This document shows positions 1 to 64,000 of a stretch of 64,000 nt of DNA, in pieces. Positions within the stretch are counted from its first letter, which is position 1; every line of letters begins with the position of its first letter. The DNA is taken from the NCBI GenBank assembly GCA_016927475.1, contig JAFGMO010000018.1, positions 13,373 through 77,372 of the forward strand. Reading direction: 5' to 3'. Origin of the DNA: Candidatus Aminicenantes bacterium. GTDB lineage: Bacteria; Acidobacteriota; Aminicenantia; Aminicenantales; Aminicenantaceae. The position numbers and the translations under genes are program-made. The notes beneath the pieces were generated by a model, which ran no database searches, had not been told where the DNA came from, and saw nothing but the letters and a program-made list of their open reading frames with translations.

Positions 1-1342
1 CAAAGGGAGCGGCCAGGACATATCCTCCGTAAGACAGAGTTCCCTTTTCGATTTTGACAAAAATATATCTATTGACCGGAGCTGAAAATTTGAAGCTGTG
101 CATCGTCGCGAATTCACGGTCGGTGGGAATGGATCCCAGTTCCAGGGGCTGGGAAACCTTGATGATTTCCGGTCCTATCTCACTGGCATTATTCCATCGA
201 TAATTTTTTTTGGCGGGCCGGTTCTGATAAGCGGGCCGGTCTTTCGGGAGAAGGAAAGCCGATGTGTTTTTCTGCATTTCTGTTTCAAGAACGCCGGTCG
301 ACGTGTTGATAACCAGAACCTGTTCCATTTCCATTTTTTCGTTTTCGACCAGTGTGACGGATGCTCTGCGGATATTAAAATAGTTGTACATTCCCGGAAT
401 ACGGACCTGCCCGGTTACGTCTTCTTTAATGGGGGGGCCGCCTTTTGAGGACATCACTCCCTTGGCGATGATAAGGCGCATAAATCCGTCGTTTTCAGGG
501 ATGGTGATAGGATCGGAATGGATGTATGCTTCCCCATTAAAGGGACCGTAGGAGACGGTGAAACCATAGGGCAAAAGGTCTTTTTTCCTGTCGGTTTTTT
601 TCTCTTCCTGCAAAATAAGGGATGTTCGTTTTTTGAATTCCTCCTGGTCCACCGAATGGCTGAATTTTACGGTCGCCACTACTTTTTTTATCTTAGGATC
701 TGCGGGATTTTCGTAAAAACTGAAACTGGGAATGGTGATGGAGAAATCAGCCGTTTTGAATTCAAAATTATAGGATTCCAGTTTCACGTGAGCGGGAAAA
801 AGTGACGGCTCGAACTCGACTGTAAATTTTTGAGAAATGGGCCAATCCAGGGCGGGAGTGAATTTCAGGCTTGAATCGTCCGTCCATAGCCATTGCCCCT
901 CAAAGGGGGGAGTCAGAATGATTCCTTTATCGACCTGTTTTCCGACTTGGTCTAAGCGGGCGACTGAACCGTTGAAAGTGACCTGGACGGGATATGGTTC
1001 GAGTTCTTCCGCAAGGACGGTCGCTCCGGGTGTCGAAAAACTGAAGCTGAACTTAACGGGTTCCGGCCGGCTGGAAAACCAGACATATAAAAAAACACCT
1101 CCGAAAATTGCGGCAAAAAATAAAATTCCAACAGCGATGGCGCTTTTTTTATGTTTATTTATCCATATGTTAAAAGAAAAAAATACTTTGGCCGCGCTTT
1201 TTCCGATAACTTTTATCCAGGAAGGGGGCTTCCAGGAGATTTGACCGAAAATCGCACGGAAAAATGAGTGCTTGGATGAGGATGGCTTTTTTGATTTGTT
1301 GTTGGATGGAGAAATTTTCTTTTTTATGGCAGACACATTCAT
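1..1342 (-). CDS. Large membrane-anchored hypothetical protein, N-terminal ~446 aa only (gene runs off window start); possibly MG/Ig-like beta-sandwich (alpha-2-macroglobulin-like) but unassigned
   Basis: Edge-truncated ORFs are absent from the ORF track. Manual reverse-complement translation from ATG (complement of 1340-1342; alternative GTG 1334-1336) reads without a stop to position 1: MNVSAIKKKISPSNNKSKK...AIAVGILFFAAIFGGVFLYVWF (single TM anchor)...FTVEFEPSLFPAHVKLESYNFEFKTADFSITIPSFSFYENP... An AAGGAGG RBS abuts the start. The plus-strand ORFs 98..448, 518..805 and 837..1244 are antisense shadows of this gene. Confidence 0.5.
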   Translation of the reverse strand, partial: MNVSAIKKKISPSNNKSKKPSSSKHSFFRAIFGQISWKPPSWIKVIGKSAAKVFFSFNIWINKHKKSAIAVGILFFAAIFGGVFLYVWFSSRPEPVKFSFSFSTPGATVLAEELEPYPVQVTFNGSVARLDQVGKQVDKGIILTPPFEGQWLWTDDSSLKFTPALDWPISQKFTVEFEPSLFPAHVKLESYNFEFKTADFSITIPSFSFYENPADPKIKKVVATVKFSHSVDQEEFKKRTSLILQEEKKTDRKKDLLPYGFTVSYGPFNGEAYIHSDPITIPENDGFMRLIIAKGVMSSKGGPPIKEDVTGQVRIPGMYNYFNIRRASVTLVENEKMEMEQVLVINTSTGVLETEMQKNTSAFLLPKDRPAYQNRPAKKNYRWNNASEIGPEIIKVSQPLELGSIPTDREFATMHSFKFSAPVNRYIFVKIEKGTLSYGGYVLAAPF

Positions 1343-1475
1343 CCTCCTTTTTTGGTGTTATTTTAGAAATGGGTCTTATTGAACAATAGATGGTTTTTCC
1401 TGCCGTGAGTTTATCATGGCCCGGCTGGCATGTTCAATAGTCGATAAATTAAAGCGGAGCTTCAGGGGGTCAGGG

Positions 1476-4155
1476 TCAATCGTCGTCCTCATCCGGGACG
1501 AGGGATACCGCCCAGATGGGATAGGGAGCCGCGCTTCCTTTTACGGCATGCCAGAGAATACGGTTCAGCGTATCTTCCGGGCAGGCATCAATTATTTGGA
1601 AATTCAAACGGGCGGAAATGAAGGCGTGCTCCCGCAGAAGGGCATCGGTGATTTGTTTGGGCTCCGGATTCATCGTGTCAAGCGGCACGACATTAGGCAC
1701 GGATTTGAAAGGCGTAAAATCGGGTGCGGATGCGAAACAATCGAACATCGGCGTTGCAGTGGCATCGAACTGATTCATGGGGGGGAGACCAAGGATTTGT
1801 TCGATGGTGCGGAGGATACTGGTCGTGTTGTACTGGGTGCTGATGACGGCCCCCCGCTTTGTATAGGGGCTGATGCAGTAGGCGGTGGTCCGGTAACCGC
1901 TGACATGGTCGAAACCGTTTTGGGGGTCATCTTCGATGCCGAATATGACCGTTTCCTTCCAGAAGCGGCTGTGACTGAAAGCCTCCACAATCCGGCCGAA
2001 AGCGAGATCGTTGTCGGCGACACAGGCTGAAGGAGTGGGAGATCCCGCGCGTGTACCGCTGGTATGGTCATTGGGGAGACAGATCAATATGAGGCGGGGC
2101 ATGCTTCCTTCCTGCTCCCAGGCATTGATCTGTTCCGTGATATAGCGCGCCCTCCAGACATCGGGAACCTCCATAATCCATCCTACCGTATCCGTGGGAG
2201 TAAAAGAACGGATGGTTTTTATGGTGGGTTCACTCATGATAATCACTTCTTCTTTAGGATGGAGATATTCCTCCCAGTAATCCTTCCATTGGGGCGGGGT
2301 TTCGCGTTTGTTGTCTTTCCAGCGGCATTCAGGCTGGGTAAACTCACCAAAATTCCAGAGTGAAATGTTGTGCCGGATAGCATTGTCCCAGATAAAACCG
2401 CTGGGAGCATAAGCGAGGGCGTCGGCTTCATCCGGCCCCATGCCGTCGGGGTAGCTTCGCGGCCATCCGGCGAAAGATTTTTCAAGATAATCTGTCCCAA
2501 AAGCGGTGGTAGACCATTGGTGGCCGTCCGCGCTCAGGATGCCGGCGCAGTAGGTGTTGTCAAGGAGAACAAATTCACGGACGATCTTATGCTGGTTGGG
2601 AGTCACCTTTTCCCCGAAAATACAGAGGGACGGATCCCCGTTTCCTTCCGGCATGTCACCCATAACTTGATCATATGTCCGGTTTTCCTTGATGATGTAG
2701 ACCACGTGTTTGAAAACACTCGGTTCCCCGATGCGCTCCGGAACCGGCCTTGGCGGCTGCCCGGGACGCGCTTTTTCCAAAGCCCGGGAAATCCTTTCCC
2801 GGTGGAAGTTTTGGTAGACCATCTGAGTAAGCCTTTGAAGTTCTTTCTTATCCGGCACGGGCACCAGGGATACCGATCCGTGATATTGATGGGTGTTAAA
2901 TCCTTTGGTCCCGGTGGGTTTGTATTCTTTCGGTTCTGTCGGATGGCCTTTGATATTGGCCACACAAAGTTCCGATTTTTTTCCGTTGAAAGTGATGGCT
3001 CCGGGAAACCACCCGACGGGGATAAGACCCAGAAGGGTTGATTCCTTCTCGCCGGGATTAAAACTTATGACGGCTATGGCATTCTGGGTGCCGTTGGCCG
3101 CATAGAGGCGGTTTCCGTCGGGAGAAAAACAGAGGGCATTGGGAGATGCTCCGAAAAGGTCCGCCGGGTTGGTTTTGACCCAAATGGTTTCCACTACGGT
3201 ATCCGTTTGGGCATCGATGACGCTGAGATTATCGCTGGCGGAGTTGGCACAAACGATATAACGCCCGTCAGGGGACAGGACCAGGGCGGAGGAGTGGAGA
3301 TGGACAAGAATTTCTTTTGTTTGCCCTGTGGGAAGATCGATAACCGTTACCGAACCTTCACTGGCGATGTGTTTTACGGGGTCGACTTTAACCACGGTCC
3401 CTCTGCCGGCGGGGCCGGTGAGGTCACCGGGTTCCGGACGCCGTCCTCCCCAGTTGCTGACATAAACTTTTTCCTTGAGAAGCACAACATCATAAGGGGC
3501 GACGCCTACGTCAAAGATTCGGATGACCTCATTGGTCCGGATATCCATTTCCAAAAGGCGGTTGGAGAGGTTGCCGCAGACATATAGTTTTGTGTTGTCG
3601 CCGGACAGCGCCAATCCGGCGGGAATTTCATTTTTTCTGCGCGGAGCATCGGCGGGGGGGAGCGGTATGGAATATGAAGGACGAACCATTCCATCCTGTG
3701 TCAGGGAAAAAACCTTAATACTTCCGTTGACGTTGCTGAGATATATGCGGTCGCCTCCTTTCGAAAAAATAAGGCCGGTGTAGCTCAGCTGGCCTTTCGA
3801 GTCGGGATTGAGGATGTTTTCGGATGATAAATCGGGAAGAGGTTCGTTTTGATCTTCTGACGGAAAATGAACGGTTTGGTTGATTTTTTTTGATGCGGGA
3901 TCGATGAGGATAAGCTCATTTGTTTTGCCTGATACCGCCAGCATCCGTCCGTCCGGAGAAAGGGCGATGCCTTGAGGACGGAGCCCCGGGAGGGCAATCT
4001 GAGTTCCGGCGGATTCCAGTATTTGATTAACCGGTAAAACCGTACGGTCTTCACCGGCTGAGCCTACCTGTTGGGTATCTGATTTTTCCTGGCGGCAGGA
4101 TATCGTTCCCAGGCAAGCAAACAAAACCGCCAAAATGGACATCTGTTTTTTCATT
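1476..4155 (-). CDS. Secreted/lipoprotein fusion: N-terminal YVTN-type beta-propeller repeats plus C-terminal phosphoesterase-family (phospholipase C / AcpA-like) domain
   Basis: Start moved to the internal Met MKKQMSILAVLFACLGTISC (signal peptide, lipobox-like ISC) at 4155. Repeated LYV..N.....V..ID propeller blades in the N-terminal half. The C-terminal half carries VVYIIKENRTYDQVMGD and HVSGYRTTAYCISPYTKRG, characteristic of the PF04185 phosphoesterase family. Confidence 0.6.
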
Positions 4156-4364
4156 TGCCAACTCTTGGATGATTTTGGATATTGTTTGGTTTTTCCCTTT
4201 TTTATAGAAATAAGGTTTGTAATCATGATGACTTCCATAACTCCTTGTTTTGTTTTACGTATAATATATAAAAAATATTCCCTTGTGTTAACCCGGATTG
4301 TTCGTGAAGGTTAAACCAGGGACATATTATCCTGAATAATCCAGGATAAGAACCGAGGTGTACC

Positions 4365-5480
4365 ATGAAAAAAAGAGCAGGTTTTTTTGCCGCATTTTTG
4401 CTGCTTTTGTTTCCGTTTTTTCTCCAAGCCCAGAAGGTCAAGACGGTCGACGGCGTCAAGATCATCTCTTATTCGAAAAAACCCAAGCCGGCCAAAGGAA
4501 TTCCCGGCCGTTTGATCCTGACGGAAGAACTGCGTTTCGGGGAAAGCGAAAACCTTGACAAATCTTTCGCGGAGGTGACGGCCTTTGCCGTGGATGCAGA
4601 TGGAAATGTATATGCTGTGGATATGAAAGACAGTAAGGTCAAAGTTTTCGACAAGGAGGGCGGTTACCTTCGAAGTATCGGCAAAAAGGGACAAGGACCC
4701 GGGGAGCTGGAAATGCCGTCAGGGATTCAGATCATACCGGGCCCCAAATTGGTTGTAGAGGACGCTTTGGCCCGAAGGCTGGCCTATTTCCAATTGGACG
4801 GAACATTTATCAAGAACGTATCCTTTGCCGACAGGTTGGCCATGGTCAATATCATTTTCGACAAGGCGGGGAATGTTCTGGCCCGGGAAATGGGGATTGA
4901 GGGGAATGAATTGTTTTTCGGGATTAATAAATACGATCCTGACTTAAAATCTCTTTTCACTCTTGATAAGATAAAATTCGCCATTCCCACGGGCGGTAAC
5001 AAGATGAATATCATGGACCTTATGGCCATATACCAGATGGACATGGAAGGAAATATTTATTACACCCGGAATCTTGATTATGAGATCAAAATTTATTCAC
5101 CTTCGGGAAAGCATACGGAAAGTTTAACAAAGGATTATGATCCTGAAAAAGTAACGGAGGAGGATATTCAGGAAATGCTGGCCAGGATTCCCCAGACCAG
5201 CTCGATTAATTATGAAGAGATTTTGGAATTTCCGAAAGAATTTCCCCCTATTCAATATTTTTTTCTGGATGATCTGGAACATCTTTTTGTTAAGACCTGG
5301 GAACGAGCGGGAGAAAAGGATAGGTTTTATGTGGATGTGTTCGACGTAGAGGGAAGGTTTCTGACCCGTTTCGCGACCAAGGCCGATCTTAGGCTTGTAA
5401 GGGGGAAAAAGCTCTACTCCATCGAGGAAAATGAAGACGGATTCAAGGTTATCGTCCGCTACGGAATGGCCTGGAAATAA
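4365..5480 (+). CDS. Secreted 6-bladed beta-propeller (NHL/TolB-like) protein; paralog of 36931..37941
   Basis: Signal peptide MKKRAGFFAAFLLLLFPFFLQAQ; repeated blade motifs (GNVYAVD, KKGQGPGEL, IYYT). Shares the KKGxGPGE and blade pattern with the minus-strand protein at 36931..37941. Confidence 0.5.
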   Translation: MKKRAGFFAAFLLLLFPFFLQAQKVKTVDGVKIISYSKKPKPAKGIPGRLILTEELRFGESENLDKSFAEVTAFAVDADGNVYAVDMKDSKVKVFDKEGGYLRSIGKKGQGPGELEMPSGIQIIPGPKLVVEDALARRLAYFQLDGTFIKNVSFADRLAMVNIIFDKAGNVLAREMGIEGNELFFGINKYDPDLKSLFTLDKIKFAIPTGGNKMNIMDLMAIYQMDMEGNIYYTRNLDYEIKIYSPSGKHTESLTKDYDPEKVTEEDIQEMLARIPQTSSINYEEILEFPKEFPPIQYFFLDDLEHLFVKTWERAGEKDRFYVDVFDVEGRFLTRFATKADLRLVRGKKLYSIEENEDGFKVIVRYGMAWK

Positions 5481-5562
5481 TGAGGTTTTTGTCCAAACAG
5501 ATTTGTTGATTTGAGGCGGTTGTTGTGGTATTTCTGGATACTTCCAGGGTGGGTATTTTTTT

Positions 5563-5585
5563 TCGGCTGTAGGCCGAAATTTTTC
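5563..5585 (+). terminator. Putative weak intrinsic terminator (6-bp stem TTCGGC/GCCGAA, 5-nt loop, T-tract) downstream of the 4365..5480 gene
   Basis: tttttttcggctgtaggccgaaattttt: hairpin flanked by T-runs on both sides; short AT-rich stem. Confidence 0.35.
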
Positions 5586-5604
5586 ATTTCGAGGAGATGA
5601 TGTT

Positions 5605-6972
5605 GTGAGAAAAAAGAAATTTATTTTTTTTGTCTTTCTATGCGGTATGCTTTCATGGTCTTTTGCCGACGGTTTTCGTTTGTTCGAACATGGAGCCAGA
5701 GCGGCGACTTTGGCCGGAGCTTTTACAGCCAGGGCGGATGACCCGTCCGCGGTCTTTTACAATCCTGCGGGACTTGCCTTTCAAGAAGGATTCCAGATTA
5801 ATCCCAATGTTTCCTACAGTCCCTTCGTCTCAACGGCCTCATCCGAAAATTTTGCTAATCCGGTAAAAAGCTCTTCCCAGCAGATCCGTTCGGACGTTTA
5901 TGCCTCCCTGGGTGTGAAAGGCCGTATTGGATTGGGAATCGGTTTTTTTGTTCCTTATAACACCCAGACGCATTGGCCTGAAACTTGGGCCGGGAAAAGG
6001 CAGAGTATCATTTCCAAGTTCAATACCCACTTCCTTCGTCCGGCCGCGGCATTCAAGATCGGGGAGAGGATTGCTGTGGGAGCAGGATTGGACATCGTTT
6101 TTTCCAGCCTTGAATGGCTGCATACGGTTGTTTTTGATATTCCGGAGCTGGTTTTTTTCGATGAGATGGATATCTTAAGCCATCAGCAGCTCGACACCAA
6201 AAGCCTGAGCTTCACCGCCGGGTTTTTGGTCAAGCCCTTTGATTTTCTTCGCATCGGAGGGCGCTATCAGCATAAAGTCAAGCTGTCTTATAAGGGAGTA
6301 AACTCATTCAACACATACAGCGTGGGCAGTGGATATTTTGTGACCCCTGACGGCAAGTCTTACCGGAAATCCCTGGTTGTTTCAGATTTTTACCGGTCCC
6401 AATCGGTCACTTCCCGTTTAACCCTGCCGTCTGAAGCCATCTTAGGATTCATGTTTATTCCCCATGAAAAGTTCACCCTTCAAGTGGATGTTAACTGGAC
6501 GGAATGGAGTGTTATTGACAAGTGGGAATTCCGGGCCGTGAAATCCGACGAGGAGCTCAACCCGGATTTTCTTTGGGCGTATGGAAATTTTTATGGCCTC
6601 GTTCCCAATTATGGAACCCAGGGATTGGCCCTGAATTGGAAAAATGTCGTTGGCCTTAAAGTGGGGGCCGAATATTATATCAGTCCGGTTATCGCTATTA
6701 GAGGGGGATATGCCTTGCGCCCTCATCCTGGAAACGATGAAAACCTTACGGCCGTTCATCCCTTTGCTGACAGGAACATTCTTTCATTCGGCGGCGGTTA
6801 TTGCGGGCCCATGTATTCTCCGACGGATGGTGCTGTTATCGGCAATCTGTCGTTTGATGTGTTTTTTCAGGCCGCCTTGTCTAAAGGAACGTCGACTTTA
6901 TTGCCCGGCGTTAAGGTCGATTACGATTCGAACAATTATCTTTTCGGCGTGGGTGTAAGCTGGAAAATGTGA
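5605..6972 (+). CDS. Outer-membrane FadL/TodX (OMPP1) family hydrophobic-compound transporter
   Basis: Signal peptide, then N-terminal GARAATLAGAFTARADDPSAVFYNPAGLAF (FadL family signature). Size of 455 aa; beta-strand-like alternating pattern. Confidence 0.65.
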   Translation: MRKKKFIFFVFLCGMLSWSFADGFRLFEHGARAATLAGAFTARADDPSAVFYNPAGLAFQEGFQINPNVSYSPFVSTASSENFANPVKSSSQQIRSDVYASLGVKGRIGLGIGFFVPYNTQTHWPETWAGKRQSIISKFNTHFLRPAAAFKIGERIAVGAGLDIVFSSLEWLHTVVFDIPELVFFDEMDILSHQQLDTKSLSFTAGFLVKPFDFLRIGGRYQHKVKLSYKGVNSFNTYSVGSGYFVTPDGKSYRKSLVVSDFYRSQSVTSRLTLPSEAILGFMFIPHEKFTLQVDVNWTEWSVIDKWEFRAVKSDEELNPDFLWAYGNFYGLVPNYGTQGLALNWKNVVGLKVGAEYYISPVIAIRGGYALRPHPGNDENLTAVHPFADRNILSFGGGYCGPMYSPTDGAVIGNLSFDVFFQAALSKGTSTLLPGVKVDYDSNNYLFGVGVSWKM

Positions 6973-6997
6973 TTTAGGAAAATGTGGGGAGGGGGCC

Positions 6998-8323
6998 ATG
7001 TTTGAAAAAATATTTCACCTCAGTGCCAATAACACAACGGCACGGACAGAAATTTTAGCCGGGCTGACGACTTTCCTGACCATGGCCTACATCATTTTTG
7101 TCAATCCCGCCATCCTGGCTACGGATTTCAATGGGAATCCAACGGGATTGAGTATGGACGCAGCCATGCTGGCCACCTGTCTGGCCGCATTTATCGCCAC
7201 TGTCCTCATGGGGATTTATGCAAATTTTCCCATTGCCCAAGCACCGGGAATGGGGGAAAATTTTTTCTTTGTTACCGTGGTCATGGCCTTGACAGCCAAG
7301 GGGGTAACGGAGAGCTGGAAAGTCGCACTGGGTATCACCTTTATCGCCGGGATTATTTTTCTCATCCTCTCTCTGCTGAAGTTCCGAAAAGCCATTATTG
7401 ATGCCGTCAGTCCAAGTCTTAAAAACAGCATCGCCGTCGGGATCGGTTTTCTCATCGCATTTATCGGGTTTCAGAACGCCGGAGTCATCGTTGATTCCCA
7501 GGGATCTCTTGTTAAATTTCATGCCAATTTTTTTCAGACCGATACCTTAATTTTTATTTTCGGTCTTTTCGTTACGGCCGTCCTTTTTGTCAGGGGAGTC
7601 AAAGGTGCTGTCATCTGGGGTATTTTTCTTTCTACTCTTCTCGCCCTTATCGTGGGGGCCGTAAAGTACCAGGGAATTATCGGATTCCCTCAGGACAATG
7701 CCTTTTTCCGTTTTAATTTGGGCGGAGCCCTGAAGTTGGAGTGGCTTCCTTTCATTCTTGTTTTTCTTTTTATGGATATATTCGATACCATGGGAACCCT
7801 CATTGGAGTGGGCGAGCAGATGGGTATTATGGAAGACAACAAGCTGCCCCGGGCCAACCGGGCTCTCATTTCCGATGCGGTCGGGACGGTCGTCGGTTCC
7901 TGCTCAGGGACGAGCACGGTAACGTCCTTTATAGAGAGTGTGGTCGGTGTCCAGTACGGCGGCCGGACGGGAATGACGAGTCTTGTAACCGGCAGCCTCT
8001 TTTTGGTTGCGCTGTTTTTCAGCCCCCTGGTGGGAATGGTCGGGAGCTATCTTCCCATAACGGCGCCCGCCCTGGTTATTGTGGGAGCGATGATGATACG
8101 CAATGTAAAAAAAATCGACTGGGCGGATTATTCCGAGTCGATCCCGGCTTTCCTGATCATGCTGGGAATACCTTTGAGCTATAACATCCATGATGGGCTG
8201 GCTATAGGATTTATCGCTTATCCGCTGATCAAACTTCTGGGGGGTAGGGGGAAAGAACTCAACTGGCTGCATTATCTTGTAGCGGCGATCTTTATTATGA
8301 GGTATGCGTTGATAAAGGGGTGA
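6998..8323 (+). CDS. NCS2 family purine permease (AzgA/PbuG-like adenine/guanine/hypoxanthine transporter)
   Basis: MFEKIFHLSANNTTARTEILAGLTTFLTMAYIIFVNPAIL is the typical AzgA-family N-terminus. Polytopic; 441 aa. GGAGG-like RBS (ggggaggggg) precedes the ATG. Confidence 0.8.
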   Translation: MFEKIFHLSANNTTARTEILAGLTTFLTMAYIIFVNPAILATDFNGNPTGLSMDAAMLATCLAAFIATVLMGIYANFPIAQAPGMGENFFFVTVVMALTAKGVTESWKVALGITFIAGIIFLILSLLKFRKAIIDAVSPSLKNSIAVGIGFLIAFIGFQNAGVIVDSQGSLVKFHANFFQTDTLIFIFGLFVTAVLFVRGVKGAVIWGIFLSTLLALIVGAVKYQGIIGFPQDNAFFRFNLGGALKLEWLPFILVFLFMDIFDTMGTLIGVGEQMGIMEDNKLPRANRALISDAVGTVVGSCSGTSTVTSFIESVVGVQYGGRTGMTSLVTGSLFLVALFFSPLVGMVGSYLPITAPALVIVGAMMIRNVKKIDWADYSESIPAFLIMLGIPLSYNIHDGLAIGFIAYPLIKLLGGRGKELNWLHYLVAAIFIMRYALIKG

Positions 8324-8425
8324 GAAATTCCGTGTTTTTTCCGCGTCTATCTATTGAAAGGAATTGAACGGAAATTTCCTGCATTTCTGTTTATGCCGAA
8401 TAATAATACTGACGGTGAGGAAGTC

Positions 8426-8938
8426 ATGAACATTTTTTGGTTGGTTTATATTGTGGTATTTATCTGTGGATTGACGTTTTTTTTTGCATATGTTCGGGGT
8501 GTCCGTTCCAGGCTGGAAAAGACCGGCCGTAATAGGATTTTGTGGATAGCTCATTTGATGTTCAGCTTTCCTTTAAATCTTTTTACCTGGAGCGTTTTCG
8601 CCGCCTACTTCGGATACAACCTGTATTCCATTCTTGTCTTGGAGAGATATTATTTTGGCTGCACCGGCTTTTTGCTCATTCTGTTTCTGCTTCTTTTTTT
8701 AGCCCGCTACCACATCGCCGTGGGCGAAAAGGGAATTCTTTTTCATGAAAGTTTTGTTCCTTGGAAAAAAATTGTCAGTGTCAAAAGGAAGGCGGGATTG
8801 GTTAAATGGATAAACGTTACCTGGGAGCAAGGGGTTTCATCCCAAGAGAAAAAATCAAAAAAATTTATTGTTCCGGGAAGATTGTTTCGTTCTCTGAGTC
8901 TTCACATCGAAAAAATGCTTTCTTCTGAAAACAACTAA
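8426..8938 (+). CDS. Hypothetical small membrane protein (3-4 TM) with C-terminal soluble domain
   Basis: Internal Met MNIFWLVYIVVFICGLTFFF with GGTGAGG RBS chosen over the 8354 start; hydrophobic helices; no recognisable family. Confidence 0.4.
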   Translation: MNIFWLVYIVVFICGLTFFFAYVRGVRSRLEKTGRNRILWIAHLMFSFPLNLFTWSVFAAYFGYNLYSILVLERYYFGCTGFLLILFLLLFLARYHIAVGEKGILFHESFVPWKKIVSVKRKAGLVKWINVTWEQGVSSQEKKSKKFIVPGRLFRSLSLHIEKMLSSENN

Positions 8939-9042
8939 CCAGCCTTCATTTTATCATTTCATCTTTTTCATATAACTTGCCTTATCTTTTTATTTGTAAT
9001 ATAAACAATCTCAAAGCGTCCTTTTTTTTGCGGGAGTATAAC

Positions 9043-10164
9043 ATGTTTGAGATCAAAGAAGTTTTGAGTCGAAGAGACCATATGAACTTCATCAAATTCC
9101 CATGGAAGGTCTATCAAAATGATCCGAATTGGGTACCCCCGCTCATTTTTGACATGAAAAATACCTTTAATAAGAATAAAAATCCTTTTTTTGAATTCGG
9201 TGAGGCTGCTTTTTTTCTGGCTTTGAGAGAAGGGAAGACGATCGGTAGAGTTTCCGCTCATATCAACAGCCTGCATAACGAATTCCATAAGACTAAAGAA
9301 GGTTTTTTCGGCTTTTATGAATGTCTCGAGGATGAAGAAGCCTCACAAGCTCTCATGAGGGCAGCTGAAGAATGGTTGAGGGGCCGCGGAATGGAAAAAA
9401 TCATCGGTCCTGAAAATTTTACCATCTATGATGAAATCGGTTTCCAGGTCGATGGCTTTGATGAAGACCCGCCGACTCCCGTTATCATGACCACATATAA
9501 TCCTCTCTATTATCTGGATCAGATGGCGAAAGCAGGCTATCAGAAAGAGATCGACTGGCTGGCTTTTAAGGTCGATGAGACCGTTAGCATCAAGGATACG
9601 TATTTTAAAATAAGCGAACGGATAAAAAGAAAAGAAGGGCTTGTTTTCCGTCCTATAGATATCAAAAATATCAAATCAGAAGTGGCCAAGATAAAAAGGA
9701 TAGTTCACGGTGCCTGGGCGGAAAATTGGGGACATTTTCCTTATTCTGACGGGCAGTTTGACAAGGTCGCTGAAGCCCTGAAGTTAATCGTTGATCCCCG
9801 GACGGCTTTCATCGTAGAAAAAGCAGGGGAAGCCATTGCCGTCGCCGTAACGCTTCCGGATATCAATCCGTCCATCCAAAAAATGAACGGACGGCTTTTT
9901 CCCTTTGGCTGGTGGTATTTTTTAATGGCGAAAAAAAAGGCGGTTGGTCTCAGAACGTTTTTATTCGGTGTGCTCAAAGAATACCGCAACAGGGGTATCG
10001 ACCTTGTTCTTGTTATGGATACCATTTTGAATGCCAAAAAAGCGGGGTACCGGTGGTCGGAATGTTCCATCGTTGTGGAAAACAACCATAAAATGATTGA
10101 TCCCATCCTCAAATGGGGCGGACGTCTTTATAAAAAGTACCGTCTGTTTGGAAAAAAATTGTAA
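9043..10164 (+). CDS. Large (~373 aa) GNAT-fold-like acyltransferase; candidate N-acyltransferase of the adjacent lipid pathway (bacterial ceramide-synthase-like?)
   Basis: Start at MFEIKEV (GGGAG RBS). No TM. Region QALMRAAEEWLRGRGMEKIIGPENFT resembles a GNAT acyl-CoA-binding core. Assignment is weak; neighbourhood-based. Confidence 0.3.
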   Translation: MFEIKEVLSRRDHMNFIKFPWKVYQNDPNWVPPLIFDMKNTFNKNKNPFFEFGEAAFFLALREGKTIGRVSAHINSLHNEFHKTKEGFFGFYECLEDEEASQALMRAAEEWLRGRGMEKIIGPENFTIYDEIGFQVDGFDEDPPTPVIMTTYNPLYYLDQMAKAGYQKEIDWLAFKVDETVSIKDTYFKISERIKRKEGLVFRPIDIKNIKSEVAKIKRIVHGAWAENWGHFPYSDGQFDKVAEALKLIVDPRTAFIVEKAGEAIAVAVTLPDINPSIQKMNGRLFPFGWWYFLMAKKKAVGLRTFLFGVLKEYRNRGIDLVLVMDTILNAKKAGYRWSECSIVVENNHKMIDPILKWGGRLYKKYRLFGKKL

Positions 10165-10310
10165 AATTGGTTATACGACAGAACGTTAATCCCCAAGTCC
10201 GGCCTTGAGCGGAAAAGAAACTCTCGGATCTTTAAGAAACATTTCAGATTCATGGCCCTAACTGATATAATACCCCCTTAATAATTTTTTTTTCACGTTG
10301 AGAGCAAACC

Positions 10311-11594
10311 ATGAAAAGAAGAGTTGTAATAACAGGAATGGATACGATTAATCCTCTTGGAGATACCCTTGAAGAGTATTATAGCAACTTAATTAAGGGA
10401 AAATCAGGGATCAAAAGATGGACCTCTCTTGACCTCAGCAAGGTCGACTGCAAAATCGGCGGTGACCTGGGAGACTATGACTTTAAATCCCGGCTTGAAC
10501 AATTGAGGGGCCAAATAGAGGAAAACCTTCATAAAAAGCTTCGTAAGCTTTTCAGGAACATGACGTTTTCCAACAAAGCCGCTACGTTAACGGCTATCCA
10601 TGCTTTTCTGGACGCCGGTTTGTTTGGTGTCGATATCGATCCGGACAGATTCGGGGTGGTTGTGGGCGGCCACAATTTTAACTCCAACTATGTCCTCAAA
10701 AACATCCACCAGTTTGAAGAAGAGCCGGCTTATATCGAACCCCTGTTTGGTGTCGAGGCCCTCGATCCGAACATTCCGGCCACCATCTCTGAAGTTCTGG
10801 GAGCGCAGGGGCCGACTTTCACCATGGGAGCGGCTTGCTCCAGTGGAAATATTGCTTTGAGAGAGGGTTTCAGGAACATAATCAGCGGCGAATGTGATGT
10901 TATGATCGTGTCGGGAGCGATTTTCGACATGACTTCCTCGGATATCCATGCTATGGCCTATCTTGACACCTTGGCGATTGACGAAAAATACTACGACATG
11001 CCGGAAAAAGCTTCCCGTCCTTTTGACGCCGGACGAAGTGGTTTTGTTCCTTCCCACGGGGCGGGAACGATTATTATCGAGAGTCTCGATTTTGCTCAAG
11101 AAAGGAATGCATCCATTAGGGCCGAAGTGTTGGGGGTTGCAGCTAATGCCAATGCCAACCATCTTCCGGTCCCTTCCGCGGAAACACAGGCACGCTTGAT
11201 ACAAAACCTGCTGCGAAATACTGGAGTGCGGCCCGAAGAAGTGGATTACGTAAACTGTCATGCCACGAGCACGCCTGTCGGCGATACCCTGGAGATCAAG
11301 GCCATCAAACAAGCTTTCGGCAAACATGCTTATGCGTTGAAGCTGAACGCTCCCAAGTCCATGCTGGGGCATGTCTGCTGGTCGGCGCCCATCGTGGAAT
11401 CCATAGGGGGAATTCTTCAGATGGAACATGGGATGCTCCATCCTTCGATTAATATCGACCGGCTGGACCCTGAAGTTGACCTGGATGTTTGCAAAGACGG
11501 GCCGGTCAAGCACCAAATCCGGATGATGCTCAAAAACTCTTTCGGATTCGGGGGGCTGAACTGCTGTTCGCTCATTAAAAGATATGAGGGATAA
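10311..11594 (+). CDS. Beta-ketoacyl synthase (KAS I/II-like thiolase-fold condensing enzyme); candidate KS of a beta-branching cassette
   Basis: RVVITGMDTINPLG N-terminus; active-site Cys in GAACSSGN; His in CHATSTPVGD and MLGHVCW; C-terminal NSFGFGGLN. Confidence 0.75.
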   Translation: MKRRVVITGMDTINPLGDTLEEYYSNLIKGKSGIKRWTSLDLSKVDCKIGGDLGDYDFKSRLEQLRGQIEENLHKKLRKLFRNMTFSNKAATLTAIHAFLDAGLFGVDIDPDRFGVVVGGHNFNSNYVLKNIHQFEEEPAYIEPLFGVEALDPNIPATISEVLGAQGPTFTMGAACSSGNIALREGFRNIISGECDVMIVSGAIFDMTSSDIHAMAYLDTLAIDEKYYDMPEKASRPFDAGRSGFVPSHGAGTIIIESLDFAQERNASIRAEVLGVAANANANHLPVPSAETQARLIQNLLRNTGVRPEEVDYVNCHATSTPVGDTLEIKAIKQAFGKHAYALKLNAPKSMLGHVCWSAPIVESIGGILQMEHGMLHPSINIDRLDPEVDLDVCKDGPVKHQIRMMLKNSFGFGGLNCCSLIKRYEG

Positions 11595-11597
11595 ACC

Positions 11598-12338
11598 ATG
11601 AATGTATTTATAACGGGGGGCTCGCGAGGAATCGGGAGAGCCGTTGTGTTGAAGTTTGTCAAGGAAGGATGGGGCTGTGCTTTCACCTATGCCAGGGATA
11701 AGGAGGCTGCCGAAGAAACCGTAAAGCTGGCTTCCGGGTTAAACGAAAAAGCCGATATCCGTTTCTACCGGCTTGATGTAAAGGAGCCGGAAAGGATTGA
11801 AAGTCTTGCCGACAAGGTCATCGAGGATTACGAAAACATACGGGCGGTGGTCAACAATGCGGCTGTTGTCCGGAATAACGCTGCGGTTTTGATGAGCAAT
11901 GAGGAATGGGAGGAAGTCCTCACAACCAACCTCTCGGGTCCATTTTACGTCATCCGCAGTTTTTTAATGCATTTTGTTTCCAACAAAGCCGGTCGTATCA
12001 TCAATATATCCTCTTTAGCCCAAGACGGCTGTAGCGGGCAGGTTAATTACGCGGCCAGCAAAGCGGGCCTCATCGGTTTGACCCGGACGCTGGCCAAAGA
12101 ATACGGGCCCAAAGGGATCACCTCCAATGTGGTTACGGTCGGTTATGTTCCCACTCGGATGACCGAAGAAAACCTGGCGGCAAACCTCCATGAATTCTGG
12201 ATGAAACACTGCCCGCTGAAAAGAATAGGATCGGCCGAAGATATTGCCAATCTTGTTTATTATCTTTGTTCCGACCAGGGGGGATTCATCAACGGAGAAG
12301 TCATTAGAGTTTCCGGAGGATTGACTTATGCTCCCTGA
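11598..12338 (+). CDS. SDR-family 3-oxoacyl-ACP reductase (FabG-like)
   Basis: TGGSRGIGRAV Rossmann motif; NNAAV; catalytic YAASKAG; 246 aa. Translationally coupled (4-bp gap) to the upstream KS. Confidence 0.75.
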   Translation: MNVFITGGSRGIGRAVVLKFVKEGWGCAFTYARDKEAAEETVKLASGLNEKADIRFYRLDVKEPERIESLADKVIEDYENIRAVVNNAAVVRNNAAVLMSNEEWEEVLTTNLSGPFYVIRSFLMHFVSNKAGRIINISSLAQDGCSGQVNYAASKAGLIGLTRTLAKEYGPKGITSNVVTVGYVPTRMTEENLAANLHEFWMKHCPLKRIGSAEDIANLVYYLCSDQGGFINGEVIRVSGGLTYAP

Positions 12339-12353
12339 AAGAGAGAAGGTTTT

Positions 12354-13580
12354 ATGAAAAAGATAGGAATCGAAAAGATAAACCTGTATGGATGTTCCCT
12401 CTATATGAACCAGTACGACCTTGCTCTGGCCAGGGGGAGAGATCCGGAACGTGTCCTCAAATCGTATCTAATCGAATCGAGGTCTCTGAATCCTCCCTAT
12501 GAAGATACGGTAACCATGGCAGCCAATGCGGCCAAACCGGTTCTAACCGATCAAGATAAGCGGGATATCGGTCTTCTCATTGTCGGTACCGAAGGGGGAG
12601 TCGATTTTGGAAAACCCATCTCGACCAACCTCCACCGTGCTTTGGGGCTTCCGCCGCGGGTGCGGAATTACGAGACAAAACATGCCTGCTATAGTGCCGT
12701 AGCCGCCCTGGATACGGCCCTCAACTGGATCGCCGCCGGTCTCAACCGAGGGAAAAAGGCGCTGGTTATCGCCACGGATTTCAGCCGCAAACATTTCCGC
12801 AAAGACCACGAGTTTGTCCTCGGCGGGGTGGCAGCCGCCGTCCTGGTCAGCGATTCCCCAAGAATCATTTCCTATGAACTGGAAAAAAAGGGATTCTGGA
12901 CCACGGATGTCTACGATACCTTCAGGCCTTCGGCCTTCGACGAGCTGGGGAACAACCAGATCAGCCTATACAGCTATATGGATGCCCTGGAAGGCTCTTA
13001 TTTACACTATGTGGAAAATGTGGGAGATGTGGATTTCGACACTTATTTTAAGAAAAATGTTTACCACATGCCCTTTCCCGGCATGTCGTTTCAGGCCCAC
13101 CGTCTGCTGTGCAACCTAGCCAAGCCCCGGAAAAAATCGGAGGTTGTCGCAAGTTTTAATGAAAAGAACCGTCCCGCTCTGCGCTATTCGCAAAAAGTCG
13201 GCTCAACCTACAGCGGAAGCAATTTTGTCGGATTATGCGGGGTTATTATGGCTTCCGATGACCTTCATCCGGGTGACAGGATCGGTTTTTTCTCCTATGG
13301 ATCCGGGGCTATAGGGGAGTTTTACAGCGGGATCGTTTGCGAAGAAGCAAGGAAAATCATCGAGAATATGGCCCTAGACGACCATCTGGACGCGCGGCGT
13401 AAGGTAACGGTCGAGGAATATGAACAGATTGAGAATTTACGGGAAACATACATCGAGAATCCCAATTTTGTTTCCGACCTTTCCCTCCTTGATAACTGGT
13501 TTGACAGTTACTACAAGGGAAAAGGGCTTCTCTATCTGAAAGAGGTGAAGGATTTTCGAAGGGTCTATGATTGGAGCTGA
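12354..13580 (+). CDS. HMG-CoA synthase family protein (PksG/MvaS-like; beta-branch-installing HMGS)
   Basis: N-terminal IGIEKINLYG...; catalytic Cys in ETKHACYSAVAAL; 408 aa, typical bacterial HMGS length. Confidence 0.75.
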   Translation: MKKIGIEKINLYGCSLYMNQYDLALARGRDPERVLKSYLIESRSLNPPYEDTVTMAANAAKPVLTDQDKRDIGLLIVGTEGGVDFGKPISTNLHRALGLPPRVRNYETKHACYSAVAALDTALNWIAAGLNRGKKALVIATDFSRKHFRKDHEFVLGGVAAAVLVSDSPRIISYELEKKGFWTTDVYDTFRPSAFDELGNNQISLYSYMDALEGSYLHYVENVGDVDFDTYFKKNVYHMPFPGMSFQAHRLLCNLAKPRKKSEVVASFNEKNRPALRYSQKVGSTYSGSNFVGLCGVIMASDDLHPGDRIGFFSYGSGAIGEFYSGIVCEEARKIIENMALDDHLDARRKVTVEEYEQIENLRETYIENPNFVSDLSLLDNWFDSYYKGKGLLYLKEVKDFRRVYDWS

Positions 13581-13583
13581 TAC

Positions 13584-14387
13584 ATGGCTTTTGTGAAGAC
13601 CCGGATTGATTCTTCCCTGGCTCTATTAACCTTGACAGATGGTCGTGAGGGAAACAGGTTGAACCTTGAGCGCCTCGAGGAACTGTCATCTTCTATGGAT
13701 GCGGCTTTCGATGATAAAAACGTGAGGGTGGTTCTTCTGCGTTCGAACGGTCCTGCATTCTGTCTGGGGATGGACCTGGAGCGTCTTATGGCAAACCAGG
13801 CAGAAAAACATCTTGAGGAGGCGGTTTCCCTGTATTCGTCTCTCCTGATCGGCATCATCGAAGCGCCGAAACCGGTTATTGCACTCGTTCAGGGAGACGT
13901 TAAAGCGGGAGGAGTGGGGCTGGCGGCGGCATGTGATATCGTCGTAACCGCAGATGACGCCTCTTTTGAACTTCCGGAAGTTTTCCTGGGGCTTATTCCG
14001 GCCAACGTCCTTCCTTTCCTTCTGCTGCTGCGCATGACGCCTTCTAAAGCCCGCTATGTCACCTTAACCGGAAAAAAACTTCAGGCTGAGGAAGCCCGCT
14101 TATGTGGGTTGGCGGACGAGGTTTTCCCCAGGCAGGATCTGGAAAAAGAGCTTAAAAGCATTATCAAACGGTTGATGCGGGCTTCACCCCAGGCTCTGGC
14201 CCGGATCAAGCGGTTTACAGGCGAAATGATCTCAGAAATGCTGCGGAAAAAATGCGGTGAGGCGCGGAAAGAACTTATAGAGCTGGTTAATGACGAGAAG
14301 GTAGCGGCGGCCATCAAATCTTTTCTGAATGGCGGAACACCGCCCTGGTTTGTAAAATTCAGGCCGGAAAAATCCCTGGTCGAGTGA
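13584..14387 (+). CDS. Enoyl-CoA hydratase/isomerase (crotonase) family, ECH1-like (PksH-like dehydratase)
   Basis: Crotonase-fold motifs: VVLLRSNGPAFCLGMDL, ALVQGDVKAGGVGLAAACDIV. Immediately follows HMGS. Confidence 0.7.
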   Translation: MAFVKTRIDSSLALLTLTDGREGNRLNLERLEELSSSMDAAFDDKNVRVVLLRSNGPAFCLGMDLERLMANQAEKHLEEAVSLYSSLLIGIIEAPKPVIALVQGDVKAGGVGLAAACDIVVTADDASFELPEVFLGLIPANVLPFLLLLRMTPSKARYVTLTGKKLQAEEARLCGLADEVFPRQDLEKELKSIIKRLMRASPQALARIKRFTGEMISEMLRKKCGEARKELIELVNDEKVAAAIKSFLNGGTPPWFVKFRPEKSLVE

Positions 14388-15160
14388 GGTGTCCCATGGG
14401 GGAAAAAATAATCACGCAGGTGGAGAAAAACGGTGTGGCCACCCTGCGCATGAATGATGCGGCAACCAACAACACTTTTACCGATGAGTTTATTTCAGGT
14501 TTTATTCAATGCCTGGAGAGAATCGAAGAAGCCGAACCGAAGGTTTTGATCCTTCAAGGTTTGCCGCAGGTCTTTTGCGCCGGAGCGGAAAAACGAAACC
14601 TTCTCGATTTATGCGAAGGCCGTATTCTTGTTAAGGATCTGCTCATTTCGGAGAAACTTGTTCAGGTTCCCTTTCCAGTGATTGCCGCCATGGAGGGACA
14701 TGCCGTAGGCGGGGGATTCGTCATGGCCATGTGCTGCGATATCGTCCTGGCGGCCCGTGAGAGCCGCTACGGCGTGGTCTTCATGTCCCTTGGTTTTACT
14801 CCGGGTATGGGCTGTACGACCCTCCTTCCAGAGCTTGTAGGTCCTTTCCTGGCCAATGAGATGATGTATACCGGCAAACGTTTCAAGGGGAGGGAACTGG
14901 CTGAAAGATCGACCAACATCAACTACATTCTTCCCAGAAAAGAAATCCTTCCTAAAGCGAAAGAGATCGCGCTGAGAATCAGTGAAATAAACCGAAAATC
15001 CCTCACTATTTTGAAAAACACACTGGCTGCCAGAAAGAAAAAACTGCTGATTGAAGCCCGTCTTCAAGAAGACCTCATGCACAGGATAAGCTTTGCTTAC
15101 CCTGAAACAAAAAAGGCGGTGGAGGAATTATATGCCGGGCAGGAAGAGGAGGAAAAATGA
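14384..15160 (+). CDS. Enoyl-CoA hydratase/isomerase family, ECH2-like (PksI-like decarboxylase)
   Basis: ILQGLPQVFCAGAE, AAMEGHAVGGGFVMAMCCDIVLAA; overlaps the previous gene by 4 bp (operonic coupling). Confidence 0.7.
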   Translation: MRCPMGEKIITQVEKNGVATLRMNDAATNNTFTDEFISGFIQCLERIEEAEPKVLILQGLPQVFCAGAEKRNLLDLCEGRILVKDLLISEKLVQVPFPVIAAMEGHAVGGGFVMAMCCDIVLAARESRYGVVFMSLGFTPGMGCTTLLPELVGPFLANEMMYTGKRFKGRELAERSTNINYILPRKEILPKAKEIALRISEINRKSLTILKNTLAARKKKLLIEARLQEDLMHRISFAYPETKKAVEELYAGQEEEEK

Positions 15161-15984
15161 TCCGGATCGACATGTCGGGCAAGTCGGTGTTGATAACCGG
15201 AGGCACAAAAGGCATTGGATTGGCTGCAGCCCTCGTGTTCGGCCGGGCGGGAGCCAGGACATATCTCACCTATAAATGGGGATCGGACGATTTTACTCCT
15301 CTTTACGATCTTTTCAAAAAAAACAATGCGGCTCCTCCTTTACTTTTTCAGGCCGATGTGGCCATTCCTGAGGATACGGATGCGCTTTTACAGGATGTGA
15401 AAAAGCATGAAAAACGAATCGATATTTTTATAAGCAATGTCGGTGTAGCCCAGAGAGCCCGTTCCTTGAGGGATTACCGGAAACGCTCTCTTTATCGAAC
15501 GCTCGATTACAGCACATGGCCGCTTATTGAGTACACGAAAAAAATCCATGAGGTATTTGATTGTTATCCCCGGCATATCGTCGGTATCTCAAGCGACGGA
15601 CCCGACCATTTTTATTCCGGTTATGACTATGTCGCCGCTTCCAAGGCGCTTTTGGAATTTTTCGCCAAGTACCTGTCTGTTCATCTTTTTGAAGAAGGAA
15701 GCCGTGTCAATATTATCCGTTTCGGACCCGTGAACACGGAATCTTTCTCCCTGGTATTCGGAAAAGAGTTCTTCGATTTCCTCAAAGAACAGGGGGTTCC
15801 CGAGGAGATGTTTATAACGACCGAAAACTGCGGCGAGACCGTTTTTGCCCTATGCAGCGGACTCCTGGATGCTGTAAACGGCCAGATTATTACCGCCGAT
15901 AAGGGCATGAGTTTCCGGGATAACATGATGATGCGTTATTTGAAAGAAAAAGAAAAAAAGAAAAAAATGGAGCGGAATGGGTAA
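15157..15984 (+). CDS. SDR-family reductase, enoyl-ACP reductase-like (FabI/FabL-type Y-x6-K) or ketosphinganine-reductase candidate
   Basis: LITGGTKGIGLAAAL; Y-x6-K spacing in YDYVAASKA as in FabI-type reductases; overlaps the upstream gene by 4 bp. Confidence 0.55.
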   Translation: MIRIDMSGKSVLITGGTKGIGLAAALVFGRAGARTYLTYKWGSDDFTPLYDLFKKNNAAPPLLFQADVAIPEDTDALLQDVKKHEKRIDIFISNVGVAQRARSLRDYRKRSLYRTLDYSTWPLIEYTKKIHEVFDCYPRHIVGISSDGPDHFYSGYDYVAASKALLEFFAKYLSVHLFEEGSRVNIIRFGPVNTESFSLVFGKEFFDFLKEQGVPEEMFITTENCGETVFALCSGLLDAVNGQIITADKGMSFRDNMMMRYLKEKEKKKKMERNG

Positions 15985-16161
15985 ACCCGGAAACCGCCTT
16001 AAGTGTTGATTTATAATCACAATTCAGAGTGCGAACACCCGCTTTTTTAAATAAAAATGTGAATCATCGATATTCCTATTTGCACTTTTTCGCCTAATAT
16101 AATATTATCCCTCTGAAGAGACTCGATTTGTGTCTGTATTATCCTGTGACGGAGGAGATGA

Positions 16162-16404
16162 ATGACTAGAGAGGAAGTTTTCAGCATCATCAAAAAAAAT
16201 ATCTTGGACAATCTTGAAGATATCGAGGAGGACGAGATTGATGGAGGAAAATCGATGAAAGATTATGGGGCGGACAGCCTCGATATTATCGAGGTGGTTT
16301 CCTGCTCCATGCGGGAACTCAAGATAAAAATCCCGAGAGCTGAACTTTCAGATATCAAAACGATAGATGAGTTGACGGATAAATTCATGGAATATATTAA
16401 ATAA
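16162..16404 (+). CDS. acpP: Acyl carrier protein
   Basis: 80 aa; DYGADSLDIIEVV with the phosphopantetheine-attachment Ser in DSL; acidic helix-rich. Confidence 0.8.
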   Translation: MTREEVFSIIKKNILDNLEDIEEDEIDGGKSMKDYGADSLDIIEVVSCSMRELKIKIPRAELSDIKTIDELTDKFMEYIK

Positions 16405-16492
16405 TCCTCTTCCGTGAGTTTTTTACGGATTGAGGGTGAAGAAAGAACCGGTGCGGAGCCTCATTGAGTAGAGGTTAAGTCAGGTTTATCAA

Positions 16493-17755
16493 ATGGATGA
16501 TCCCCTCAAATTCAGCTTGGCGGACTTTTTTTATAACGACAACTCAAGTGTTCTGAAGCCTCCGTCCGATTTTGTCGAATGGATGAGCGATCCCCGCATA
16601 CAAGCTGGATTCAGTTTTTTCGAGCAACAGCTTTTAAAAGCTCCCACCGCGGAAACCGAAATACTGAGCAATCTGGATAACAAGAAACGGCGGGTTATCA
16701 ACCTGACATCCTATAATTATCTTGGTTTATCGTCTCATCCCGAAGTCATTCAAGCCGCCATAGATGGATTGCGAAAATACGGACTGGGAGCTTCAGGTGC
16801 TCCTTTGCTTTCCGGAACCTTTGATCTTCATGTTCAGTTCGCCCGCATGCTGGCCGAATTCAAACAAAAAGAGGACTGCATCCTTTTCTCGAGCGGATTA
16901 GGGGGAAATCTGGGAATCATGCAGGGGATCCTGCGCAAGGGGGATCTTTTGCTCCTGGATGAGAAGGGACATAAGAGCCTTCTGGACGGGGGGAAATTGT
17001 CCGGAGCTAAGGTCCGGATGTTTGAGCACAACAGCGTGGAAGACCTGGCCCGCCTTCTTGATGAAAATAAGGATAAACGCATTCTTGTCGCCGTAGAAGG
17101 GGTTTATTCCATGGATGGAGACCTGGTCAAGCTTCCCGAGATCGTCGAGCTCTGCGAACCTTACGATAATGTGGAACTTCTCATTGATGAAGCCCACTCC
17201 ACCCTGATGTTCGGAGAGAACGGCAGGGGAGTGGCCGAGCATTTCGGCCTGGAAGATAAGATCGGAATTTCCTTCGGCACGCTGTCCAAGTCTTTCGGCG
17301 GGGTCGGGGGCTTTGTCTGTTCCAATGCCGGAATCATCCGTTATCTTAAGGGATACGCTTCCCCGTATAATTTTTCCTGTGCTCCCTCTCCTCCTATTGT
17401 GGCCGGTTTGATAAAAGCCCTGGAGGTAGCCACCAGAGATTCTTCGCTTCGCGATAAGCTATGGGAAAACACGGCTTATTTTAAGAAAAACCTGGATGCG
17501 TTGAACCTGAATATGGGGGCGACCGAATCTCAGGTCATTCCCATTATCATCGGATCTTCCGGGGAACTCCTCTTTGAGATGGCGGCAGAGATTCAGAAGC
17601 GGGGGCTTTTTCTTCAACCGGTCGATTTTCCGGCCGTCCCCGCCCATTCCCGGCGTTTCCGCATCTCCGTCTCTTCTCAGCTTACGAGGGAAAACATCGA
17701 CGAAGCCTGTAATATCATCGAGGATGTCATTGCCCGACGTCTTCGGAAAGTTTAG
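16493..17755 (+). CDS. PLP-dependent alpha-oxoamine synthase (BioF/Kbl/serine-palmitoyltransferase family); candidate Spt
   Basis: NLTSYNYLGLSSHPEVIQAA, SGLGGNLG, PLP-Lys region GTLSKSFGGVGGFV; 420 aa. Directly downstream of the ACP, as in bacterial sphingolipid loci. Confidence 0.8.
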   Translation: MDDPLKFSLADFFYNDNSSVLKPPSDFVEWMSDPRIQAGFSFFEQQLLKAPTAETEILSNLDNKKRRVINLTSYNYLGLSSHPEVIQAAIDGLRKYGLGASGAPLLSGTFDLHVQFARMLAEFKQKEDCILFSSGLGGNLGIMQGILRKGDLLLLDEKGHKSLLDGGKLSGAKVRMFEHNSVEDLARLLDENKDKRILVAVEGVYSMDGDLVKLPEIVELCEPYDNVELLIDEAHSTLMFGENGRGVAEHFGLEDKIGISFGTLSKSFGGVGGFVCSNAGIIRYLKGYASPYNFSCAPSPPIVAGLIKALEVATRDSSLRDKLWENTAYFKKNLDALNLNMGATESQVIPIIIGSSGELLFEMAAEIQKRGLFLQPVDFPAVPAHSRRFRISVSSQLTRENIDEACNIIEDVIARRLRKV

Positions 17756-17761
17756 AGATTA

Positions 17762-18310
17762 TTGGAACCTTTTTCCGACCTTCTTCGTACATTCCGGAAA
17801 AAACCGCTTATTCCTCTGGATCATATAGAGGCGAAATCATCCTTCCATAAACTGGACTGCGGACGCGAGGATATCAAAAAAATTATTCCCCACAGGGAGC
17901 CTTTTTTGCTCATCGATAAACTTCTGGGATTGGACCTGACTCCGGGGGAGGAGGTTATCCTGGGGGTTCGCTTCATTCCGGCTGAAGATCCCGTTTTTAA
18001 AGGTCATTTTCCGGAAGCTCCCCTTTATCCGGGGTCCCTTCAGCTTGAGATGTCCGGGCAACTGGGATTGTGTCTGACGTATTTTGTCGTCAACAAAAGG
18101 AAAACAATAGCCGAAAACGCCGAACCTTTAGCTGTTAGGGCGACAAAGGTTTTGGGTGCTCTTTTTTTGGAACCGGTTCTTCCGGACAGTGAGGTCCTGC
18201 TTCTTTCCAAACGTCTGGACTATGACGGTTATTTTGGAAGGGTGATAAGCCAGGTTTTACGAGAAGGTAAGGTCTGCAGCGTTTCCATTGCCGAAGTTCT
18301 TTTCCTTTAA
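17762..18310 (+). CDS. FabZ/FabA-like hotdog-fold 3-hydroxyacyl-ACP dehydratase
   Basis: HREPFLLIDKLL...VFKGHFPEAPLYPGSLQLEMSGQLG matches the FabZ HFPxxPxxPG...E active-site region. Confidence 0.65.
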   Translation: MEPFSDLLRTFRKKPLIPLDHIEAKSSFHKLDCGREDIKKIIPHREPFLLIDKLLGLDLTPGEEVILGVRFIPAEDPVFKGHFPEAPLYPGSLQLEMSGQLGLCLTYFVVNKRKTIAENAEPLAVRATKVLGALFLEPVLPDSEVLLLSKRLDYDGYFGRVISQVLREGKVCSVSIAEVLFL

Positions 18311-18328
18311 CTTGTGATAATGGGATGA

Positions 18329-19270
18329 TTATAAAGAAGATCCCCTGTCCTCAAGCTTTTCTTGTTCGGGAACGGCTTCCCAGCCGTAGTCGATGTATTC
18401 CCAGTCGAATGTTTGTCCTTTAACCTTAACCAGGACAAAGCCTTCCTCGACACCATGGTAGGGACCGTCCCACCACTCCCCTGATATGGCGCCGCCTGTA
18501 ATAAAAGTGATTCCGGCCGCTGTAATGGCTTCAAGGATATGCAGGTGTCCTTGGAGAACCAGTTTCAGGTTGTGATTCTTGAAAAGGTCGAGAACCTGCT
18601 TTGAATTAACAACGACCAATCCCCTGGGATTGGCTTCCGTGGATCCTTTTCTGATCTGCCTGTCGACGGTAATAAAAGGAATGTGGGTGCTTATAACGAT
18701 GGGAGTTTCCGGCTCGATATTTTGGAGGTCTTCAGCAATCCATTCCAACTGGTCGGTCCCAACCCAACCGATGTACTTACGGTCGTCAGTGGCATCTATG
18801 GAATCAAGCGCCATAAAGTGCCAGTCCTGGTAGTCAAAGGAATAATATCTTTTGCCGATCCTGTTTTCATACATCTTCTTGAAATATTGAGGATGCGAAG
18901 GGTCGACACCGCTGCTTTCGAGTAAGCCGAAAATCTCATGGTTGCCTATTGTGTTCCAGACAGGCATATTGAATCCTTTACTGAGCCGAAGATAGAGATC
19001 GTAGAAGGACATAGCCTGCTCAAAATTCTGTCCTAGAGCGTCACTGATCAGGTCTCCTCCTGTAATGACAAAATCCGGATCAAGTTTGTTGATGAGCGTT
19101 ATGGCTTTTTCGAATCCCTGGGGTGCATTTTTCTCCGGCTGAATATGAATGTCGGTCAGGAAGACGAATGTGAAGTTTTGGTTTTGCCTGTGGCATGAAA
19201 CAACGCCCCACAAAAGCAGAAGGAAAGAGATAAACGCCGTCCACCGCCAAAATCTTTTTTTTCTATTCAT
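18329..19270 (-). CDS. Secreted calcineurin-like metallophosphoesterase
   Basis: Start set at MNRKKRFWRWTAFISFLLLLWG (signal peptide, GGAAGAGG RBS). GD..GNHE..GHLH metallophosphatase motifs: FVFLTDIHI, GGDLISD, GNHEIF, QGHLHILE. Confidence 0.65.
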   Translation of the reverse strand: MNRKKRFWRWTAFISFLLLLWGVVSCHRQNQNFTFVFLTDIHIQPEKNAPQGFEKAITLINKLDPDFVITGGDLISDALGQNFEQAMSFYDLYLRLSKGFNMPVWNTIGNHEIFGLLESSGVDPSHPQYFKKMYENRIGKRYYSFDYQDWHFMALDSIDATDDRKYIGWVGTDQLEWIAEDLQNIEPETPIVISTHIPFITVDRQIRKGSTEANPRGLVVVNSKQVLDLFKNHNLKLVLQGHLHILEAITAAGITFITGGAISGEWWDGPYHGVEEGFVLVKVKGQTFDWEYIDYGWEAVPEQEKLEDRGSSL

Positions 19271-19322
19271 GTTGCCTCTTCCTTTCACATTCATTGAATG
19301 CTGGGAATAGGAGTTTTTTTCC

Positions 19323-20597
19323 TCAGCCTGTGAATCGGGAAATGATAAGGCTGGCGTTTTGTCCACCAAATCCAAAGCTGTTGGATAAAACATTGTTCAC
19401 AGGGAATTCAACCGGCGCCTTGGAAGGGATGTTGAGGTCGATTTCGGGGTCCATTTCGAAAAGATTGATGGAAGGATGGACAATTCCTTTCTGAATGGCC
19501 AGGATTGAGGCAATGGCTTCTGTTCCGCTGGCCGCCCCGATCAGGTGTCCAATCATGGATTTTGTGCTGTGGACATAAATTTGGTCCGTACGTTCTCCAA
19601 AAACTTGCCGGATAGCCCGGCTTTCCGCCACGTCTCCCAGGATGGTCGAAGTGCCGTGGGCATTAATGAGTTCGATGTCTCCCTTGTTGAGCTGAGCGTT
19701 TTGAAGGGCGAGGGCCATCGCCGCTGCGGCGCCTTTTCCTTCCGGATCGGGAGCGACAAGGTCATAGGCATCACAGGACAATCCGAATCCTTTGAGTTCG
19801 GCATAGATGTTGGCGCCTCTTTTTTTTGCGAATTCCAGTTCTTCCAAACAGAGGACTCCTGCTCCCTCGCTGAGAACAAAACCGTCCCGGTCCTTATCGA
19901 AGGGCCGGCTGGCCGTTTCCGGGCTGTCGTTTCTCCGGGAAAGGGCATAGATAATGGAGAATCCGGAGTAGCCGGCTTCATTGAGGACTCCTTCCGTTCC
20001 ACCGCATATCATAACATCGGCTGCGCCTGCTTTGATCAGCACCATGGCGCTTATAATGGCGTGATTGCTTGTGGCGCATGCGGAATTAACGGAAAAATTC
20101 GGTCCCTGAAAATGGAATTCTTTGGCGAAGAAAGCCGGCGGCATGTTGGGTATAACGCCCACGGCATAATAAGGAGAGACGGATTCCATTCCTTGTTTTT
20201 GTATCCTTTTGCACATTTCGAAATGGAGTCCATTTCCTGCATCCCCAGTGCCGATGACGGCTCCGAACCGAAAGGGATTTTTTTCAACCAGGGAAGGCTC
20301 GAGCCCTGCGTCCTTATAAGCCTGGACCGCGGCGACATGGCCGAAAACAATGAACCTGTCGACGCGTTTGAGAAGTTTTTTTGGGAAAAAGTCACCGATA
20401 TTATCCGGAAAGTCGACCTCTCCTCCAATCCTGACATTAAACTCGCTTAAATCCGTATGTTGGGCCGTTCTGACACCTGATTTTCCGGCGGTCAGGTTTT
20501 CCCAAAATTCCTGGACATTGTTTCCTATGGGATTGATCGTTCCCATGCCGGTGACGACAACCCTACGTTCACCGAAATTATTTTTTGTGGATCTCAT
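19323..20597 (-). CDS. fabF: Beta-ketoacyl-ACP synthase II
   Basis: RVVVTGMGTINPIGNNVQEFWENLTAGKSGV; catalytic triad regions SACATSNHAI, NAHGTSTILGD, HSTKSMIGHLIGAAS; C-terminal NSFGFGGQNASL. Confidence 0.85.
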   Translation of the reverse strand: MRSTKNNFGERRVVVTGMGTINPIGNNVQEFWENLTAGKSGVRTAQHTDLSEFNVRIGGEVDFPDNIGDFFPKKLLKRVDRFIVFGHVAAVQAYKDAGLEPSLVEKNPFRFGAVIGTGDAGNGLHFEMCKRIQKQGMESVSPYYAVGVIPNMPPAFFAKEFHFQGPNFSVNSACATSNHAIISAMVLIKAGAADVMICGGTEGVLNEAGYSGFSIIYALSRRNDSPETASRPFDKDRDGFVLSEGAGVLCLEELEFAKKRGANIYAELKGFGLSCDAYDLVAPDPEGKGAAAAMALALQNAQLNKGDIELINAHGTSTILGDVAESRAIRQVFGERTDQIYVHSTKSMIGHLIGAASGTEAIASILAIQKGIVHPSINLFEMDPEIDLNIPSKAPVEFPVNNVLSNSFGFGGQNASLIISRFTG

Positions 20598-20739
20598 TTT
20601 AGCAATTTTTTCCCACGTCCTTAAGCGTTATTTTCTTGGACCTTTTTTGGACTCAACGGACTTTTAATCTTATCAATCAGGAAAAAATTGTCAATGAAAC
20701 GTTGAAAAATTCAGGTAAATCCGGTTTTTTTTCAGCAGG

Positions 20740-21165
20740 TCAGATGAAAATTTCCTTGAAAACAGGATTGGGCCCCATTTTTTTGATGCTTTCGGTGAAT
20801 TCGTTGGTGACTTTTTCGTAACGGGGTGCTTCCGAAGCTGAAACCCACCACAACCCTATGCGTTTTTCATCAAGGCCCAGGGTTTTTAAAATGGTGTCGA
20901 GCATTACATATCTCCGCCTCGTGCTGTAATTGCCTTTTTGGTAATGGCAGTCTCCCGGGTGACAGCCCATCATCATGACGCCGTCAGCACCCTTTAAGTA
21001 GGTTCTCAAAACAAAAAGGGGATCGATTCTACCCGAACACATGACTCTTATGATCCGGATGGAAGGAGGGATGTGCATCCGGGCCGTACCGGCGAGGTCC
21101 GCTCCTGTGTAGGAACACCAATTGCATAAAAAACCGATGATTGTCGGTGTGAAATCTTTATCCAT
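20740..21165 (-). CDS. mvhD: MvhD/FlpD-like hydrogenase-delta-type iron-sulfur subunit (copy 1)
   Basis: IIGFLCNWCSYTGADLAG...VMCSGRIDP...GCHPGDCHY is the MvhD family Cys pattern. Confidence 0.8.
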   Translation of the reverse strand: MDKDFTPTIIGFLCNWCSYTGADLAGTARMHIPPSIRIIRVMCSGRIDPLFVLRTYLKGADGVMMMGCHPGDCHYQKGNYSTRRRYVMLDTILKTLGLDEKRIGLWWVSASEAPRYEKVTNEFTESIKKMGPNPVFKEIFI

Positions 21166-21192
21166 TATAATCGTCCTTTTTTGAAAGAGACT

Positions 21193-22305
21193 TTAATGTT
21201 CTCCAACTTCCTTAAATTCTTCTTCCTTGAATGTACCTGAAGGTACGGGCTCTTCGATGTCTTTTCCAGGAGAATACTGGAATACGTCCTGAAGAGCGGC
21301 TCCGACTTTGGTGAAAACGTCGGCAACCGGAATATTAACCGGGCATACATCGGAGCACATGCCACAGGCAACACAAGAAACAGCCATATGGCTCATTCTG
21401 CCGAGATGATAAAACAGGGTGCCCGGGGGGATCTTAAGTCCGCCCTTGTGTTCCAGTTCGGATTCATAACTTTCAGGTTTATATTCGCAAGTTTTTGAAT
21501 CAAAATCGCAAAGTGTACAGTAACAAATAGGGCAAGCTTCACCACATCCATGACATCCCAAACAAGCCGCGAAAACCCTGGAAAAACCGCTGATCCCGTT
21601 TCCCGTTTTTTCGAAATCCTTAAAGAGTTTTTCCTTGTTTTCTTTCCGTTTGGATTTTAATTTTTCCGTTTCGGAAGATTCGATTTCCGCGGAAATGGTG
21701 TTTCCAGGAGCATCCTTGGCAAAATTTTCACCTTGTTTTGTATTGAGGTAAATAATGCATTCTTTGTCCGCATCTTTTTTCCCAACGGTCAGCACGGTCA
21801 TGTCAGCCAATTGCGGAAGGAAATTATCACAGCTCTGGCATGTTTTCCTAACATCCGGTGAGTTTTCTGCCTTCTTGAGAGATTCGGCGTAGCTGGAAGA
21901 ACGTTTTTTTGCATCCCCGTTGTTCATCGTATCAATAGGGAAAACACCACCGCAGCTCAAACTGATAAGAAGGATATTTTCCAGGCTGCCTTGGGCTCTT
22001 TTAATGAGTTCGACAAAAGCCCTTAATTCACAAGGGCGAAGAACCGCAGCAACAGGGCGTTTGGTTTTTTCAGCTAAAGTAAAATGGGAGAGAATTTTTC
22101 CCGCATTGACGGGCATATGCGGATCCAAAGGAACCGCTCCTTTCAGCTCATCCTTGTTTGTGATTAATGAATATGCAATGTTTCCGTTTTTGTTGAGTTT
22201 CTTGAGAGAAAAAATTCCCTCAACCTTTTCACTGTCTAGGAGGAATTCAAGCAGTTGAAGTAATCCTTCTTCCGTATTTTTATTGATTTTAAGTGCTTTG
22301 GCCAT
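21193..22305 (-). CDS. Iron-sulfur protein with C-terminal 2x[4Fe-4S] module, AsrA/HydB/FrhB-like (paralog A)
   Basis: CLGCHGCGEACPICYCTLCDFD and CVACGMCSDVCPVNIP; C-x2-C-x2-C-x3-C-P-x-C-x-C pattern as in anaerobic sulfite reductase subunit A-type proteins. Assignment tentative. Confidence 0.5.
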   Translation of the reverse strand: MAKALKINKNTEEGLLQLLEFLLDSEKVEGIFSLKKLNKNGNIAYSLITNKDELKGAVPLDPHMPVNAGKILSHFTLAEKTKRPVAAVLRPCELRAFVELIKRAQGSLENILLISLSCGGVFPIDTMNNGDAKKRSSSYAESLKKAENSPDVRKTCQSCDNFLPQLADMTVLTVGKKDADKECIIYLNTKQGENFAKDAPGNTISAEIESSETEKLKSKRKENKEKLFKDFEKTGNGISGFSRVFAACLGCHGCGEACPICYCTLCDFDSKTCEYKPESYESELEHKGGLKIPPGTLFYHLGRMSHMAVSCVACGMCSDVCPVNIPVADVFTKVGAALQDVFQYSPGKDIEEPVPSGTFKEEEFKEVGEH

Positions 22306-22308
22306 TTT

Positions 22309-23547
22309 TTATGCCTTTCCTAATAAACTTTGATCACATTCACATGGGATCTCAACCTCACAGAATTCATCTTTCAAAAAGGACTGCAGCGGCAGCGGTA
22401 CGTTTCTATCGGTTCCCGGAACATACTGAAAACTCTTCTGGGTTTGATCCCCGACCATGGAAAATATCTGGGATACGGGAACGGACATGGGACAGGCATC
22501 TTCGCAAGCCCCGCAGGAAACACAGGATAGAACCATGTGTGACATCCTTCCAAGGTGGAATAACAAAGTGTCTAAAGGAAACCGGAGAGATCCTCTTTCC
22601 TGTGCCCGTTGGAGATAGGTTTCGGGTGAGTTTTCCAGGATTTTTGAGTCAAAATAGCACTGCTGGCAATAGCATACGGGACAGACCCTCATGCAGTTAT
22701 GGCAGTTGATACAAGCATCTAAGGCGGTGGTAAAGTTTTCGATACCGCCGATTTTTTCCTGCCATTCTTTATTGAATGATTCTCTATTTTTTAGAGCCGA
22801 TTGTCGTATTTTTTCACCGGCGGCTTTCCAATATTCCAGCGAATCGTCCTGGGATAGCTCCAGCTTTTCCAGGAGGTCCTTTCCCTTGGAGGTTGAAGCC
22901 GTAAGACAGAGTTTTTTTCCGTTTCCTCCGAAAAAGCCGATGTGAAGGTCAGCGGCGGAATGGTTCTCTGTGTCTGGTGAAGAAGAGGCTTTTGTCTCTT
23001 CGGTTGAAGGTGATGAGAGAAGACTGAAATGTTGGCAGATTTGACAGACAGGCCTTAAAGCTTCGTTTTTGTCCCCTTTTTGTACAATTTTCTCAAAGTT
23101 TTCCTTTGATTTTATCGGGTTGTCCATGTATTCCTTAAGGGGTAGGGCTCCGGGACAATCTATGCTAATAAGATGGATGTGTTCTAATTTAACCTGGTTC
23201 AGTTTATAGAGTTCCACAGCGGCTCGTATTTCGCAGGGCCGCATGAGAGCGCCGATTTTAAGATAAACATCTCCCTGCTTGGTAATACTATCAAGAGCTC
23301 TTCCTCCCTGAACCGTCATAACAGGCGGTAGGGGGTCGGCTGCGTCAAGCAGCGTCTCATCCTCAAGCAGAACCCAGGCGTACGATTCCGTTTCCGGCGC
23401 CTTCATGGGAACCAGAACTGCATCCAAGGTGTTGTTTTTGAGGAGTTTTTTCAATAGCCCTTTTATGGTTTTTCGAAGATCGCCTTCAACGGAAAGAATC
23501 TTTCCTGTCGCGGTTTTCTCTTTTTTTTCCTTACCTGTGGAGTTCAT
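22309..23547 (-). CDS. Iron-sulfur protein, AsrA/HydB/FrhB-like (paralog B of 21193..22305)
   Basis: CINCHNCMRVCPVCYCQQCYFDS and CVSCGACEDACPMSVP. N-terminal domain collinear with paralog A (RPCEIRAAVEL vs RPCELRAFVEL). Confidence 0.5.
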   Translation of the reverse strand: MNSTGKEKKEKTATGKILSVEGDLRKTIKGLLKKLLKNNTLDAVLVPMKAPETESYAWVLLEDETLLDAADPLPPVMTVQGGRALDSITKQGDVYLKIGALMRPCEIRAAVELYKLNQVKLEHIHLISIDCPGALPLKEYMDNPIKSKENFEKIVQKGDKNEALRPVCQICQHFSLLSSPSTEETKASSSPDTENHSAADLHIGFFGGNGKKLCLTASTSKGKDLLEKLELSQDDSLEYWKAAGEKIRQSALKNRESFNKEWQEKIGGIENFTTALDACINCHNCMRVCPVCYCQQCYFDSKILENSPETYLQRAQERGSLRFPLDTLLFHLGRMSHMVLSCVSCGACEDACPMSVPVSQIFSMVGDQTQKSFQYVPGTDRNVPLPLQSFLKDEFCEVEIPCECDQSLLGKA

Positions 23548-23585
23548 TCTTTTCTCCTTTTCTGCTGACTCGTAACTTTTGCATA

Positions 23586-25268
23586 TTAACGCAGGGCTTC
23601 CAGGACTTCTCTGTAGAGTTGGGTATAGGTAAAATGTTTGGAGCGTATGGCTCCTGATGGACAGCTGCCGACACAGCTCCCACAGCCTCTACAGATGGCC
23701 TCGTTGACGACGGATACCCCTTTGTGAGGATCAAAGCTGATCGCCCCGTAAAAACAAACTGAGAGGCAGGTCTGGCATCCTGTGCAGAATTCTTCCCGGA
23801 CTACCGAAACTTTAACCTCGGGTTTGATCTTTTTGCCCGGAATCAAGCTGGAGATGATATTTCCTGCTGTGGCTTGTGCCTGAATGATTGATTCAGGTAT
23901 GTTTTTCGGTCCAAGGGAACATCCGGCTGCGAACACTCCTTCGATGGGGGTGGCGATGGGTTCAAGCATCCCATGGGCTTCTTTGATAAAACCGGTTGGA
24001 TCGAGGGGAAGATTCAGCATTTCGGCAATCTTTTTTGAATCGGCGGACGGAATCATAGCGGGAGAAAGAACGGCCATGTCGACAGAAATTTTTTTTGATT
24101 TTCCGTCGATTTTGTATTCTACAGAAATCTGACCGCCCTCTGCCTTGATGTTGACAATCTCATTTGATCTGAGAAATTTGACTCCCTTCTTTTCAACTTC
24201 TTCGTAATAATCCTGGTCCGCTTTATTGGGAAGACAAAGGTCCCGATAGATCTCCGTTACGTCCACATCCTTGATTTTATCTTTAAGGAAATGGGCATTT
24301 TTAAGGATGTTAAGACAGCATGTTTTGGAGCAGTAACCTTTTTCACTCCGTCCGACACAATGGATAAGGGCGAGGGACCGGGGTGGTTTGCCGTTTTTGA
24401 GAAGGACCTTTTCCGTTTTTATCATCTCTTCCAGTTGAAGAGAGGTTACGACGTTATCAACTTTCCCCAACCCATAGGCAGGATTTTCTTCCGGATTAAA
24501 GAGATCAAATCCTGTGGCGACGACGACAGCTCCCACTTTGATTTCCTGCTCGCCGGCATTTTCCCCTTTTTGTATAACCACCTCAAAATTGCCGAGGAAA
24601 CCCCGGGCGTCCACAACCTGGCTTCCTGTAAAAACTTCGATATGGGCGTTTTTATTCAATGTGTCGATTTTTTCTTGTATAAGTGAAAGAGTGGAACCCT
24701 GATGTGGTAAAAGCCGGGACAGTTTGTTGGCCTTGCCTCCCAGTTCTTCGGATTTTTCGACAATGAAAACCTTCCTATCCTCACCGGCCAAGGAAAGTGC
24801 GGTTTCGATCCCGGAAATACCTCCTCCTATGACGAGAACATCGGTGCAGACTTCCAATTCCTTTTTTGTTAAGGCTTGGTGAAGGGAGACGCGGCTAATT
24901 CCGGCACGGATATATTTGATGGCTTTTTCGGTGGCTGCTTCTTTGTCCGGTATCATCCAGGCACATTGTTCCCTGATATTGACCAATTGAACAAGATAAG
25001 GATTGAGCCCCGCCCGCTCAGCAACGGTCATAAAAGTCTGTTCATGGTCCCGGGGGGAACAGGCGGCGATGACAACATGAGTCAGCTCTTCCTTTCGCAT
25101 TTCGTCTTCAAGGTATTTTTTCCCGTCATTGGAACAAAGAAGGCCAAATCGCTTGGCTACTTTGACATGGGGAAGAGAAGCTATCGCTTCCAAAACTTTG
25201 TCGATATCAATCTTTTCTCCAATGTTGGGCCCGCATTCACAAACATAAACTCCTATATTTCCATTCAT
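23586..25268 (-). CDS. hdrA: Heterodisulfide reductase subunit A-like / QmoB-type flavoprotein (without fused MvhD domain)
   Basis: IGVYVCECGPNIGEKIDIDKV N-terminus; FAD fold VLVIGGGISGIETALSLA...VEKSEELGGK; C-terminal ferredoxin CTGCQTCLSVCFYGAI and CRGCGSCVGSCPSGAI; 560 aa. Confidence 0.8.
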   Translation of the reverse strand: MNGNIGVYVCECGPNIGEKIDIDKVLEAIASLPHVKVAKRFGLLCSNDGKKYLEDEMRKEELTHVVIAACSPRDHEQTFMTVAERAGLNPYLVQLVNIREQCAWMIPDKEAATEKAIKYIRAGISRVSLHQALTKKELEVCTDVLVIGGGISGIETALSLAGEDRKVFIVEKSEELGGKANKLSRLLPHQGSTLSLIQEKIDTLNKNAHIEVFTGSQVVDARGFLGNFEVVIQKGENAGEQEIKVGAVVVATGFDLFNPEENPAYGLGKVDNVVTSLQLEEMIKTEKVLLKNGKPPRSLALIHCVGRSEKGYCSKTCCLNILKNAHFLKDKIKDVDVTEIYRDLCLPNKADQDYYEEVEKKGVKFLRSNEIVNIKAEGGQISVEYKIDGKSKKISVDMAVLSPAMIPSADSKKIAEMLNLPLDPTGFIKEAHGMLEPIATPIEGVFAAGCSLGPKNIPESIIQAQATAGNIISSLIPGKKIKPEVKVSVVREEFCTGCQTCLSVCFYGAISFDPHKGVSVVNEAICRGCGSCVGSCPSGAIRSKHFTYTQLYREVLEALR

Positions 25269-25301
25269 TTTATTTTATCCTCTTCATGATATCGTCCTCT
25301 T

Positions 25302-26576
25302 TTATTGGAGATGCAAAAGGACTTTTCCAACGGCTGCCTCTGCTTGGGCGATGGAGTCAGGAATGTCTTTAGGTCCTTCTGCACATCCCGCGATGAAGAT
25401 GCCTTTTTTTTCAGTTATAACGGGAGAAAGCTGTTGGTTTTGTGTGGCAAAAAAACCGTGTGTGTCCAACCCGACGCCCAGAATTTTTGCTAGAGTTTCC
25501 GTATCTTTTCCAGGAATGAGAGCTGGTGAAAGGATGACCATGTCGGCTTTGATTTTTTGGTCTTGCCCATTTTCTTCGCTGCAGGTGATCTCGATATTCC
25601 CATTCGATTTTCCGACGTGAATTTCATTAAAGCGGATAAAATTTACCCCTTTCTTCCGAGTGCTTTCATAAAAATTTTGATAGGATTTTCCTGGAATGCA
25701 GAGATCCCTGTAGAATTCATGAATTTTTGCATCAGGGGCTTTATGTTTGAGAAATTGAGCGATTTTGGCGGAATACATACAACAAACTCCGGAACAGTAA
25801 CCCAGTTCTTTTCTCCCGATACAATGAATGATTCCAATGGATTTGATGGGTTTATCGTCTCTTAAGACCAATTTGCCTTCAGTGGGCCCGTTTTGGGCAT
25901 AAAGCCTTTCAAATTCCATGGCCGTATAGACATTCGGATATTTCCCGTAGCCGTACTCGTCCAAAGGTTTGACGTCGAACATGTCGAATCCTGTTGTGAC
26001 GATAATGGCTCCAACGTCGATCTTGACCTTCTCATCTTTTTGGGAAAAATCAACGGCATCAAACATACATGCTTCCTGGCATGCTTTGCAGTCTTTCTTT
26101 TTCCCGTTAAGCCGAAGGCAGTTCGCCGGATCGATGGTGGGAACATTCGGCAGAGCTCCCGGGCAGGGAACGGATATGGCTTTTTTCTTTGAGAGGTTTT
26201 CTTCAAATGTGTTGTCGAGTTCAACGGGACAGGGGTCAAAACAGGCATTGCAACCTATGCAGTTTTCAAGGCTGACATAGCGTGCTTTTTTTTCGATTTC
26301 GACCTCATAGCTGTCGCTTTTTTCCTCAACTTTTTTTAACGTACTGAGCAGGGATACTTCAATATCCTCATTTTGGAGGACATCCTGTTGGATGGGAGCT
26401 ACCATACAGGTAGCACACTCCATGTTTGGATAAACCTCTTCAAATTTGATGGTTTGACCGCCGATGAGTGATTCTCTTTCGATCAGATGTACTTTTACTC
26501 CCGCCTGGGCAAGCAAAAGGCTTGCCTTCATTCCGGCTACTCCTGCTCCGACCACCATAACATTATGTTGTTTCAT
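25302..26576 (-). CDS. Short HdrA-like flavoprotein, QmoA-type
   Basis: VMVVGAGVAGMKASLLLAQAG...IERESLIGGQ; ECATCMVAP; inserted ferredoxin CIGCNACFDPCP and CKACQEACMFDAV; 424 aa, QmoA size. Confidence 0.75.
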   Translation of the reverse strand: MKQHNVMVVGAGVAGMKASLLLAQAGVKVHLIERESLIGGQTIKFEEVYPNMECATCMVAPIQQDVLQNEDIEVSLLSTLKKVEEKSDSYEVEIEKKARYVSLENCIGCNACFDPCPVELDNTFEENLSKKKAISVPCPGALPNVPTIDPANCLRLNGKKKDCKACQEACMFDAVDFSQKDEKVKIDVGAIIVTTGFDMFDVKPLDEYGYGKYPNVYTAMEFERLYAQNGPTEGKLVLRDDKPIKSIGIIHCIGRKELGYCSGVCCMYSAKIAQFLKHKAPDAKIHEFYRDLCIPGKSYQNFYESTRKKGVNFIRFNEIHVGKSNGNIEITCSEENGQDQKIKADMVILSPALIPGKDTETLAKILGVGLDTHGFFATQNQQLSPVITEKKGIFIAGCAEGPKDIPDSIAQAEAAVGKVLLHLQ

Positions 26577-26594
26577 TTTTTGTTTTTCCCTTCC

Positions 26595-27020
26595 TCAGAT
26601 TTTGGGATTCTTGTGGATGGGATTAGGACCCATTTTTGTGATTTCGTCGGAGAATTTGTTGACTACTTCTGCGTATCTTTTTCCTTCTGATGCGGAAACC
26701 CAGGATAGTTGAAGCCGGTCGGGTTCAAGCTTCAAAGTTTCCATGATCTTTTTCAGCAGGGCGAATCTTCTTCGGGCGTAATAATTTCCCTGTTCGTAAT
26801 GACAGTCGCCGGGATGGCACCCGGCTATAAGAACACCGTCGGCTCCCCAGAGAAGTGCCGTCAGGACAAGGTTTGAATTTATCCGGCTTGAACACATAAC
26901 ACGTATCACGGATAGATAAGGCTTGACTTCCATTTTGCTTGAACCGGCAAGATCAGCACCTGCATAGGAGCACCAGTTGCACAAAAAGCCCACAATATTC
27001 GGTTTAAAATCGGAACTCAT
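26595..27020 (-). CDS. mvhD: MvhD/FlpD-like iron-sulfur subunit (copy 2)
   Basis: IVGFLCNWCSYAGADLAG...VMCSSRIN...GCHPGDCHY; paralog of 20740..21165. Confidence 0.8.
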   Translation of the reverse strand: MSSDFKPNIVGFLCNWCSYAGADLAGSSKMEVKPYLSVIRVMCSSRINSNLVLTALLWGADGVLIAGCHPGDCHYEQGNYYARRRFALLKKIMETLKLEPDRLQLSWVSASEGKRYAEVVNKFSDEITKMGPNPIHKNPKI

Positions 27021-27103
27021 TTTTTCTCTCTTTCTGATTAAGTTCCGAAGGGAGACTTATCTTCTTCCTTCGGATGGTTATCGCGGATGTTTTAAGAGAG
27101 TGA

Positions 27104-27328
27104 TTAAAACTGAATTTGGGCAGTGTGTTTTCCCTCGGCATCCGTATTGCAGAAAAGAAGTGTTTTTCCCGTCTTTTCTGACCAGGCTTTGATATCTTTG
27201 GGAAAAGATTCGCAGTCGGCTACGACTTCAAGAATATCTCCCGCGCTCATCTTAGGGGCGAGGGCCGCCACTTTAAGAATGGGCTGGGGGCATTTTAATC
27301 CTAAAGCGTCCAATGTTTGATTAGCCAT
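27104..27328 (-). CDS. tusA: TusA-like sulfurtransferase
   Basis: 74 aa; LDALGLKCPQPILKV with the CPxP persulfide-carrier motif at the canonical position. Confidence 0.75.
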   Translation of the reverse strand: MANQTLDALGLKCPQPILKVAALAPKMSAGDILEVVADCESFPKDIKAWSEKTGKTLLFCNTDAEGKHTAQIQF

Positions 27329-27372
27329 TTTATTCCTCCTTATTGAATAAAAAATGTATAAATGATATGGAC

Positions 27373-27726
27373 TCAGAATGAAAACGTTATCGTTGCGTCC
27401 TTGATTTCATTAATAAACGTGGTGGCACCGATAATTTCCACGCCTTCTCTGAAATCTTCTTTTTTCAGGTCTTTAGCTTCCAGGGCCAATTCACAGACAT
27501 AAATCTTGCCTCCCAGAGTACAAAGGCCTTCGTAGAGTTCCAGCAAGTTCGGCAGACCTTTTCCTTCCATTTTTTCGATCACGCCTTTAACCATAGCAGG
27601 TGCTCCTCCGGGACAGAAAAAAATGTGGACTTCGTCTCCTGATGCAGCGGCTGATGAGCCGAGAATAAAAGGCGGAAAAACATTTTTTCCTTCTGTACCG
27701 TTAACCGTAATCGCTACTTTGGACAT
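27373..27726 (-). CDS. DsrE/DsrF(DsrE2)-like sulfur-relay protein
   Basis: 117 aa; MSKVAITVNG...HIFFCPGGAP...KIYVCELAL, the DsrE-family fold pattern with conserved Cys. Immediately upstream of tusA in the same operon. Confidence 0.6.
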   Translation of the reverse strand: MSKVAITVNGTEGKNVFPPFILGSSAAASGDEVHIFFCPGGAPAMVKGVIEKMEGKGLPNLLELYEGLCTLGGKIYVCELALEAKDLKKEDFREGVEIIGATTFINEIKDATITFSF

Positions 27727-27812
27727 TTAAACCTCCTGAATTTTAAGTGATGTATTTTTTGAAAACACAAAAACGAGATGGAAAGGAATACCGATTTTTG
27801 TATCTTTCCAGC

Positions 27813-28091
27813 TCATTTGACAGCCTGTATGATTTTATTTATGAGATCTCTTTTCGTCAAAAAATAACAGCGCAGGTTTCCTTGCTGGCGGTAATTCACG
27901 ATGCCGCTGTATTTAAGGATGTTCAGATGCTGAGAAATGTTGGGTTGGGTGACATTAAAAAGGTCCTTAATGTCGTTTACGCATCTTTCGTCTTCTAAAA
28001 GAAGCTCAACCATGTGAAGACGTATGGGATGGGACAAGGCTTTAAAAATCTGGGCGTTTCGAATGCGTATTTCTTTCTTTTCGGGTGTCAT
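27813..28091 (-). CDS. ArsR/SmtB-family transcriptional regulator (possible persulfide/sulfur-responsive repressor)
   Basis: ALSHPIRLHMVELLLEDERCVNDIKDLFNVTQPNISQHLNILKYSGIV is an ArsR HTH; two Cys (ERC, LRC). First gene of the sulfur-relay/Hdr-like operon. Confidence 0.75.
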   Translation of the reverse strand: MTPEKKEIRIRNAQIFKALSHPIRLHMVELLLEDERCVNDIKDLFNVTQPNISQHLNILKYSGIVNYRQQGNLRCYFLTKRDLINKIIQAVK

Positions 28092-28494
28092 GAAAACACT
28101 TTTAACTAATTAATTATTTAATTATCCGGTTAAGTGGGAAACACTTTATAATACAAATGAAAAAAATTTTCAATGGTTTTTTAATTGTTTTTTAAATTTT
28201 GATTTTATGTTTCATGGTTTTTGGTCTTTCTCCCATGGTTGTTTTGTCTCCCCTGCAAAAGATGTACGCCATCGGACATGGATTGTTTCACAATGAAACA
28301 GATTTTGGTTCCTTTAGGATTTATATGAGAGGATTGTTTCTAAGATTTCTGGTTTTATTATAGGCTTGGAATGGGGAGTACGTTTTTGTGTTGATATTGG
28401 CATATTCATTGCATTTTATTAAACATTTGGAACGGGCCGGGCAAAAAAATAAAATGCGGCTCGTCGTTATCAGACTCGGCCCGTTCTAAGATGT

Positions 28495-28741
28495 ATTATT
28501 CATAAATTTGGCCGATACCGACAGACAATTCCTGGAATATATATCACTAATAGAGATTATCCGGAAACATCGATAATGAAACATCTTCCATATATTATTT
28601 CAAAAAAATATCGGCCAAATTCCCCTAAAGGCGAGCCGATCTTACCGCATCTGCTACGTTGCGGTCTGTTCGCGGTGCCGAGCACAGCTTCACAGACCGA
28701 CGCCTTGCATCTACGGCAAGCTTGGCTCGTGAATAATACAG
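28495..28741. repeat. 247-bp structured intergenic element, copy 1 (short terminal inverted repeat ATTATTCA...TGAATAAT; conserved 3' core)
   Basis: Near-identical 5' ~35 nt and 3' ~110 nt to the copy at 40831..41077; internal long-range inverted repeat AAATTTGGCCGAT / ATCGGCCAAATT. See findings. Confidence 0.6.
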
Positions 28742-28751
28742 CTTGACGTCG

Positions 28752-29636
28752 TTAAAAGAGAGAGACACTAATTCCCACCGTAACCGTCAAAAAGTGGAGC
28801 CAGTTTTTTACGTAACCATCACCTGGTCCTGTTTCATCTTCGCTTGTACCAACGGCTCCTCCCCCAAGGTAACGAATGTTTAAAAATGCTTCAGTGTTTT
28901 TAGGCAAGATAACACCCATTCTGAAACTGGCATCCAATATAGCTCCGACGACTTCATTGTCGCTGCCGTTGATATAACTTATAGGGGCATAAAAACCGTC
29001 AGCTTCAGAGCCGAGCCAGAAACCGCTGTCGAAAACACGCCGCCACCGGAACTTGAGAATGGGAACGGGGCCGATATCCCGGTTGCTTCGAAAAAGAGTG
29101 CCGTCCAGGGATTCAAATTCGATGGTGGCGTTACGTATTTGGAGAGATAGTCCGATCGAAAATTCGTTGTACGGATTACGATTCAGGTCATAGAGATAAC
29201 TCAAACGGTAAAAAGGAAAGTTATAGACAAAACGCATGGGAGTTCCTTGGGGAAAAACAAGTCCGTCTACTTTTATATCCCGTTCTAGGATGTTTTTAGT
29301 CTGAAGGGAAAGGGGCTGGTAGAGGAAGATGAGAGTGTGCCTCGAAGATAATTGGAAATCCAGGCTCATTCTGTTGATAAAAAATAGATTATCCTGAGCG
29401 CCTTCCTTGTGGTAGGGGAAATAAGTTCCATCTTCACTGAATTGGATTCTGTGGGAAACAACGGCTAAATACCCCAGCTCGAGATGTCCTTTGAGCCTAT
29501 AATTATGTTCTGTTTCCGGATAGGCCTGAAGAGGAAAAATCATAGCCAGAGTTAAAATAAAAAAAGCGAACGTTTCAGAACGATGGAAAATATGTTTCAA
29601 ATTTTTTTGTCTGTATTTGTAACGCTTGGTTGCCAT
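28752..29636 (-). CDS. Hypothetical outer-membrane beta-barrel protein
   Basis: N-terminal hydrophobic signal region; alternating amphipathic strands; aromatic C-terminus ...VGISVSLF typical of OM barrels. Confidence 0.4.
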   Translation of the reverse strand: MATKRYKYRQKNLKHIFHRSETFAFFILTLAMIFPLQAYPETEHNYRLKGHLELGYLAVVSHRIQFSEDGTYFPYHKEGAQDNLFFINRMSLDFQLSSRHTLIFLYQPLSLQTKNILERDIKVDGLVFPQGTPMRFVYNFPFYRLSYLYDLNRNPYNEFSIGLSLQIRNATIEFESLDGTLFRSNRDIGPVPILKFRWRRVFDSGFWLGSEADGFYAPISYINGSDNEVVGAILDASFRMGVILPKNTEAFLNIRYLGGGAVGTSEDETGPGDGYVKNWLHFLTVTVGISVSLF

Positions 29637-29802
29637 AGTGACCTCCTCTTTGCATTATTATTTTGTCGATTATTATTAAGTAATAATATAAATATAATAT
29701 AATAATATGAATTTTAATTCAATAAAGAAAATCATAAAAGATTTTGACTTGGAACAAATAAATCCATAAAATTGAGTCGAGAAACATTGCAGGAGGTTTT
29801 AT

Positions 29803-30975
29803 ATGGGGGATATAAAAAGCGGTTTCTTTTTCAAGATCGGTTCACTTGTTCTTGTCCTTTTTCTGTTGTTCAATCTCTCCGCTTGCAATAAGGAAGAAGA
29901 GGAGGAGTTAGAACTCCCGAGCTGCGGATCGTTCACCACACCTGAGATGTTCTTTACCGTTCTGCCTCTGTCAATACCTAATATCCGTGTTTTTGTTGTT
30001 TTGGGACATATGAATCCGCCCGGCCATACGCTGCCGTCCGGGCACGGTGGCTTTTATCTGGAAGATCATACCGTCCGGGTAGATGTGTACTGTCCCGGAG
30101 ATGGATATATCACCTGTATTGTCGAAGTTGACCATGTTACAGGGGGATACAAGGATTATACTATCGAGATCAAACCCTGTGAGGAATTCAGGACCACGTT
30201 CGGGCATATGAGCTCTTTGTCGGATTGGATTTTGGATACCGCCGGCGGTTTTGATGACTCCGAGTGTGATACGTATACAGCAGGGGGAGCAACATACACA
30301 CACTGCCGGAAAGATGTTATGATACCCGTTGAGGCCGGCGAAGTGATCGGAACAGCAGGAGGATTGCCGGGACAGTACGGTTTGGACTTCGGTACTATTG
30401 ATGAGCGTATTACCCTAGATTTTGCCAATAAGGAGCGTTTTGCCGACCATCCCTATCTCCATGCCGTCTCGCCCGTCCACTATTATTCTCCCGCTCTTCA
30501 GGCTTTTCTCAGGTCCATAGCAGGAGAGGTAGGTCCCCGTGGCCGTCAGTTACGGACCATTCCCCCTATTGAAGGAGAAGTGGAACAGGATGTGCCGGGA
30601 ACGGCCCAGGGTATTTGGTTCAGGGAAGGGGCTCCCACCAATCCCGAAGACCCTCATATGGCCCTGGTCCATGACAACGTCGACCCGACCAGTCCCATCA
30701 TTTCCATGGGAACCTCCGTGCCGGGATTCAACTCGGGAATGTACACATTCACTCCACTGGCTGCCGGACAGGTGGACCGGGAATTTAACCAGGTAACACC
30801 GGACGGACTGATTTACCGCTACATTCCCGTCCGCTGGTTTGACCTGGCCCCGCCTCCGAACACGGTTCTTCTTGTGAAAATGATGTCTTCCACCCGAATA
30901 CGTGTGGAAAAACAGGCTCTGACAGATGGACCGCCCTGGAATTTTACGGGAAACGCCGTCGATTTCATAAGGTGA
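29803..30975 (+). CDS. Hypothetical lipoprotein (acidic linker, His/Gly-rich region)
   Basis: AGGAGG RBS; signal peptide with lipobox LSAC, then EEEEE linker; no recognised family (HMNPPGHTLPSGHGGFY region). Confidence 0.45.
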   Translation: MGDIKSGFFFKIGSLVLVLFLLFNLSACNKEEEEELELPSCGSFTTPEMFFTVLPLSIPNIRVFVVLGHMNPPGHTLPSGHGGFYLEDHTVRVDVYCPGDGYITCIVEVDHVTGGYKDYTIEIKPCEEFRTTFGHMSSLSDWILDTAGGFDDSECDTYTAGGATYTHCRKDVMIPVEAGEVIGTAGGLPGQYGLDFGTIDERITLDFANKERFADHPYLHAVSPVHYYSPALQAFLRSIAGEVGPRGRQLRTIPPIEGEVEQDVPGTAQGIWFREGAPTNPEDPHMALVHDNVDPTSPIISMGTSVPGFNSGMYTFTPLAAGQVDREFNQVTPDGLIYRYIPVRWFDLAPPPNTVLLVKMMSSTRIRVEKQALTDGPPWNFTGNAVDFIR

Positions 30976-31067
30976 ATCCAACGGCCGGAGAAATATAAAA
31001 AGTCAAAATATTTTTCTATCCATACCAAACCTGAATAGTGCAGGTGGACCTGTGTTAGAATAAGCCT

Positions 31068-32171
31068 ATGCCGGAATGCAAAAAGGACATCCTTAATTAT
31101 GATAGGGAAAGTTTGGAGATCCTTTTTTCGGATATAGGCGAGCCCGCCTACAGAGCCGGGCAGCTCATGGACTGGGTTTACCGGAAAAAAGTCGATGATT
31201 TTTCCCAGATGACAAATTTTCCGAAGTCTCTTATGGATAGATTGAAAAAAAATTTCCAAATAGGTTCCCTTCAGCATATCAAAACCGTGAGTACTAGGGA
31301 TGGGACGGCCAAATATCTCTGGCGGCTTTGGGACGGCCATACGATAGAGACTGTTCTTATTCCGGGAAAGCGGCGGAGGACTGTGTGTCTTTCATCACAG
31401 GCGGGATGCCGCTTCCGATGCCCTTTTTGTGCCAGCGGCGCCAAAGGATTGATTCGACAGCTTGATCCGGCTGAAATGGTGGGCCAGGTTTTTTTTGTTC
31501 AGCGTTTATATGAAGAAAAAGTCACACATGTTGTTTTTATGGGGATTGGTGAGCCGCTTGATAATTGGAACAACCTTGTCCGTGCCCTTCAAATATTAAA
31601 TTCCCCAGAGGGGATGACGATCGGTGCCCGAAGAATCACCATTTCTACTTGCGGTCTTGTCCCCGGCATAAAAAAACTTCAACATTTTGGGCTCCAGGTG
31701 GAGCTTTCCGTCTCTCTTCATGCGGTAAATGACCGGTTGCGTGACCGGCTTGTTCCCGTCAATCGCACATACAAACTTTCCAGGCTCCTGGCCGCATGTA
31801 AAGAATACAGAGAAGTGACGGGACGGGTGATTACTTTTGAATACGCGCTTATCGAGGGTATCAATGATGATGATGAGGATGCCCGCCGTCTTGCTGAAAT
31901 AGCCCGGTCCATGAAAGCGAAAATCAATCTTATTCCCTGCAGTCCTGTTGGAAGGGCGAAATTCCGGGGGACGCCTGAAAGAAAATTATTGCATTTTCGA
32001 GATATAATTTGTGATTATGGTGCTTTGGTCACTGTCAGGAATTCAAAAGGAAGCGGGATTCAGGCTGCTTGTGGCCAGCTTGCCCTGGACAGGATGGAAG
32101 ACAAAAACGGGGAAGCAAAGACTGCCCTCCGTACGGGTTTTGTTAAAGGAAGGCAGGAAGGATGGGAATGA
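31068..32171 (+). CDS. rlmN: 23S rRNA (adenine2503-C2)/tRNA methyltransferase RlmN (radical SAM)
   Basis: N-terminal AYRAGQLMDWVY; radical-SAM cluster CLSSQAGCRFRCPFCASG; GIGEPLDNWNN; ...CGQLA near the C-terminus. Confidence 0.85.
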   Translation: MPECKKDILNYDRESLEILFSDIGEPAYRAGQLMDWVYRKKVDDFSQMTNFPKSLMDRLKKNFQIGSLQHIKTVSTRDGTAKYLWRLWDGHTIETVLIPGKRRRTVCLSSQAGCRFRCPFCASGAKGLIRQLDPAEMVGQVFFVQRLYEEKVTHVVFMGIGEPLDNWNNLVRALQILNSPEGMTIGARRITISTCGLVPGIKKLQHFGLQVELSVSLHAVNDRLRDRLVPVNRTYKLSRLLAACKEYREVTGRVITFEYALIEGINDDDEDARRLAEIARSMKAKINLIPCSPVGRAKFRGTPERKLLHFRDIICDYGALVTVRNSKGSGIQAACGQLALDRMEDKNGEAKTALRTGFVKGRQEGWE

Positions 32172-32818
32172 AATTCAGGCTTGTTGTTTTGGATATAGAT
32201 GGCACCATTACCCGGCATGTGTCTTCCTGGCAGTACCTTCATGAAAGGCTGGGGCAGTGGGCTGATGAGGCGGATGAATACCAAAAAATGTTTCTTGACG
32301 GCAAAATAAGCTACCGAAAATTCTGCCGGCTTGATGCAGCCCATTGGAAAGGAATGGAAGAAGGTCATCTTTTTGCCCTTTTTAGAGAGGTCCCTTATGC
32401 CCGGAATGTGGAAAAAGCACTCGATATTCTCAAACATAAAGGCTTCATGCTGGCCGCCGTCTCCACGGGTATCCAATTTATCGTGGAACGTGTGAGACAG
32501 GAGCTGGATTTTGATTATGTGCTCTGCAATGAGCTGAAAGTCTGTCGAGGCCGACTGACGGGTGGGGTGCGGATCAACATCGGTCATCTGGAAAAAGGGA
32601 AAGCGCTGGAAAAAATGATGAGGAAATTTAACATACCGGACTCTGAAACGATTGTCGTCGGAGACAGTGCCGGTGACGTCCCCATGATGGAGCGGGCTGG
32701 ATATGCCATTTCTTTTAATGCCAACGGACCGGAGGTTGAAAGGGCGGCGGATTACCGTTGCCGGAGCGACGATTTCATGGAGGTTTGTTTAAAAATCCTG
32801 GAGATTTCCGGGCTGTGA
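32162..32818 (+). CDS. HAD-superfamily hydrolase, subfamily IB (phosphoserine phosphatase-like)
   Basis: LVVLDIDGTIT (DxDGT motif I); KGKALEKMMRKFN; VVGDSAGDVPMMERAGYAISFNA (motif III). Confidence 0.65.
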   Translation: MGMKFRLVVLDIDGTITRHVSSWQYLHERLGQWADEADEYQKMFLDGKISYRKFCRLDAAHWKGMEEGHLFALFREVPYARNVEKALDILKHKGFMLAAVSTGIQFIVERVRQELDFDYVLCNELKVCRGRLTGGVRINIGHLEKGKALEKMMRKFNIPDSETIVVGDSAGDVPMMERAGYAISFNANGPEVERAADYRCRSDDFMEVCLKILEISGL

Positions 32819-32844
32819 TCCGGACCGGCTTGTCGTTATTCCGG

Positions 32845-33978
32845 CTAATATCTTTCCCATTTGAAAACATAACGGCCGTAGAAAGCGTTGAGAATAAGCA
32901 GTCCCCCGGCCACGATAAAGGGCCAGTGAAGCCCGGCCCCAAAACCAAGCGATGAAAAAACCAGGGAGCCGATCATATGGCCGGAAGTCATGATCATTAA
33001 CAGGATTCCTGAGCTTCCGCCGATACTGTCTTTACTGAAAAGACGTGAGATGGTGAGGGCCAAGGCTGCTCCAATAAAACCGTCTCCAATCTCATGGAGG
33101 ATGCGAAACGCGAAAGAAACGACAAGATTGTTGTTAACCATCATAATAAGTCCCAGCCCGGATAAAAACATGGCCAGAAGGAAAAGTCTGTTATTTTTAC
33201 GCAGATCGTATTTTAAAAAACTAAAGAGAAAGGCCGAAAGGGCCATCAAAAAAAGCGGAATGGATATATATAATGAAAGCTGCAAATGGCTCAATCCGAA
33301 ATGCTCTTTCAGAAAAGGACTGTAGACCGTACCTTCGGCACCCCAGTGAAGAGTCAATACCAGAATCATCACTGAAAAAGCAAGGGTTTTCCGGTTGAGG
33401 ATACCAAGGCGATAGGCTTGAAGGGAAACCATAGCTTTTTTCCCCTCGCCGATGGGGAAGACAAGGAAAAATGGTGCGAGCATTAAAAAAGCGTACACGT
33501 TAAGAAGAACTTCGAATCTGGCGTAGGTTGTGAGAAATCCTCCAAAAAAAGTCCCTGCGGCCACTCCCAATGCCAGCCAAAAGGCCAGCAGTCCGTATTT
33601 TTTGTTCTGGTTGGCATCCCTCCCGTCTTTGTAGAAAAAATTGTTGATTGAAACATCAAGGGCGTTGTTCGCGATACCCAGCATGAGAAAAAGGAAAAGC
33701 ATGGGTAAAAAATGCTTGGCCCGGCCGATAAGAAAAAGAGTCAAACTCATGGTTACAAGACCTGCCTGGATAAGCTTTTTGATGGAAAATCTGTCGTTGA
33801 TCCATCCGGCGGGAAAGGAAAACAATAAGGGTGCTGAGGCGTAAAAGGCCATGATCAGTCCGATTTGCCAGCCAGGCAGGCCGATCTGCAGGAAATGGAG
33901 AGGGATCAGAAAAAAGATGGAATTCGAGGTAAACTTCCTGATGAAGTTGACGCAATGGAGGCGATGCCTGGCGTCCAT
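32845..33978 (-). CDS. MFS transporter
   Basis: 12-TM-like hydrophobic profile. Start moved to the internal Met (MDARHRL...) because the 34185 start would leave only 6 bp to the divergent gene at 34192. Start uncertain. Confidence 0.5.
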   Translation of the reverse strand: MDARHRLHCVNFIRKFTSNSIFFLIPLHFLQIGLPGWQIGLIMAFYASAPLLFSFPAGWINDRFSIKKLIQAGLVTMSLTLFLIGRAKHFLPMLFLFLMLGIANNALDVSINNFFYKDGRDANQNKKYGLLAFWLALGVAAGTFFGGFLTTYARFEVLLNVYAFLMLAPFFLVFPIGEGKKAMVSLQAYRLGILNRKTLAFSVMILVLTLHWGAEGTVYSPFLKEHFGLSHLQLSLYISIPLFLMALSAFLFSFLKYDLRKNNRLFLLAMFLSGLGLIMMVNNNLVVSFAFRILHEIGDGFIGAALALTISRLFSKDSIGGSSGILLMIMTSGHMIGSLVFSSLGFGAGLHWPFIVAGGLLILNAFYGRYVFKWERY

Positions 33979-34191
33979 GTTCTTGACTCGTGAATAAAGC
34001 GGGTTAATTGATCCATGAATATAGGGCCGAAAAAAGATTTTGGCAAGCGTTTTTTTTAAGAATTTTCCGGGTGTATCATCGAGGCGTTTTTTTAAGTCAT
34101 GACAAGGGTGCCTGTGTGAAATTGAATGTGTTGAAAATGATGAACACCAGGCATAAAATAAGGGCGCATAAAATTTTCCCGCCAAGGAGAA

Positions 34192-36927
34192 ATGATGAAA
34201 TATTATTCCGCCTTAAGAAGGTTTTCGGTCCGTCAACGTTCCTTTCGTAAACGTCTTGGACTTTTCCTGATTGGATGTGCTTACCTTTTCTTTTTCTGTC
34301 CACAAGGACAAACTTCCGCGATAAAGAAAGAGCCGGATTTTTTCAAGTCCTTTACCTACCGCAACTTGGGGCCTTTTCGGTCCGGAGCCTGGATTGGTGA
34401 TATTGCCGTGCCTGAGAATCCGGGGCCCGATGGTCCTTACACGTATTATGCCGCCCCACGTAACGGCGGTTTATGGAAAACCGTCAACAACGGCACCACG
34501 TTCCAGCCGATTTTTGACCAGTACGGGATTAATGCCATCGGCTGCGTCGAGGTCGCTCCATCCGATGCCGATATCATCTGGGTGGGAACGGGGGATGATT
34601 CCTACGCGCGTTCTTCTTATTACGGGAACGGTATCTACAAGTCGACTGATGGAGGGAAAACGTTCCATTGTATGGGACTCAAAGACTCTCATCACATCGG
34701 ACGCATTGTTTTCCATCCTGAAAATCCCGACATCGTCTACGCAGCGGTAATGGGACATTTATTCTCCCCGAATGAAGAGAGAGGTGTTTTTAAAACAATA
34801 GATGGGGGACGAACCTGGGAAAAAATCCTGTACATCAATGATAAGGTGGGGGTTGTCGATCTTTGCATAAACCAAAAAAATCCGGATATTCTTTATGCCG
34901 CATCTTATGATAAGGTCCGGCTTCCCTGGCACTATGAAGCCGGTGGTGAAAAAAGCCGTATCTACCGGACTAAGGACGGAGGCCGTACATGGGATATTCT
35001 GACCGAAGGGCTTCCTACAGGAAAACTGGGCCGTATCGGGATCGATATCCACCGGGCGAATCCGGACATTCTATATGCCGTCATCGAAAATCTTAATCTC
35101 AAGCCCGGATTACAGAAGCGGAGCGAAGTCAAGTTTGACGAGTTTTCCGACCAATCGCACGAAGACCTCATCGGCGGGGAAATTTTTCGATCCGATGACG
35201 GCGGGGATTCCTGGAGGAAGGTCAGCCCCGACGGCCTTGATCTCAGTGGAAAGGCGGCTTATTCTTTTAACGAAATCACCGTCGATCCGAAAGACCCGGA
35301 AAAAGTGTATCTCATTGGAGTCAGCATGCAGTATTCTCTGGACGGGGGAAAAACGTGGCCCCGCTGGCGCGAGAAAAGAAGATTCCGCAAAAATTTTGGC
35401 GATGTCCGGACGTTTTGGATAAATCCGCATGATCCCCGGCATATGATGCTGGGAAGTGATGGCGGGCTTTATGTTTCTTATGATGCCGGCCTGACGACCT
35501 TTCATCTCTACCAGATTCCTTTGGGCGAGATTTATGCCGTTGAGGTTGATAACGCCGAACCCTACAACATTTATGCCGGTCTTCAAGACCATGAGTCCTG
35601 GAAAGGACCCAGCAACGGATGGTCCGGAAGTGTCGGTCTTGAAGACTGGGTCATTGTGGGAATGTGGGATGGTATGTACACGAAGGTCAATCCAAAAAAC
35701 AACCGCTGGCTCTATTTTACCACCCAGTTCGGGAAACATCACAGGGTTGACCAGCTAAAGGGAGAACGAATAGAAATAACTCCCAGAGCCCCCGAAGGTA
35801 AACCATTTTATCGTTATACCTGGACAACACCCCTGGTTCTCTCTCCGCATAACGGGGATATCCTTTATACAGGCGGGCAGATGCTTCTCCGTTCTCTTGA
35901 CAGGGGAGATGCCTGGGAAGAGCTCAGTCCGGATCTGACGACCAACGATCCTGTCAAGATCGCCGGCCAGGGTCACATCATGTTCTGCACCATAACCACC
36001 ATTGACGAGTCTCCTCTTAAACCGGGTCTCATCTGGATCGGAACCGATGACGGGAAAGTTCACGTCACCCGGGATCATGGGGCTTCTTGGGAAGAAAGAA
36101 CGAACCGCATTGTGGAAGCCGGGGCTCGTCCTCAAACTTGGGTCAGCCGTGTTTTTGCCTCCCGTCACGAACAGGGAAGGGCCTATGTCACCAAGTCGGG
36201 GTACCGGGAGGATGATTTTCGGCCTTACGTCTTCAGAACACGGGATTACGGCCAAACATGGGAGAACATATCGTCCGGCCTTCCGGATGCGCCCGTTTCC
36301 GTGATTGTTGAGGACAGCGTCAATCCGGACCTTCTTTTCTTAGGAAACGATAAAGGGGTTTATATCAGTTTGGATGGAGGGAAAAACTGGTCCCCCTTTC
36401 AAAACAACATGCCGCCGGTTCCCGTACGGGACCTTTTGGTTCATCCCCGGGAAAAAGACCTGGTCGTGGGGTCTTACGGCAGGGGAGTTTGGGTGACACA
36501 AATAGCCCCTCTTCAAGAGCTGATAGACGAGGTTTTGTCCAAGGAGCTTCATCTTTTTTCGATCGTTCCCAAACCGGTTTCAACTTATTCGCAAAGAGCC
36601 CTCTGGGGCAACTACCATATGACGGGAGACGCCCACATAAGGACAGACAACGAAGCTGCGGGTCTGCAGATTTTTTATTACGTTAAAGAACAAGAGGAGA
36701 AGCCGCTTCAACTTTCTGTTGAGGACCCGGAAGGACATTCCATAGCCACTTTGAAGCTGCGGCCAAACCCGGGGATCCATAAATTGACCTGGAATTCTCC
36801 GGATATAATTCCGGGAACATACCGCTTCATTCTGACCGGCGAAAACGCCCAGAGCGTCCAAAAGGGTATTCTCAAACCTAGGATCTTTTGGCCGGTGGGG
36901 AATCCGATACAGCTCCGGGAAAAGTGA
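34192..36927 (+). CDS. Secreted BNR/Asp-box repeat protein, sortilin/Vps10-like (xyloglucanase/Ycf48-like beta-propellers)
   Basis: AAGGAG RBS; signal peptide. At least 9 S-x-D-x-G-x-T-W Asp-boxes (TDGGKTFH, DGGRTWEKI, DGGRTWDIL, DGGDSWRKV, DGGKTWP, DRGDAWEEL, DHGASWEER, DYGQTWENI, DGGKNWSPF). Confidence 0.7.
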   Translation: MMKYYSALRRFSVRQRSFRKRLGLFLIGCAYLFFFCPQGQTSAIKKEPDFFKSFTYRNLGPFRSGAWIGDIAVPENPGPDGPYTYYAAPRNGGLWKTVNNGTTFQPIFDQYGINAIGCVEVAPSDADIIWVGTGDDSYARSSYYGNGIYKSTDGGKTFHCMGLKDSHHIGRIVFHPENPDIVYAAVMGHLFSPNEERGVFKTIDGGRTWEKILYINDKVGVVDLCINQKNPDILYAASYDKVRLPWHYEAGGEKSRIYRTKDGGRTWDILTEGLPTGKLGRIGIDIHRANPDILYAVIENLNLKPGLQKRSEVKFDEFSDQSHEDLIGGEIFRSDDGGDSWRKVSPDGLDLSGKAAYSFNEITVDPKDPEKVYLIGVSMQYSLDGGKTWPRWREKRRFRKNFGDVRTFWINPHDPRHMMLGSDGGLYVSYDAGLTTFHLYQIPLGEIYAVEVDNAEPYNIYAGLQDHESWKGPSNGWSGSVGLEDWVIVGMWDGMYTKVNPKNNRWLYFTTQFGKHHRVDQLKGERIEITPRAPEGKPFYRYTWTTPLVLSPHNGDILYTGGQMLLRSLDRGDAWEELSPDLTTNDPVKIAGQGHIMFCTITTIDESPLKPGLIWIGTDDGKVHVTRDHGASWEERTNRIVEAGARPQTWVSRVFASRHEQGRAYVTKSGYREDDFRPYVFRTRDYGQTWENISSGLPDAPVSVIVEDSVNPDLLFLGNDKGVYISLDGGKNWSPFQNNMPPVPVRDLLVHPREKDLVVGSYGRGVWVTQIAPLQELIDEVLSKELHLFSIVPKPVSTYSQRALWGNYHMTGDAHIRTDNEAAGLQIFYYVKEQEEKPLQLSVEDPEGHSIATLKLRPNPGIHKLTWNSPDIIPGTYRFILTGENAQSVQKGILKPRIFWPVGNPIQLREK

Positions 36928-36930
36928 TCT

Positions 36931-37941
36931 TTAAGCCGTTTTGTTGTCACGGCTTTTTCCGCTTTTTTCTTTGAAGCGGTAGGTCAGGGCGTATTTTTTG
37001 ACACAGGTTCCTTCATCGGCTGCGGAGTAAAGGTGATTTTTCTGATCGAAGGTGATGGTATGTGACGGAAAGGGAAGAGTAAAGGTAAAGATCCGCTTTC
37101 CAGAGGAAGGATCCAAGACATAAATGTCCCTGCTTCTGTGCCGGGATAAGTGGCCTCCCAGGATAAAAACATATCCGAATCTGTCAAGGGTGATATTTTT
37201 GAAGACAACGTTTTGAGGAAGCTTGGAAGGCCCTCCTTTGGCCGTTGAGTCTTCGAATTCCGCTTTTATGTTTCCGAGAAGCGAAGCCGACCACATTTTT
37301 GTGTTGTCTTTATTGAATTTTTCGATACGGTCGGCAAAGGTATACTGAAGGTAAATGTTTTTCTGCTTGTCCCTGGCGAATTTCGTAAAAGACGACCAGT
37401 AAGCTTCTCCTTCTTTCATCCGTTTTGACGGTGTTTTCAGCAAACCCTTGCGGCCGACGGTCATCAAACCGGAGGGAGAAGGAGCGGAAGGTGAGGATAT
37501 GATAAACCGGCCGGGGTCTGTGATCTCTAAGTCAACTACCGGGAGGGCCAAGGGGATTTTTTCAAGGTAGTTCAGATCCGTATCGAAAACCTGTATTCCC
37601 GGTTTGTAAAGGTCGGACACATAAACCCGGCCTTCAAAAAAACGGATAAGACGGGGACTGATGAACTCGCCCGGACCCTGGCCCATTCTTCCCTTTTTCA
37701 GGAGGAGGGTGCCTTTGTCGTCGAATTTTTTCATCGAATAATCCATAAAATCAAGGATGTAGATATTTCCTTGAGGGTCGGTGGCCAGGTCCGACCAGGC
37801 GAAGATCACATCCTTCTCCAGGCCGCCTATGGAGAGAATCTCCTCCAGACATATGGATTTGATTTCTCTTTCGGCGAAAACGAACGAGAACAAGAACCAG
37901 ACCGCTGCCGGCAGCACAAAAAATCTTTTTGTTCCCCACAT
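36931..37941 (-). CDS. Secreted 6-bladed beta-propeller (NHL/TolB-like) protein; paralog of 4365..5480
   Basis: Signal peptide; GNIYILD, KKGRMGQGPGEF, RVYVSD blade motifs mirroring 4365..5480. Confidence 0.5.
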   Translation of the reverse strand: MWGTKRFFVLPAAVWFLFSFVFAEREIKSICLEEILSIGGLEKDVIFAWSDLATDPQGNIYILDFMDYSMKKFDDKGTLLLKKGRMGQGPGEFISPRLIRFFEGRVYVSDLYKPGIQVFDTDLNYLEKIPLALPVVDLEITDPGRFIISSPSAPSPSGLMTVGRKGLLKTPSKRMKEGEAYWSSFTKFARDKQKNIYLQYTFADRIEKFNKDNTKMWSASLLGNIKAEFEDSTAKGGPSKLPQNVVFKNITLDRFGYVFILGGHLSRHRSRDIYVLDPSSGKRIFTFTLPFPSHTITFDQKNHLYSAADEGTCVKKYALTYRFKEKSGKSRDNKTA

Positions 37942-37974
37942 CTTCCGCTCCTTTTTTTAATGCCTTACCTCTTA

Positions 37975-38205
37975 TCAGGCCATAAAAACGAGGCAGAACG
38001 TCAATCCTATTGTGCAGTAGGCCCTGCCGAATTCTCCAGCGATGCCGGGAATCCAGCCGCCGTGCCCGAGAATGCATAATTCATATTTCTCTTGACACTC
38101 TTCATCTTTTACCTTGGCGTATGAGGGGGACGCAGTCAGCAGAAAGGCGACAAAGAGGAACAAAACGACGATTATTCCGGTTGATCTTTTTTGTTTTTTC
38201 ATCAT
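37975..38205 (-). CDS. Small secreted Cys4 protein (paralog 1 of tandem pair)
   Basis: Signal peptide MMKKQKRSTGIIVVLFLFVAFLLTASPSYA; mature ~50 aa with C-x6-C...C-x5-C and hydrophobic tail FCLVFMA. Confidence 0.4.
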   Translation of the reverse strand: MMKKQKRSTGIIVVLFLFVAFLLTASPSYAKVKDEECQEKYELCILGHGGWIPGIAGEFGRAYCTIGLTFCLVFMA

Positions 38206-38212
38206 AAACTCC

Positions 38213-38452
38213 TCATGCAGCAAATTCTTTACACCAGGCTAGTCCGACCGTGCAAAAAGAAGCCATACCTGCACCAAAGATAACATTGGCAACACCGCTG
38301 ACTCCTGCTGCGAATAAGCATCTGATATAGGCTGCTGTGCACTCGCTCTCGTCCCATCCCTCCAGAATGGGGGGCGCCATCACCTGTGCCAGGCATAGCA
38401 CCAGCAGTACGGTCGCCGTGACCGCCGTGAGGGATTTTGTATTCCTTTTCAT
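38213..38452 (-). CDS. Small secreted Cys4 protein (paralog 2 of tandem pair)
   Basis: Signal peptide MKRNTKSLTAVTATVLLVLCLAQVMA; mature region ECTAAYIRC...FCTVGLAWCKEFAA. Alignable with 37975..38205 (Y..C, G..G, FCT(I/V)GL..C). Confidence 0.4.
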   Translation of the reverse strand: MKRNTKSLTAVTATVLLVLCLAQVMAPPILEGWDESECTAAYIRCLFAAGVSGVANVIFGAGMASFCTVGLAWCKEFAA

Positions 38453-38627
38453 AGGACCTCCTTGATAAAATATTTTGTGAAGCCCATCCTTTGCCGTGTG
38501 CCTGCTTTCACTATATTGACGGTTATCGTGCTCAAAAATTCTCTATGTCACATCTTTTCCCCCTAGGATAATGAGATAAACTTGACAAATGCAAAACTCT
38601 TCTTACATTTTATTTGGGGAGAATAAG

Positions 38628-39098
38628 ATGTTTCAGGATTTTGGCATAGGGCCTTCACGTGATTTGGTGCAGCTCATCGAGCAAAGTGCTGATGAACTGA
38701 CTAAAAGTTGTCTCAAGGATCTGGGATCTCACTGGGGGACTCCCACCTATCATACATATGATGAGCGGGAACTGTACCAACGGGCCTATACTGTCTACAG
38801 TCAACTGGGAAAATGGATATCCAGAGCTACATCCAAAGAAGATATCGCACGCCACTACATGGCCCTCGGCGCCCAGCGCCGGAAGGAAGGATTTCCTCTG
38901 GCCGAGGTCGTTCAGGCTTTGATTTTGATCCGCCGCCATCTGTGGTTTAAGGTGCTGCGGTCGGGATTTCTCGACACTGCGCTTGAACTCAACCAGGCTC
39001 TGGACCTGAACAACAGGGTGTTGATTTTTTTTGACAGGGCTATTTATTATACCTGTAAGGGTTATGAACAAGAACTGATGTTTCCAGAGGGAAGTTGA
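38628..39098 (+). CDS. Hypothetical cytoplasmic protein
   Basis: ATG with GGGGA RBS; no signal peptide; no recognisable motifs. Confidence 0.35.
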   Translation: MFQDFGIGPSRDLVQLIEQSADELTKSCLKDLGSHWGTPTYHTYDERELYQRAYTVYSQLGKWISRATSKEDIARHYMALGAQRRKEGFPLAEVVQALILIRRHLWFKVLRSGFLDTALELNQALDLNNRVLIFFDRAIYYTCKGYEQELMFPEGS

Positions 39099-39233
39099 AC
39101 CTGAGCCGGATTTCTTGTTTTTCTTTCCTTGTTGGCTTCCTTTTTTTCCATTATTTTTAAGATTGACTTGGAACAAGGGGTTTGGTATACATTTTTAAGT
39201 TTAAACAACAGCAATTTATAATCGTAAAAATCA

Positions 39234-40778
39234 GTGAAAGAAAAAACTCGAGCAGTCCTCCTGTTTTTTTTGGTTTTTTATCTAACCGTACCGACATCTT
39301 TTCCCTTACTTTGTGCGGAGACTCTAACCCTGGTTCATACCAATGATATTCACGGTATTTATAAGCCTTTTACCCGGCTGGTCGGCGGTCATGAACGGTT
39401 TATAGGAGGTATGGAAGCCCTCAGCCATTATCTGGATTTAATCCGCCGGAATATGCCCCATGTTTTTATTTTTGATAAGGGCGATTTGTTGACGGGTACC
39501 CTGGCCGCAGACCTGAAATACAAGGGGATCTACGGCGGAGTGATGATTGAATTCCTCAACCTCCTGGGTTATGACCTGTGGTGTTTCGGTAACCATGATT
39601 TCGACCGTGGAAAGGACAATGTTCTGAAGCTTGCCGGGGCAGCCCGGTTTCCTGCGGTTTCGGCTAATATCGTTTATGAGGAAAATGGGCGGCTTTTTTT
39701 CCCGCATCCTTACAAGATCCTGTCCGCCGGGAACCTTCAGGTAGGAGTCATAGGTGTTATGGAGGATCATTTTTTAAAGGAAGTCTCGCGGGAAATGACC
39801 CGGGGATTAGCGGTTGTTCCCTCCATCGAAGCTTTAAAGAAATACGTAGTGGAGCTGGAAACGGAAACGGATATCATTGTGGTTCTCTACCATGGTTGGT
39901 TCAAGGAAGGTGTGGAAATCGCCCGGCAGGTTCCCCATATCGATGTTGTTCTGGTAGCATCCGAGGATGGTAAATTCGAAAATGTCGATGGAGTTTTAGT
40001 CCAGTCGACCATCGGACATCTGGAGACAATGGGTTTACTGAAGCTTGAAGTGGAGAACGGCGAAATTGTGAGTTATGAACCTGAATTGATTCGGCTATGG
40101 GCCGATGTTCCTTTGGAGCCTTCAGCCGAAGTAAAGGCTTTTGTTCAAGAAATTGAGGGAAAAATCGATAAAGAATACGAGATTGTCATCGGCCGGGCTG
40201 AAAAAGATATGAGCCGAAGGGGCAACATGAAGGAAAATCCTCTTGGAAACTGGATTGCGGATGCCTTATGCTGGAAATGCGGCTCGCAGATCGGGCTCAT
40301 AAACAGCGGCGCGGTACGGGCGGACATCAAGAAAGGACCAATCACGAAGGCGGATATTTTCCATGTTTCCCCTTTTCACAATACGGTAGTTGTTTTCCGT
40401 CTCAATGGACGTCAATTGAGGGCCGCCCTTGAATTTGACATAGAAAAAGAATACGACCGGATCCAGGTATCGGGACTGAAATATTCTTATTTTTCTAAGA
40501 ACGACAAGCCGTTTGGAAACCGGATCGAGAAACTTACCGTTGGTGAGGAACTTGTTGTTGACGCCGGAAAAATCCTTCTTCCGGACCGCTTATTCAAGGT
40601 GGCCAGTATTGACTATCTGGCTGAGCACGCAGAGGATAAATATTTTGGATTTCCTATCGAGAAAATAGAAAGTTCTTCAGCTTCCCTATGTCAAGTTCTG
40701 ACAGAATGGTTGAAAACGTTCAAAAAACTCGATTACGGTATCGAGGGAAGGATCGTTCTTTTGAAGTCGAAATTTTAA
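39234..40778 (+). CDS. Secreted bifunctional metallophosphatase/5'-nucleotidase (UshA family)
   Basis: Signal peptide; LTLVHTNDIHG, GNHDFD metallophosphatase motifs; C-terminal 5'-nucleotidase substrate-binding domain. Confidence 0.75.
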   Translation: MKEKTRAVLLFFLVFYLTVPTSFPLLCAETLTLVHTNDIHGIYKPFTRLVGGHERFIGGMEALSHYLDLIRRNMPHVFIFDKGDLLTGTLAADLKYKGIYGGVMIEFLNLLGYDLWCFGNHDFDRGKDNVLKLAGAARFPAVSANIVYEENGRLFFPHPYKILSAGNLQVGVIGVMEDHFLKEVSREMTRGLAVVPSIEALKKYVVELETETDIIVVLYHGWFKEGVEIARQVPHIDVVLVASEDGKFENVDGVLVQSTIGHLETMGLLKLEVENGEIVSYEPELIRLWADVPLEPSAEVKAFVQEIEGKIDKEYEIVIGRAEKDMSRRGNMKENPLGNWIADALCWKCGSQIGLINSGAVRADIKKGPITKADIFHVSPFHNTVVVFRLNGRQLRAALEFDIEKEYDRIQVSGLKYSYFSKNDKPFGNRIEKLTVGEELVVDAGKILLPDRLFKVASIDYLAEHAEDKYFGFPIEKIESSSASLCQVLTEWLKTFKKLDYGIEGRIVLLKSKF

Positions 40779-40830
40779 CGGCAACGATATGCCGCTTTTT
40801 TGGGTTGTATTCATATCATCTTTAACCTGC

Positions 40831-41077
40831 ATTATTCATAAATTTGGCCGACACCGACAGATAAATTCAATATTATGTATCATTTAATGGTGATTTTGAG
40901 TAAAATTTAAAATGAAACATTTTCCATGACTGTTTTAAAGAAAATGTCGGCCAAATTTACCCTTTGGGCGAGCCGATCTTACCGCCTCTGCTTTGTTGCA
41001 GCCTGTTCGCGGTGCCGAGCACAGCTTCACAGGCTGACGCCTCACATCTGCGGCAAGCTTGACTCGTGAATAATACA
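40831..41077. repeat. 247-bp structured intergenic element, copy 2
   Basis: Same length and orientation as the copy at 28495..28741; conserved ends and 3' core (GCGAGCCGATCTTACCGC...TTCGCGGTGCCGAGCACAGCTTCACAG...CGGCAAGCTTG); divergent central ~80 nt. Confidence 0.6.
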
Positions 41078-41101
41078 GGTTAATACAAAGGGAGGAAAAA
41101 A

Positions 41102-41893
41102 ATGATGAAGAAGAGCCGCAGTGTGTTAACGGGTTTTTTAGGCTGTTTTCTCGTTGGAGTTGTGGCGACAGGAAAGAACGTATCCCAGTCTTCGGATTCG
41201 AATCTATTGATACATCGAATCGCCGAGCGAATGGAACTTTTTCCTGAATATTCCGATTGGGAAGCCTATGTCATCACCCGGATAACAGAGATGGACAAAA
41301 ACTGGAAGCCCAAAAAGAGAACTATCATTCATAAGCGGGTGCGGAGTGTGGGGAATACGAGGTCGGAAGATATTCTCCATGCCGTAGAAACGAAAAAGGA
41401 TGAATCCAAGGATGTGACCGAAAAGTATCGAGAAAGAGCCAGGAAAGCCGAAGAAAAAGCCGCCAGAGAGGAGGATAATAAAGATAAAAACGGCGGCAGT
41501 TTTTCCGTGAACCTTGAGGAACTGTTTCCTTTCAGCGACGATAGAAGGGACCGTTATGACTTCAAACAGGAGAAAGACGACATTTTGGGTGGGGAAAAGG
41601 TTCATGTCTTTTCGGTGAGAGCCAAGGAAAAAACGGAAAAAATGTGGGAAGGGAAGTATTATTTTGATACCGACGATCTTTTGCTTCTTAAATTTGAACT
41701 TTCTCCCGCAAAAACCCCAAGATTCGTTAAAAATGCGGAGATGGCCATGACTTTTGCCGTTGGTCCACAGGGCCATTTTATCTTCAAAACGGTCAAAATG
41801 CTCATCAACGGCGGGATATTCATCAAACATATCAGGATGGTTTACGAGGAGGAATATTCCGAGTTTAACGTCTTGGAACATCGGCCGGACTGA
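41102..41893 (+). CDS. Hypothetical secreted protein, Lys/Glu-rich
   Basis: AAGGGAGG RBS; signal peptide MMKKSRSVLTGFLGCFLVGVVA. Chosen over the antisense ORF 41204..41911. Confidence 0.45.
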   Translation: MMKKSRSVLTGFLGCFLVGVVATGKNVSQSSDSNLLIHRIAERMELFPEYSDWEAYVITRITEMDKNWKPKKRTIIHKRVRSVGNTRSEDILHAVETKKDESKDVTEKYRERARKAEEKAAREEDNKDKNGGSFSVNLEELFPFSDDRRDRYDFKQEKDDILGGEKVHVFSVRAKEKTEKMWEGKYYFDTDDLLLLKFELSPAKTPRFVKNAEMAMTFAVGPQGHFIFKTVKMLINGGIFIKHIRMVYEEEYSEFNVLEHRPD

Positions 41894-41920
41894 CGAATAA
41901 CACATGTGCACATGTGCTAT

Positions 41921-44023
41921 TCACAGGAAGACCATAATCCACAGCAGAAGGATAATCAGGCCTACCAGAAGCCAGCTTCCTCCGAATCCCAGCAAGTCCA
42001 GACGTGTCGGCTTCATAAATTCCCAGTTGGAGCGGGGAAAGAGCTTGTTTTGTTTGTATCGCTCAGGATGTTGGTAGGCCTCAGCCAGCGTTTTTTTATC
42101 TTCGTCTTCCGTCCTCTGAACGGGCGTGTTCATCTTGGTGAAAAAACGGTCCAAGTGTTCCTTGGGAGCCGGGCGGGTTACGAGGGAGAATATAAATAGA
42201 AGAAAGAAGGGGAAAAAAGCGTCAAAGAAAAACCTTGCTGCAACAAGCTGAGCTTTGCTGAAATGTGAAAAATCGATTCCCAGCCAGTTCAAAACCCAGA
42301 TTTCGGCATGAAAGCGACCGAATCCTGCTTTGGGCGAATCGGGATTTTTGGGATCCAGGCTGGCTACATTCTCAAAAAAAATGCCTGTCGGTGGAATGAT
42401 ATGGGCTTTTTTGATGCTCTGACCGACATGATCGGCCAGGCCGTTTTTGACGTCTTCAGCCAGAGCTCCGGTGGTGATGACGACTGATTTCGGCTGTGTT
42501 TCTTGAAGAAAGGCCGGATGATGCCTGGCCCAGTTCATAGCCTGGAAGAGATTGGGGATGAGAGCATAGATGATCAAACAGATAATAATCTGGATAATAA
42601 CCGCGGCTTTGGACAGTCGTCTCCAGATAAAACCAAGCCAGATGGAGGCGCCGTAAATGGCCGGAATGGAGATGATGTATTTGAAAAGTTCCAACAAGTT
42701 GTTGATAAAAAGGGCCACGACGATCCCGCCAAGGAGTGTGATTCCGATAATGATGCGTCCAACAAACAGATAATGTTTTTCCGAACGGCCGGGAAGGAAA
42801 GGTTCATAGAGATTTCTGATGAAGAGGGCCGAGTAGGAAACCGATCCCGCGTCGAGGGTTGACATGTTGGCGGCCAGGATGCCGACCAGCATAAGCCCGA
42901 TTGCTCCGGGAAAAAGAAGGTCCTTGGTCATAAATCCCCAAATTAAGTCGGGATCGTGTATCTTTCTGAAATATAGGCCTATGGCCAGAAGCCCCGCCAG
43001 GGCCCAGAAAATCATGATAAATCGTTTGAAAAACATACCGGCGATCATTCCGAACCGGGCTGTGTTCTCATCCTTGGCTGATCCGGCCGTCTGCATCCCC
43101 GATGAGACGGCGATAATGGAGACTAGGTTGGCCATAACCATAGCCAGGATGGTGTACCAGGCGTATTCACTCATGGTCACCGAACCGAAAAGCTCGAACA
43201 TGTAATCCGGAACCGAAGCGTGGAGTCCGCTGAAGCCGCCGATTTTATGCAGACCGATAGGGATCAAAATCAAAGAAAAAGTGATGATCAGCATGCCCTG
43301 AATGGCGTCGGTGATGGCCGCGGCCCTGAAACCTCCCATCATGGTGTAAATCCCCACGATAACGGCATAGATAAAATAGAAAAAAACGGGGTTGGTGTGT
43401 GATATAAAGGAACGCAGCTCGCCTTTTTTATTCTTTTCATTGAGGATGGTAAACCGGGTTTCTTCTTCAGGACTGAGCCCTGTACGCCGGCTGCGCAAAT
43501 CTTGAAATTCCCTGAACTGCTCAACACTTAGCTTTTCTTCATAGGAGTATTGGTCTGGAGATTTGGGAGTCATGGCCACCATGGTTTTTGCCGCCACCAT
43601 ATAGCCCACTCCTCCGCCCAGCAGGGATAGAAGCAGAGTGAAAACAGCGTAGCTTCCTCCCAGGAATTTACTGCGAAATCTTTCCGTAAAATAGTCACCG
43701 ATAGTGGTCAAACGAACGCGGCGGAAAAAAAACGTCGAGAACCAATAGAAAGGTGTTAAAAAAAGAACCAGATACTGGATCCACATGCCGCCGATGCCCT
43801 GACGATAGATCTCCCGGGATACGGCTACGGCTTGATCTGCATTGGTCGAGCAGCCGAAATTCAGGAAAAATTGGGTGAATTTACCCAGTTTGCGTCCGGC
43901 AAGGAAAAAATCACCGGTATCTTTTGTTTTGCCTGCCGCCTTTTTGCCCAGCCAGAGGATGACCAGGATATAAATTAAAATGATGCCGATATCGAGTATG
44001 TGCAGTCCCCAGATATACATCAC
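41921..44023 (-). CDS. Sodium:solute symporter (SSS) family transporter with extended loops
   Basis: N-terminal ...DFFLAGRKLG SSS signature, then 13 or more hydrophobic helices; 700 aa. Confidence 0.7.
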   Translation of the reverse strand: MMYIWGLHILDIGIILIYILVILWLGKKAAGKTKDTGDFFLAGRKLGKFTQFFLNFGCSTNADQAVAVSREIYRQGIGGMWIQYLVLFLTPFYWFSTFFFRRVRLTTIGDYFTERFRSKFLGGSYAVFTLLLSLLGGGVGYMVAAKTMVAMTPKSPDQYSYEEKLSVEQFREFQDLRSRRTGLSPEEETRFTILNEKNKKGELRSFISHTNPVFFYFIYAVIVGIYTMMGGFRAAAITDAIQGMLIITFSLILIPIGLHKIGGFSGLHASVPDYMFELFGSVTMSEYAWYTILAMVMANLVSIIAVSSGMQTAGSAKDENTARFGMIAGMFFKRFIMIFWALAGLLAIGLYFRKIHDPDLIWGFMTKDLLFPGAIGLMLVGILAANMSTLDAGSVSYSALFIRNLYEPFLPGRSEKHYLFVGRIIIGITLLGGIVVALFINNLLELFKYIISIPAIYGASIWLGFIWRRLSKAAVIIQIIICLIIYALIPNLFQAMNWARHHPAFLQETQPKSVVITTGALAEDVKNGLADHVGQSIKKAHIIPPTGIFFENVASLDPKNPDSPKAGFGRFHAEIWVLNWLGIDFSHFSKAQLVAARFFFDAFFPFFLLFIFSLVTRPAPKEHLDRFFTKMNTPVQRTEDEDKKTLAEAYQHPERYKQNKLFPRSNWEFMKPTRLDLLGFGGSWLLVGLIILLLWIMVFL

Positions 44024-44085
44024 TTTTCCGGACTATGTTTTTACACAGGAAATCGGAGGAAGTCAACCGGGACGGAATTGAAGTT

Positions 44086-44281
44086 CCCCCAATTTTTTAA
44101 GTTTTCTTGGAAACATCAGTGGCATCATATATGGAGGGGTCCTGTCACGGCTCTTCCCCATCCTCGCTGTCGCTCCGGGTGGGGAGCCCCTTCGCCGCGC
44201 CACCCCTTTTTTCTCATCGAGAGCCCCCTTCATCTTGCCCTGCTTCTGTGCATGTGATGAAAACTTAAAAAATTGGGGTTG
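44086..44281. repeat. 20-bp perfect inverted repeat pair (CCCCAATTTTTTAAGTTTTC / GAAAACTTAAAAAATTGGGG) bracketing a GC-rich ~150-bp segment
   Basis: Read directly from the sequence; the inside is GC-rich (GGCTCTTCCCCATCC...GGGTGGGGAGCCCC local hairpin) in an otherwise AT-rich 450-bp intergenic region. Confidence 0.5.
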
Positions 44282-44479
44282 AGCACCAAGGTGAGGGAGC
44301 GATTAAAGGTACCCCAAAAATGGTGTGTTTCCCTTCATCGAATCGCTATCTTATGTTTTTTCTATTGTTTGCACAAAAATTAATGCCATTTTTGGGGGAT
44401 CTCCTCTTACGGAACAGCAAGTACGGCTTGATGTTTTTTGTTCTTTATTGGAAACTATCTTTATTGGAAACTATATGGT

Positions 44480-46078
44480 ATGGCGGAACACACCTTTGTT
44501 CGAACGGGAAAACCGGAATTCGACAACTTAGTTCCCAGGATAAAATCTTTCCTGGATAAGGATTCTCTGGACTGCGAAATCGATGGGGTGAAGATTAGGG
44601 GATATCGTTCTCCCGATGCACGATCGGTCTGGATTCGTGATTTTAGCGACATGCTTCGTGGTGTTAAATATTTCGAAAAGGATGTGACAAGTGCGGTGGA
44701 GCATTTCGCTGCAACACAGGCGGCAAACGGGCGAATTTTTGATTATTTCACCATCTTCCCGGAGAAGCTTCCTTGTGAGAAGGAAAATTGGACAAAATAT
44801 GTGAGGGTCCCCGTGGAAGCTGATGTTGAATACCGCTTCGTTAAGGCGGCTTATCTTGCCTGGCAGGCGGCAGGTGAAAACGGCTGGATCCAAAGGCTTC
44901 TTCCAAGCATGGAAAAAGCGCTTCATTATGTGATGTCTCATCCCTGGAGATGGGATACCGGTACAGGGCTCGTCAAGCGTGCTTACACCATCGATACCTG
45001 GGATTTTGCCTACACGGCCGGTAAACATGATTGGCTTCAGTTCCGGATCGATAAAGATACGTATTGGGGCATTATGCATGGAGACAATAGCGGATACTAC
45101 GAGGCCTTCCGGTTGATGTCCTGGTTATATTCACATTTTGGGGAAAAAAAGAAAGCCGATTTCTGGGCAAAACGGGCTGCGGAGCTTAGGAGGAATATGA
45201 ATTCCGTTTGTTGGAACGGAAGATTCTATACCCATTTCGTTAAGCTGGTTCCGGTAAAAATTCCTGGTGTGGATGAAGAGATACAGTTGAGTCTCAGCAA
45301 TCCCATGGACATAAACCGGGGAGTGGCCACCCATAAAATGGCGATCTCCATTATTGACGAATACGTACGGCGTAAAGAGGAAGGAACTGCTTTTGCCGAG
45401 TGGTTTTCCATCGATCCCCCATTTCCTGATGGAGTTTTTGGTGAAAAGAAGCTGGTGAAAGGGGCTTATATCAATGGTGGTATCATGCCTCTTGTCGGCG
45501 GCGAATTGGCCAAGGCGGCCCTGGAACACGGACGGGAATCCTACGGAGTGGATATCCTTCGACGGTATAGTGCATTGACGGCGATGTCCGGAGAGACCTA
45601 TCTCTGGTATTTTCCGGACGGCTCTCCTTTAAGTCTGGAAGCGAGCACCAGTCCCGAGGCTTCCCCTACGGACGGCTGGGGGTCAAGCGCCATGCTTTTT
45701 GCCTTTTTGGAAGGCCTTGCCGGAATTCAAGACCACAGCAAGCTTTTTTTGGATGTCACTCTTTCCCCCCGATGGGCGGCGGCCGGTGTGGATGAGGCGG
45801 AAGTGCGGCTTGCTTACCGGGAAGGAGAGAGTACGTTTGCTTATGACTACAAAAGAAAAGGGGATGGGATTTCCCTCAGAGTGGCGGGGCCGGGCGGAAG
45901 AGTCAGATGTCATGTCCTTCTGCCTGATGGATTTCAGGCCGCGAATGTGGCTGCTCGCCGTAGAGAACTCCCCTTTGCCAATGAGCTTGTGGAGGACAGT
46001 CCGTATGTAAATTTTTCTGTTGCCGTCCGTCCGGAGACCGAAATCCACATAAGGCTGGAAAAAAAGAAGGATTTTTAA
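44480..46078 (+). CDS. Hypothetical protein, possibly (alpha/alpha)6-barrel glycoside-hydrolase-like
   Basis: Start at MAEHTF (the alternative at 44438 would read through a tandem repeat). Trp/Tyr-rich; resembles GH15/GH63/GH116-type catalytic domains only loosely. Confidence 0.35.
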   Translation: MAEHTFVRTGKPEFDNLVPRIKSFLDKDSLDCEIDGVKIRGYRSPDARSVWIRDFSDMLRGVKYFEKDVTSAVEHFAATQAANGRIFDYFTIFPEKLPCEKENWTKYVRVPVEADVEYRFVKAAYLAWQAAGENGWIQRLLPSMEKALHYVMSHPWRWDTGTGLVKRAYTIDTWDFAYTAGKHDWLQFRIDKDTYWGIMHGDNSGYYEAFRLMSWLYSHFGEKKKADFWAKRAAELRRNMNSVCWNGRFYTHFVKLVPVKIPGVDEEIQLSLSNPMDINRGVATHKMAISIIDEYVRRKEEGTAFAEWFSIDPPFPDGVFGEKKLVKGAYINGGIMPLVGGELAKAALEHGRESYGVDILRRYSALTAMSGETYLWYFPDGSPLSLEASTSPEASPTDGWGSSAMLFAFLEGLAGIQDHSKLFLDVTLSPRWAAAGVDEAEVRLAYREGESTFAYDYKRKGDGISLRVAGPGGRVRCHVLLPDGFQAANVAARRRELPFANELVEDSPYVNFSVAVRPETEIHIRLEKKKDF

Positions 46079-46132
46079 AACGGTCTGCATTGAGGTATAT
46101 TTAATCCTAGTTACAATTTTGGAAGGGTAACA

Positions 46133-48121
46133 GTGACAGAAAAATATAAGGCCGAAACGTTTAGGATCATATGGTATTCCGTAGTGGGTGCCTGCCTCGG
46201 CGGTTGGACTTTGGCCATATTTAATATTTTGGCTGAGATGATTCGGGGGGAATCTATTTTTGGTATCGGGGATATTTTTCCTCTTTCCCTGTGGCATATA
46301 GCCGCCGCTGCGGTTTTAGGATTTGCGGCCGGTTGTATTTTGGCCGTTATACGTTTGTTGTTAAAAAAGAGAAAATCCTTTTCCTCCGCAAGTTATATTT
46401 ATCCGGCCGTTTTTCTCTCTGTTTTTTTCTTCATTTTCGGATATGCCAATATTTATTATATTTCCGGATTTTTTTCCGGAAAGTCACTGTTCTGGAATGT
46501 ATTGTTATTGGCAGCAGGTGTGGTTTTTTTTGTGGGAATGTGCCGCTTTTTTTCCCGGCACCGGTCTAAAACTATTCCCATGGGCATCAAGATTTATGCG
46601 GCTTGTCTGTTTGTTTTAACATCTGTTTCGTTGTTGGTGGTTCTGGGTGTTTTTTCTTTCGGCCGACGCCGTAGTCTTTCCTTGAGGGATAAGAGCCACA
46701 AGCCGTACAACGTCATTTTAATCGTACTGGACGCGCTCCGGTACGACCATGTCGGTTGTAACGGTTATGAACGGGAGACGACACCGAATATTGACCGGCT
46801 GGCGGAGCGAGGAACGGTTTTTGAGAAAGCTTTCGCCAATTCATCCCACACCATTGAATCCGTCGCTTCGTATATGTCTTCCGTTTATCCCAGCACTCAT
46901 AATGTGCAAACGCTGACAACAGCCCTTCCCGACGATCTGGTTATTCTGCCTGAAATTTTTAGCTCCTTCGGATACAAAACGTCTGTGTTTTCCGTCAATC
47001 CCTATGTTACCCCCGTTTTTGGGTACGGCCGGGGTGTGGAGGATTTTTTCTGGCTAGAAGGCAACGTCATCAAAGCTAACCGGACGGTGCTGGGATATGT
47101 ACTGCAGAATGCGGCCCGCCTGTCCTTTCTTTCCGCTCCGCTTCAGCCGTTCTTGGATGTCAGCAGGAAGGTTTTCGCTTCGGGTGAGACCCTTCCTTCA
47201 GGGGATGCAGGAACAGTCACCCAAAGCGTGAAAAAATGGATCGGTAAAAACGTTTCAGATCCCTTTTTTATCAGCATTCATTACCATGGCGGACATGCCC
47301 CTTACCACCCTCCGCCTCCCTTTGACAGGATGTTCGATCCCTCCTATTCCGGAAAGCTCGTTCAACGGTTTCCCGAAGGATTAGGGATGTTTCTGCCTTT
47401 TGTTAAGGGGAAATCCCTGGACCTCAGGGAAAAGCAAAACATGGTGGCTCAATACGATGGCCAGATCCGGTTCCATGATGAGCAATGTGGTGGTCTCTTT
47501 GCCTTTCTCAAAGAGAAAGGTCTTGAAGATAAAACGATCGTTGTCCTTACCAGCGACCACGGAGAAGAGTTTTATGAACACGAAGGTTGGGGGCACGGCC
47601 AATCCCTTTATGATGAACTGATCCATGTCCCACTAATAATGAGCTGTCCGGGATACATATCGTCCGGCCGGAGAATAGGAGGGCTTGTGGAGCTCGTTGA
47701 TCTTTTTCCGACCATTCTCGGATTATGCGGAATGTCGGATGGATTCGACCTTCCTTATGAGATTGAAGGACGGGATATGAGTTTTTTTCTTTTTGGACAG
47801 GCTGAAGGAAAGGGCCGGGAGCGGATATTCAGTGAAGTGAATTATGGGGGGCATTTCGGCCGGGTACTTCGTACCGGAGACCTAAAATCCATTTATCTTA
47901 GATACGGAAACAACGTACTCAGATATTTTTATGACCTGGCCGCAGATCCCTTGGAAAAAAACAATGTTTTTGACCGGCGAACAGAGGAAGCCCTCCGGTT
48001 TTTTTCACAAATGGAAGCCGTTATTGAGAGGGCGGAAAAAAAGTCCTTCCAGGGGAAAAAAACGTCTGTCGAAAACAAGCAAAAAGAACAGTTGAAAGCA
48101 CTTGGCTACGTTAGAGATTGA
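46133..48121 (+). CDS. Membrane-anchored sulfatase/alkaline-phosphatase-superfamily enzyme (LtaS/EptA/MdoB-like transferase); no C/S-x-P-x-R sulfatase motif
   Basis: GTG start with GGAAGGG RBS; ~5 N-terminal TM helices; catalytic domain NVILIVLDALRYDHVG...TPNIDRLAERGTVFEKAFANSSHTIES (Thr/Ser nucleophile context rather than CSPSR); C-terminal TSDHGEEFYEHEGWGHG metal-binding motif. Confidence 0.6.
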   Translation: MTEKYKAETFRIIWYSVVGACLGGWTLAIFNILAEMIRGESIFGIGDIFPLSLWHIAAAAVLGFAAGCILAVIRLLLKKRKSFSSASYIYPAVFLSVFFFIFGYANIYYISGFFSGKSLFWNVLLLAAGVVFFVGMCRFFSRHRSKTIPMGIKIYAACLFVLTSVSLLVVLGVFSFGRRRSLSLRDKSHKPYNVILIVLDALRYDHVGCNGYERETTPNIDRLAERGTVFEKAFANSSHTIESVASYMSSVYPSTHNVQTLTTALPDDLVILPEIFSSFGYKTSVFSVNPYVTPVFGYGRGVEDFFWLEGNVIKANRTVLGYVLQNAARLSFLSAPLQPFLDVSRKVFASGETLPSGDAGTVTQSVKKWIGKNVSDPFFISIHYHGGHAPYHPPPPFDRMFDPSYSGKLVQRFPEGLGMFLPFVKGKSLDLREKQNMVAQYDGQIRFHDEQCGGLFAFLKEKGLEDKTIVVLTSDHGEEFYEHEGWGHGQSLYDELIHVPLIMSCPGYISSGRRIGGLVELVDLFPTILGLCGMSDGFDLPYEIEGRDMSFFLFGQAEGKGRERIFSEVNYGGHFGRVLRTGDLKSIYLRYGNNVLRYFYDLAADPLEKNNVFDRRTEEALRFFSQMEAVIERAEKKSFQGKKTSVENKQKEQLKALGYVRD

Positions 48122-48164
48122 ACGAAAGGTTTGACATTAAGACGTGAAAGGGGTGATGAGTCCA

Positions 48165-48794
48165 ATGAAAAAATATTCTGTTTTTCTTATCGTACTTCTG
48201 ATTATTCCGTCTGTATGTTACAGTGGGCTGAAGAATAAAAGGTTGTCTTTGTTCCTTGGAGTGAACCATGTTTTTGAGTATGGAGCCGAGGAAGACTATG
48301 TCCTTGGAGAAAACGATTTCCCGGTTACTCCGGCTCATACACCGCCTTTAATTGGGGCATCTTTTTCCAATGGCTTTGGTGAATATTTCGGTCTGGAAGT
48401 GGAAAGCTTGTTTATCCTGGGGTCCCGGTTCACAATTGAAGATCCATCTGATGGGGATACGGTCGAAGTGTTATCTGATTCCCGCCTGTCCTTATCGTTG
48501 AATGTTTTTTTCAGAAAACAATGGGGACAATTTTGTCCCTATCTAATTGTCGGGGGCGGCCTGGACAAATTGTTAGCCAAAGAAGAAAAGATGACGTCTG
48601 CATATGGCTATGAAATCACGTTTGAAGTTCCTGAAAGAACGTTTGATCCTTTTGTTCAGTTCGGCGGCGGGGTTGAATATTTATTGAGTGATTCCATGGG
48701 CATGAAGCTGAATGTCCGGTACGTTTTGATCTTTGATGAACTGGAGAACGTCGGGGGTATGAATATTTCCCTGGGATTCTTTTTCATTTTGTAA
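48165..48794 (+). CDS. Small outer-membrane beta-barrel protein (OmpW/OmpA-barrel-like)
   Basis: Start at MKKYSVFLIVLLIIPSVCYS (signal peptide); C-terminal ...ISLGFFFIL aromatic terminus. Confidence 0.45.
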   Translation: MKKYSVFLIVLLIIPSVCYSGLKNKRLSLFLGVNHVFEYGAEEDYVLGENDFPVTPAHTPPLIGASFSNGFGEYFGLEVESLFILGSRFTIEDPSDGDTVEVLSDSRLSLSLNVFFRKQWGQFCPYLIVGGGLDKLLAKEEKMTSAYGYEITFEVPERTFDPFVQFGGGVEYLLSDSMGMKLNVRYVLIFDELENVGGMNISLGFFFIL

Positions 48795-50547
48795 AAATAT
48801 ATTTGGCCCCTATTGAAAAACTTCTTGGTGCTTCAGGGAGGCCGGGGATTTTTTCCATTCTGGTATTGAAAAGATTCAAGATTTCCAAATAGATAAAAAA
48901 ATGCCCGACGGGCTTCAGAATTTTGATATTGAGGGCGGTTGTCGGTGCCGATTTTAATCTCTCCTTTTCGAGTTTCATAACCCAGTAAAGAGAAAAAAGC
49001 GAAAGGTCTTTCTGAAAGAGGACGGAGAGACTGTGTTCGGGAAAATAATAATGGTATTTCATTTCATTAAGCCCCGTATCGTGCTTGAAACAAGCTTTTT
49101 GAAAAGTATAGAGGACGTTCAACTGAAAGGAAGTTTTCCTTAGGCTGTAGTCGGCTTCAAAACCGGTGTGCTTTCCTTCCTGAATATTTGCGCTGTTCCA
49201 CATGTTTAATCCGGGATTCCAGTTCCAATCAATCAGATTTTCCGTAAGATGGAAAAAAATCCTGAAGGTGATATCCCCCATATCTCCTTGTTGTTTGAGC
49301 GAAAAATTGGTTCCCCAGGACTTTTCAGCTTTGAGACCGGGATTGGATAGATGTGATGGATCGCTGTAGTAAAGCTCTGTATAGGTCGGAAAACGGAAGG
49401 TCCTGTTTAATGAAAAAAAGGTTTGCCATGAGCTTCCGAGATAAGTCCCAAGAAGAACGTGTCCGCTTAACCCCGAATTGGTTCCTTCTGTGAACCGAAT
49501 CCCGCCGTTTAGAAAAAGGGATTTTGTTTCCCGGCCGGCTTCCCCAAAGAATGAAAAAAGCGATCGCCGGTGTTCGCCTAGGGCGGATCCGCTCTCGCCG
49601 TTCCTGATGCCCGAACTGTTGATGGAATCGAGAAATGCCGACAACCCCAGACAGGCGGAGAAGGTTTCCTTATTAAGGGTGATACCCGTTTCCACAGTGT
49701 TCTGAAAGGTATTATGTGTGTTGCTGTAAAGCTCCGGGGATTCCCGATAGAGATGAAAAATGTCCTTGGAATACCGTGTTGATGATTTCAGGAATAATGT
49801 TGCGTTTTGCGTTAGGCTCATCCGCCAGTAAAGGCTTCCCCAGATTTTACTCAAATTTTCAAAAGAAGGATAAGGGGCGTAAAAATTGAAGGCCCCGAAT
49901 TTAGAGATCATCCAGCTTCCCTGTATATCAAGAATGCTGTTTTTGATGGGGATGCGGATTCCAGCCCGGCTGAAATATTCGTTTCCGTCTATTCCTTCCA
50001 TATACCCGCCGGTTGATTTCAATCCTGAACTGAAAAACAGCCGGTTGCTGCCGAGATTGATGGAAGCTTTGAGGGTTTGGAAACTCGAAAGGCTGAAGTG
50101 AACGGCATTTTCACGGGATGTGATGATGTTGATAACCCCTCCTGGTCCGGCTGATGAAAGGACCGGGGAAAAGCTTCCTCTGAGAATCTCGATTCTTTTT
50201 ATGTTTTCCGTATGAAGCGGGAGAATTAGGTTGTGGTGACCGGTTTGGGAATTGTTAACGGGAACGCCGTCGACTAGGACCGTGAACTGTTCCTGGTTGA
50301 ATCCCAGCCCTTGAGTGTCCGATTGGAAAAAACCCCGGCAAACAAAACTCAGGTTGGCGGCGAAACGGAGGAGATCGGCCAGGTTCAGCGAAGGGAGTTC
50401 CGTTAAGGTTTTGCCTTCAATGATCCAGACATCCTTTTTGGAATCGAAATTAAGGGGAACCTTTTTGCCCTGGACTTCGATCTCGACCTGTTCTTGAGCA
50501 TATAGCAAAAACGGAATAAGGAGGACAATCCAGAGCTCTTTTTTCAT
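48784..50547 (-). CDS. TonB-dependent outer-membrane receptor (small, BtuB-size)
   Basis: Signal peptide; plug-domain region DVWIIEGKTLTELPSLNLADLLRF; beta-barrel repeats; 587 aa. Confidence 0.65.
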   Translation of the reverse strand: MKKELWIVLLIPFLLYAQEQVEIEVQGKKVPLNFDSKKDVWIIEGKTLTELPSLNLADLLRFAANLSFVCRGFFQSDTQGLGFNQEQFTVLVDGVPVNNSQTGHHNLILPLHTENIKRIEILRGSFSPVLSSAGPGGVINIITSRENAVHFSLSSFQTLKASINLGSNRLFFSSGLKSTGGYMEGIDGNEYFSRAGIRIPIKNSILDIQGSWMISKFGAFNFYAPYPSFENLSKIWGSLYWRMSLTQNATLFLKSSTRYSKDIFHLYRESPELYSNTHNTFQNTVETGITLNKETFSACLGLSAFLDSINSSGIRNGESGSALGEHRRSLFSFFGEAGRETKSLFLNGGIRFTEGTNSGLSGHVLLGTYLGSSWQTFFSLNRTFRFPTYTELYYSDPSHLSNPGLKAEKSWGTNFSLKQQGDMGDITFRIFFHLTENLIDWNWNPGLNMWNSANIQEGKHTGFEADYSLRKTSFQLNVLYTFQKACFKHDTGLNEMKYHYYFPEHSLSVLFQKDLSLFSLYWVMKLEKERLKSAPTTALNIKILKPVGHFFIYLEILNLFNTRMEKIPGLPEAPRSFSIGAKYIFTK

Positions 50548-50598
50548 TAGAGGGTTTCACATGAATAATGCGGGAAACATGAAAAGGGATAAGACAGG

Positions 50599-52077
50599 TT
50601 AGTGAATATCTGTTTTCTCTGAACCTTGTCCTAAATTAAACTTTGCCTCCATGTAATAGTAGATATTGATTCTTTGGCCCGGTGTGTTCTCGGTAATGGG
50701 AACGGATGTGGGTTTGTATAAGATTTTTTTTGCAGGCGCGAATTTCCTGCCCATTAAGTATTTTCTGACTCCGTCTATGAATTCCTGACTGCAGTATCCC
50801 TGGCTGCTCAGTTTATTTTCGGTAATGTTTACATTTTCCACTTTGCCATCAGGACTGATTACAATACCGACACGGATGTAACCGCTCATGTTTTCTCTTT
50901 GGACGCATGGAGGAGCGGGAATATGCCATTCCCAGTTTCTTGTGGGTGATTGAACGCCGATATCCGTGTTTTTGAAGATTGGTGTTGGCGCGTTTTGGAT
51001 TTTTTGAAATTCTAAGTTGATTTGTTCGCCTAATTCAGGGAAATTTGCTATGAGAAATTTTTGAAAATTTGCAACAGTCTGGAGAACTTTGGGTTCTTGT
51101 CTCAGGTCGAATTTTTGGGTAGCGAAGTTTCCATATGCAATAAAATTGTTAAGCATATCCTGTCCGTTTATTTTAGAGAAGGAAGATGAAAGCTGAACAT
51201 TTTCCAGCCATTTAGGATTGATTGGGTTGACCACGTTCCAGGATTCCTGGAAGCTGTTAAAATCAATTTCAGAATATTCTTGCATGTTGAGCAGGCGAGT
51301 GATGGTGTTGTTATATGTTTCTGAGGCGGCGTTAACCCGTTCCACAAGGCCGGTCTTTTTTGTTAAAATCTGCGCGCTCAGTTTTTGAAGGTAGTCTTGA
51401 TACGAGCCGATATTGGCCAGATTTTTTTCTATCTCAAAACAGGCTTCGTAATTTCTCGTATCGAAATAATCATTCCACATGTCACTCAACTTGGCTTCCG
51501 TCAGGTTGAGATATTCCGAAGAAAAGTTATTGTATTGTTCATATTCAGGGCAGTTTCTCGGCGGAGGTTGTGTCGTTATCAGGATTCGAGCGTGGATCAG
51601 TTGTTGTGCCGCCAGGAGAAAATTATCCTGATTGAAGAATTGCTTACCCATCGAATAGTAGTGCTCGATGATGGAACAGTCGGAGCAGACGGAGTTTTGA
51701 AAACAATCAATCCAATCCCGGGCCACCCATTGGTAAGCCGTTCGTTCTGTATCGAATTTGGGAAAATGAAGCTTGAGGTCACACATAGCCCTGTTGGTAA
51801 GGGAATCTGCACAACCGCTAAGCAGATAATTGCAATAAGAAAGATAAAACAGGGCTTTTTCCCGTTCTTCGAGGGGACAATCCGTGTAAAATTGAGGACT
51901 GTCCTTGATGGCAGTTAAAATATTTATGGCTCCGTCAAAATTTGCTTTTGTGAATTCTTGGATAGCGCTTTCTACCCTCTGATTGTAATCTTGCTGTGAA
52001 TGAAGGAATATCGAGGCAAGACTGATAATACCAAAAAACAAAAGCCCCCCTATCGTTATATTTACTTTATTTTTCAA
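50599..52077 (-). CDS. Membrane-anchored protein with TonB C-terminal-like domain and large N-terminal periplasmic domain
   Basis: N-terminal signal anchor; C-terminal GYIRVGIVISPDGKVENVNITENKLSSQGYCSQEFIDGVRKYLMGRKFAPA fits the TonB-CTD pattern (G.V.V.F.I..DG.V..V.V..SSG...D.AA...V..W.F.PA). Confidence 0.45.
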   Translation of the reverse strand: MKNKVNITIGGLLFFGIISLASIFLHSQQDYNQRVESAIQEFTKANFDGAINILTAIKDSPQFYTDCPLEEREKALFYLSYCNYLLSGCADSLTNRAMCDLKLHFPKFDTERTAYQWVARDWIDCFQNSVCSDCSIIEHYYSMGKQFFNQDNFLLAAQQLIHARILITTQPPPRNCPEYEQYNNFSSEYLNLTEAKLSDMWNDYFDTRNYEACFEIEKNLANIGSYQDYLQKLSAQILTKKTGLVERVNAASETYNNTITRLLNMQEYSEIDFNSFQESWNVVNPINPKWLENVQLSSSFSKINGQDMLNNFIAYGNFATQKFDLRQEPKVLQTVANFQKFLIANFPELGEQINLEFQKIQNAPTPIFKNTDIGVQSPTRNWEWHIPAPPCVQRENMSGYIRVGIVISPDGKVENVNITENKLSSQGYCSQEFIDGVRKYLMGRKFAPAKKILYKPTSVPITENTPGQRINIYYYMEAKFNLGQGSEKTDIH

Positions 52078-52102
52078 TGTCCTACCTCCTTATTTTTAAC
52101 GG

Positions 52103-54124
52103 TTATGGGCCTTTGGTCAAGTCCACGGATTGGTTCACCGTTTCGTTGGTCTGAATAATCACTTGGATGCTTTTAGAAGGGTGACCAGGATGTTCCACTG
52201 TAAGCGTATGGAGACCCTTGGGGAGCCTGATGTTGGCTTTTGGTGTTGTGCCGTAGGAATTACCTTCTATATCTACGGTGGATCCATCGATCGATATTCT
52301 CGCTCCGGGTGGAATGGTATTGATATTAAGAAAGCCGAAGCAGAGATAGATCGTAGTTGACCTGGATGCTCCGGAAGTGATGCGGAATGACAAAACTCTT
52401 TCTTCACAACCTTCTTCATTCGTCGTGAAACGAAGGGTGTGGGTGCCGGGAGAAAGACTGATATTTTGTTGTAACGGGGGAAATGTTGCCAGAAGCCTGC
52501 TGCCTTCATATACTCTTCCGGATGGCATGAGTTGGACATTTAACGTTCCGGGCTCTTGGGGAGGAATTGGAATAAGACTGATGTCGACGGGAGAAGGGGG
52601 ATCTTCATCAGAGATGACGATATCCCGGGTTTGCTCCCGGTATCCTTCCTGTCTAATTGAAAATGTGTATTCTCCCGGAAGAAGGGATAGAGTATGGGAA
52701 GAGCCGCTTTCTCGGATTTGTTTCTCTTCTTCCCAGATTTCTCCGCTTGGAGAAATGTTGACGGTTAAGGGAAAAAGCGGGATGCGAAATTCCATGGTTG
52801 TATCCTCGGTAAGAGTGATCTCTTTGGTGTAAATACGGGCCCCTTTTTGGAATTTAAGGTTGTGCGCTCCAGCTTGAAGTTCAGTTGCTTGAAGGTTTTC
52901 CAAGTCGAGTGGTGATTCATCCACCGTTGCCGACAGATTCGATATGTCGATATTTTCTATTTTTGTCAGAAGAAGCCGCCCGGGAAGAGGAACAATTTCT
53001 TTTTCACCTCCAAAAAAAAGAAAATACAGAATAAGGGCAGCTACGACCAATCCTGCTGCCCCTATGATAATAGGAATAATGGGTTTGGATGTTTTTTCTT
53101 TTTCCGGTTCTTCTATTTTTATCTCTTCTTCGATTTCGTCAGGAGAACGGCCTTCGGCCATGGCTATGGCCTTTTTTCTCAGTACCTCGAGTTCTTTAAA
53201 AGCCACAGGATTTTTCTTTAGAGCATCCCGGATTTCAGACATAGCATAGTTATATTCATCTTCCGACAGTGCTTTTTTTATCTCTTCGACTTTTTGGGCG
53301 ACCTGGGATTGAATCCGCCATTTATAGCTTTGAATTTCCTGATCATTTGGATTTTTAGAAAGATGAATGGATATTGCCAGCAAGGCATCATCAAATCTAT
53401 TCTGCCAGAAAAGATTAGGGATTTTTTTGGCATCCAGCTCCAGGATGTTCAACAGGTTCTTGGCCTCCTTGTGTTCCGGATCTGAAACCGTGATGTCAGA
53501 TAGTAAGAGCCGCGCCTCTTCATATTCTTTTTCTCCGATTTTATTCAGGGCTTCCTGGAATTTTTTATCGATGTTTTTCTTTTTGATAGGGGGGCGTTCA
53601 ACGGGCTCCTCGACCTTTGCCTGTTCCTCGACCATCGGTTGTTCCTGTTCCGGCAGCTTCTCTGACTTGAGAGCGGTCAGCATTTCTTGAATATTATCCA
53701 AGTTGCCCTCGATCACTTCGGATCCGCTTATTTGAACAAGTTCTTCAAGAAGAGCAAGAGCCTCTGCCATGTCTCCGGCTTTATAACTTTTTTTGGCTTT
53801 ATTTAATTGGAGTTTGATTCCCTTTTCGGCAATTTTTTTCTCTTTGTTCAGTGACTTGAAGGATTTAGGATTCATAAGTAGGAGATCATCAATATTTTTT
53901 AAAGCGGCCTTGAAATTACCATCGCGGTTGTAGGATTGTGTTTCTTTGATGATCTTGTCGATTTCTGTTTCGATCTCCCTCTTCAGGGTAATTATCTCTT
54001 GTTTATCACCAAATTCAGACTCACCTTCTTTGATGGAGGATAAGGCCTCGTCATAGTGTTTTTGGCCGTAAAGAGTTTTTATTTCCTCCACTTTTTTTTG
54101 TAGTCCGTCTGTGGCTTCATCCAT
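52103..54124 (-). CDS. Coiled-coil/TPR-like membrane protein with C-terminal PEGA-like domains
   Basis: Long Lys/Glu-rich helical N-terminal region; one TM (IIPIIIGAAGLVVAALILYFLFF); C-terminal repeats with the (P)PGARISIDG PEGA signature. Confidence 0.4.
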   Translation of the reverse strand: MDEATDGLQKKVEEIKTLYGQKHYDEALSSIKEGESEFGDKQEIITLKREIETEIDKIIKETQSYNRDGNFKAALKNIDDLLLMNPKSFKSLNKEKKIAEKGIKLQLNKAKKSYKAGDMAEALALLEELVQISGSEVIEGNLDNIQEMLTALKSEKLPEQEQPMVEEQAKVEEPVERPPIKKKNIDKKFQEALNKIGEKEYEEARLLLSDITVSDPEHKEAKNLLNILELDAKKIPNLFWQNRFDDALLAISIHLSKNPNDQEIQSYKWRIQSQVAQKVEEIKKALSEDEYNYAMSEIRDALKKNPVAFKELEVLRKKAIAMAEGRSPDEIEEEIKIEEPEKEKTSKPIIPIIIGAAGLVVAALILYFLFFGGEKEIVPLPGRLLLTKIENIDISNLSATVDESPLDLENLQATELQAGAHNLKFQKGARIYTKEITLTEDTTMEFRIPLFPLTVNISPSGEIWEEEKQIRESGSSHTLSLLPGEYTFSIRQEGYREQTRDIVISDEDPPSPVDISLIPIPPQEPGTLNVQLMPSGRVYEGSRLLATFPPLQQNISLSPGTHTLRFTTNEEGCEERVLSFRITSGASRSTTIYLCFGFLNINTIPPGARISIDGSTVDIEGNSYGTTPKANIRLPKGLHTLTVEHPGHPSKSIQVIIQTNETVNQSVDLTKGP

Positions 54125-54558
54125 TGTCCCTCCTGTGTGTTTTGTCCCGTTAAAGTGAACCGTTATTTGTATTGTTTATTTCCGGAAAAGAATTCCTTGA
54201 TGAGATAGTGTTTTTCTCCGTAAACAATACGATTGCGATGTTCCAATATTTCACGCGGCTCAACTTTCAAATTTGCTGAAAATGGATATATTCCATTTTT
54301 TCAATAGATAAGAGAGATGGTTTTTATTATATGTATCTTATAAAAGGTGTCAAGCCTATATCTTCTAAGAAGATCTCAAAAGAAAGGCATCAAATTTTTC
54401 CCAACACGTCATTGAGTTATAACATGAAGAGGAAAATCCTTATTTTGAATTACCTTTACTCGCTCTGTCACATTTTAAGTTTGAGGAAAGCATGTGGTAA
54501 AATATGTAAAAAAGGGAATTTTGTGGATGCTTTTAATGAAATTTCAAGGGGAGAAGCC

Positions 54559-55050
54559 ATGAAAGAAAAGGAAAAAGAAGTGTATGATGTTTTAACCGGG
54601 CTTGGTATTCCCTTTAAGCGTTTTGAACATCCGCCTGTTTTTACGGTCGAAGAGGCAGAAAAATACTGGCACAATATTAAGGGAATACACTGTAAGAATC
54701 TTTTTCTTCGCAATAAAAAGGGAACTGTCCACTACTTGGTCATTATTGAGGCTGCCAAGCGGATTGACCTCAAAAAATTGACCCATCTTCTCCATGAAGA
54801 CCGCCTGAGTTTTGCCTCCGAAGAAAGATTAAAACGATTCCTGGGATTATCACCGGGTGCCGTTTCTCCGTTCGGGCTGCTTTATGACAACAAAAATCTC
54901 GTTCGTGTTTTTATCGATGAAGGTCTGAAAAAAGCGGACGCCGTCTGTTTTCATCCCAACGTCAACACGGCCACGGTCTTGATCCCAAAAGACGGTTTTT
55001 TAAAGTTTTTGGAAAAAAACGGAAATCCTTATCATTTTGTTTCCTTATGA
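54559..55050 (+). CDS. YbaK/ProX-family aminoacyl-tRNA deacylase (Cys-tRNAPro/Ala-tRNAPro editing)
   Basis: Start at MKEKEKEVYDVL (GGGGAGAAG RBS). HCKNLFLRNKKG...LVII and SPGAVSPFGL match the YbaK family. Confidence 0.65.
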   Translation: MKEKEKEVYDVLTGLGIPFKRFEHPPVFTVEEAEKYWHNIKGIHCKNLFLRNKKGTVHYLVIIEAAKRIDLKKLTHLLHEDRLSFASEERLKRFLGLSPGAVSPFGLLYDNKNLVRVFIDEGLKKADAVCFHPNVNTATVLIPKDGFLKFLEKNGNPYHFVSL

Positions 55051-55163
55051 ATAGGATTTTTTAAAAAAAAGTTATATAAGTAAATAGTCATATTTATATA
55101 TCGTGGCTTGAAAAAAAACTGAGGTTTTGTCAAAATTTTATTGGATGAATAAAGAGGTGCAAT

Positions 55164-56369
55164 ATGAATAAAAAATGGACATCCGGTTTGCTCTTTGTAT
55201 TCTTTCTTTCCATTCTATCACCGGGACAAAGCCAGGAAGTAAGCGTTATCAGTATCTCTGTTCCCGTCAGGGTTTTTGACAACAATGGTTTTGTCTCGGA
55301 CCTTTCCCTGGATGATTTTACGGTTTATGAAGACGGTATGATTCAGAAGATAGATGCCTTGTACCTTGTTAAGGGAAATGATGTGGCCCGCAAACAAGCT
55401 CCGCAAAATTATACTCCCGACTTGAAGCGGCATTTTCATTTCATCTTTTACATGACGGATTTCAGTCCCCGGCTGGATCCTGTTTTTGAACATTTTTTTA
55501 AAAACGTCATACTGCCGGGAGACAGCCTTTCGGTTATGACGCCTGTAGAGATTTATAACCTGTCACAAAGGGCCCTGGAAAACAAAAAACCGGAAAAAAT
55601 AGCCGAGGAGCTGAGGTCGCTCGTCCGTAAAGATATTCAGATGGGAGGATCGGAATACCGGAGTATTCTTTCCGAGTTGAAAAGACTCATCCAAGCAATC
55701 AATTCCACAAATAGTACGGAAGTGGATATGTCTTCCTCCTCGACCATGTTCACACTGGATAACCTGCTGGAGAGGTACAGGGATACCATGATCAGAATGG
55801 AGCAAACCCGGTTCATCGACCAGGCAAAGTTCATCGATTTTGCCCGGCGGTTAAAAAAAATGGGGGGAAGACAGATTGTCTTTTTTATCTATCAGAGGGA
55901 ATTCCGGCCGGAGATGAATTCATCCATCCTCAACCGGCTTGTCAGCGAATACCAGGATAAACCTAATATCTTAGCAATTACTCAGGAACTGTTTCAGCTT
56001 TACAGCACCACTCTGAATGTTAAGTTTGAACCGATCGTACTGGCTTTTTCGGATGCTTCCATTTTGTTTAATCTGATTTTTATGCATAAGGATTTGCAGA
56101 CTGAACCGGGAATATATATGCGCGAGAAGTCCGAAGATATTTTCGATGCATTCTCTAAAGTAGCTCAGGCAACGGGCGGTGTCGTTGATACGTCACAGTT
56201 CCCCTTGGAAGGCATCAAAAAATCGGTTTCTAATTCTGATTCCTATTACCTGCTTTACTATACGCCCGAATTTTACCGAAAGGACGGAAAATTCCACAAG
56301 ATTCATGTCAAGGTGAAATACGAAAGGGAATGCCGTGTTTTGCATAGGGTAGGGTATTTCTCCAACTAA
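55164..56369 (+). CDS. Secreted hypothetical protein, VWFA-related (TIGR03436-like) N-terminus
   Basis: Signal peptide; VISISVPVRVFDNNGFVSDLSLDDFTVYEDGMIQKI resembles the N-terminal consensus of the VWFA-related domain family. Confidence 0.35.
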   Translation: MNKKWTSGLLFVFFLSILSPGQSQEVSVISISVPVRVFDNNGFVSDLSLDDFTVYEDGMIQKIDALYLVKGNDVARKQAPQNYTPDLKRHFHFIFYMTDFSPRLDPVFEHFFKNVILPGDSLSVMTPVEIYNLSQRALENKKPEKIAEELRSLVRKDIQMGGSEYRSILSELKRLIQAINSTNSTEVDMSSSSTMFTLDNLLERYRDTMIRMEQTRFIDQAKFIDFARRLKKMGGRQIVFFIYQREFRPEMNSSILNRLVSEYQDKPNILAITQELFQLYSTTLNVKFEPIVLAFSDASILFNLIFMHKDLQTEPGIYMREKSEDIFDAFSKVAQATGGVVDTSQFPLEGIKKSVSNSDSYYLLYYTPEFYRKDGKFHKIHVKVKYERECRVLHRVGYFSN

Positions 56370-56523
56370 CCTGTGTCATTCATAAAAAATGCCGGTGACA
56401 GATATTTTTTTATCGTGAATAGCACAGGTCCCCTGTGTTTTTTTTAAATTCGGCCGGGGGTGATAAGACAGAAAAAAGAACAGCCGAAATTAGTTTAAAC
56501 TTTAAACATGATACTCTTAACTT

Positions 56524-58599
56524 TTAATAGATATAGGTGAATTTCACCAGCACGGAGGCTTTGCCGGCGTTATCCGCACCGAAGAGAGGATCGCCGGCCA
56601 GGACGATCCATTCCATGTGAAGGGAAGATTTGATCTTATAATCCAGAGAAGCTTGTATATAATGCTTTTGTATTCCCGTATTTATCTGAGCATAGAGAGT
56701 GAAAACGAGGTTGTCGGAATGGATATAGCGGGCATTCAGGAAATGGATATTGCGTGTGGTATGTCCGACGTTGTGTAACCTGGCCGGCCTGTGAAATGCC
56801 GCATAGGAGTAGATCAGATAAAGATTCCGAAAGGCCAACACTTGCTTGTTGATCCGTGAAAGCTGGAATCTGCGGTCATAATTGACACCAAAAGTCAGGT
56901 CGATACTTATCTTTTTCCAATCCCCGCCGTCGTAGCCGAATTCAAGGTAGGTGTGGTGGTTCCTGAATTCTTTTTCGTAGAGCTTATACTCTGAAAAATA
57001 GGATGACATGAAGTAAAATTTATTGGTGAAGTTTAAGGTTAATCCTCCGTCGAACAGCCAGCTTCGGAGCGTATTGTCCATTCCCCAATAAGTATTGTAG
57101 CGGGTTCTGAAAGTCAGCTTATCAAAGGTTTTTCGTTTGAGGTTGAAGATTTTCCAGATGGCTGCATCCAATTCTTTGCGGTTGTCGTCTTCGATAAAAC
57201 CCACTTCGTTGACGTTATCTCCGAATTCTTCTCCCAGTTGGGAATACCAGAGATGGAGGTGGAATGTCTCGGTCTGATAAGTTGGCCTGAGCGTGAAGGC
57301 CAGATTTTCCTCTCCCTTTTGCCCGTAACTGAAAGCGAACTGGCTGTCAATATGCAGGTTTTGGGTGAGATTCAGGCGGGCATCGATTCCGGCTGCCCCT
57401 GCATTACCGCCGCTTTGAAGCTTGTTGGCGGCCGTCAAACCCAGGGTAAATGATTTGCCGAATTTTTTTCTCATACGGATAACGGAATAATTAGCCGTAG
57501 GCGTATCTGTGGGGGCTATTTTTGTTGTCTGAAGACTCATTCCGGAAAGGGAAAACGTCTCCGAGGAGCTGTCATAACGAAGACCTCCGTAAACATCTCC
57601 GATCCTTTTCGAATAAAAGAGGGGAATCGGTGTTTCATAGTTTTGGCTGTCGACCTTGAGAAAGTCCCGTGTTTCCTTCAGTCTCAGCTCGAATCGGGTC
57701 AGGTTGTGCTGTTCCTGATCCGGGGGGGCGGTTTCAAAATCAGGATTGAACGTCAATTGGGCCTTTGTCTTTTCCGAAAAAGTATAGGAAGCATCGAGGC
57801 CGGCTTTCAGGCTGAAACGCAAGTTGATTTCATCGGGGTCTGGATTCGCATCATCTTTTCCCCCACCGTATTTGAGAAAAGCATAAGGTATGAAGCTGTA
57901 GTCGCGTGCTTTTTTGATAAGCTCTATTTTGGGCAGTATGGTGTCTCTTGTAATGGAAAAAGCAGGGTCGAGGGGGCCGGTCCAAAAACTGCTCTCCAGC
58001 ATTCTGGGGATAAGACGGGAAATACTTAAGCCGATTGTTTTGTCGTCTTCGGGTTTATAAAAAAGGCCGGCCAGATCGATCTCGGCCTCAACCGTCCATC
58101 CGAAGCGTGTCTTTTGAGCGGCAACTTTCCAGATGCCTTTCCACTGGGTTTCAAGAGTCGTACCGTCTTTTGTGATCCTGCCGTCGTATTTGGCACCCTT
58201 CAGGTTTGTCGCAAAAACGTAGTAATAATCGGGTTCAAAAGGAGTCTCGAAAAGGAAATAGACCGAATCTTCATCCCGGAGGTCCGTGTCATCCCCCACG
58301 GTGAAGGCTTCGATTTTATCCGGGTCGCTGTCATAGCAGAGAACCCCGATGTACAGATATTCATCGTTGAAGAGGAGTTTTATGGTAGTTTTTGCCTCAG
58401 CCAGGCCTGTCTCGCCCGGTTTGATGTAAAGAAGACGGCCGGCATCCGGTGCCTTTTCCCAATCGGCTTCGTCGAGAAGTCCGTCGATGTTAAAGGTCCC
58501 TTCCGTTTTTCGGGCCAGTTTTCGATAGGTTTGGTCTTGAGCAAAAAGAGGAACGATGGATATAAAAAAAATGAGGAATGTTACGACCGATTTTTTCAT
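56524..58599 (-). CDS. Secreted protein with CBM9/DOMON-like N-terminal domain and large beta-rich (DUF5916-like) C-terminal domain
   Basis: Start at MKKSVVTFLIFFISIVPLFAQ (signal peptide); DGLLDEADWEKAP CBM9-like motif; alternating strand pattern to the C-terminus. Confidence 0.45.
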   Translation of the reverse strand: MKKSVVTFLIFFISIVPLFAQDQTYRKLARKTEGTFNIDGLLDEADWEKAPDAGRLLYIKPGETGLAEAKTTIKLLFNDEYLYIGVLCYDSDPDKIEAFTVGDDTDLRDEDSVYFLFETPFEPDYYYVFATNLKGAKYDGRITKDGTTLETQWKGIWKVAAQKTRFGWTVEAEIDLAGLFYKPEDDKTIGLSISRLIPRMLESSFWTGPLDPAFSITRDTILPKIELIKKARDYSFIPYAFLKYGGGKDDANPDPDEINLRFSLKAGLDASYTFSEKTKAQLTFNPDFETAPPDQEQHNLTRFELRLKETRDFLKVDSQNYETPIPLFYSKRIGDVYGGLRYDSSSETFSLSGMSLQTTKIAPTDTPTANYSVIRMRKKFGKSFTLGLTAANKLQSGGNAGAAGIDARLNLTQNLHIDSQFAFSYGQKGEENLAFTLRPTYQTETFHLHLWYSQLGEEFGDNVNEVGFIEDDNRKELDAAIWKIFNLKRKTFDKLTFRTRYNTYWGMDNTLRSWLFDGGLTLNFTNKFYFMSSYFSEYKLYEKEFRNHHTYLEFGYDGGDWKKISIDLTFGVNYDRRFQLSRINKQVLAFRNLYLIYSYAAFHRPARLHNVGHTTRNIHFLNARYIHSDNLVFTLYAQINTGIQKHYIQASLDYKIKSSLHMEWIVLAGDPLFGADNAGKASVLVKFTYIY

Positions 58600-58879
58600 T
58601 TTTTCGATCCTTAACATGAGGTAAAAATTCATCTATAACACAAGAGCAAAAACAAGTCCATCTCCGGGGAAAAAAATAGGACTATTTTCATATATAGAAA
58701 ATGGCTGTATAAGACTTTTTTTTTATGGGACCTGTGAGTACGTTCAAGATATTAAATGAGGATAAATGGAACCGGCGGGTGACAGAAATAGATAAAAATT
58801 ATACAATAGCCATCAACAGGTCGAAGGGATTTACCGAAAACAACCCTTTGACAAAAAAAGAAAAATTCCGGGAGGAAAC

Positions 58880-61800
58880 ATGAAAAAGGGCAGAAAAAAG
58901 TTTTGTTATTCAGTAATTTACTTAATATCATTTTTTCTTTTTTTTATAGCCGCATCCCGATGGTCCTCGGCTGACGGTCCTTTGCTGCGTTTTCCGGATA
59001 TTTTCGAGGATACGATTGTTTTTGTTCAAGGAGAAGATATCTGGACTGTTCCGGCGACGGGAGGTGTCGCCCACCGGATCACACTCCATGATGGTGAGGA
59101 GAGATTCCCCAAGTTTTCACCCGATGGGAAGATGATCGCTTTTACCGGGGAATACGACGGGAACGGAGATGTTTACGTTATGAATATTCACGGAGGAGAT
59201 ATCACAAGGGTGACTTTCCATCCGGGATATGATGAAGTCGTTGGCTGGCATCCCGTAAAAAACAAGATCCTTTTTCGATCCAGCCGTAACAGTTTCAGCA
59301 GGTTCGACAGGCTTTTTCTCGTTTCGCCGGATGGGACCGGCCTCGAAGAGCTCATCCTCCATGAAGCGGCACAGGGTTCATTTTCCCCCGACGGCAAAAA
59401 GATCGCCTATAACAGGGGTGCTCGTGAGCATCGTACCTGGAAACGTTACAAGGGCGGCACGGCCCAGGAGGTTTATATCTTTGATTTTGAGACGAACAGT
59501 GATAAAAAAATGACACAGTTTCGTGGTACGGATAGAATTCCAATGTGGATTGGGGACAAGATCTATTTCAGCTCCGATAGGGACGGTGTGCTGAACCTTT
59601 ACTCTTTTAATACGGCAACGGAAGAAATTCTTCAGGTTACCCGGCATAAGGAATACGATGTCCGCCGGCCAAGCATGGGGGGAACAAAGATCGTCTACGA
59701 AGTGGGGGGAGCGCTGTGGTGTTTGGATACGAAAACCGGTGACACCAAAGAGGTCTCCATTCAAGTCCTCTCCGATGCTCCGGAAGCACGTCCCTATCTT
59801 AAAAAAGTGGATGATTATATTACGGGATTTGATATCTCCCCCCATGGAAAAAGAGCTCTAGTTGAAGCCAGAGGTGAGGTTTTCACGCTTCCGGAAAATG
59901 AAGGTCCGGTACGGAATTTGACCGGCACCTCAGGGGCCAGGGACAAAGATCCCGCCTGGTCACCCGACGGGAAAACCGTGGCCTTCCTTTCAGATAAAAG
60001 CGGGGAATATGAGATTTATCTCAAGGATCCTATGGGACGTGAAAATTCCATACGTTTGACGCAACATGATAAAGGATACCGTCATACCTTGCGCTGGTCT
60101 CCGGACAGTAAAAAAATCGCTTTTGCCGACCAAACGCTGCGGTGCTATGTCCTCGATGTGGGTACTAGGAAAATTACGGAGGTGGACAAAGCCCACTACG
60201 AAAATGTGGATGTTTCTCTTGATCTTAAGCCCATATATGATTTCAGGTGGTCCCCCGACAGCTGCTACCTGGCTTATTCCAAGATGGACGCCGACCTGGT
60301 CGTTAAGGTTTATATCTATTCCCTGGATACAGGTGACATTCACTGCGTCAGCAGCGGGATTTTTAATGATTTTGGGCCCGTTTTTTCCAAGGACGGAGAG
60401 CATCTTTTCTTTATATCCAACCGGCGTTTTGACCCGACATTCTGTGATTTTGAATGGGAGATGGTTTATAAAGAAGCGGCGGGTATTTGCTGTCTGACAT
60501 TGAAAAAGGACGGGCGGCCTCTTTTGCCTTTTCTATCTGACGAACATCAGACGGCCCAAGAAGAAAAACATCAAAAGGAAAAAGGTAAATCCGGAGAAGA
60601 AAAGCGAATACACATCGATTTTGACGGGCTTTCGAAAAGGATCGAGATGCTTCCCCTTTCCCGGGGAAACTTCAGGAGTCTGGATGTTAATGAGGATTCA
60701 TTATTCTATCTCAATGCCGGCGAAGGTGACTACAACCGCTTCGAATTCCGGGAAAAAGGCCCACGCAGACTGTGTGCTTTTGACATTAAAGATAAAAAGG
60801 AACGGATCATTATTGAGGGTGTAAACGGTTATCGTCTTTCTGCCGATGGAAGCAAGATCATCTACCGGAAAGGCGGCAGCCTGGGTATTATTTCTGCCGG
60901 TGCCAAAGACGGCAAAGGGAAGGCCCTTGATCTTTCAGGTTTGAAAATGATGCTGAATCCTTCCGAAGAATGGATGCAGATTTTCCATGATGCATGGCGC
61001 ATGGAAAGGGATTTTTATTATGAGCCCAACATGCATGGCATCGATTGGCCGGCTATGAGGGAGAAATACGGCCGTCTTATATCCCGTGCTTCATGCCGCC
61101 AGGACGTCCAGTATATTATTGGTGAGCTCATCGGCGAACTGAACACTTCCCATACTTATGTATTCGGCGGTGATATTCAGCGACATGCACGGCGGGTGAA
61201 TGTCGGTATGCTGGGAGTGGATTGGGAAGAGGATGCGGTCAACAACCGCTACCGGTTCAAAAAGATATACAAAGTCGCTGATTGGACAAGGGGTATCGTG
61301 CCTCCTTTGACAAAACCTGGAATTAATATTAATGAAGGCGACTATCTTCTGCAGGTCAATGGAATGGATGTGAAGACCGACAAAAACATTTATTCCTATT
61401 TTTTGGATTCCGCCGGCAAGCAGGTCTCTCTTCTAGTCAACAGCGGGCCGGCGATGCAGGGAGCGCATCTGGTAACGGTTAAGCCGCTTTCAGATGAGTC
61501 CACCTTGAAGTACCTGGATTGGGTAGAGCACAACCGGATGTTGGCTGAAGAAAAATCAGGCGGAAAGATCGGCTATATCCATCTACCCGACACTTATCTG
61601 GGTTCGGCCCGGGAATTTCCCAAGTACTTTTATTCCCAGTTGCGGAAAAAAGGACTGATCATCGACGGACGGTTTAACGGAGGAGGATTGGATCCTGATA
61701 TTTTCCTTCGCCGTCTGGATAAGGACCTTCATGCTTATTGGACACGCCGCTATTCCCATGACCAAACCATTCCCGATTTTGTCACCACAGCCCACATGGT

Positions 61801-62164
61801 TTGCCTGACCAATCGCCAGGCAGGCTCGGGAGGGGATATGCTGCCCATGGAATTTCAGATGAAGAGGATGGGTCCTGTGATCGGTACCCGAACATGGGGA
61901 GGACTGGTTGGCGTATCGATGTGGATCAGCATGATCGACGGAGGGGGATTGTCGGCGCCCGATTATAGAATCTACAACCGTGAAGGGGAATGGATTGTCG
62001 AGAATGAGGGGGTGACTCCTGATATCGAGATCGACCTCGATCCGGCCGGGATGGCCCGCGGAATCGACGCCCAATTGATGAAGGGCATCGAAGTCCTTCT
62101 TAAAAAAATAGAGGAGGATCCGCGGCCGTGGCCCAAGCATAAGCCATATAAGATCGATAAATAA
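58880..62164 (+). CDS. Tricorn protease homolog (S41 family; beta-propellers + PDZ + C-terminal catalytic domain)
   Basis: 1094 aa; repeated SPDGKxIAF propeller motifs; PDZ region; C-terminal GLIIDGRFNGGG and catalytic Ser region typical of tricorn/S41. Confidence 0.8.
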   Translation: MKKGRKKFCYSVIYLISFFLFFIAASRWSSADGPLLRFPDIFEDTIVFVQGEDIWTVPATGGVAHRITLHDGEERFPKFSPDGKMIAFTGEYDGNGDVYVMNIHGGDITRVTFHPGYDEVVGWHPVKNKILFRSSRNSFSRFDRLFLVSPDGTGLEELILHEAAQGSFSPDGKKIAYNRGAREHRTWKRYKGGTAQEVYIFDFETNSDKKMTQFRGTDRIPMWIGDKIYFSSDRDGVLNLYSFNTATEEILQVTRHKEYDVRRPSMGGTKIVYEVGGALWCLDTKTGDTKEVSIQVLSDAPEARPYLKKVDDYITGFDISPHGKRALVEARGEVFTLPENEGPVRNLTGTSGARDKDPAWSPDGKTVAFLSDKSGEYEIYLKDPMGRENSIRLTQHDKGYRHTLRWSPDSKKIAFADQTLRCYVLDVGTRKITEVDKAHYENVDVSLDLKPIYDFRWSPDSCYLAYSKMDADLVVKVYIYSLDTGDIHCVSSGIFNDFGPVFSKDGEHLFFISNRRFDPTFCDFEWEMVYKEAAGICCLTLKKDGRPLLPFLSDEHQTAQEEKHQKEKGKSGEEKRIHIDFDGLSKRIEMLPLSRGNFRSLDVNEDSLFYLNAGEGDYNRFEFREKGPRRLCAFDIKDKKERIIIEGVNGYRLSADGSKIIYRKGGSLGIISAGAKDGKGKALDLSGLKMMLNPSEEWMQIFHDAWRMERDFYYEPNMHGIDWPAMREKYGRLISRASCRQDVQYIIGELIGELNTSHTYVFGGDIQRHARRVNVGMLGVDWEEDAVNNRYRFKKIYKVADWTRGIVPPLTKPGININEGDYLLQVNGMDVKTDKNIYSYFLDSAGKQVSLLVNSGPAMQGAHLVTVKPLSDESTLKYLDWVEHNRMLAEEKSGGKIGYIHLPDTYLGSAREFPKYFYSQLRKKGLIIDGRFNGGGLDPDIFLRRLDKDLHAYWTRRYSHDQTIPDFVTTAHMVCLTNRQAGSGGDMLPMEFQMKRMGPVIGTRTWGGLVGVSMWISMIDGGGLSAPDYRIYNREGEWIVENEGVTPDIEIDLDPAGMARGIDAQLMKGIEVLLKKIEEDPRPWPKHKPYKIDK

Positions 62165-62167
62165 ACA

Positions 62168-63157
62168 GTGCGAATCGGTATCGACAATTACGGCCTACAG
62201 CCCCTGGGGTTGACCCCGGAGCAAACCTTGCGCTGGGCTTTAGAAAACGGCGCAGAGGGAGTTCATTTTTCGGGATTGGAACCGGAATATGAAAAAAAAC
62301 TTGAAAAGGCTGTTTTGCGAGACCTGTGCTGCTTTGCCGCTGAGAACAATCTGTACCTCGAGTGGGGAGGGGGCCAGCATCTTCCCTTCGACACGCAGAC
62401 CTGGAAACCCCGGGATATATTCCGGGGAAACCGGAGGGCCGCTTTTCAGGCTTTACAACTGGGGACGCGAATCGTACGGTCCTGCTCAGGCGGGATGATG
62501 CGCTGGGATGCCAAAAGCCCGATGACGGAGACCTTGCTTTTGGCCGCCGCCCGCAGTCTGAAAGAACAGCAGCACATGTTGCGGGACCATAATGTGATTC
62601 TGGCTCTTGAGACGCATTTTGAGTTTACGACCTGGGAGATCCTTCGTCTGTTTGACATGTGCGACGCCGAGCCCGGTGATACTCTGGGAATCTGCCTTGA
62701 TCCGATGAACCTTCTCATTATGCTGGAGGATCCTGGTGCCGCTACGGAGAGAGTCCTGCCATGGGTGGTTTGCACGCATTTCAAGGATGGCGGACTTCAT
62801 CTTTCATCCGAAGGATTGACTGTTTTTCCGACGGGAACGGGAAGAGGGGTTGTCGATCTGGCGGGAATCGCTAAAAAGCTGTCTTTACTTCCCCATGATG
62901 TCAATCTGTCTATCGAAGACCACGGCGGCTCCTTTTTGCTTCCCGTTTTTGATCCGCTGTTTCTGTCGAAATTTCCCGATCTTTGTGTACAGGAATTGAC
63001 ATGTATCATTCAAATGGCCATGGCCAAGAAGGAGAAGAATAAATCAAAAAAAAGTGTGCCCCTGCCGAGGGAAGACTGGCCGAAGGTTTGCGAAGATAGA
63101 ATGAAAACAAATATCCGGTATCTGAAAAGGCTTATTTTTCCGGTTGAGGGAGTTTAA
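62168..63157 (+). CDS. Xylose-isomerase-like TIM-barrel protein (sugar phosphate isomerase/epimerase family)
   Basis: MRIGIDNYGL...ALENGAEGVHFSG; LALETHFE metal-binding motif. Confidence 0.55.
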   Translation: MRIGIDNYGLQPLGLTPEQTLRWALENGAEGVHFSGLEPEYEKKLEKAVLRDLCCFAAENNLYLEWGGGQHLPFDTQTWKPRDIFRGNRRAAFQALQLGTRIVRSCSGGMMRWDAKSPMTETLLLAAARSLKEQQHMLRDHNVILALETHFEFTTWEILRLFDMCDAEPGDTLGICLDPMNLLIMLEDPGAATERVLPWVVCTHFKDGGLHLSSEGLTVFPTGTGRGVVDLAGIAKKLSLLPHDVNLSIEDHGGSFLLPVFDPLFLSKFPDLCVQELTCIIQMAMAKKEKNKSKKSVPLPREDWPKVCEDRMKTNIRYLKRLIFPVEGV

Positions 63158-63250
63158 ACTTGACTTCTTAGGCCTTATCCTTTATTAATATTTAAAATTT
63201 TTTCTAAAACAAGCGGGGAAAAAGGAATATTAGGAAAGAGGAGATAATTT

Positions 63251-63598
63251 GTGGTTACAGAAAAGCGAAAACGGAAACGGAAACAGGAGATCAATGAGGT
63301 CAGATTGATTGTTCTCAATGACGCCCAATCAAGAGAGCAAAAAGCCGTGAGAGCTCTTGCCCTCGATATGACTGTGGACGGAGTAAAGCTTATTGCCAAG
63401 GAAATGGTTCCCGAGAATAGTTCCGTGAAGATAGAATTTTTGCTTCAAGGAACACAAAAAAGAGTATTGACCGACGGAAAAGTGCGTTGGGCAAAATCCG
63501 TTGATCACGACGGGAAATGTGAAATGGGGATCGAATTTATCGATGTCGGTCCCGACACCTTTTATTCCCTGCTTGGACACCTTTACAAAAAAACATAG
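63251..63598 (+). CDS. PilZ-domain protein (putative c-di-GMP receptor)
   Basis: RKRKRKQE (RxxxR-like basic switch) followed by LDMTVDGVKL (D-x-S/T-x-x-G); 115 aa. Confidence 0.5.
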   Translation: MVTEKRKRKRKQEINEVRLIVLNDAQSREQKAVRALALDMTVDGVKLIAKEMVPENSSVKIEFLLQGTQKRVLTDGKVRWAKSVDHDGKCEMGIEFIDVGPDTFYSLLGHLYKKT

Positions 63599-63637
63599 TT
63601 TCATTTTTTCTTGGATTGTTAGGATGGCTCAGGCCGT

Positions 63638-64000
63638 ATGAATATTTTTGACATCAGAAAAAGGGCTGTCGCCGGATTGAAAAAGGGGGATGTGTTTGTC
63701 GTTTCACGAACTTTTTACGAAGAAGATACGCATGCCTTCGCCGGCATGACCCGAGATTTTAATCCCATCCATTTCGAGGACCGCTTTGTCCGGGCTAAAG
63801 GAATGAAAGGAAAAATTTGCCATGGCCTTCTCGTCGGAAGCCTTCTCACGGAGATCGGCGGTCAGATCGGCTGGCTGGCTTCAGAAATCCGTTTTCGATT
63901 CAGAAAGCCGGTTTTTTTTGGGGATGCCGTGGAATGTCGTCTGACCATTCTTGAATTGGACGAAAAAAATCATGCCTTGGCCGAGGCAGTTTTTCGCAAT
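63638..64000 (+). CDS. MaoC-like (R)-specific enoyl-CoA hydratase / hotdog dehydratase, N-terminal 121 aa (runs off window end)
   Basis: Manual translation: MNIFDIRKRAVAGLKKGDVFVVSRTFYEEDTHAFAGMTRDFNPIHFEDRFVRAKGMKGKICHGLLVGSLLTEIGG... (DFNPIH...H.G MaoC signature). Not in the ORF track because it is truncated by the window edge. Confidence 0.6.
   Translation, partial: MNIFDIRKRAVAGLKKGDVFVVSRTFYEEDTHAFAGMTRDFNPIHFEDRFVRAKGMKGKICHGLLVGSLLTEIGGQIGWLASEIRFRFRKPVFFGDAVECRLTILELDEKNHALAEAVFRN

Follow-up and report, generated by a model that had tools for sequence, protein, structure and literature searches.

A putative type II synthase operon for methyl-branched, ceramide-like lipids in Aminicenantes and other uncultured bacteria

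The closest described relatives of the operon analyzed here come from polyketide, sphingolipid, and fatty acid metabolism. HMG synthase (HMGS) cassettes of polyketide synthases (PKSs) are exemplified by AcpK-PksF-PksG-PksH-PksI of bacillaene and CurB-CurF of curacin, while the bacterial ceramide pathway uses serine palmitoyltransferase (Spt), AcpR, AasR, CerS (bCerS, CC_1154, E. coli B YghO), and CerR (CC_1164, 'epi'). Type II fatty acid synthase employs FabD, FabF, FabG, FabZ, FabI, and AcpP, and the Myxococcus xanthus alternative isovaleryl-CoA pathway consists of MvaS, LiuC, AibA/B, and AibC. Enzymes of the α-oxoamine synthase (AOS) family also make signals such as the CqsA products.

The operon, from an uncultured Aminicenantes bacterium, joins fatty-acid-type chain building, polyketide-style methyl branching, and sphingolipid-type head-group enzymes, and we found no published description of it in the literature. 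The reading that we favor, with modest confidence, is that it encodes a self-contained type II synthase, in which an acyl chain with a methyl branch would be assembled on the operon's ACP and released as a ceramide-like amino lipid.

Gene order and distribution

Ten genes, with catalytic motifs intact in all of them, span positions 9043–18310 of the 64-kb window (the whole stretch of DNA that was analyzed) in the order GNAT-KS-KR-HMGS-ECH1-ECH2-SDR-ACP-AOS-DH. All ten are on the + strand, as the preliminary description of this DNA had placed them, and its proposal of translational coupling is supported by the short spacing: from KS to DH the genes are separated by gaps of 3, 15, and 3 nt, two 4-nt overlaps, and then gaps of 177, 88, and 6 nt. 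The neighboring fabF gene (19323–20597, − strand) had been called divergent; it is instead convergent with the operon, and a metallophosphoesterase gene (18329–19270/19393, − strand) lies between it and DH. Within the window we found no PKS megasynthase, no bio genes, and no CerR-like, AasR, FabD, or PPTase genes.

The nine-gene core from KS to DH is complete and identically ordered in 44 of 65 related sources, an arrangement far beyond chance. Hosts of this version belong to the Aminicenantes, Spirochaetota (including an Olavius symbiont), FCPU426, and Latescibacterota, with Firestonebacteria added by cut-off contigs bearing the core, and a rearranged version (seven complete loci) occurs in Myxococcota (including the cultured Enhygromyxa salina), Phycisphaerae, and Nitrospinae. 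The cluster thus recurs across dozens of uncultured species in several phyla; apart from the E. salina isolate and the Olavius symbiont genome, its carriers are metagenome-assembled genomes. Of the 44 complete same-order loci, 38 have FabF next to the core, encoded either past its end on the other strand or directly ahead of it in the same orientation; an Sfp-type PPTase (29/44) and FabD (15/44) are further neighbors, and all three fit a stand-alone synthase. The lack of a PKS megasynthase, already remarked on for the window, extends to 10 kb around the cassette in about 75 related loci, where the sole giant neighboring ORF (in L064) encodes a GLUG/cadherin surface protein.

The upstream N-acyltransferase

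The first gene, GNAT (9043–10164, in an ORF that opens at 8977), encodes a protein with only a marginal Acetyltransf_1 match in Pfam. Its AF2 model is confident (pLDDT 90) and has tandem-GNAT N-acyltransferases as top Foldseek matches in the PDB, and the protein aligns end to end with E. coli BL21 YghO at 31% identity (381 columns, E 4e-63); YghO is listed as the ortholog of CC_1154, the Caulobacter N-acyltransferase of ceramide synthesis. Sequence and model together predict a tandem-GNAT N-acyltransferase of the bCerS/YghO family, which bears out the earlier comparison with bCerS. The ceramide-type context suggested at the outset is likewise seen elsewhere, in homologs of genetically validated ceramide genes. 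GNAT homologs are cassette neighbors in 17/44 complete same-order loci and 5/7 complete rearranged ones, and all cassette-adjacent GNATs are full-length YghO/CC_1154 homologs (E 1e-46 to 1e-76). CerR-like reductases homologous to E. coli 'epi' recur beside it in 8/44 complete same-order loci and 2/7 complete rearranged loci (three rearranged loci overall), and AasR-like acyl-AMP ligases are present in two Polyangia loci. In unrelated genomes the same GNAT family stands beside an Spt-like AOS and an epimerase (L087/88, L089), or adjoins an epimerase and a PAP2_3 protein (L090).

GNAT could nevertheless be a chance neighbor that serves another pathway, for example a canonical Spt encoded elsewhere, and the operon product would then not be N-acylated by it. 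The family is very large (4854 matches at E ≤ 1e-10), on three contigs (L084–L086) members sharing at least 50% identity with the window GNAT are encoded apart from the cassette, three other Aminicenantes loci (L004, L005, L007) lack an upstream GNAT, and the Spirochaetales cassette-adjacent GNATs form a different subfamily (35% identity to the window protein, 47–54% to others). The 146-nt gap between GNAT and KS also contains a promoter-like site (10243–10271), itself weak evidence. However, GNAT is co-directional with KS across that short distance, and the family adjoins the cassette in three gene arrangements and with at least two subfamilies, a recurrence that would be surprising if the two had no functional link. 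We therefore consider a chance association doubtful, if the most serious of the alternatives, and the window GNAT probably linked to the operon in this genome, although the link between GNAT and cluster is weaker here than in other taxa.

Chain-building, branching, and release enzymes

KS (10311–11594), a β-ketoacyl-ACP synthase of the KS I/II type, contains the N- and C-terminal ketoacyl-synt domains of Pfam. PRK07103 (PksF-type) is its best NCBIfam match at 330 bits, followed by fabF at 321, both below cut-off, and FabF structures lead in the PDB at about 240 bits with the Cys-His-His triad aligned (GAACSS, NCHATST, LGHVC). The preliminary description had assigned this protein to the classic β-branching cassette, in which the KS is condensation-inactive; that part of the analogy fails, as the retained triad predicts a condensation-competent enzyme. 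KR (11598–12338) is a FabG-type 3-ketoacyl-ACP reductase with an adh_short_C2 domain (193 bits), a TIGR01830 score of 235 bits, below the 298 cut-off, and a classical S...YAASK motif. The SDR gene (15157–15984) encodes, by motif, a FabI/FabL-type enoyl-ACP reductase (ER): it has an adh_short_C2 domain, its best NCBIfam matches are FabL and FabI, all below cut-off, enoyl-ACP reductases make up the top three and most of its 24 PDB matches (52–68 bits), and YDYVAASK, its Y-x6-K motif, lines up with the one in Thermus FabI. Its first description as FabI-like therefore stands, while the accompanying role as a sphingolipid (ketosphinganine/ceramide) reductase does not. DH (17762–18310) is a FabZ/ApeI-like 3-hydroxyacyl-ACP dehydratase with a FabA domain, FabZ-model scores of 59–63 bits, below cut-off, a weak ApeI-like match, and a GHFPEAPLYPGSLQLE motif. 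The neighboring FabF, an elongating ketosynthase, scores 496.9 bits on TIGR03150 (fabF), just above the 493.75 cut-off.

The branching cassette begins with HMGS (12354–13580), which carries the N- and C-terminal HMG_CoA_synt domains of Pfam and E80, C112, and H238, all invariant in the family alignment. It matches CurD (247 bits), PksG (229), and VirC (225) over residues 1–407, whereas MvaS-type enzymes in the PDB score 201–175 bits (M. xanthus MvaS, 5hwo, at 201), with alignments that stop near residue 360. The matches to CurD, PksG, and VirC take in the C-terminal subdomain, a feature peculiar to PKS-type HMGS (PMC11522927), and by sequence the protein is assigned to the ACP-dependent PksG/CurD type. 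No mevalonate genes were found near the operon, and the original choice of PksG over MvaS is upheld. CurD is able to use acetoacetyl on a donor ACP (PMC11522927), which supports a scheme with a single ACP. ECH1 (13584–14387), a predicted crotonase-fold dehydratase acting on the HMG-thioester, has an ECH_1 domain (157 bits) and PRK07112 (PksH-type) as best NCBIfam match, below cut-off; methylglutaconyl/isohexenylglutaconyl-type hydratases in the PDB score 94–104 bits and PksH 86. The Asp of its GMD motif corresponds to PksH Asp68, as located through the VFCFGAD motif in the PksH D68A primer (PMC7501309). ECH2 (14384–15160), the crotonase-fold decarboxylase, reaches 265.6 bits on PRK07110 (PksI-type; cut-off 215), matches PksI (144 bits) and CurF ECH2 (135) ahead of generic crotonases (at most 87), and conserves the catalytic His aligned with PksI His230.

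ACP (16162–16404) has a PP-binding domain and PRK07117 as best NCBIfam match (56 bits, below the 79 cut-off), and contains no Trp. By tblastn it is 48–50% identical to the ACPs of cyanobacterial HMGS loci (L069, L070, L081, L082), three of which (L069, L070, L081) share its similarity cluster, while E. coli AcpR had no tblastn match in any source searched. The protein thus resembles HMGS donor ACPs: the earlier idea of a dedicated cassette ACP holds, and that of a sphingolipid AcpR-like carrier is set aside.

AOS (16493–17755) contains an Aminotran_1_2 domain (175 bits) and the motifs with the PLP Lys, His, and Asp/His. Its NCBIfam scores all fall below cut-off (Kbl-related 343, BioF 326, Kbl 319, and SPT-CFB 317 bits), and its best PDB match is Sphingobacterium SPT (270 bits). 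In a neighbor-joining tree with E. coli BioF as outgroup, AOS and its orthologs, which are 65–83% identical in other phyla, form a separate clade that excludes BioF and Kbl at 100/100 bootstrap and groups with Spt at 59/100; identity to Spt enzymes is 30–40%, and of the reference enzymes E. coli BioF stands farthest off (28%). We interpret the enzyme as weakly allied to serine palmitoyltransferases, and the label "Spt-like" draws on gene context and a weakly supported tree node, because a genuine Kbl outscores the window AOS on the SPT-CFB model (360 against 317 bits) and AOS stays below the curated cut-offs. Of the Spt-type assignment made at first, the alliance thus survives in weakened form, and the curated SPT threshold is not reached. 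The loop that carries Asn100 in SpSPT differs in AOS, with S101, A103-P104, and S107 replacing N100, S102-R103, and N106, which makes the use of serine uncertain.

Proposed pathway and relation to known systems

A small product is an unlikely outcome: a short- or medium-chain branched α-aminoketone, acting as a CAI-1/LAI-1-like diffusible signal or as a precursor of pyrazines or other small metabolites, and not as a membrane lipid. CqsA-type is among the AOS-family models matched, the single donor-type ACP and HMGS-ECH1-ECH2 would suffice for a C5 unit (the trio stands alone in L064), and 55–80% identity between phyla points to a portable trait passed on horizontally. However, the CqsA-type score is among the lowest AOS scores listed (186 bits), the conserved KR, DH, ER, and FabF imply repeated elongation, and the cassette is accompanied by bCerS-family and CerR-like genes, in some loci also by an LPG_synthase_TM membrane protein or the AasR-like ligase, with no regulator or receptor gene as a conserved neighbor.

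Slightly less probable still is that the cassette chiefly serves to make isovaleryl-ACP as an iso-branched primer for bulk, leucine-independent iso-fatty acids, with the amino-lipid branch secondary. HMGS with a dehydratase, a decarboxylase, and an enoyl reductase on an ACP follows the same chemical logic as the alternative isovaleryl-CoA route of Myxococcus, acetoacetyl-ACP is a substrate of CurD (the top PDB match), and partial clusters (L058, L064, L074; the first two carry only parts) lack AOS. Yet AOS is present in 44/44 complete loci and, at 65–81% identity, is better conserved than any other gene in the cluster, and a pathway that feeds a housekeeping synthase would need neither an ACP of its own nor a PPTase or an AOS.

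That the cassette serves in trans a modular PKS from another locus, within a conventional polyketide pathway, is very improbable: the best NCBIfam matches for all five classic cassette functions do come from the Bacillus pksX set (PRK07103, PRK07110, PRK07112, PRK07117), but no PKS lies in the window or within 10 kb in the related loci, KS is predicted to condense unlike the KS0 of classic cassettes, and the core always travels with its own KR, DH, ER, ACP, and release enzyme. An unusual pimeloyl-ACP/biotin route with AOS as BioF is scarcely credible, for although BioF/Kbl-family models score about as well as SPT (326–343 bits) and some source annotations call homologs 8-amino-7-oxononanoate synthase, AOS misses the TIGR00858 (BioF) cut-off of 426 bits and forms its own clade apart from E. 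coli BioF, as the preliminary description had anticipated, no bioA, bioB, or bioD was found in the window or related loci, and a methyl branch, not pimelate, is what HMGS/ECH chemistry yields.

We hypothesize that the operon instead makes a branched amino lipid. In the pathway that we infer, which extends to chemical steps, carrier, chain length, amino acid, and branch position, malonyl units would be loaded on ACP (by FabD, which many related loci encode and the window does not), and the Cys-containing KS and FabF would form acetyl-ACP and β-ketoacyl-ACP. At one β-keto stage HMGS would add an acetyl-derived C2 unit, ECH1 would dehydrate and ECH2 decarboxylate the product to 3-methyl-2-enoyl-ACP, and the FabI-type reductase would saturate it, with KR, DH, and ER serving ordinary elongation cycles. 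The branch would be either iso-terminal (acetoacetyl-ACP to isovaleryl-ACP) or near the head group, if branching occurs in the last cycle. AOS would then join the finished acyl-ACP to a small amino acid (serine, alanine, or glycine), giving a methyl-branched 3-keto long-chain base that the bCerS-family GNAT may N-acylate and a CerR-type reductase, encoded beside the cassette in other species and not in the window, may reduce. The predicted end product is an undescribed methyl-branched (dihydro)ceramide-like membrane lipid.

Compared with PKS HMGS cassettes, the operon has the same ACP-dependent HMGS with C-terminal subdomain, ECH1 dehydratase, ECH2 decarboxylase with catalytic His, and stand-alone donor-type ACP, and pksX models are the best NCBIfam matches for KS, ECH1, ECH2, and ACP. 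Unlike those cassettes, it lacks a modular PKS and tandem acceptor ACPs, has one ACP without the Trp flag, keeps a KS with Cys-His-His that should be able to condense, and adds a KR/DH/ER/FabF set and an AOS release enzyme. If HMGS acts on acetoacetyl, the logic matches the M. xanthus pathway (HMG-thioester to 3-methylglutaconyl, 3-methylcrotonyl, and isovaleryl), but on ACP instead of CoA, with a FabI-type reductase and with crotonase-fold ECH2 in place of a CoA-transferase-like decarboxylase. The operon shares with the bacterial ceramide pathway an AOS beside a dedicated ACP, a YghO-family N-acyltransferase (31% identity, full length), and, in related loci, CerR-like epimerase-family reductases and, in two, AasR-like ligases; it differs in an AOS of a separate clade with an altered loop, an ACP unrelated to AcpR, the absence of CerR and AasR genes from the window, and an acyl chain that would be made by cluster enzymes, not captured as free fatty acid. 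Finally, it resembles type II fatty acid synthase in its discrete KS, KR, DH, ER, and ACP with canonical motifs and in the neighboring FabF, which reaches the fabF equivalog cut-off, whereas KS, KR, DH, ER, and ACP all score below the housekeeping equivalog cut-offs and are combined with an HMGS cassette and a release step that depends on PLP.

Gene order and distribution of the cluster

Ten co-directional genes occupy window positions 9043-18310 on the plus strand of a contig that derives from a Candidatus Aminicenantes metagenome-assembled genome. They encode a 373-aa GNAT-like protein with marginal Pfam scores (9043-10164), a ketosynthase (KS, 10311-11594), a FabG-type ketoreductase (KR, 11598-12338), an HMG synthase (HMGS, 12354-13580), the crotonase-fold proteins ECH1 (13584-14387) and ECH2 (14384-15160), an SDR (15157-15984), an 80-aa ACP (16162-16404), an alpha-oxoamine synthase with a class-II aminotransferase fold (AOS, 16493-17755), and a FabZ-like dehydratase (DH, 17762-18310). 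Spacing is tight from KS to SDR (gaps of 3, 15 and 3 nt, then two 4-nt overlaps) and between AOS and DH (6 nt), and wider between ACP and AOS (88 nt). Two long intergenic gaps, GNAT-KS (10165-10310, 146 nt) and SDR-ACP (15985-16161, 177 nt), break the otherwise tightly packed operon. A sigma-70-like site lies at 10243-10271, within the GNAT-KS gap; promoter and terminator scans of the window gave no excess over shuffled expectation. An Rfam scan of the window, including both long gaps, returned no match, and thus no riboswitch points to a ligand. Downstream on the minus strand are a metallophosphoesterase gene (18329-19270/19393) and a FabF gene that scores above the fabF equivalog cut-off (19323-20597); the latter had been described as divergent and in fact converges on the operon.

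The remaining window content comprises Hdr/Mvh-type redox genes, transporters, proteases, and a sulfatase; no biotin, mevalonate, PKS, or additional sphingolipid genes were found in the 64 kb. Just 5' of the GNAT gene are a FadL/TodX-family outer-membrane channel, a xanthine/uracil-family permease, and a 194-aa protein (5605-8938, plus strand). A hydrophobic-compound porin beside a lipid cluster is possibly of interest; these three genes and the metallophosphoesterase were dropped as cluster parts because they are not conserved with the cassette. On the minus strand at 20740-27020, two FlpD/MvhD-like copies (20740-21165 and 26595-27020), each followed by ferredoxin/FrhB-like and HdrA-like flavoprotein genes, suggest that a heterodisulfide-reductase-type electron-bifurcating module has been duplicated in tandem. 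A DsrE-like gene occupies 27373-27726.

An HMGS alignment was used to scan genomes, and the window proteins were then searched by tblastn. Sixty-five sources encode an HMGS at least 53% identical to that of the window; 44 of them hold all nine core genes, in every case in the order KS-KR-HMGS-ECH1-ECH2-ER-ACP-AOS-DH (ER being the SDR). These complete loci belong to Aminicenantes, many Spirochaetota (including Brevinematales and the Olavius algarvensis spirochete symbiont), candidate division FCPU426, Latescibacterota, and unclassified bacteria, and a Firestonebacteria contig that ends within the cluster holds its first part. Identity to the window proteins across loci is highest for AOS (65-81%) and lowest for ECH1 (31-51%). 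Beside the core, the 44 loci carry FabF (38), an Sfp-type PPTase (29), GNAT (17), FabD (15), or an epimerase-family reductase (8). A second order, AOS-(FabD)-DH-KS-KR-HMGS-ECH1-ECH2-ER-ER-ACP, occurs in Phycisphaeraceae, Nitrospinae, and Myxococcota, the last including Polyangia, Nannocystaceae, and the cultured Enhygromyxa salina SWB005.

Partial and interrupted forms also exist. Two Spirochaetia loci carry only KS-KR-HMGS-ECH1-ECH2 (L058, 7950-12801) or HMGS-ECH1-ECH2 (L064, 9986-12772), with no ER, ACP, AOS, or DH within 10 kb; these may represent a separable cassette module or else decaying copies. A 2309-aa ORF 5' of the L064 HMGS was considered as a PKS and rejected, being a GLUG/cadherin surface protein. 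In Spirochaetes bacterium GWF1_51_8 (L002), DUF6978 and DUF1828 genes sit between ECH1 and ECH2 (12065-13324) in an otherwise intact cassette, and a second assembly (L003) contains the identical insertion. Several Spirochaetales loci (L020, L025-L028, L031; about 460-4700) have acetolactate-synthase large and small subunit genes (IlvBN) directly upstream of GNAT-FabD-KS, and a TPP enzyme adjoins the Enhygromyxa cluster (L083, 24-1580). Such neighbours touch branched-chain metabolism but are probably coincidental.

The beta-branching-type enzymes and the carrier protein

The preliminary description read the KS, HMGS, crotonases, and ACP as a classic beta-branching cassette, and for the HMGS and ECH pair this reading holds. 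In PDB sequence searches, the HMGS matches CurD, PksG, and VirC (247, 229, and 225 bits) over residues 1-407, whereas alignments to mevalonate-type enzymes score at most 201 bits and end near residue 360. The additional region covers a C-terminal subdomain described as unique to PKS-integrated HMGS (PMC11522927). Glu80, Cys112, and His238 are invariant across the family, the score against the MvaS model TIGR01835 falls below its cut-off (268 vs 360 bits), and neither mvaA nor mvk is present in the window. The enzyme is thus of the PksG/CurD type, as had been proposed, and not MvaS. ECH2 exceeds the cut-off of the PksI-type model PRK07110 (265.6 vs 215 bits), scores 144 bits with PksI and 135 with CurF ECH2 against no more than 87 with generic crotonases, and retains a His aligned with the catalytic His230 of PksI. 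ECH1 is closest to methylglutaconyl-type hydratases and PksH, falls below the PRK07112 cut-off, and by motif comparison with the PksH sequence retains the equivalent of Asp68.

Two defining features of the classic arrangement are absent. The KS0 of such cassettes is condensation-inactive and solely decarboxylates malonyl-ACP (PMC10006238), but the window KS is FabF-like (about 240 bits) and, aligned with FabF, keeps an intact Cys-His-His triad. The tandem acceptor ACPs of a modular PKS are likewise lacking: the window shows neither a PKS nor a second ACP, and related loci show none within 10 kb. The single ACP is 48-50% identical by tblastn to cyanobacterial HMGS-cassette ACPs, falls in the same similarity cluster, and contains no Trp, the residue that usually marks acceptor ACPs; E. 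coli AcpR gave zero tblastn matches in all sources searched. KR and DH motifs are canonical. The SDR, previously taken as a sphingolipid-type reductase, shows the enoyl-ACP reductase motif Y-x6-K, and the majority of its PDB matches, the best included, are FabI or FabL, which identifies it as an ER rather than a ketosphinganine reductase.

Sphingolipid-type links: the GNAT and the alpha-oxoamine synthase

The window GNAT has no match in NCBIfam or in PDB sequence searches. Its AlphaFold model (pLDDT 90) adopts a tandem-GNAT fold nearest to small-molecule N-acyltransferases (glucosamine N-acetyltransferase, MAB_4324, MshD, and a clavulanate tandem GNAT). Comparison with bacterial ceramide synthase (bCerS) was made through E. 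coli BL21 yghO, listed as the ortholog of Caulobacter CC_1154, an N-acyltransferase required for dihydroceramide formation (PMC9386255); the E. coli locus reads yghO, acyl-AMP ligase, epimerase, ACP, spt, lptG, lptF. The window GNAT and YghO align end to end (31% identity, 381 columns, E 4e-63) and have an N-terminal FPxxxYxxDPNWxPPL motif in common. This agrees with the suggested kinship to bCerS, and sequence places the window GNAT within the bCerS/YghO family, predicted to N-acylate a (3-keto) long-chain base. All cassette-adjacent GNATs elsewhere also align with YghO over their full length (27-37% identity, E 1e-46 to 1e-76), and the same family lies beside Spt-like AOS and epimerase genes in L087/88 and L089, compared loci whose AOS have SPT-CFB as best model (550-589 bits). 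Chance may nevertheless have placed this GNAT next to the cassette in this genome, a possibility independent of the other alternatives that we regard as real though somewhat unlikely: the GNAT is absent from three further Aminicenantes loci, members of its subfamily (50-74% identical) lie apart from the cassette in three contigs examined, and the Spirochaetales cassette neighbours belong to a different subfamily.

The ceramide reductase CerR (CC_1164; E. coli 'epi') gave no tblastn match in the 64-kb window. Cassette-adjacent epimerase-family genes homologous to 'epi' (for example in L031, 26% identity, E 8e-34) provide CerR-like reductases in the eight same-order loci and in three rearranged ones, and an AasR-like ligase is present in two Polyangia loci. 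In a Marinimicrobia MAG (L090, 8001-11344), a CerR-like epimerase and a PAP2_3 protein, of the sphingomyelin/IPC synthase family, come after a bCerS-family GNAT, with an inositol monophosphatase gene nearby; these genes may be a head-group module for a phospho-sphingolipid. The Marinimicrobia phylum has been proposed as a Black Sea sphingolipid producer.

The AOS scores below every curated cut-off: 343 bits against a Kbl-related model (cut-off 535), 326 against BioF (TIGR00858; 426), 319 against Kbl (460), 317 against SPT-CFB (640), 279 against SPT-beta (500), and 230 against SPT-alpha (670). The SPT-CFB score is not discriminating, since a genuine Kbl obtains 360 bits on that model. Among solved structures, Sphingobacterium SPT matches best (270 bits). 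We built a neighbour-joining tree (381 columns, 100 bootstraps) with E. coli BL21 Spt, Sphingobacterium SPT, two Spt-like proteins, E. coli and L086 Kbl, Thermus AOS, and E. coli BioF as references. Cassette-linked AOS form a single clade (100/100), which joins the Spt clade (support 86) in 59 of 100 replicates and Kbl (with Thermus AOS, support 85) in 22. For the serine-palmitoyltransferase link suggested in the preliminary description the findings are divided: equivalents of the PLP Lys, His159, Asp231/His234, and Arg390 are present, with H160, IDEAHS, GTLSKS, and RFRIS of the window protein aligned to Sphingobacterium SPT residues through E. coli Spt, while no SPT cut-off is reached and the clade stands apart.

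One loop is specific to this clade. Sphingobacterium SPT N100-G-S-R103-M-L-N106 corresponds to S101-G-A-P104-L-L-S107 in the window, and the form G-A/S-P-L/M-L-S-G is kept in both cluster arrangements. Human SPT1 Cys133 is equivalent to Asn100 of the Sphingobacterium enzyme, and mutations there admit alanine (PMC6148460), so that use of L-serine by the AOS appears uncertain. The product could also be a short aminoketone signal or the precursor of a small metabolite, which we judge unlikely. The Bacteroides fragilis Lgs AOS (preprint) was considered as a related system and rejected as a lone CqsA-like enzyme. At L086 (10001-14160), a bCerS-family GNAT 53% identical to that of the window adjoins an AOS and an epimerase-family gene; this was rejected as a ceramide triad because the AOS is a genuine Kbl (615 bits vs cut-off 460; 100/100 with E. 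coli Kbl). Either its place beside a kbl-tdh pair is a coincidence, or the GNAT family acts on short aminoketones too.

Predicted pathway and comparison with known systems

Our preferred reading is that the cluster encodes a synthase of discrete enzymes acting on an ACP of its own, with every chemical step inferred from the encoded enzymes. KS and FabF would convert malonyl-ACP to acetyl-ACP and beta-ketoacyl-ACP. At one beta-keto stage, HMGS, ECH1, and ECH2 would turn the ketone into a 3-methyl-2-enoyl thioester to be saturated by ER, and ordinary elongation cycles would be finished by KR, DH, and ER. Chain release would fall to the AOS, which would condense the acyl group with a small amino acid in a decarboxylative reaction. 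The amine would be N-acylated by the bCerS-type GNAT, and, where encoded, a CerR-type reductase would reduce the 3-keto group. It is plausible that one ACP serves both HMGS half-reactions: CurD takes acetoacetyl on its donor ACP, and a shared docking site for the two ACPs has been put forward (PMC11522927).

Two positions of the branch can be envisaged. An iso-terminal branch, formed from acetoacetyl-ACP via isovaleryl-ACP, would be favoured by the ancestral HMGS substrate, the resemblance to CurD, and the isolated HMGS-ECH1-ECH2 trio of L064. A branch near the head group would be favoured by the divergent AOS loop and the Polyangia acyl-AMP ligases, which could load a preformed fatty acid. 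Supply of iso-primers for bulk fatty acids as the main role is, with an AOS in all complete loci, improbable. The two KSs, and the competing KR and HMGS routes, might instead be used alternately, so that every second cycle places a beta-methyl. From malonyl units only, this would build an isoprenoid-like chain methylated at each fourth carbon and released as an amino lipid. This very unlikely reading has as its only specific basis the two KS genes and the two ER paralogues of the rearranged form; if true, anaerobic bacteria would have a way to phytanyl-like chains that uses neither the mevalonate nor the MEP pathway. That the cassette acts in trans on a distant PKS is unlikely: as originally noted for the window, no megasynthase accompanies the cassette, and none was found at any locus of either gene order. 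A biotin route is very unlikely, the AOS lying outside BioF as to score and at 28% identity to the E. coli BioF outgroup, with no bio genes in the window.

Returning to the discrete-enzyme synthase, the gene-level evidence is strong and broad, and the predicted lipid is undescribed in the literature searched. Known bacterial routes to methyl branches use branched-chain amino-acid primers or SAM-dependent methylation; this would be a third way to methyl branches in bacterial lipids. If correct, it would also be, to judge from literature searches, the first HMGS beta-branching cassette to work away from polyketide assembly lines, its setting being a fatty-acid-type synthase that supplies a sphingolipid-type pathway. 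To enzymologists it would offer beta-branching in minimal form, with a single ACP and a catalytically complete KS, and it would define a new AOS clade. Because the cluster is common among uncultured anaerobes that are dominant in sediments and groundwater (Aminicenantes, Spirochaetota, FCPU426, and Latescibacterota) and also occurs in marine Myxococcota, its product may be one of the environmental lipids still unassigned and could serve as a taxon-specific biomarker. The cultured carrier Enhygromyxa salina SWB005 makes the prediction testable.

Full-text literature searches found no published description of an HMGS cassette tied to an AOS, sphingolipid genes, or type II FAS, and a Black Sea study that brought the phyla with Spt-like genes to 38 makes no mention of HMGS-AOS cassette genes. 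Unlike the classic PKS beta-branching cassette, defined by an inactive KS and PKS-borne acceptor ACPs, the window locus has neither feature. Its AOS stands outside the curated Spt, BioF, and Kbl families, whereas its GNAT falls by sequence inside the bCerS/YghO family. As a whole, the locus would work like three known systems fused into one: type II FAS, the beta-branching cassette of PKSs, and the bacterial Spt/bCerS/CerR route to ceramides.

Follow-up and report, generated by a model that had tools for sequence, protein, structure and literature searches.

A TusA- and DsrE-linked gene cluster with a split HdrA pair in Candidatus Aminicenantes and other mostly uncultured lineages

The 64-kb window of Candidatus Aminicenantes DNA (the whole stretch that was analysed) holds nine co-directional genes on the minus strand, an arrangement that an earlier note had read from the sequence and that the ORF positions confirm. 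Domain assignment with Pfam and NCBIfam gives, in gene order, an ArsR/SmtB-type regulator (27813..28091, 92 aa; HTH_5 at 6e-14), a DsrE3-like sulfurtransferase (27373..27726, 117 aa; DsrE/DrsE_2 at 3e-15), a TusA-like carrier (27104..27328, 74 aa; Pfam TusA, 57.7 bits), the [2Fe-2S] connector protein MvhD1 (26595..27020; FlpD at 3e-51), a short and a long HdrA (HdrA-short, 25302..26576, 424 aa; HdrA-long, 23586..25268, 560 aa), two FdhB/ElpB-like FeS paralogs (protein 1, 22309..23547, 412 aa; protein 2, 21193..22305, 370 aa) and MvhD2 (20740..21165; FlpD at 2e-50). From arsR to mvhD2, the intergenic gaps measure 86, 44, 83, 18, 33, 38, 3 and 27 nt. The gap between mvhD2 and fabF is 142 nt, and a promoter-like site lies at 20694-20667.

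Upstream of arsR, a promoter-like TTGAAA-17-TATAAA is followed by an AT-rich palindrome (together 28102..28172, minus strand), a prediction from consensus matches only in a scan whose matches overall did not exceed shuffle expectation; the palindrome (28102-28133) adjoins the arsR ATG and is a candidate operator, and the inverted repeats I4, I5 and I7 were noted in this region. Directly past the arsR stop codon and ahead of dsrE lies a hairpin with a U-tract (27760..27818, minus strand; repeat I3, arms 27771-27785 and 27804-27818), which folds as RNA at -24.6 kcal/mol (z = -3.9; equally stable shuffles, 0/200) and appears terminator- or attenuator-like. The tusA-mvhD1 spacer contains another hairpin, without a U-tract (27044..27074, minus strand; -21.8 kcal/mol, z = -3.0), possibly an element for processing or stability, and given these two structures the co-transcription of all nine genes is a prediction. 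The regulator itself scores 82.8 bits against HTH_metalloreg of NCBIfam (cut-off 55) and 53 bits against BigR (cut-off 155), and has two Cys, C37 and C75, of which C75 is invariant and the other is matched by a Cys at position 36/37 in 13/13 orthologues. This score and the different place of its second Cys do not establish it as a member of the proposed BigR/SqrR group of persulfide sensors.

The core module was found in 41 loci from at least 10 mostly uncultured lineages, among them many uncultured anaerobic phyla, and no description of the nine-gene cluster was found in the searchable literature. Linkage to tusA and dsrE, which the earlier note had itself named as the test of a functional connection, is strongly recurrent: of the 30 loci whose upstream DNA was usable, 27 have one or both genes directly upstream of the core, and reverse look-ups from TusA homologues lead back to the same cluster (Zixibacteria, WOR-1). 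Across phyla, tusA and dsrE are co-inherited with the HdrA core. The three remaining loci (L020, L021 and L035) have the core without tusA or dsrE upstream, two of them with hdrB-hdrA instead. About 10 loci have a second cluster, HdrL-MvhD-FrhB-like-AsrA-like-AsrB-like-HdrC-like, immediately downstream, and a TusA of its own closes this cluster. At L005, rhodanese genes are found upstream.

Among the nine proteins, the TusA-like carrier is the most conserved, with a median identity of 72% across phyla, and its three Cys (C13 in CPxP, C39 in ADC, and C60) are all present in 26/26 orthologues. C39 aligns to Asp45 of E. coli TusA (1dcj/3lvj), and the ordinary TusA that the second cluster encodes lacks this Cys. 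The DsrE-like protein scores 50 bits against DsrE2, short of the cut-off of 210, and has a single invariant Cys78 (27493-27495; 25/25 orthologues) and an invariant C-terminal TFSF; in its nearest solved structures, the DsrE-family proteins 2qs7 and 3mc3 of S. solfataricus, Cys78 aligns to the Cys of YVC/FAC.

HdrA-short aligns to residues 143-557 of M. marburgensis HdrA (E = 3e-92) and comprises the thioredoxin-reductase-like FAD domain with the inserted ferredoxin domain, retaining the Cys197-region pair and lacking both the N-terminal and C-terminal domains. HdrA-long aligns to residues 13-244 and 323-652 (E = 3e-115) and has the N-terminal FeS domain, the FAD domain and the C-terminal 2x[4Fe-4S] domain, without the inserted ferredoxin domain or the Cys197 pair. 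The FAD fold and the ligands of the [4Fe-4S] cluster HA4 are retained in the two proteins, and judged by domain content they are a split HdrA heterodimer in which each subunit lacks domains that the other has; as both are about 40-45% HdrA-like, the label "Qmo-like" adds nothing. Each also has a family-specific Cys (Cys293 at 25698-25700 in the short, Cys345 at 24234-24236 in the long subunit) within DLCxPxK, about 27 residues past the HA4 ligands, where other HdrA proteins have DIRxxGK with a near-invariant Arg. This Cys occurs in 35/36 regex matches to the short and the long subunit of the core, and by alignment in 20/21 and 19/21, respectively, whereas the other HdrA/HdrL ORFs of the surveyed loci have Arg in 56/65 motif matches (86%); among the nine exceptions, five have Cys and are fragments or unsplit forms of the split-HdrA family itself. 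Fold topology, rather than coordinates, would place the signature Cys near HA4, and the Arg-to-Cys exchange in both subunits suggests a changed HA4 exit instead of a standard HdrC dock.

The two FeS paralogs are 34% identical and have their best PDB match in FdhB, the beta subunit of an F420 formate dehydrogenase (9t1s_M; 1e-37 for protein 1, over residues 21-385, and 5e-37 for protein 2); protein 1 also matches 8rvu_E and 7bkb_E. In Pfam, protein 1 matched neither Fer4_22 nor FrhB_N, and protein 2 has a partial FrhB_FdhB_C match (4e-10). The Cys motif that the earlier note had cited for an AsrA/sulfhydrogenase-beta assignment is present (CINCHNCMRVCPVCYCQQC and CLGCHGCGEACPICYCTLC), but it is the FdhB motif, so that the AsrA label is not supported; the AsrA-type Fer4_22 is unmatched, and full-length matches are to the FdhB/ElpB of Fdh-Hdr and Elp-Hdr complexes. 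In 19/19 orthologues, protein 1 invariably has the 15 Cys that it has in common with FdhB, and the same 15 are kept in protein 2. The FAD pyrophosphate motif of the FrhB family (QDGG/ECGG; PMC3930138) is not recognisable in either protein, and they may therefore be plain FeS wires. MvhD1 and MvhD2 are 57% identical, and MvhD1 also matches VhuD and the HdrA2 C-terminus in NCBIfam; orthologues from other phyla have selenocysteine (TGA) in place of its Cys68 (GCHPGDCHY). All four proteins retain the Cys ligands of their methanogen counterparts. For NAD(P)H as donor, as had been suggested, nothing in the operon speaks, the sole NAD-binding module seen being the AsrB-like protein of the second cluster in other genomes.

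That the paralogs might be ordinary F420- or NAD-dependent beta subunits of a formate dehydrogenase or hydrogenase with its catalytic subunit nearby, a concern already raised in the earlier note, would fit their FdhB-type match and the JGI name of their homologues, "formate dehydrogenase subunit beta". This explanation is by now largely refuted, since no FdhA partner occurs in about 72 kb, no molybdopterin or [NiFe] subunit is found in the window and its extension or among the 25 commonest families of 170 flanking ORFs from 27 loci, and the FAD/F420 motifs have diverged.

More widely, HdrB, HdrC, QmoC and FdhA are all absent from the 64-kb window and about 8 kb beyond, where no redox genes were found (about 7 kb on the left and 1 kb on the right). 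The six-frame translation of the window contains no CCG-domain pattern, its 7/7 CxxCxxCxxxC motifs fall inside four genes of the operon, and Pfam assigns the other large ORFs to nothing but transporters, peptidases, a sulfatase and lipid synthesis. Within the window, the description of a soluble module without HdrBC, QmoC or a membrane subunit thus holds. The genome could encode HdrBC at another site, and the complex might work with such a partner, an HdrD-like one or another catalytic protein, possibly the second cluster, with TusA and DsrE supplying sulfur to that partner, cf. sHdr or DsrC/DsrK. The view of the host genome covers only about 72 kb, the second cluster lies directly downstream in its 10 or so loci and closes with its own TusA, and L013, L018, L019, L021 and L025 have hdrB-like genes within 10 kb. 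Nevertheless, a partner of this kind is quite unlikely: together with L022 and L033 such genes occur in only about 7/41 loci, and the CCG proteins of L022 and L033 belong to a GlcD/HdrD lactate-dehydrogenase-type pair. In most loci, the Aminicenantes locus included, no CCG protein lies within 10 kb on either side, and the altered HA4 exit suggested for both HdrA subunits also argues against it.

An Elp/Nfn-like bifurcating or confurcating module without a sulfur substrate is unlikely as well. The FdhB-like proteins would then be the substrate sites, whether for F420H2, for NAD(P)H or for a partner enzyme. The electrons split by the HdrA heterodimer would go partly to ferredoxin and partly to another soluble carrier, and TusA and DsrE would have no role beyond cofactor maturation, regulation or a sulfur relay of a different kind. 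The precedent of Elp and the homology to FdhB/ElpB over the full length favour this, two distinct FdhB paralogs could hold two specificities, and related FdhB-like/MvhD/HdrA clusters of Desulfobacteraceae, Anaerolineales and ANME do without TusA. Yet the HdrA motif of these TusA-less relatives still contains Arg, and most of them come with HdrB; TusA is conserved above every redox subunit and its variant-specific Cys are invariant, and both the missing FAD motif and the linkage in 27/30 loci count against it.

Our preferred, tentative reading, at a probability of roughly 0.42, is that of a soluble flavin/FeS complex of HdrA type. In place of HdrBC and CoM-S-S-CoB it would act on sulfane sulfur or a disulfide that is carried by the three-Cys TusA, with the DsrE3-like protein loading this carrier. 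In Elp-Hdr, an FdhB homologue and an MvhD homologue donate electrons to HdrA (PMC12350162), and here the HdrA heterodimer could likewise receive electrons from the FdhB-like/MvhD arms, or pass electrons on to them, in the manner of ElpB/ElpC. The low-potential branch would exchange electrons with ferredoxin via the inserted ferredoxin domain of HdrA-short, and the high-potential branch, normally running from HA4 to HdrC/HdrB, would end at the family-specific Cys beside HA4, which would reduce sulfane sulfur or a di- or trisulfide on TusA (Cys13/Cys39/Cys60) with release of H2S. TusA would be loaded with sulfur by DsrE, and the two-Cys regulator may tie expression to thiol or persulfide status.

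For this reading speak the domain architecture with its complementary HdrA halves, the FdhB/ElpB homology with every common Cys kept, the lack of CCG, HdrC, QmoC and FdhA in about 72 kb, the synteny with tusA/dsrE, the Arg-to-Cys signature, the conservation of TusA, its three invariant Cys and the lack of C39 in the second-cluster TusA, the alignment of DsrE Cys78 and the two conserved ArsR Cys; the three loci without tusA/dsrE, the FAD motif missing from both FdhB-like proteins and the two hairpins count against it. So does, by our own estimate, the persulfide/H2S couple, in which bifurcation from NAD(P)H would have a weak high-potential acceptor. The opposite direction, a module for oxidation or disproportionation analogous to sHdr, in which sulfane sulfur from DsrE/TusA would undergo oxidation and its electrons would be confurcated or go to ferredoxin, is very unlikely: the hosts belong to lineages that are generally regarded as fermentative and are not known as sulfur oxidisers, and the operon lacks HdrB-type noncubane-cluster domains, LbpA and any evident oxygen-atom or sulfite-forming catalytic module. 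It would agree with the rhodanese genes at L005 and with the TusA and DsrE3-type pair that feeds the sulfur-oxidising sHdr (PMC11094781). The earlier note's proposal of a cytoplasmic complex reducing, or bifurcating electrons to, TusA/DsrE-bound sulfane sulfur stands in part, namely in the carrier linkage and the solubility, while its AsrA, Qmo, persulfide-sensor and NAD(P)H points are not supported; the persulfide-reducing or bifurcating function is an inference that the data strengthen. If true, fermentative anaerobes in sulfidic habitats could dispose of electrons on zero-valent sulfur inside the cell, possibly coupled to ferredoxin reduction, or instead remove reactive sulfane sulfur.

In mechanism, though with no sequence relationship, the preferred reading resembles DsrC/DsrK and ferredoxin:thioredoxin reductase: a small protein with a Cys-bound di- or trisulfide is the redox substrate, and a Cys adjoining a [4Fe-4S] cluster is the reducing site. 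As the earlier note had held, the architecture is neither QmoABC nor sHdr. With sHdr it shares a TusA and DsrE3-type pair adjoining HdrA-like genes and, commonly, an ArsR-type regulator (PMC11094781, PMC6067878), but it has MvhD and FdhB-like subunits, no sHdrB1/B2/C1/C2 and no LbpA in the operon, two extra invariant Cys in TusA, and anaerobic hosts. Like QmoABC of sulfate reducers and sulfur oxidisers, it combines short and long HdrA-derived flavoproteins with an MvhD-type module in a sulfur-metabolism context, but lacks QmoC (membrane haem b/FeS) and nearby aprAB or sat, and has unfused MvhD and the additional FdhB-like pair; its flavoproteins may or may not correspond to "type II QmoAB" (PMC10504309). 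Among the heterodimeric or fused HdrA paralogs of ANME archaea and Moorella (Chadwick et al. 2022, PMC9012536), the two copies likewise lack the N-terminal domain and the Cys197 region in a complementary way, with FdhB-like and MvhD genes in the cluster, but these clusters include HdrB(C) or HdrD, keep the Arg motif and in no case contain TusA/DsrE. With methanogen ElpABC-HdrABC and FdhAB-MvhD-HdrABC (PDB 8rvu, 7bkb, 9t1s; PMC12350162), the cluster shares the FdhB-type four-cluster protein, the MvhD connector and an HdrA with FAD, HA4 and ferredoxin domains, every common Cys ligand being retained, and the Sec/Cys variation of its MvhD is like that of VhuD. In contrast to these complexes, HdrB, HdrC, ElpA and FdhA are absent, HdrA is divided into two complementary genes with a Cys at the conserved-Arg site, the FdhB-like proteins, without QDGG/ECGG, and MvhD come as two paralogs each, and the whole is tied to TusA and DsrE in bacteria that make no CoM/CoB.

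The nine minus-strand genes at 20740..28091 encode a real and conserved module, apparently an undescribed variant of HdrA-based complexes; a full-text literature search found no description of the nine-gene cluster, a mention in HdrA-module reviews being possible. By Pfam and NCBIfam, the products are an ArsR/SmtB regulator, a DsrE-family protein, a TusA-family protein, a first MvhD (FlpD), HdrA-like proteins of 424 aa and 560 aa, Fe-S paralogues of 412 and 370 aa (FdhB-like 1 and FdhB-like 2) and a second MvhD, with intergenic gaps of 86, 44, 83, 18, 33, 38, 3 and 27 nt. All CxxCxxCxxxC motifs in a six-frame translation of the 64 kb are confined to four of these genes. The operon contains no CCG Pfam domain, no NAD(P)-binding domain and, among its nine genes by Pfam, no lipoate-binding LbpA (GcvH-like), and no CCG-domain pattern occurs in the six-frame window. 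HdrB and HdrC are missing from the operon, from the other large ORFs of the window (by Pfam, transporters, TonB receptors, peptidases, a sulfatase and a lipid/polyketide-like gene set) and from a contig extension of ~7 kb past the left end and ~1 kb past the right, which holds only alpha-2-macroglobulin, PBP, PilZ and MaoC, so that HdrBC hiding just outside the operon can be rejected for the ~72 kb surveyed in total. Neither a QmoC-type membrane subunit nor linkage to aprAB/sat was found, the window carries no FeS motif outside the operon, whose neighbours are lipid-synthesis, transporter and peptidase genes, and a molybdopterin-type ElpA/FdhA partner occurs neither in the window nor among the frequent neighbours in 27 homologous loci. 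The earlier note's description of a nine-gene operon without HdrBC or QmoC stands for the window and the ~8 kb of extension, and FdhA is missing there as well. Directly adjoining the operon, window 10311-20597 carries the lipid/polyketide-like set (two ketoacyl synthases, SDRs, HMG-CoA synthase, two enoyl-CoA hydratases, ACP, an AONS/serine-palmitoyltransferase-like aminotransferase, a FabA/ApeI-like dehydratase and a metallophosphoesterase), which is reminiscent of a beta-branching (HMGS cassette) route to an unusual lipid. Sulfatase genes share the contig with the cluster, at window 46133-48121 and in a related lineage (L088-L090:2896-5037), which is probably mere heterotroph context.

One genome per GTDB species was scanned with an alignment of FdhB-like 1, yielding 80 loci whose ORFs were searched with the nine window proteins, and the core mvhD, short hdrA, long hdrA, fdhB-like 1, fdhB-like 2, (mvhD) was recovered in 41 of them. 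Upstream DNA was counted for 31 loci, one of which (L016) starts at a contig end inside mvhD1 and was dropped; tusA and/or dsrE lie directly upstream of the core in 27 of the 30 usable loci (exceptions L020, L021 and L035), and at least 12 of the usable upstream regions include arsR. The same gene order recurs on three further metagenome contigs, and in a reverse search independently chosen TusA homologues of Zixibacteria and WOR-1-type bacteria sit in the same cluster. Judged by MAG labels, the hosts are Aminicenantes, Dehalococcoidia, Latescibacterota, WOR-3, Cloacimonadota, Fermentibacteria/Aegiribacteria, Delongbacteria, Armatimonadota and unclassified bacteria. Compared with its window orthologue, TusA has the highest median identity (72%), followed by MvhD1 (69%), DsrE (67%), MvhD2 (60%), short HdrA (56%), long HdrA (54%), FdhB-like 1 (47.5%), and FdhB-like 2 and ArsR (46% each), and the small carrier is therefore constrained at least as much as the redox core.

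FdhB-like proteins are also found in architectures devoid of TusA and DsrE, namely HdrL-MvhD-FdhB1-FdhB2-MvhD-HdrA in Desulfobacteraceae and Anaerolineales, MvhD-FdhB-HdrB-HdrA in ANME-1 and Methanosarcinales, and HdrL-MvhD-short FdhB in Desulfobacterales. Such arrangements would suit an Elp/Nfn-like module that works independently of sulfur, and the linkage of the present core to tusA and/or dsrE in 27 of 30 loci speaks for a connection to sulfur carriers; the sulfur-independent explanation is judged unlikely. The complex might otherwise need a partner encoded elsewhere, for example HdrBC or a second cluster that is often adjacent to the core. Only ~7 loci have HdrB-like ORFs at 10 kb or less from the TusA-type core, those of L022 and L033 being part of a GlcD/HdrD lactate-dehydrogenase-like pair, and aggregated Pfam counts for 170 flanking ORFs of 27 loci returned no constant extra partner, with matches scattered over ferredoxins, a rhodanese in L005, CCG in 3 members and HdrL downstream. 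Dependence on such a partner is regarded as quite unlikely.

The second cluster, absent from the window, stands directly downstream of the core in ~10 genomes (L005:11800-18827 and L036:12619-20037, also L019, L026, L029, L032, L034 and L035) and comprises HdrL (~1020-1060 aa, two fused HdrA units), MvhD, a short FrhB-like protein, an AsrA-like Fer4_22 protein, an AsrB-like NAD/FAD/2Fe-2S protein, an HdrC-like protein and an ordinary TusA. In L022 (1252-4378) and L033 (1886-4992), genes for a GlcD-like FAD oxidase, an HdrD-like protein (Fer4_8 + CCG), a ferredoxin and an extra MvhD are found directly upstream of arsR/dsrE, a hint that this lineage may draw electrons from lactate or glycolate. 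On one metagenome contig (L005:329-3999), three rhodanese genes and a porin gene immediately precede dsrE-arsR-tusA. Both mvhD genes have an in-frame TGA at the Cys68 position of GCHPGDCHY in L026, L029, L032, L034, L036 and L068 (for instance L036:6315-6760 and L036:12258-12700); these genes, from Cloacimonadota, Delongbacteria, Armatimonadota and Desulfobacterales, probably encode selenocysteine-containing variants comparable to VhuD.

A Candidatus Aminicenantes MAG encodes a protein with 100% identity to FdhB-like 1. The two Fe-S paralogues share 34% identity; both match FdhB 9t1s_M over the full-length FdhB fold (1e-37 for FdhB-like 1, 5e-37 for FdhB-like 2), with further PDB matches to 8rvu_E and 7bkb_E, and 15 of 15 Cys are common to the paralogues and 9t1s_M and invariant in 19-20 orthologues of each paralogue. 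The earlier note had called them AsrA-like. Neither matches Fer4_22 (PF17179) at E <= 0.01, the AsrA-like ORF of L036 serving as positive control (1e-33), and the ShyB model gives 15.9 bits against a cut-off of 690; identity with AsrA or the sulfhydrogenase beta subunit is ruled out by the lack of Fer4_22 and the full-length FdhB match instead, and the Cys motif cited as an AsrA signature is in fact the FdhB motif (CIKCYGCRDVCPVCFCRDC in 9t1s_M). With this fold, the proteins could also be subunits of an ordinary formate dehydrogenase, a reading that is rejected as FdhA is nowhere in the window, and that is held to be extremely improbable.

FrhB binds its flavin through a conserved 24-QDGG motif and loops 71-77 and 131-138 (PMC3930138), and FdhB/ElpB carry ECGG and HCAPT at these positions. 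In an N-terminal alignment of only ~30% identity, both paralogues lack the GG motif of QDGG/ECGG and the HCAPT loop; they also lack a ~25-residue insertion, and the CGG/CPG loop, which bears a cluster ligand, is the only FAD-site loop retained. Pfam detects no FrhB_FdhB_N in them and FrhB_FdhB_C only in part, and the FdhB-like proteins of the ANME and Desulfobacteraceae clusters are likewise without the ECGG/HCAPT motifs. Because these FrhB-family motifs are absent, FAD binding by the FdhB-like proteins appears doubtful from their sequences.

Structure alignments of the two HdrA genes to solved HdrA reach 1e-92 and 1e-115, and the best NCBIfam matches of both flavoproteins are methanogen HdrA models, no Qmo-specific model having surfaced. 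A single four-domain HdrA of the homodimer type was not encountered in the operon; instead, the domains are split with complementary losses over the 424-aa and 560-aa proteins. The long HdrA aligns to residues 13-244 and 323-652 of M. marburgensis HdrA and has therefore lost the inserted ferredoxin domain. Residues 143-557 are covered by the short HdrA, which keeps the Cys pair (Cys197 included) of the "DCSMC" region; this pair is lost from the long one. HdrA paralogues of ANME and Moorella are described as showing this complementary heterodimer pattern (PMC9012536). Both window proteins keep the four Cys (C-x(n)-C-x3-CC) that bind HA4, the [4Fe-4S] cluster of the thioredoxin-reductase-like HdrA FAD domain, and these are invariant in 21 of 21 orthologues. 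Some 27 residues past the HA4 ligands, the other HdrA/HdrL ORFs of the loci have the motif Y-x-D-[IMV]-R-x-x-G-K, 56 of 65 matches having Arg; of the nine that deviate, five carry Cys and belong to fragments or unsplit variants of the TusA-linked HdrA family. In both TusA-linked core HdrA, the motif reads D-L-C-x-P-x-K (Cys293 in the short, Cys345 in the long protein), and at least one HdrA subunit keeps this Cys in every locus with a readable motif. Rossmann-fold topology would place it at the end of beta-2, beside the HA4-binding segment. The "AGC" Cys beside the FAD motif was rejected as a second family signature, since it is also present in other HdrA types. L020 and L021 (Cloacimonadota), whose core is without tusA/dsrE, carry upstream instead hdrB, a full-length hdrA (650 aa, Arg motif) and mvhD, and the split HdrA retains the DLCxP Cys at least in L020.

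The TusA-like protein scores 57.7 bits with Pfam TusA (cut-off 28.6), and its GLKCPQP aligns to Cys19 of E. coli TusA. It misses the NCBIfam TusA equivalog cut-off (38 against 78 bits) and is therefore termed TusA-like rather than a tRNA-thiolation orthologue. Cys13 (CPxP), Cys39 ("ADC") and Cys60 are all invariant in 26 of 26 sequences; Cys39 corresponds to Asp45 of E. coli TusA, and the ordinary TusA that ends the second cluster has "GTD" in place of "ADC". A YedF (selenium-metabolism) reading was set aside, because the scores are weak (32 bits, cut-off 79) and Sec-containing MvhD variants occur in some lineages only. In DsrE, Cys78 is the sole invariant Cys and aligns to the Cys of S. solfataricus DsrE-family structures, and the C-terminus bears an invariant TFSF. 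The ArsR orthologues have an invariant Cys75 and, in 13 of 13, a Cys at position 36/37; the BigR model scores 53 bits (cut-off 155), and the second conserved Cys sits in the beta-wing (RCY), the C-terminal helix being devoid of Cys. In the persulfide-sensing BigR/SqrR-type repressors, the Cys pair lies in the alpha2/alpha3 region and the C-terminal alpha5. Upstream of arsR lie TTGAAA-17-TATAAA, which resembles a promoter, and a palindrome rich in AT; consensus scans for promoters and terminators stayed at background level. Of two unusually stable RNA hairpins inside the operon, one with a U-tract follows arsR (27760-27818, RNA fold z = -3.9) and one without a U-tract separates tusA from mvhD1 (27044-27074, z = -3.0), suggesting differential expression of regulator, carriers and complex. 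Because of the two hairpins, co-transcription of all nine genes is not certain, and the functional argument rests on conservation from genome to genome.

The earlier note had proposed persulfide reduction or electron bifurcation; this idea stays plausible, on firmer ground than before, yet unproven, and several of the note's labels have been corrected. Building on the identified parts with their cofactor ligands, the division of HdrA into complementary halves, the carrier linkage and the lack of HdrBC nearby, a soluble HdrA-type complex is proposed, with a probability of roughly 40%, to reduce sulfane sulfur or a di- or trisulfide on a three-Cys TusA. The FdhB-like/MvhD pairs would be electron arms, like ElpB/ElpC in Elp-Hdr (used as analogue; PMC12350162), and ferredoxin would exchange electrons with the inserted ferredoxin domain of the short HdrA. 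The high-potential exit at HA4, which normally leads to HdrC/HdrB, would end at the signature Cys, which could then reduce the sulfur on TusA after loading by DsrE. Such a complex may serve energy conservation, as an electron sink or in persulfide detoxification. More speculatively, and with low probability, it could be a new type of Hdr-like enzyme, in which disulfide/persulfide chemistry has moved from the noncubane clusters of HdrB to an HA4-side Cys of a split HdrA, TusA sulfane sulfur replaces CoM-S-S-CoB, and membrane-free bifurcating sulfur reduction conserves energy as reduced ferredoxin; if so, a dozen uncultured phyla of sulfidic sediments and digesters, nominally fermentative, would possess the enzyme.

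"Orphan" hdrA/mvhD genes in MAGs are routinely scored as MvhADG-HdrABC or formate dehydrogenase; a Cloacimonadota survey lumped hdrA genes as MvhADG-HdrABC/formate dehydrogenase type, and the JGI name for the FdhB-like family is "formate dehydrogenase subunit beta". A large coherent subset belongs instead to the TusA/DsrE-coupled HdrA complex, in Zixibacteria besides Aminicenantes, Dehalococcoidia, Latescibacterota, WOR-3, Cloacimonadota, Fermentibacteria, Delongbacteria, Armatimonadota and further groups. Should carrier-bound sulfur be reduced, abundant fermenters would take an unnoticed part in cryptic sulfur cycling, and a protein persulfide would for the first time be the acceptor in an HdrA-based bifurcation. 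HdrA function without HdrBC becomes directly testable with six subunits and two carriers, the residues for mutation being HdrA C293 and C345 and TusA C13, C39 and C60.

Among known systems, HdrABC shares with the operon the HdrA FAD domain and HA4, and differs in having HdrB/HdrC and an unsplit HdrA. QmoABC differs by QmoC, its membrane subunit with haem b and FeS, and by its apr/sat linkage; "type II QmoAB", the subject of one of the two nearest published statements, occurs in organisms without Dsr/Apr and is said to need study (PMC10504309). Like the operon, sHdr has TusA and DsrE3-type sulfurtransferases beside hdr genes, which would fit an oxidative, sHdr-like role, but the operon is without sHdrB1/B2/C1/C2 and LbpA, and this role is considered very unlikely. 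That the architecture matches neither canonical QmoABC nor sHdr, as had been noted from the sequence, is borne out by the lack of QmoC, HdrB/C and LbpA in the operon, and its Fe-S paralogues fall outside AsrA. ElpA/FdhA of Elp-Hdr/Fdh-Hdr is missing from the window, but the electron-donor arm and HdrA core are alike, and the other nearest published statement is that HdrA clusters with FdhB only are present in ANME-1 (PMC9012536).

Follow-up and report, generated by a model that had tools for sequence, protein, structure and literature searches.

The window analysed here, a stretch of 64,000 nucleotides of Candidatus Aminicenantes DNA, contains two similar intergenic repeats, which raises the question of whether such repeats are genes for a structured RNA or copies of a mobile element. 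An earlier note on this DNA placed them in either a structured ncRNA family or a MITE-like fold-back element. We propose that they are probably copies of a structured MITE of ~255 bp that is moved in trans by a transposase of the IS630/Tc1-mariner type and is subject to constraint at the RNA level. The MITE-like half of the earlier proposal is borne out by terminal inverted repeats (TIRs), TA flanks, an empty site, a relic, an extra copy and assembly breaks, but a new RNA family is not established, given that there are two full copies and that structured MITEs with compensatory changes have already been described. Bacterial MITEs are defined by TIRs, a flanking direct repeat, a length under about 400 bp, the lack of a transposase gene, dispersed copies with presence/absence variation among relatives, and an autonomous IS, in that genome or a related one, whose inverted repeats match (PMC3184786, PMC2229807). 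The repeats in question have TIRs and TA flanks, are 255 and 256 nt long, carry no transposase gene, occur in several copies and are absent at both loci in a relative.

Two repeats in the same orientation, with conserved ends and a conserved core, are indeed present, with an alignment identity of 85–88% (85% across the span first delimited, 28495–28741 against 40831–41078, and 88% once the alignment is extended). The equal length of 247 bp originally assigned to them holds for the span of copy 1 but not for copy 2, where a 1-nt indel gives 248 nt between the landmarks. Likewise, the short terminal inverted repeat ATTATTCA/TGAATAAT is present but was drawn too short, as the element reaches six bases beyond it on each side. 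From the TA-bounded inverted repeats, the true limits are 28489–28743 for copy 1 (255 nt) and 40825–41080 for copy 2 (256 nt), the structured sense being the minus strand in both. The central ~80 nt, previously held to be unrelated between the copies, turned out to be diverged yet partly alignable (e.g., AATGAAACATYTTCCAT). The window has exactly two occurrences each of a 24-nt invariant block (TTCGCGGTGCCGAGCACAGCTTCA) and of the 21-nt left end, against 0 expected by chance from shuffles. The sole ORF of the element, of 56 aa in copy 1, is broken in copy 2.

Each copy is enclosed by 14-bp TIRs. In copy 1, the left TIR is AGATGTATTATTCA (28489–28502, plus strand), with the partner TGAATAATACAGCT at 28730–28743; in copy 2, it is ACCTGCATTATTCA (40825–40838, plus strand), with the partner TGAATAATACAGGT at 41067–41080. 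There is one mismatch per copy in the resulting pairs, AGATGTATTATTCA / AGCTGTATTATTCA in copy 1 and ACCTGCATTATTCA / ACCTGTATTATTCA in copy 2. Immediately outside the TIRs, copy 2 has TA on both sides (40823–40824 and 41081–41082), and copy 1 has TA on the left (28487–28488) and TG, one transition from TA, on the right (28744–28745).

The same arrangement recurs when each terminus is read outward from the motif TGAATAAW, through six variable bases, to the dinucleotide that follows. The left and right termini of copy 1 read ACATCT-TA and ACAGCT-TG, and those of copy 2 read GCAGGT-TA and ACAGGT-TA; three further termini, described below, read GCGGGT-TA (a relic, at 33991), CCAGGA-TA (a mini-palindrome, at 4333) and GCAAGC-TA (a copy beyond the window). 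The terminal motif thus has 7 occurrences where 0.48 are expected, and TA lies exactly 14 nt out at six of the seven termini, the seventh being TG; with a TA frequency of 0.04–0.07, this has a probability of about 1e-6 to 4e-8. It is this constant offset of TA that defines the 14-bp TIRs and the TA duplication. A duplication of 2 bp is weak evidence for any one copy but is consistent across differing flanking contexts. Target-site duplications, together with a cognate transposase elsewhere, had been named in the earlier note as pointing to a plain MITE, and the TA at six of seven termini shifts the interpretation towards one. A TTAA or other 4-bp duplication, tried as an alternative, fits copy 2 and fails copy 1.

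The end motifs that a cognate transposase would match are ACCTGYATTATTCA...TGAATAATRCAGGT. In their outer 5 nt, the inverted repeats differ from copy to copy but match within a copy (AGATG/AGCTG, ACCTG/ACCTG, TCCTG/TCCTG); inverted-repeat ends that vary between copies are unusual where a DDE transposase recognises the ends.

Both loci lack the element in the nearest relative, which, among 5.8 billion proteins, shows only 65–69% protein identity. At the locus of copy 1, this relative (L032) keeps the gene order TusA-DsrE-ArsR-296aa-400aa-RlmN, and the proteins encoded upstream of the element position (294 aa in the window, 296 aa in L032) both end in ISVSLF*. The intergenic DNA of L032 aligns with the window up to 28487 and lacks about 255 nt exactly there. 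From a conserved GTTC to the stop codon, there are 9 nt in L032 vs 265 nt in the window, and the predicted empty site, obtained by removing 255 nt and one TA, has 8 nt. At the locus of copy 2, the relative (L029) has 5'-nucleotidase and SSF transporter genes that converge directly and overlap, with no element between them. The 263-aa gene to the right of copy 2 (41102–41893), which has weak DUF5686 similarity, is also absent at the syntenic position (L029 4483–4624).

The empty site of the relative (L032 1421–1436) reads TCATGCAGGTTA. Within it, ATGCAGGTTAA is the reverse complement of the left junction of copy 2 (TTAACCTGCAT), a match that the simple TA-insertion model leaves unexplained and that may reflect a target-site preference, an old excision footprint or coincidence. 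Insertion into the centre of an older palindrome (CTG^CAG) was considered and rejected, because it would require two additional indels at the locus of copy 1; the TA model, by contrast, gives the right empty-site length. A cassette consisting of a gene plus the element was also rejected: the neighbouring 294-aa and 263-aa genes show no relationship to each other, and the 296-aa gene is present in the relative, where the element is missing.

Full copies of the family number at least two; a further copy lies just beyond the window, and there are also decayed remnants. A solo right end (33982–34006, plus strand) consists of a 23-nt end (33982–34004, CTTGACTCGTGAATAAAGCGGGT) followed by TA; with one more flanking base (33982–34008), 24 of 27 positions are identical to the right end and flank of copy 2, TA included. 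This relic lies 3 nt upstream of the start codon of an MFS gene (33978, minus strand). A mini-palindrome at 4328–4348, TA-TCCTG-AATAAT-CCAGGA-TA, overlaps a weak covariance-model match (4308–4349) and resembles a pair of TIR tips fused together, the interior having been lost; an internally deleted copy, an excision footprint and a chance occurrence are all conceivable. Two other sites resemble parts of the element. Upstream of rlmN (31032–31060), TGAATAGTGCAGGT-GG-ACCTGTGTTAG combines a right-end-like motif with a left-tip-like ACCTGT, the two together forming the palindrome CAGGTGGACCTG, which may be another decayed remnant or an unrelated hairpin. At 50562–50573, there is a one-mismatch match to the terminal motif that is not flanked by TA.

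The copy beyond the window was found in a Logan contig (L031), which extends the sequence by 149 nt; the last 33 nt of this contig belong to a further, inverted copy, whose start lies 118 nt beyond the window end. This copy sits at the TA of the stop codon of a MaoC-dehydratase gene (L031 3673–3675, window-equivalent about 64116–64118), and its first base is the G that completes the TAG stop; the insertion may have changed the original C-terminus of MaoC. Logan contigs, an independent assembly of the same sample, also end inside the element at 28712, 28686 and 40850. The break at 28712 is exactly 30 nt from the conserved end, within a 30-mer that is not in copy 2, which implies at least one more close copy. 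As a sign of repetition or mobility, the breaks are supportive only, because the same assembly also breaks in the promoter region between the divergent 294-aa and 390-aa genes (29647–29677), where the DNA is of low complexity and extremely rich in AT. No further full copy was detected by blastn, nhmmer or the covariance model of hairpin A (described below) in the window and all the loci of relatives.

Database searches gave no sign of a relationship to known elements or RNAs. In agreement with the earlier note, no transposase, RT or integrase is nearby: Pfam scans of 50 ORFs across the window (all but three short ORFs of 80–85 aa at 16162–16404, 18579–18833 and 44000–44257) revealed none, nor any Y1_Tnp, RAYT or TnpB. 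The statement that the element matches no known RNA family also stands, as a search of the whole window against Rfam at the gathering score gave no match, and relaxing the E-value around both copies brought up noise only (E of 0.04 or more, with scores well short of gathering). The conserved core, translated in six frames and concatenated, has no homologue among 5.8 billion proteins, blastn against plasmids and phages gave no match, and there is no trace of the element in genomes totalling 596 Gb or in the metagenome collection. An exact 20-mer from the invariant loop was found in 10 stretches of genome contigs, 13 of metagenome contigs and 0 of viral contigs; these were rejected as other copies and attributed to chance, because all extend for only 20–22 nt and have no neighbouring conserved block. 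A 17-mer from the left end gave 4 chance matches in viral contigs. An integron attC site, a retron, domain V of a group II intron, a bridge RNA and an ωRNA were each considered as well and rejected, since integrase, RT, recombinase and TnpB are all lacking, the core-site motifs do not match, and the TIRs and TA flanks are contrary to these assignments.

The element folds best when read from the minus strand. The minimum free energies (MFE) of the two copies, with RNA parameters, are -95.6 and -84.9 kcal/mol on this strand vs -72.0 and -73.7 kcal/mol on the strand for which the structure had first been written, an advantage of 11–24 kcal/mol, and both strands fold far better than shuffles (z from -4.5 to -6.4). 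With DNA energy parameters, the strands are equal (-48.5 vs -47.1 kcal/mol) and the asymmetry is gone. The asymmetry therefore stems from G·U pairs, which matter in RNA, and this favours constraint on a minus-sense transcript over constraint on a single-stranded DNA intermediate.

In the predicted consensus fold, the inverted repeats pair as a closing stem, and the interior forms two long independent hairpins, A and B, and a mini-hairpin of 3 bp. Hairpin A (28632–28729, minus strand; 40969–41066 in copy 2) is a long irregular stem with the tip GUGC-UCG-GCAC and includes a 30-nt block that is invariant between the copies; its covariance model (R1) scores 154–155 bits on the minus strand vs 34–45 bits on the plus strand. 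The mini-hairpin at the junction is CCU-UUA-GGG in copy 1 (28623–28631, minus strand) and CCC-AAA-GGG in copy 2 (40960–40968). Hairpin B (28504–28622, minus strand; 40840–40958 in copy 2) has a 15-bp conserved base, AAUUUGGCCGAUA/UAUCGGCCAAAUU, and a diverged distal part.

The differences between the copies follow this structure. All 164 cells of the 82 consensus pairs are paired on the minus strand, 16 of them as G·U; in the mirrored plus-strand structure, the same count appears as 16 C·A mismatches with no G·U. Every one-sided stem substitution (10/10) is a transition that keeps the pair on the minus strand and breaks it on the plus strand. The three compensatory pairs reported earlier are all real, one being a T:A to C:G change at the base of the GGCCGA stem and the other two lying in CGGTCTG/CAGACCG vs CAGCCTG/CAGGCTG, and there are more of them, such as a G:C to C:G change in the TIR tip. 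Altogether six pairs show double changes; with one of these (10:270) in flanking DNA and another in the poorly aligned distal part of hairpin B, four are solid, namely the three reported earlier and the one in the TIR tip. In a non-circular test, where the structure was predicted from one copy alone and the substitutions of the other copy were scored against random placement, none of 5000 simulations broke as few minus-strand pairs as observed. The claim of selection on secondary structure is thus supported more strongly than before, by the simulations and by the G·U pattern, but for the strand opposite to the one originally written. On these sequence statistics, a predicted strand-specific fold is shown to be preserved between the copies, the stem substitutions on the minus strand being either compensatory or G·U-neutral, and we infer that the constraint acts on RNA read in the minus-strand sense.

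The surroundings of both copies are ordinary chromosomal genes. Copy 1 lies between the stop codon of the 294-aa gene (28752–28754) and a conserved hairpin (28431–28487); the genes on either side, the 294-aa gene and arsR-dsrE-tusA, are all encoded by the minus strand, so that its structured sense is that of the 294-aa gene upstream on that strand. Copy 2 has the terminator of the 5'-nucleotidase gene (40779–40794 plus a T-run) on one side and the ribosome-binding site of the 263-aa gene on the other; both genes are on the plus strand, and the structured sense is antisense to both. The opposite orientations of the element relative to its neighbours argue against a cis-regulatory leader. The copy in L031 resembles copy 1 in having the sense of the upstream gene, the structured sense starting 0 nt from the stop codon in the former and 8 nt in the latter. 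This placement directly after the upstream stop codon suggests that both would be transcribed as a 3' tail with a very stable structure; given the antisense position of copy 2, co-transcription in the structured sense is not general.

Several features of these neighbourhoods are of separate interest. The hairpin that adjoins copy 1 (about 57 nt, GAACGGGCCG...CGGCCCGTTC, 28431–28487, minus strand) has a counterpart in the distant relative (L032 1370–1425), where it is kept with a compensatory change (GAACAGGC/GCCTGTTC) and an almost unchanged loop (AAAATGCGGCTCGTCGT), the remaining intergenic DNA around it being only 59% identical. It may serve the 294-aa gene as a terminator or 3' structure, or else be part of the leader of the arsR-dsrE-tusA operon. 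Upstream of these sulfur-relay genes, the region 19323–27020 contains two tandem paralogous clusters, each with a gene for FlpD (methyl-viologen-reducing hydrogenase delta; 20740–21165 and 26595–27020) beside genes for Hdr-like FAD/4Fe-4S oxidoreductases.

A mobile origin is compatible with a function of the RNA in the host. The minus-sense transcript of ~255 nt could be a functional three-way-junction RNA, in which the apical module of hairpin A is invariant and the distal hairpin B varies, that is spread by transposition and used by the host as a portable 3'-UTR module or a trans-acting sRNA. We regard this as a tentative and rather unlikely reading; if it is true, the strand-specific purifying selection between the copies would reflect a host-level function.

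It appears improbable that the repeats are stand-alone structured ncRNA genes, duplicated and non-mobile, that produce a three-way junction of ~255 nt from the minus strand with its own cellular function. The strand-specific G·U pattern and the compensatory changes, the 30-nt invariant apical block of hairpin A and the very stable fold (z about -6) are all consistent with such genes, which in view of the empty Rfam search would be new. The 14-bp TIRs with TA at six of seven ends, the truncated solo end and the collapsed palindrome, and the absence from both loci in the nearest relative speak against them, as do the occurrence in both orientations relative to neighbouring genes, with one copy beginning inside a stop codon, and the lack of any trace in 596 Gb of genomes or the metagenome collection. 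Moreover, consensus promoter and terminator scans for a minus-strand transcript revealed nothing convincing.

Equally doubtful is the opposite view, that the repeats are decaying palindromes free of structural selection, in which paired changes arise by intra-hairpin templated repair, gene conversion between the arms, or the existence of two master-copy subfamilies. Only two full copies are available, and the relics show that copies do decay. Under random placement, 1.5–1.8 double changes are expected per comparison, with a maximum of 7, vs 5–6 observed, and in a shuffle control the observed values were attained 7 times in 500, covariation statistics being weak with two sequences only. What this explanation does not account for is the strandedness of the pattern, because a strand-symmetric correction of arms cannot produce G·U at 13 stem positions (16 cells) of the minus strand while leaving the plus strand free of it. 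All ten one-sided transitions stay paired on the minus strand, for which about (1/2)^10 would be expected, and paired columns have changed less (22/164) than unpaired ones (34/99).

Finally, movement as single-stranded DNA by an HUH (Y1) transposase, as in IS200/IS605-derived PATEs and RAYT-mobilised REPINs, with the fold serving as the transposition substrate, is highly improbable: a fold preserved on one strand only, insertions adjoining hairpins and stop codons, and an empty site in the relative that resembles the element junction, as when one guide sequence recognises both target and end, would suit it, but the strands fold equally with DNA parameters (-48.5 vs -47.1), G·T offers no advantage in DNA, and the window encodes no Y1 transposase or TnpB. 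PATEs and REPINs have no TIRs and no target duplication, carry short subterminal hairpins (20–30 nt in the IS200/IS605 family), move as ssDNA and are associated with a Y1 transposase. The element shares with them a small size, lack of coding capacity, strong hairpin formation and strand-specific structure, but it has TIRs and TA flanks, hairpins of ~100 nt and no Y1_Tnp or RAYT in the window, and its strand asymmetry appears only with RNA energy parameters.

For the structured MITE that we favour, the closest described analogue is bcr1 of the Bacillus cereus group (the Group A bcr repeat), a mobile, transcribed repeat that folds into two stem-loops in a cruciform-like arrangement and has compensatory changes (PMC3184786). 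Both are small, non-autonomous interspersed repeats with two independent predicted RNA stem-loops closed by the ends, structure-keeping compensatory changes, short flanking direct repeats and a distribution that is not conserved between relatives (PMC3184786). They differ in that bcr1 is ~155 bp long with 5-bp direct repeats whereas the Aminicenantes element is ~255 bp long with TA flanks; there is no sequence similarity between them, and bcr1 belongs to Firmicutes. Transcription has been demonstrated for bcr1 and is a prediction for the present element.

ERIC and Correia (NEMIS) elements, of Enterobacteria and Neisseria, respectively, are also intergenic MITEs with TIRs, a TA motif at the ends and long RNA stem-loops (PMC2229807). 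They are co-transcribed with neighbouring genes and alter transcript stability via RNase E or RNase III; the arrangement of ERIC is similar to that of the present element as a 3' tail, and Correia transcripts form stem-loops as well (PMC2229807). A similar disposition is seen here, in that two of the three copies retaining both flanking genes come directly after the stop codon of the upstream gene and share its sense. ERIC and Correia are, however, single hairpins of 100–155 bp, in contrast to a three-way junction of 255 nt, and in the present element no IHF site or outward promoter was recognised and the effect on mRNA is inferred. TA target-site duplication together with TIRs links the element to the IS630/Tc1/mariner group, of which TA duplication is a hallmark (PMC7325037); unlike members of that group, it has no transposase gene, and the outer 5 nt of its inverted repeats vary between copies.

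On this reading, a DDE transposase of the IS630/Tc1-mariner type, which duplicates TA and whose gene would lie elsewhere in the genome, would move the structured MITE in trans by cut-and-paste into intergenic TA sites. The minus-sense RNA of copy 1 and of the copy in L031 would form the 3' untranslated tail of the upstream gene. Such a tail would most likely act as a stable 3' stem-loop or as an RNase target that alters mRNA stability, as in ERIC, Correia and bcr1.

To our knowledge, mobile elements have barely been described in Aminicenantes, an uncultivated lineage. The element adds a clearly delimited MITE family for this group; it is a known kind of bacterial repeat and no new class of system, and its interest would be modest unless the RNA has a host function. 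It explains why assemblies of the host organism break at these spots, and its strand-specific G·U signature provides a clean example of RNA-level constraint on a mobile repeat.
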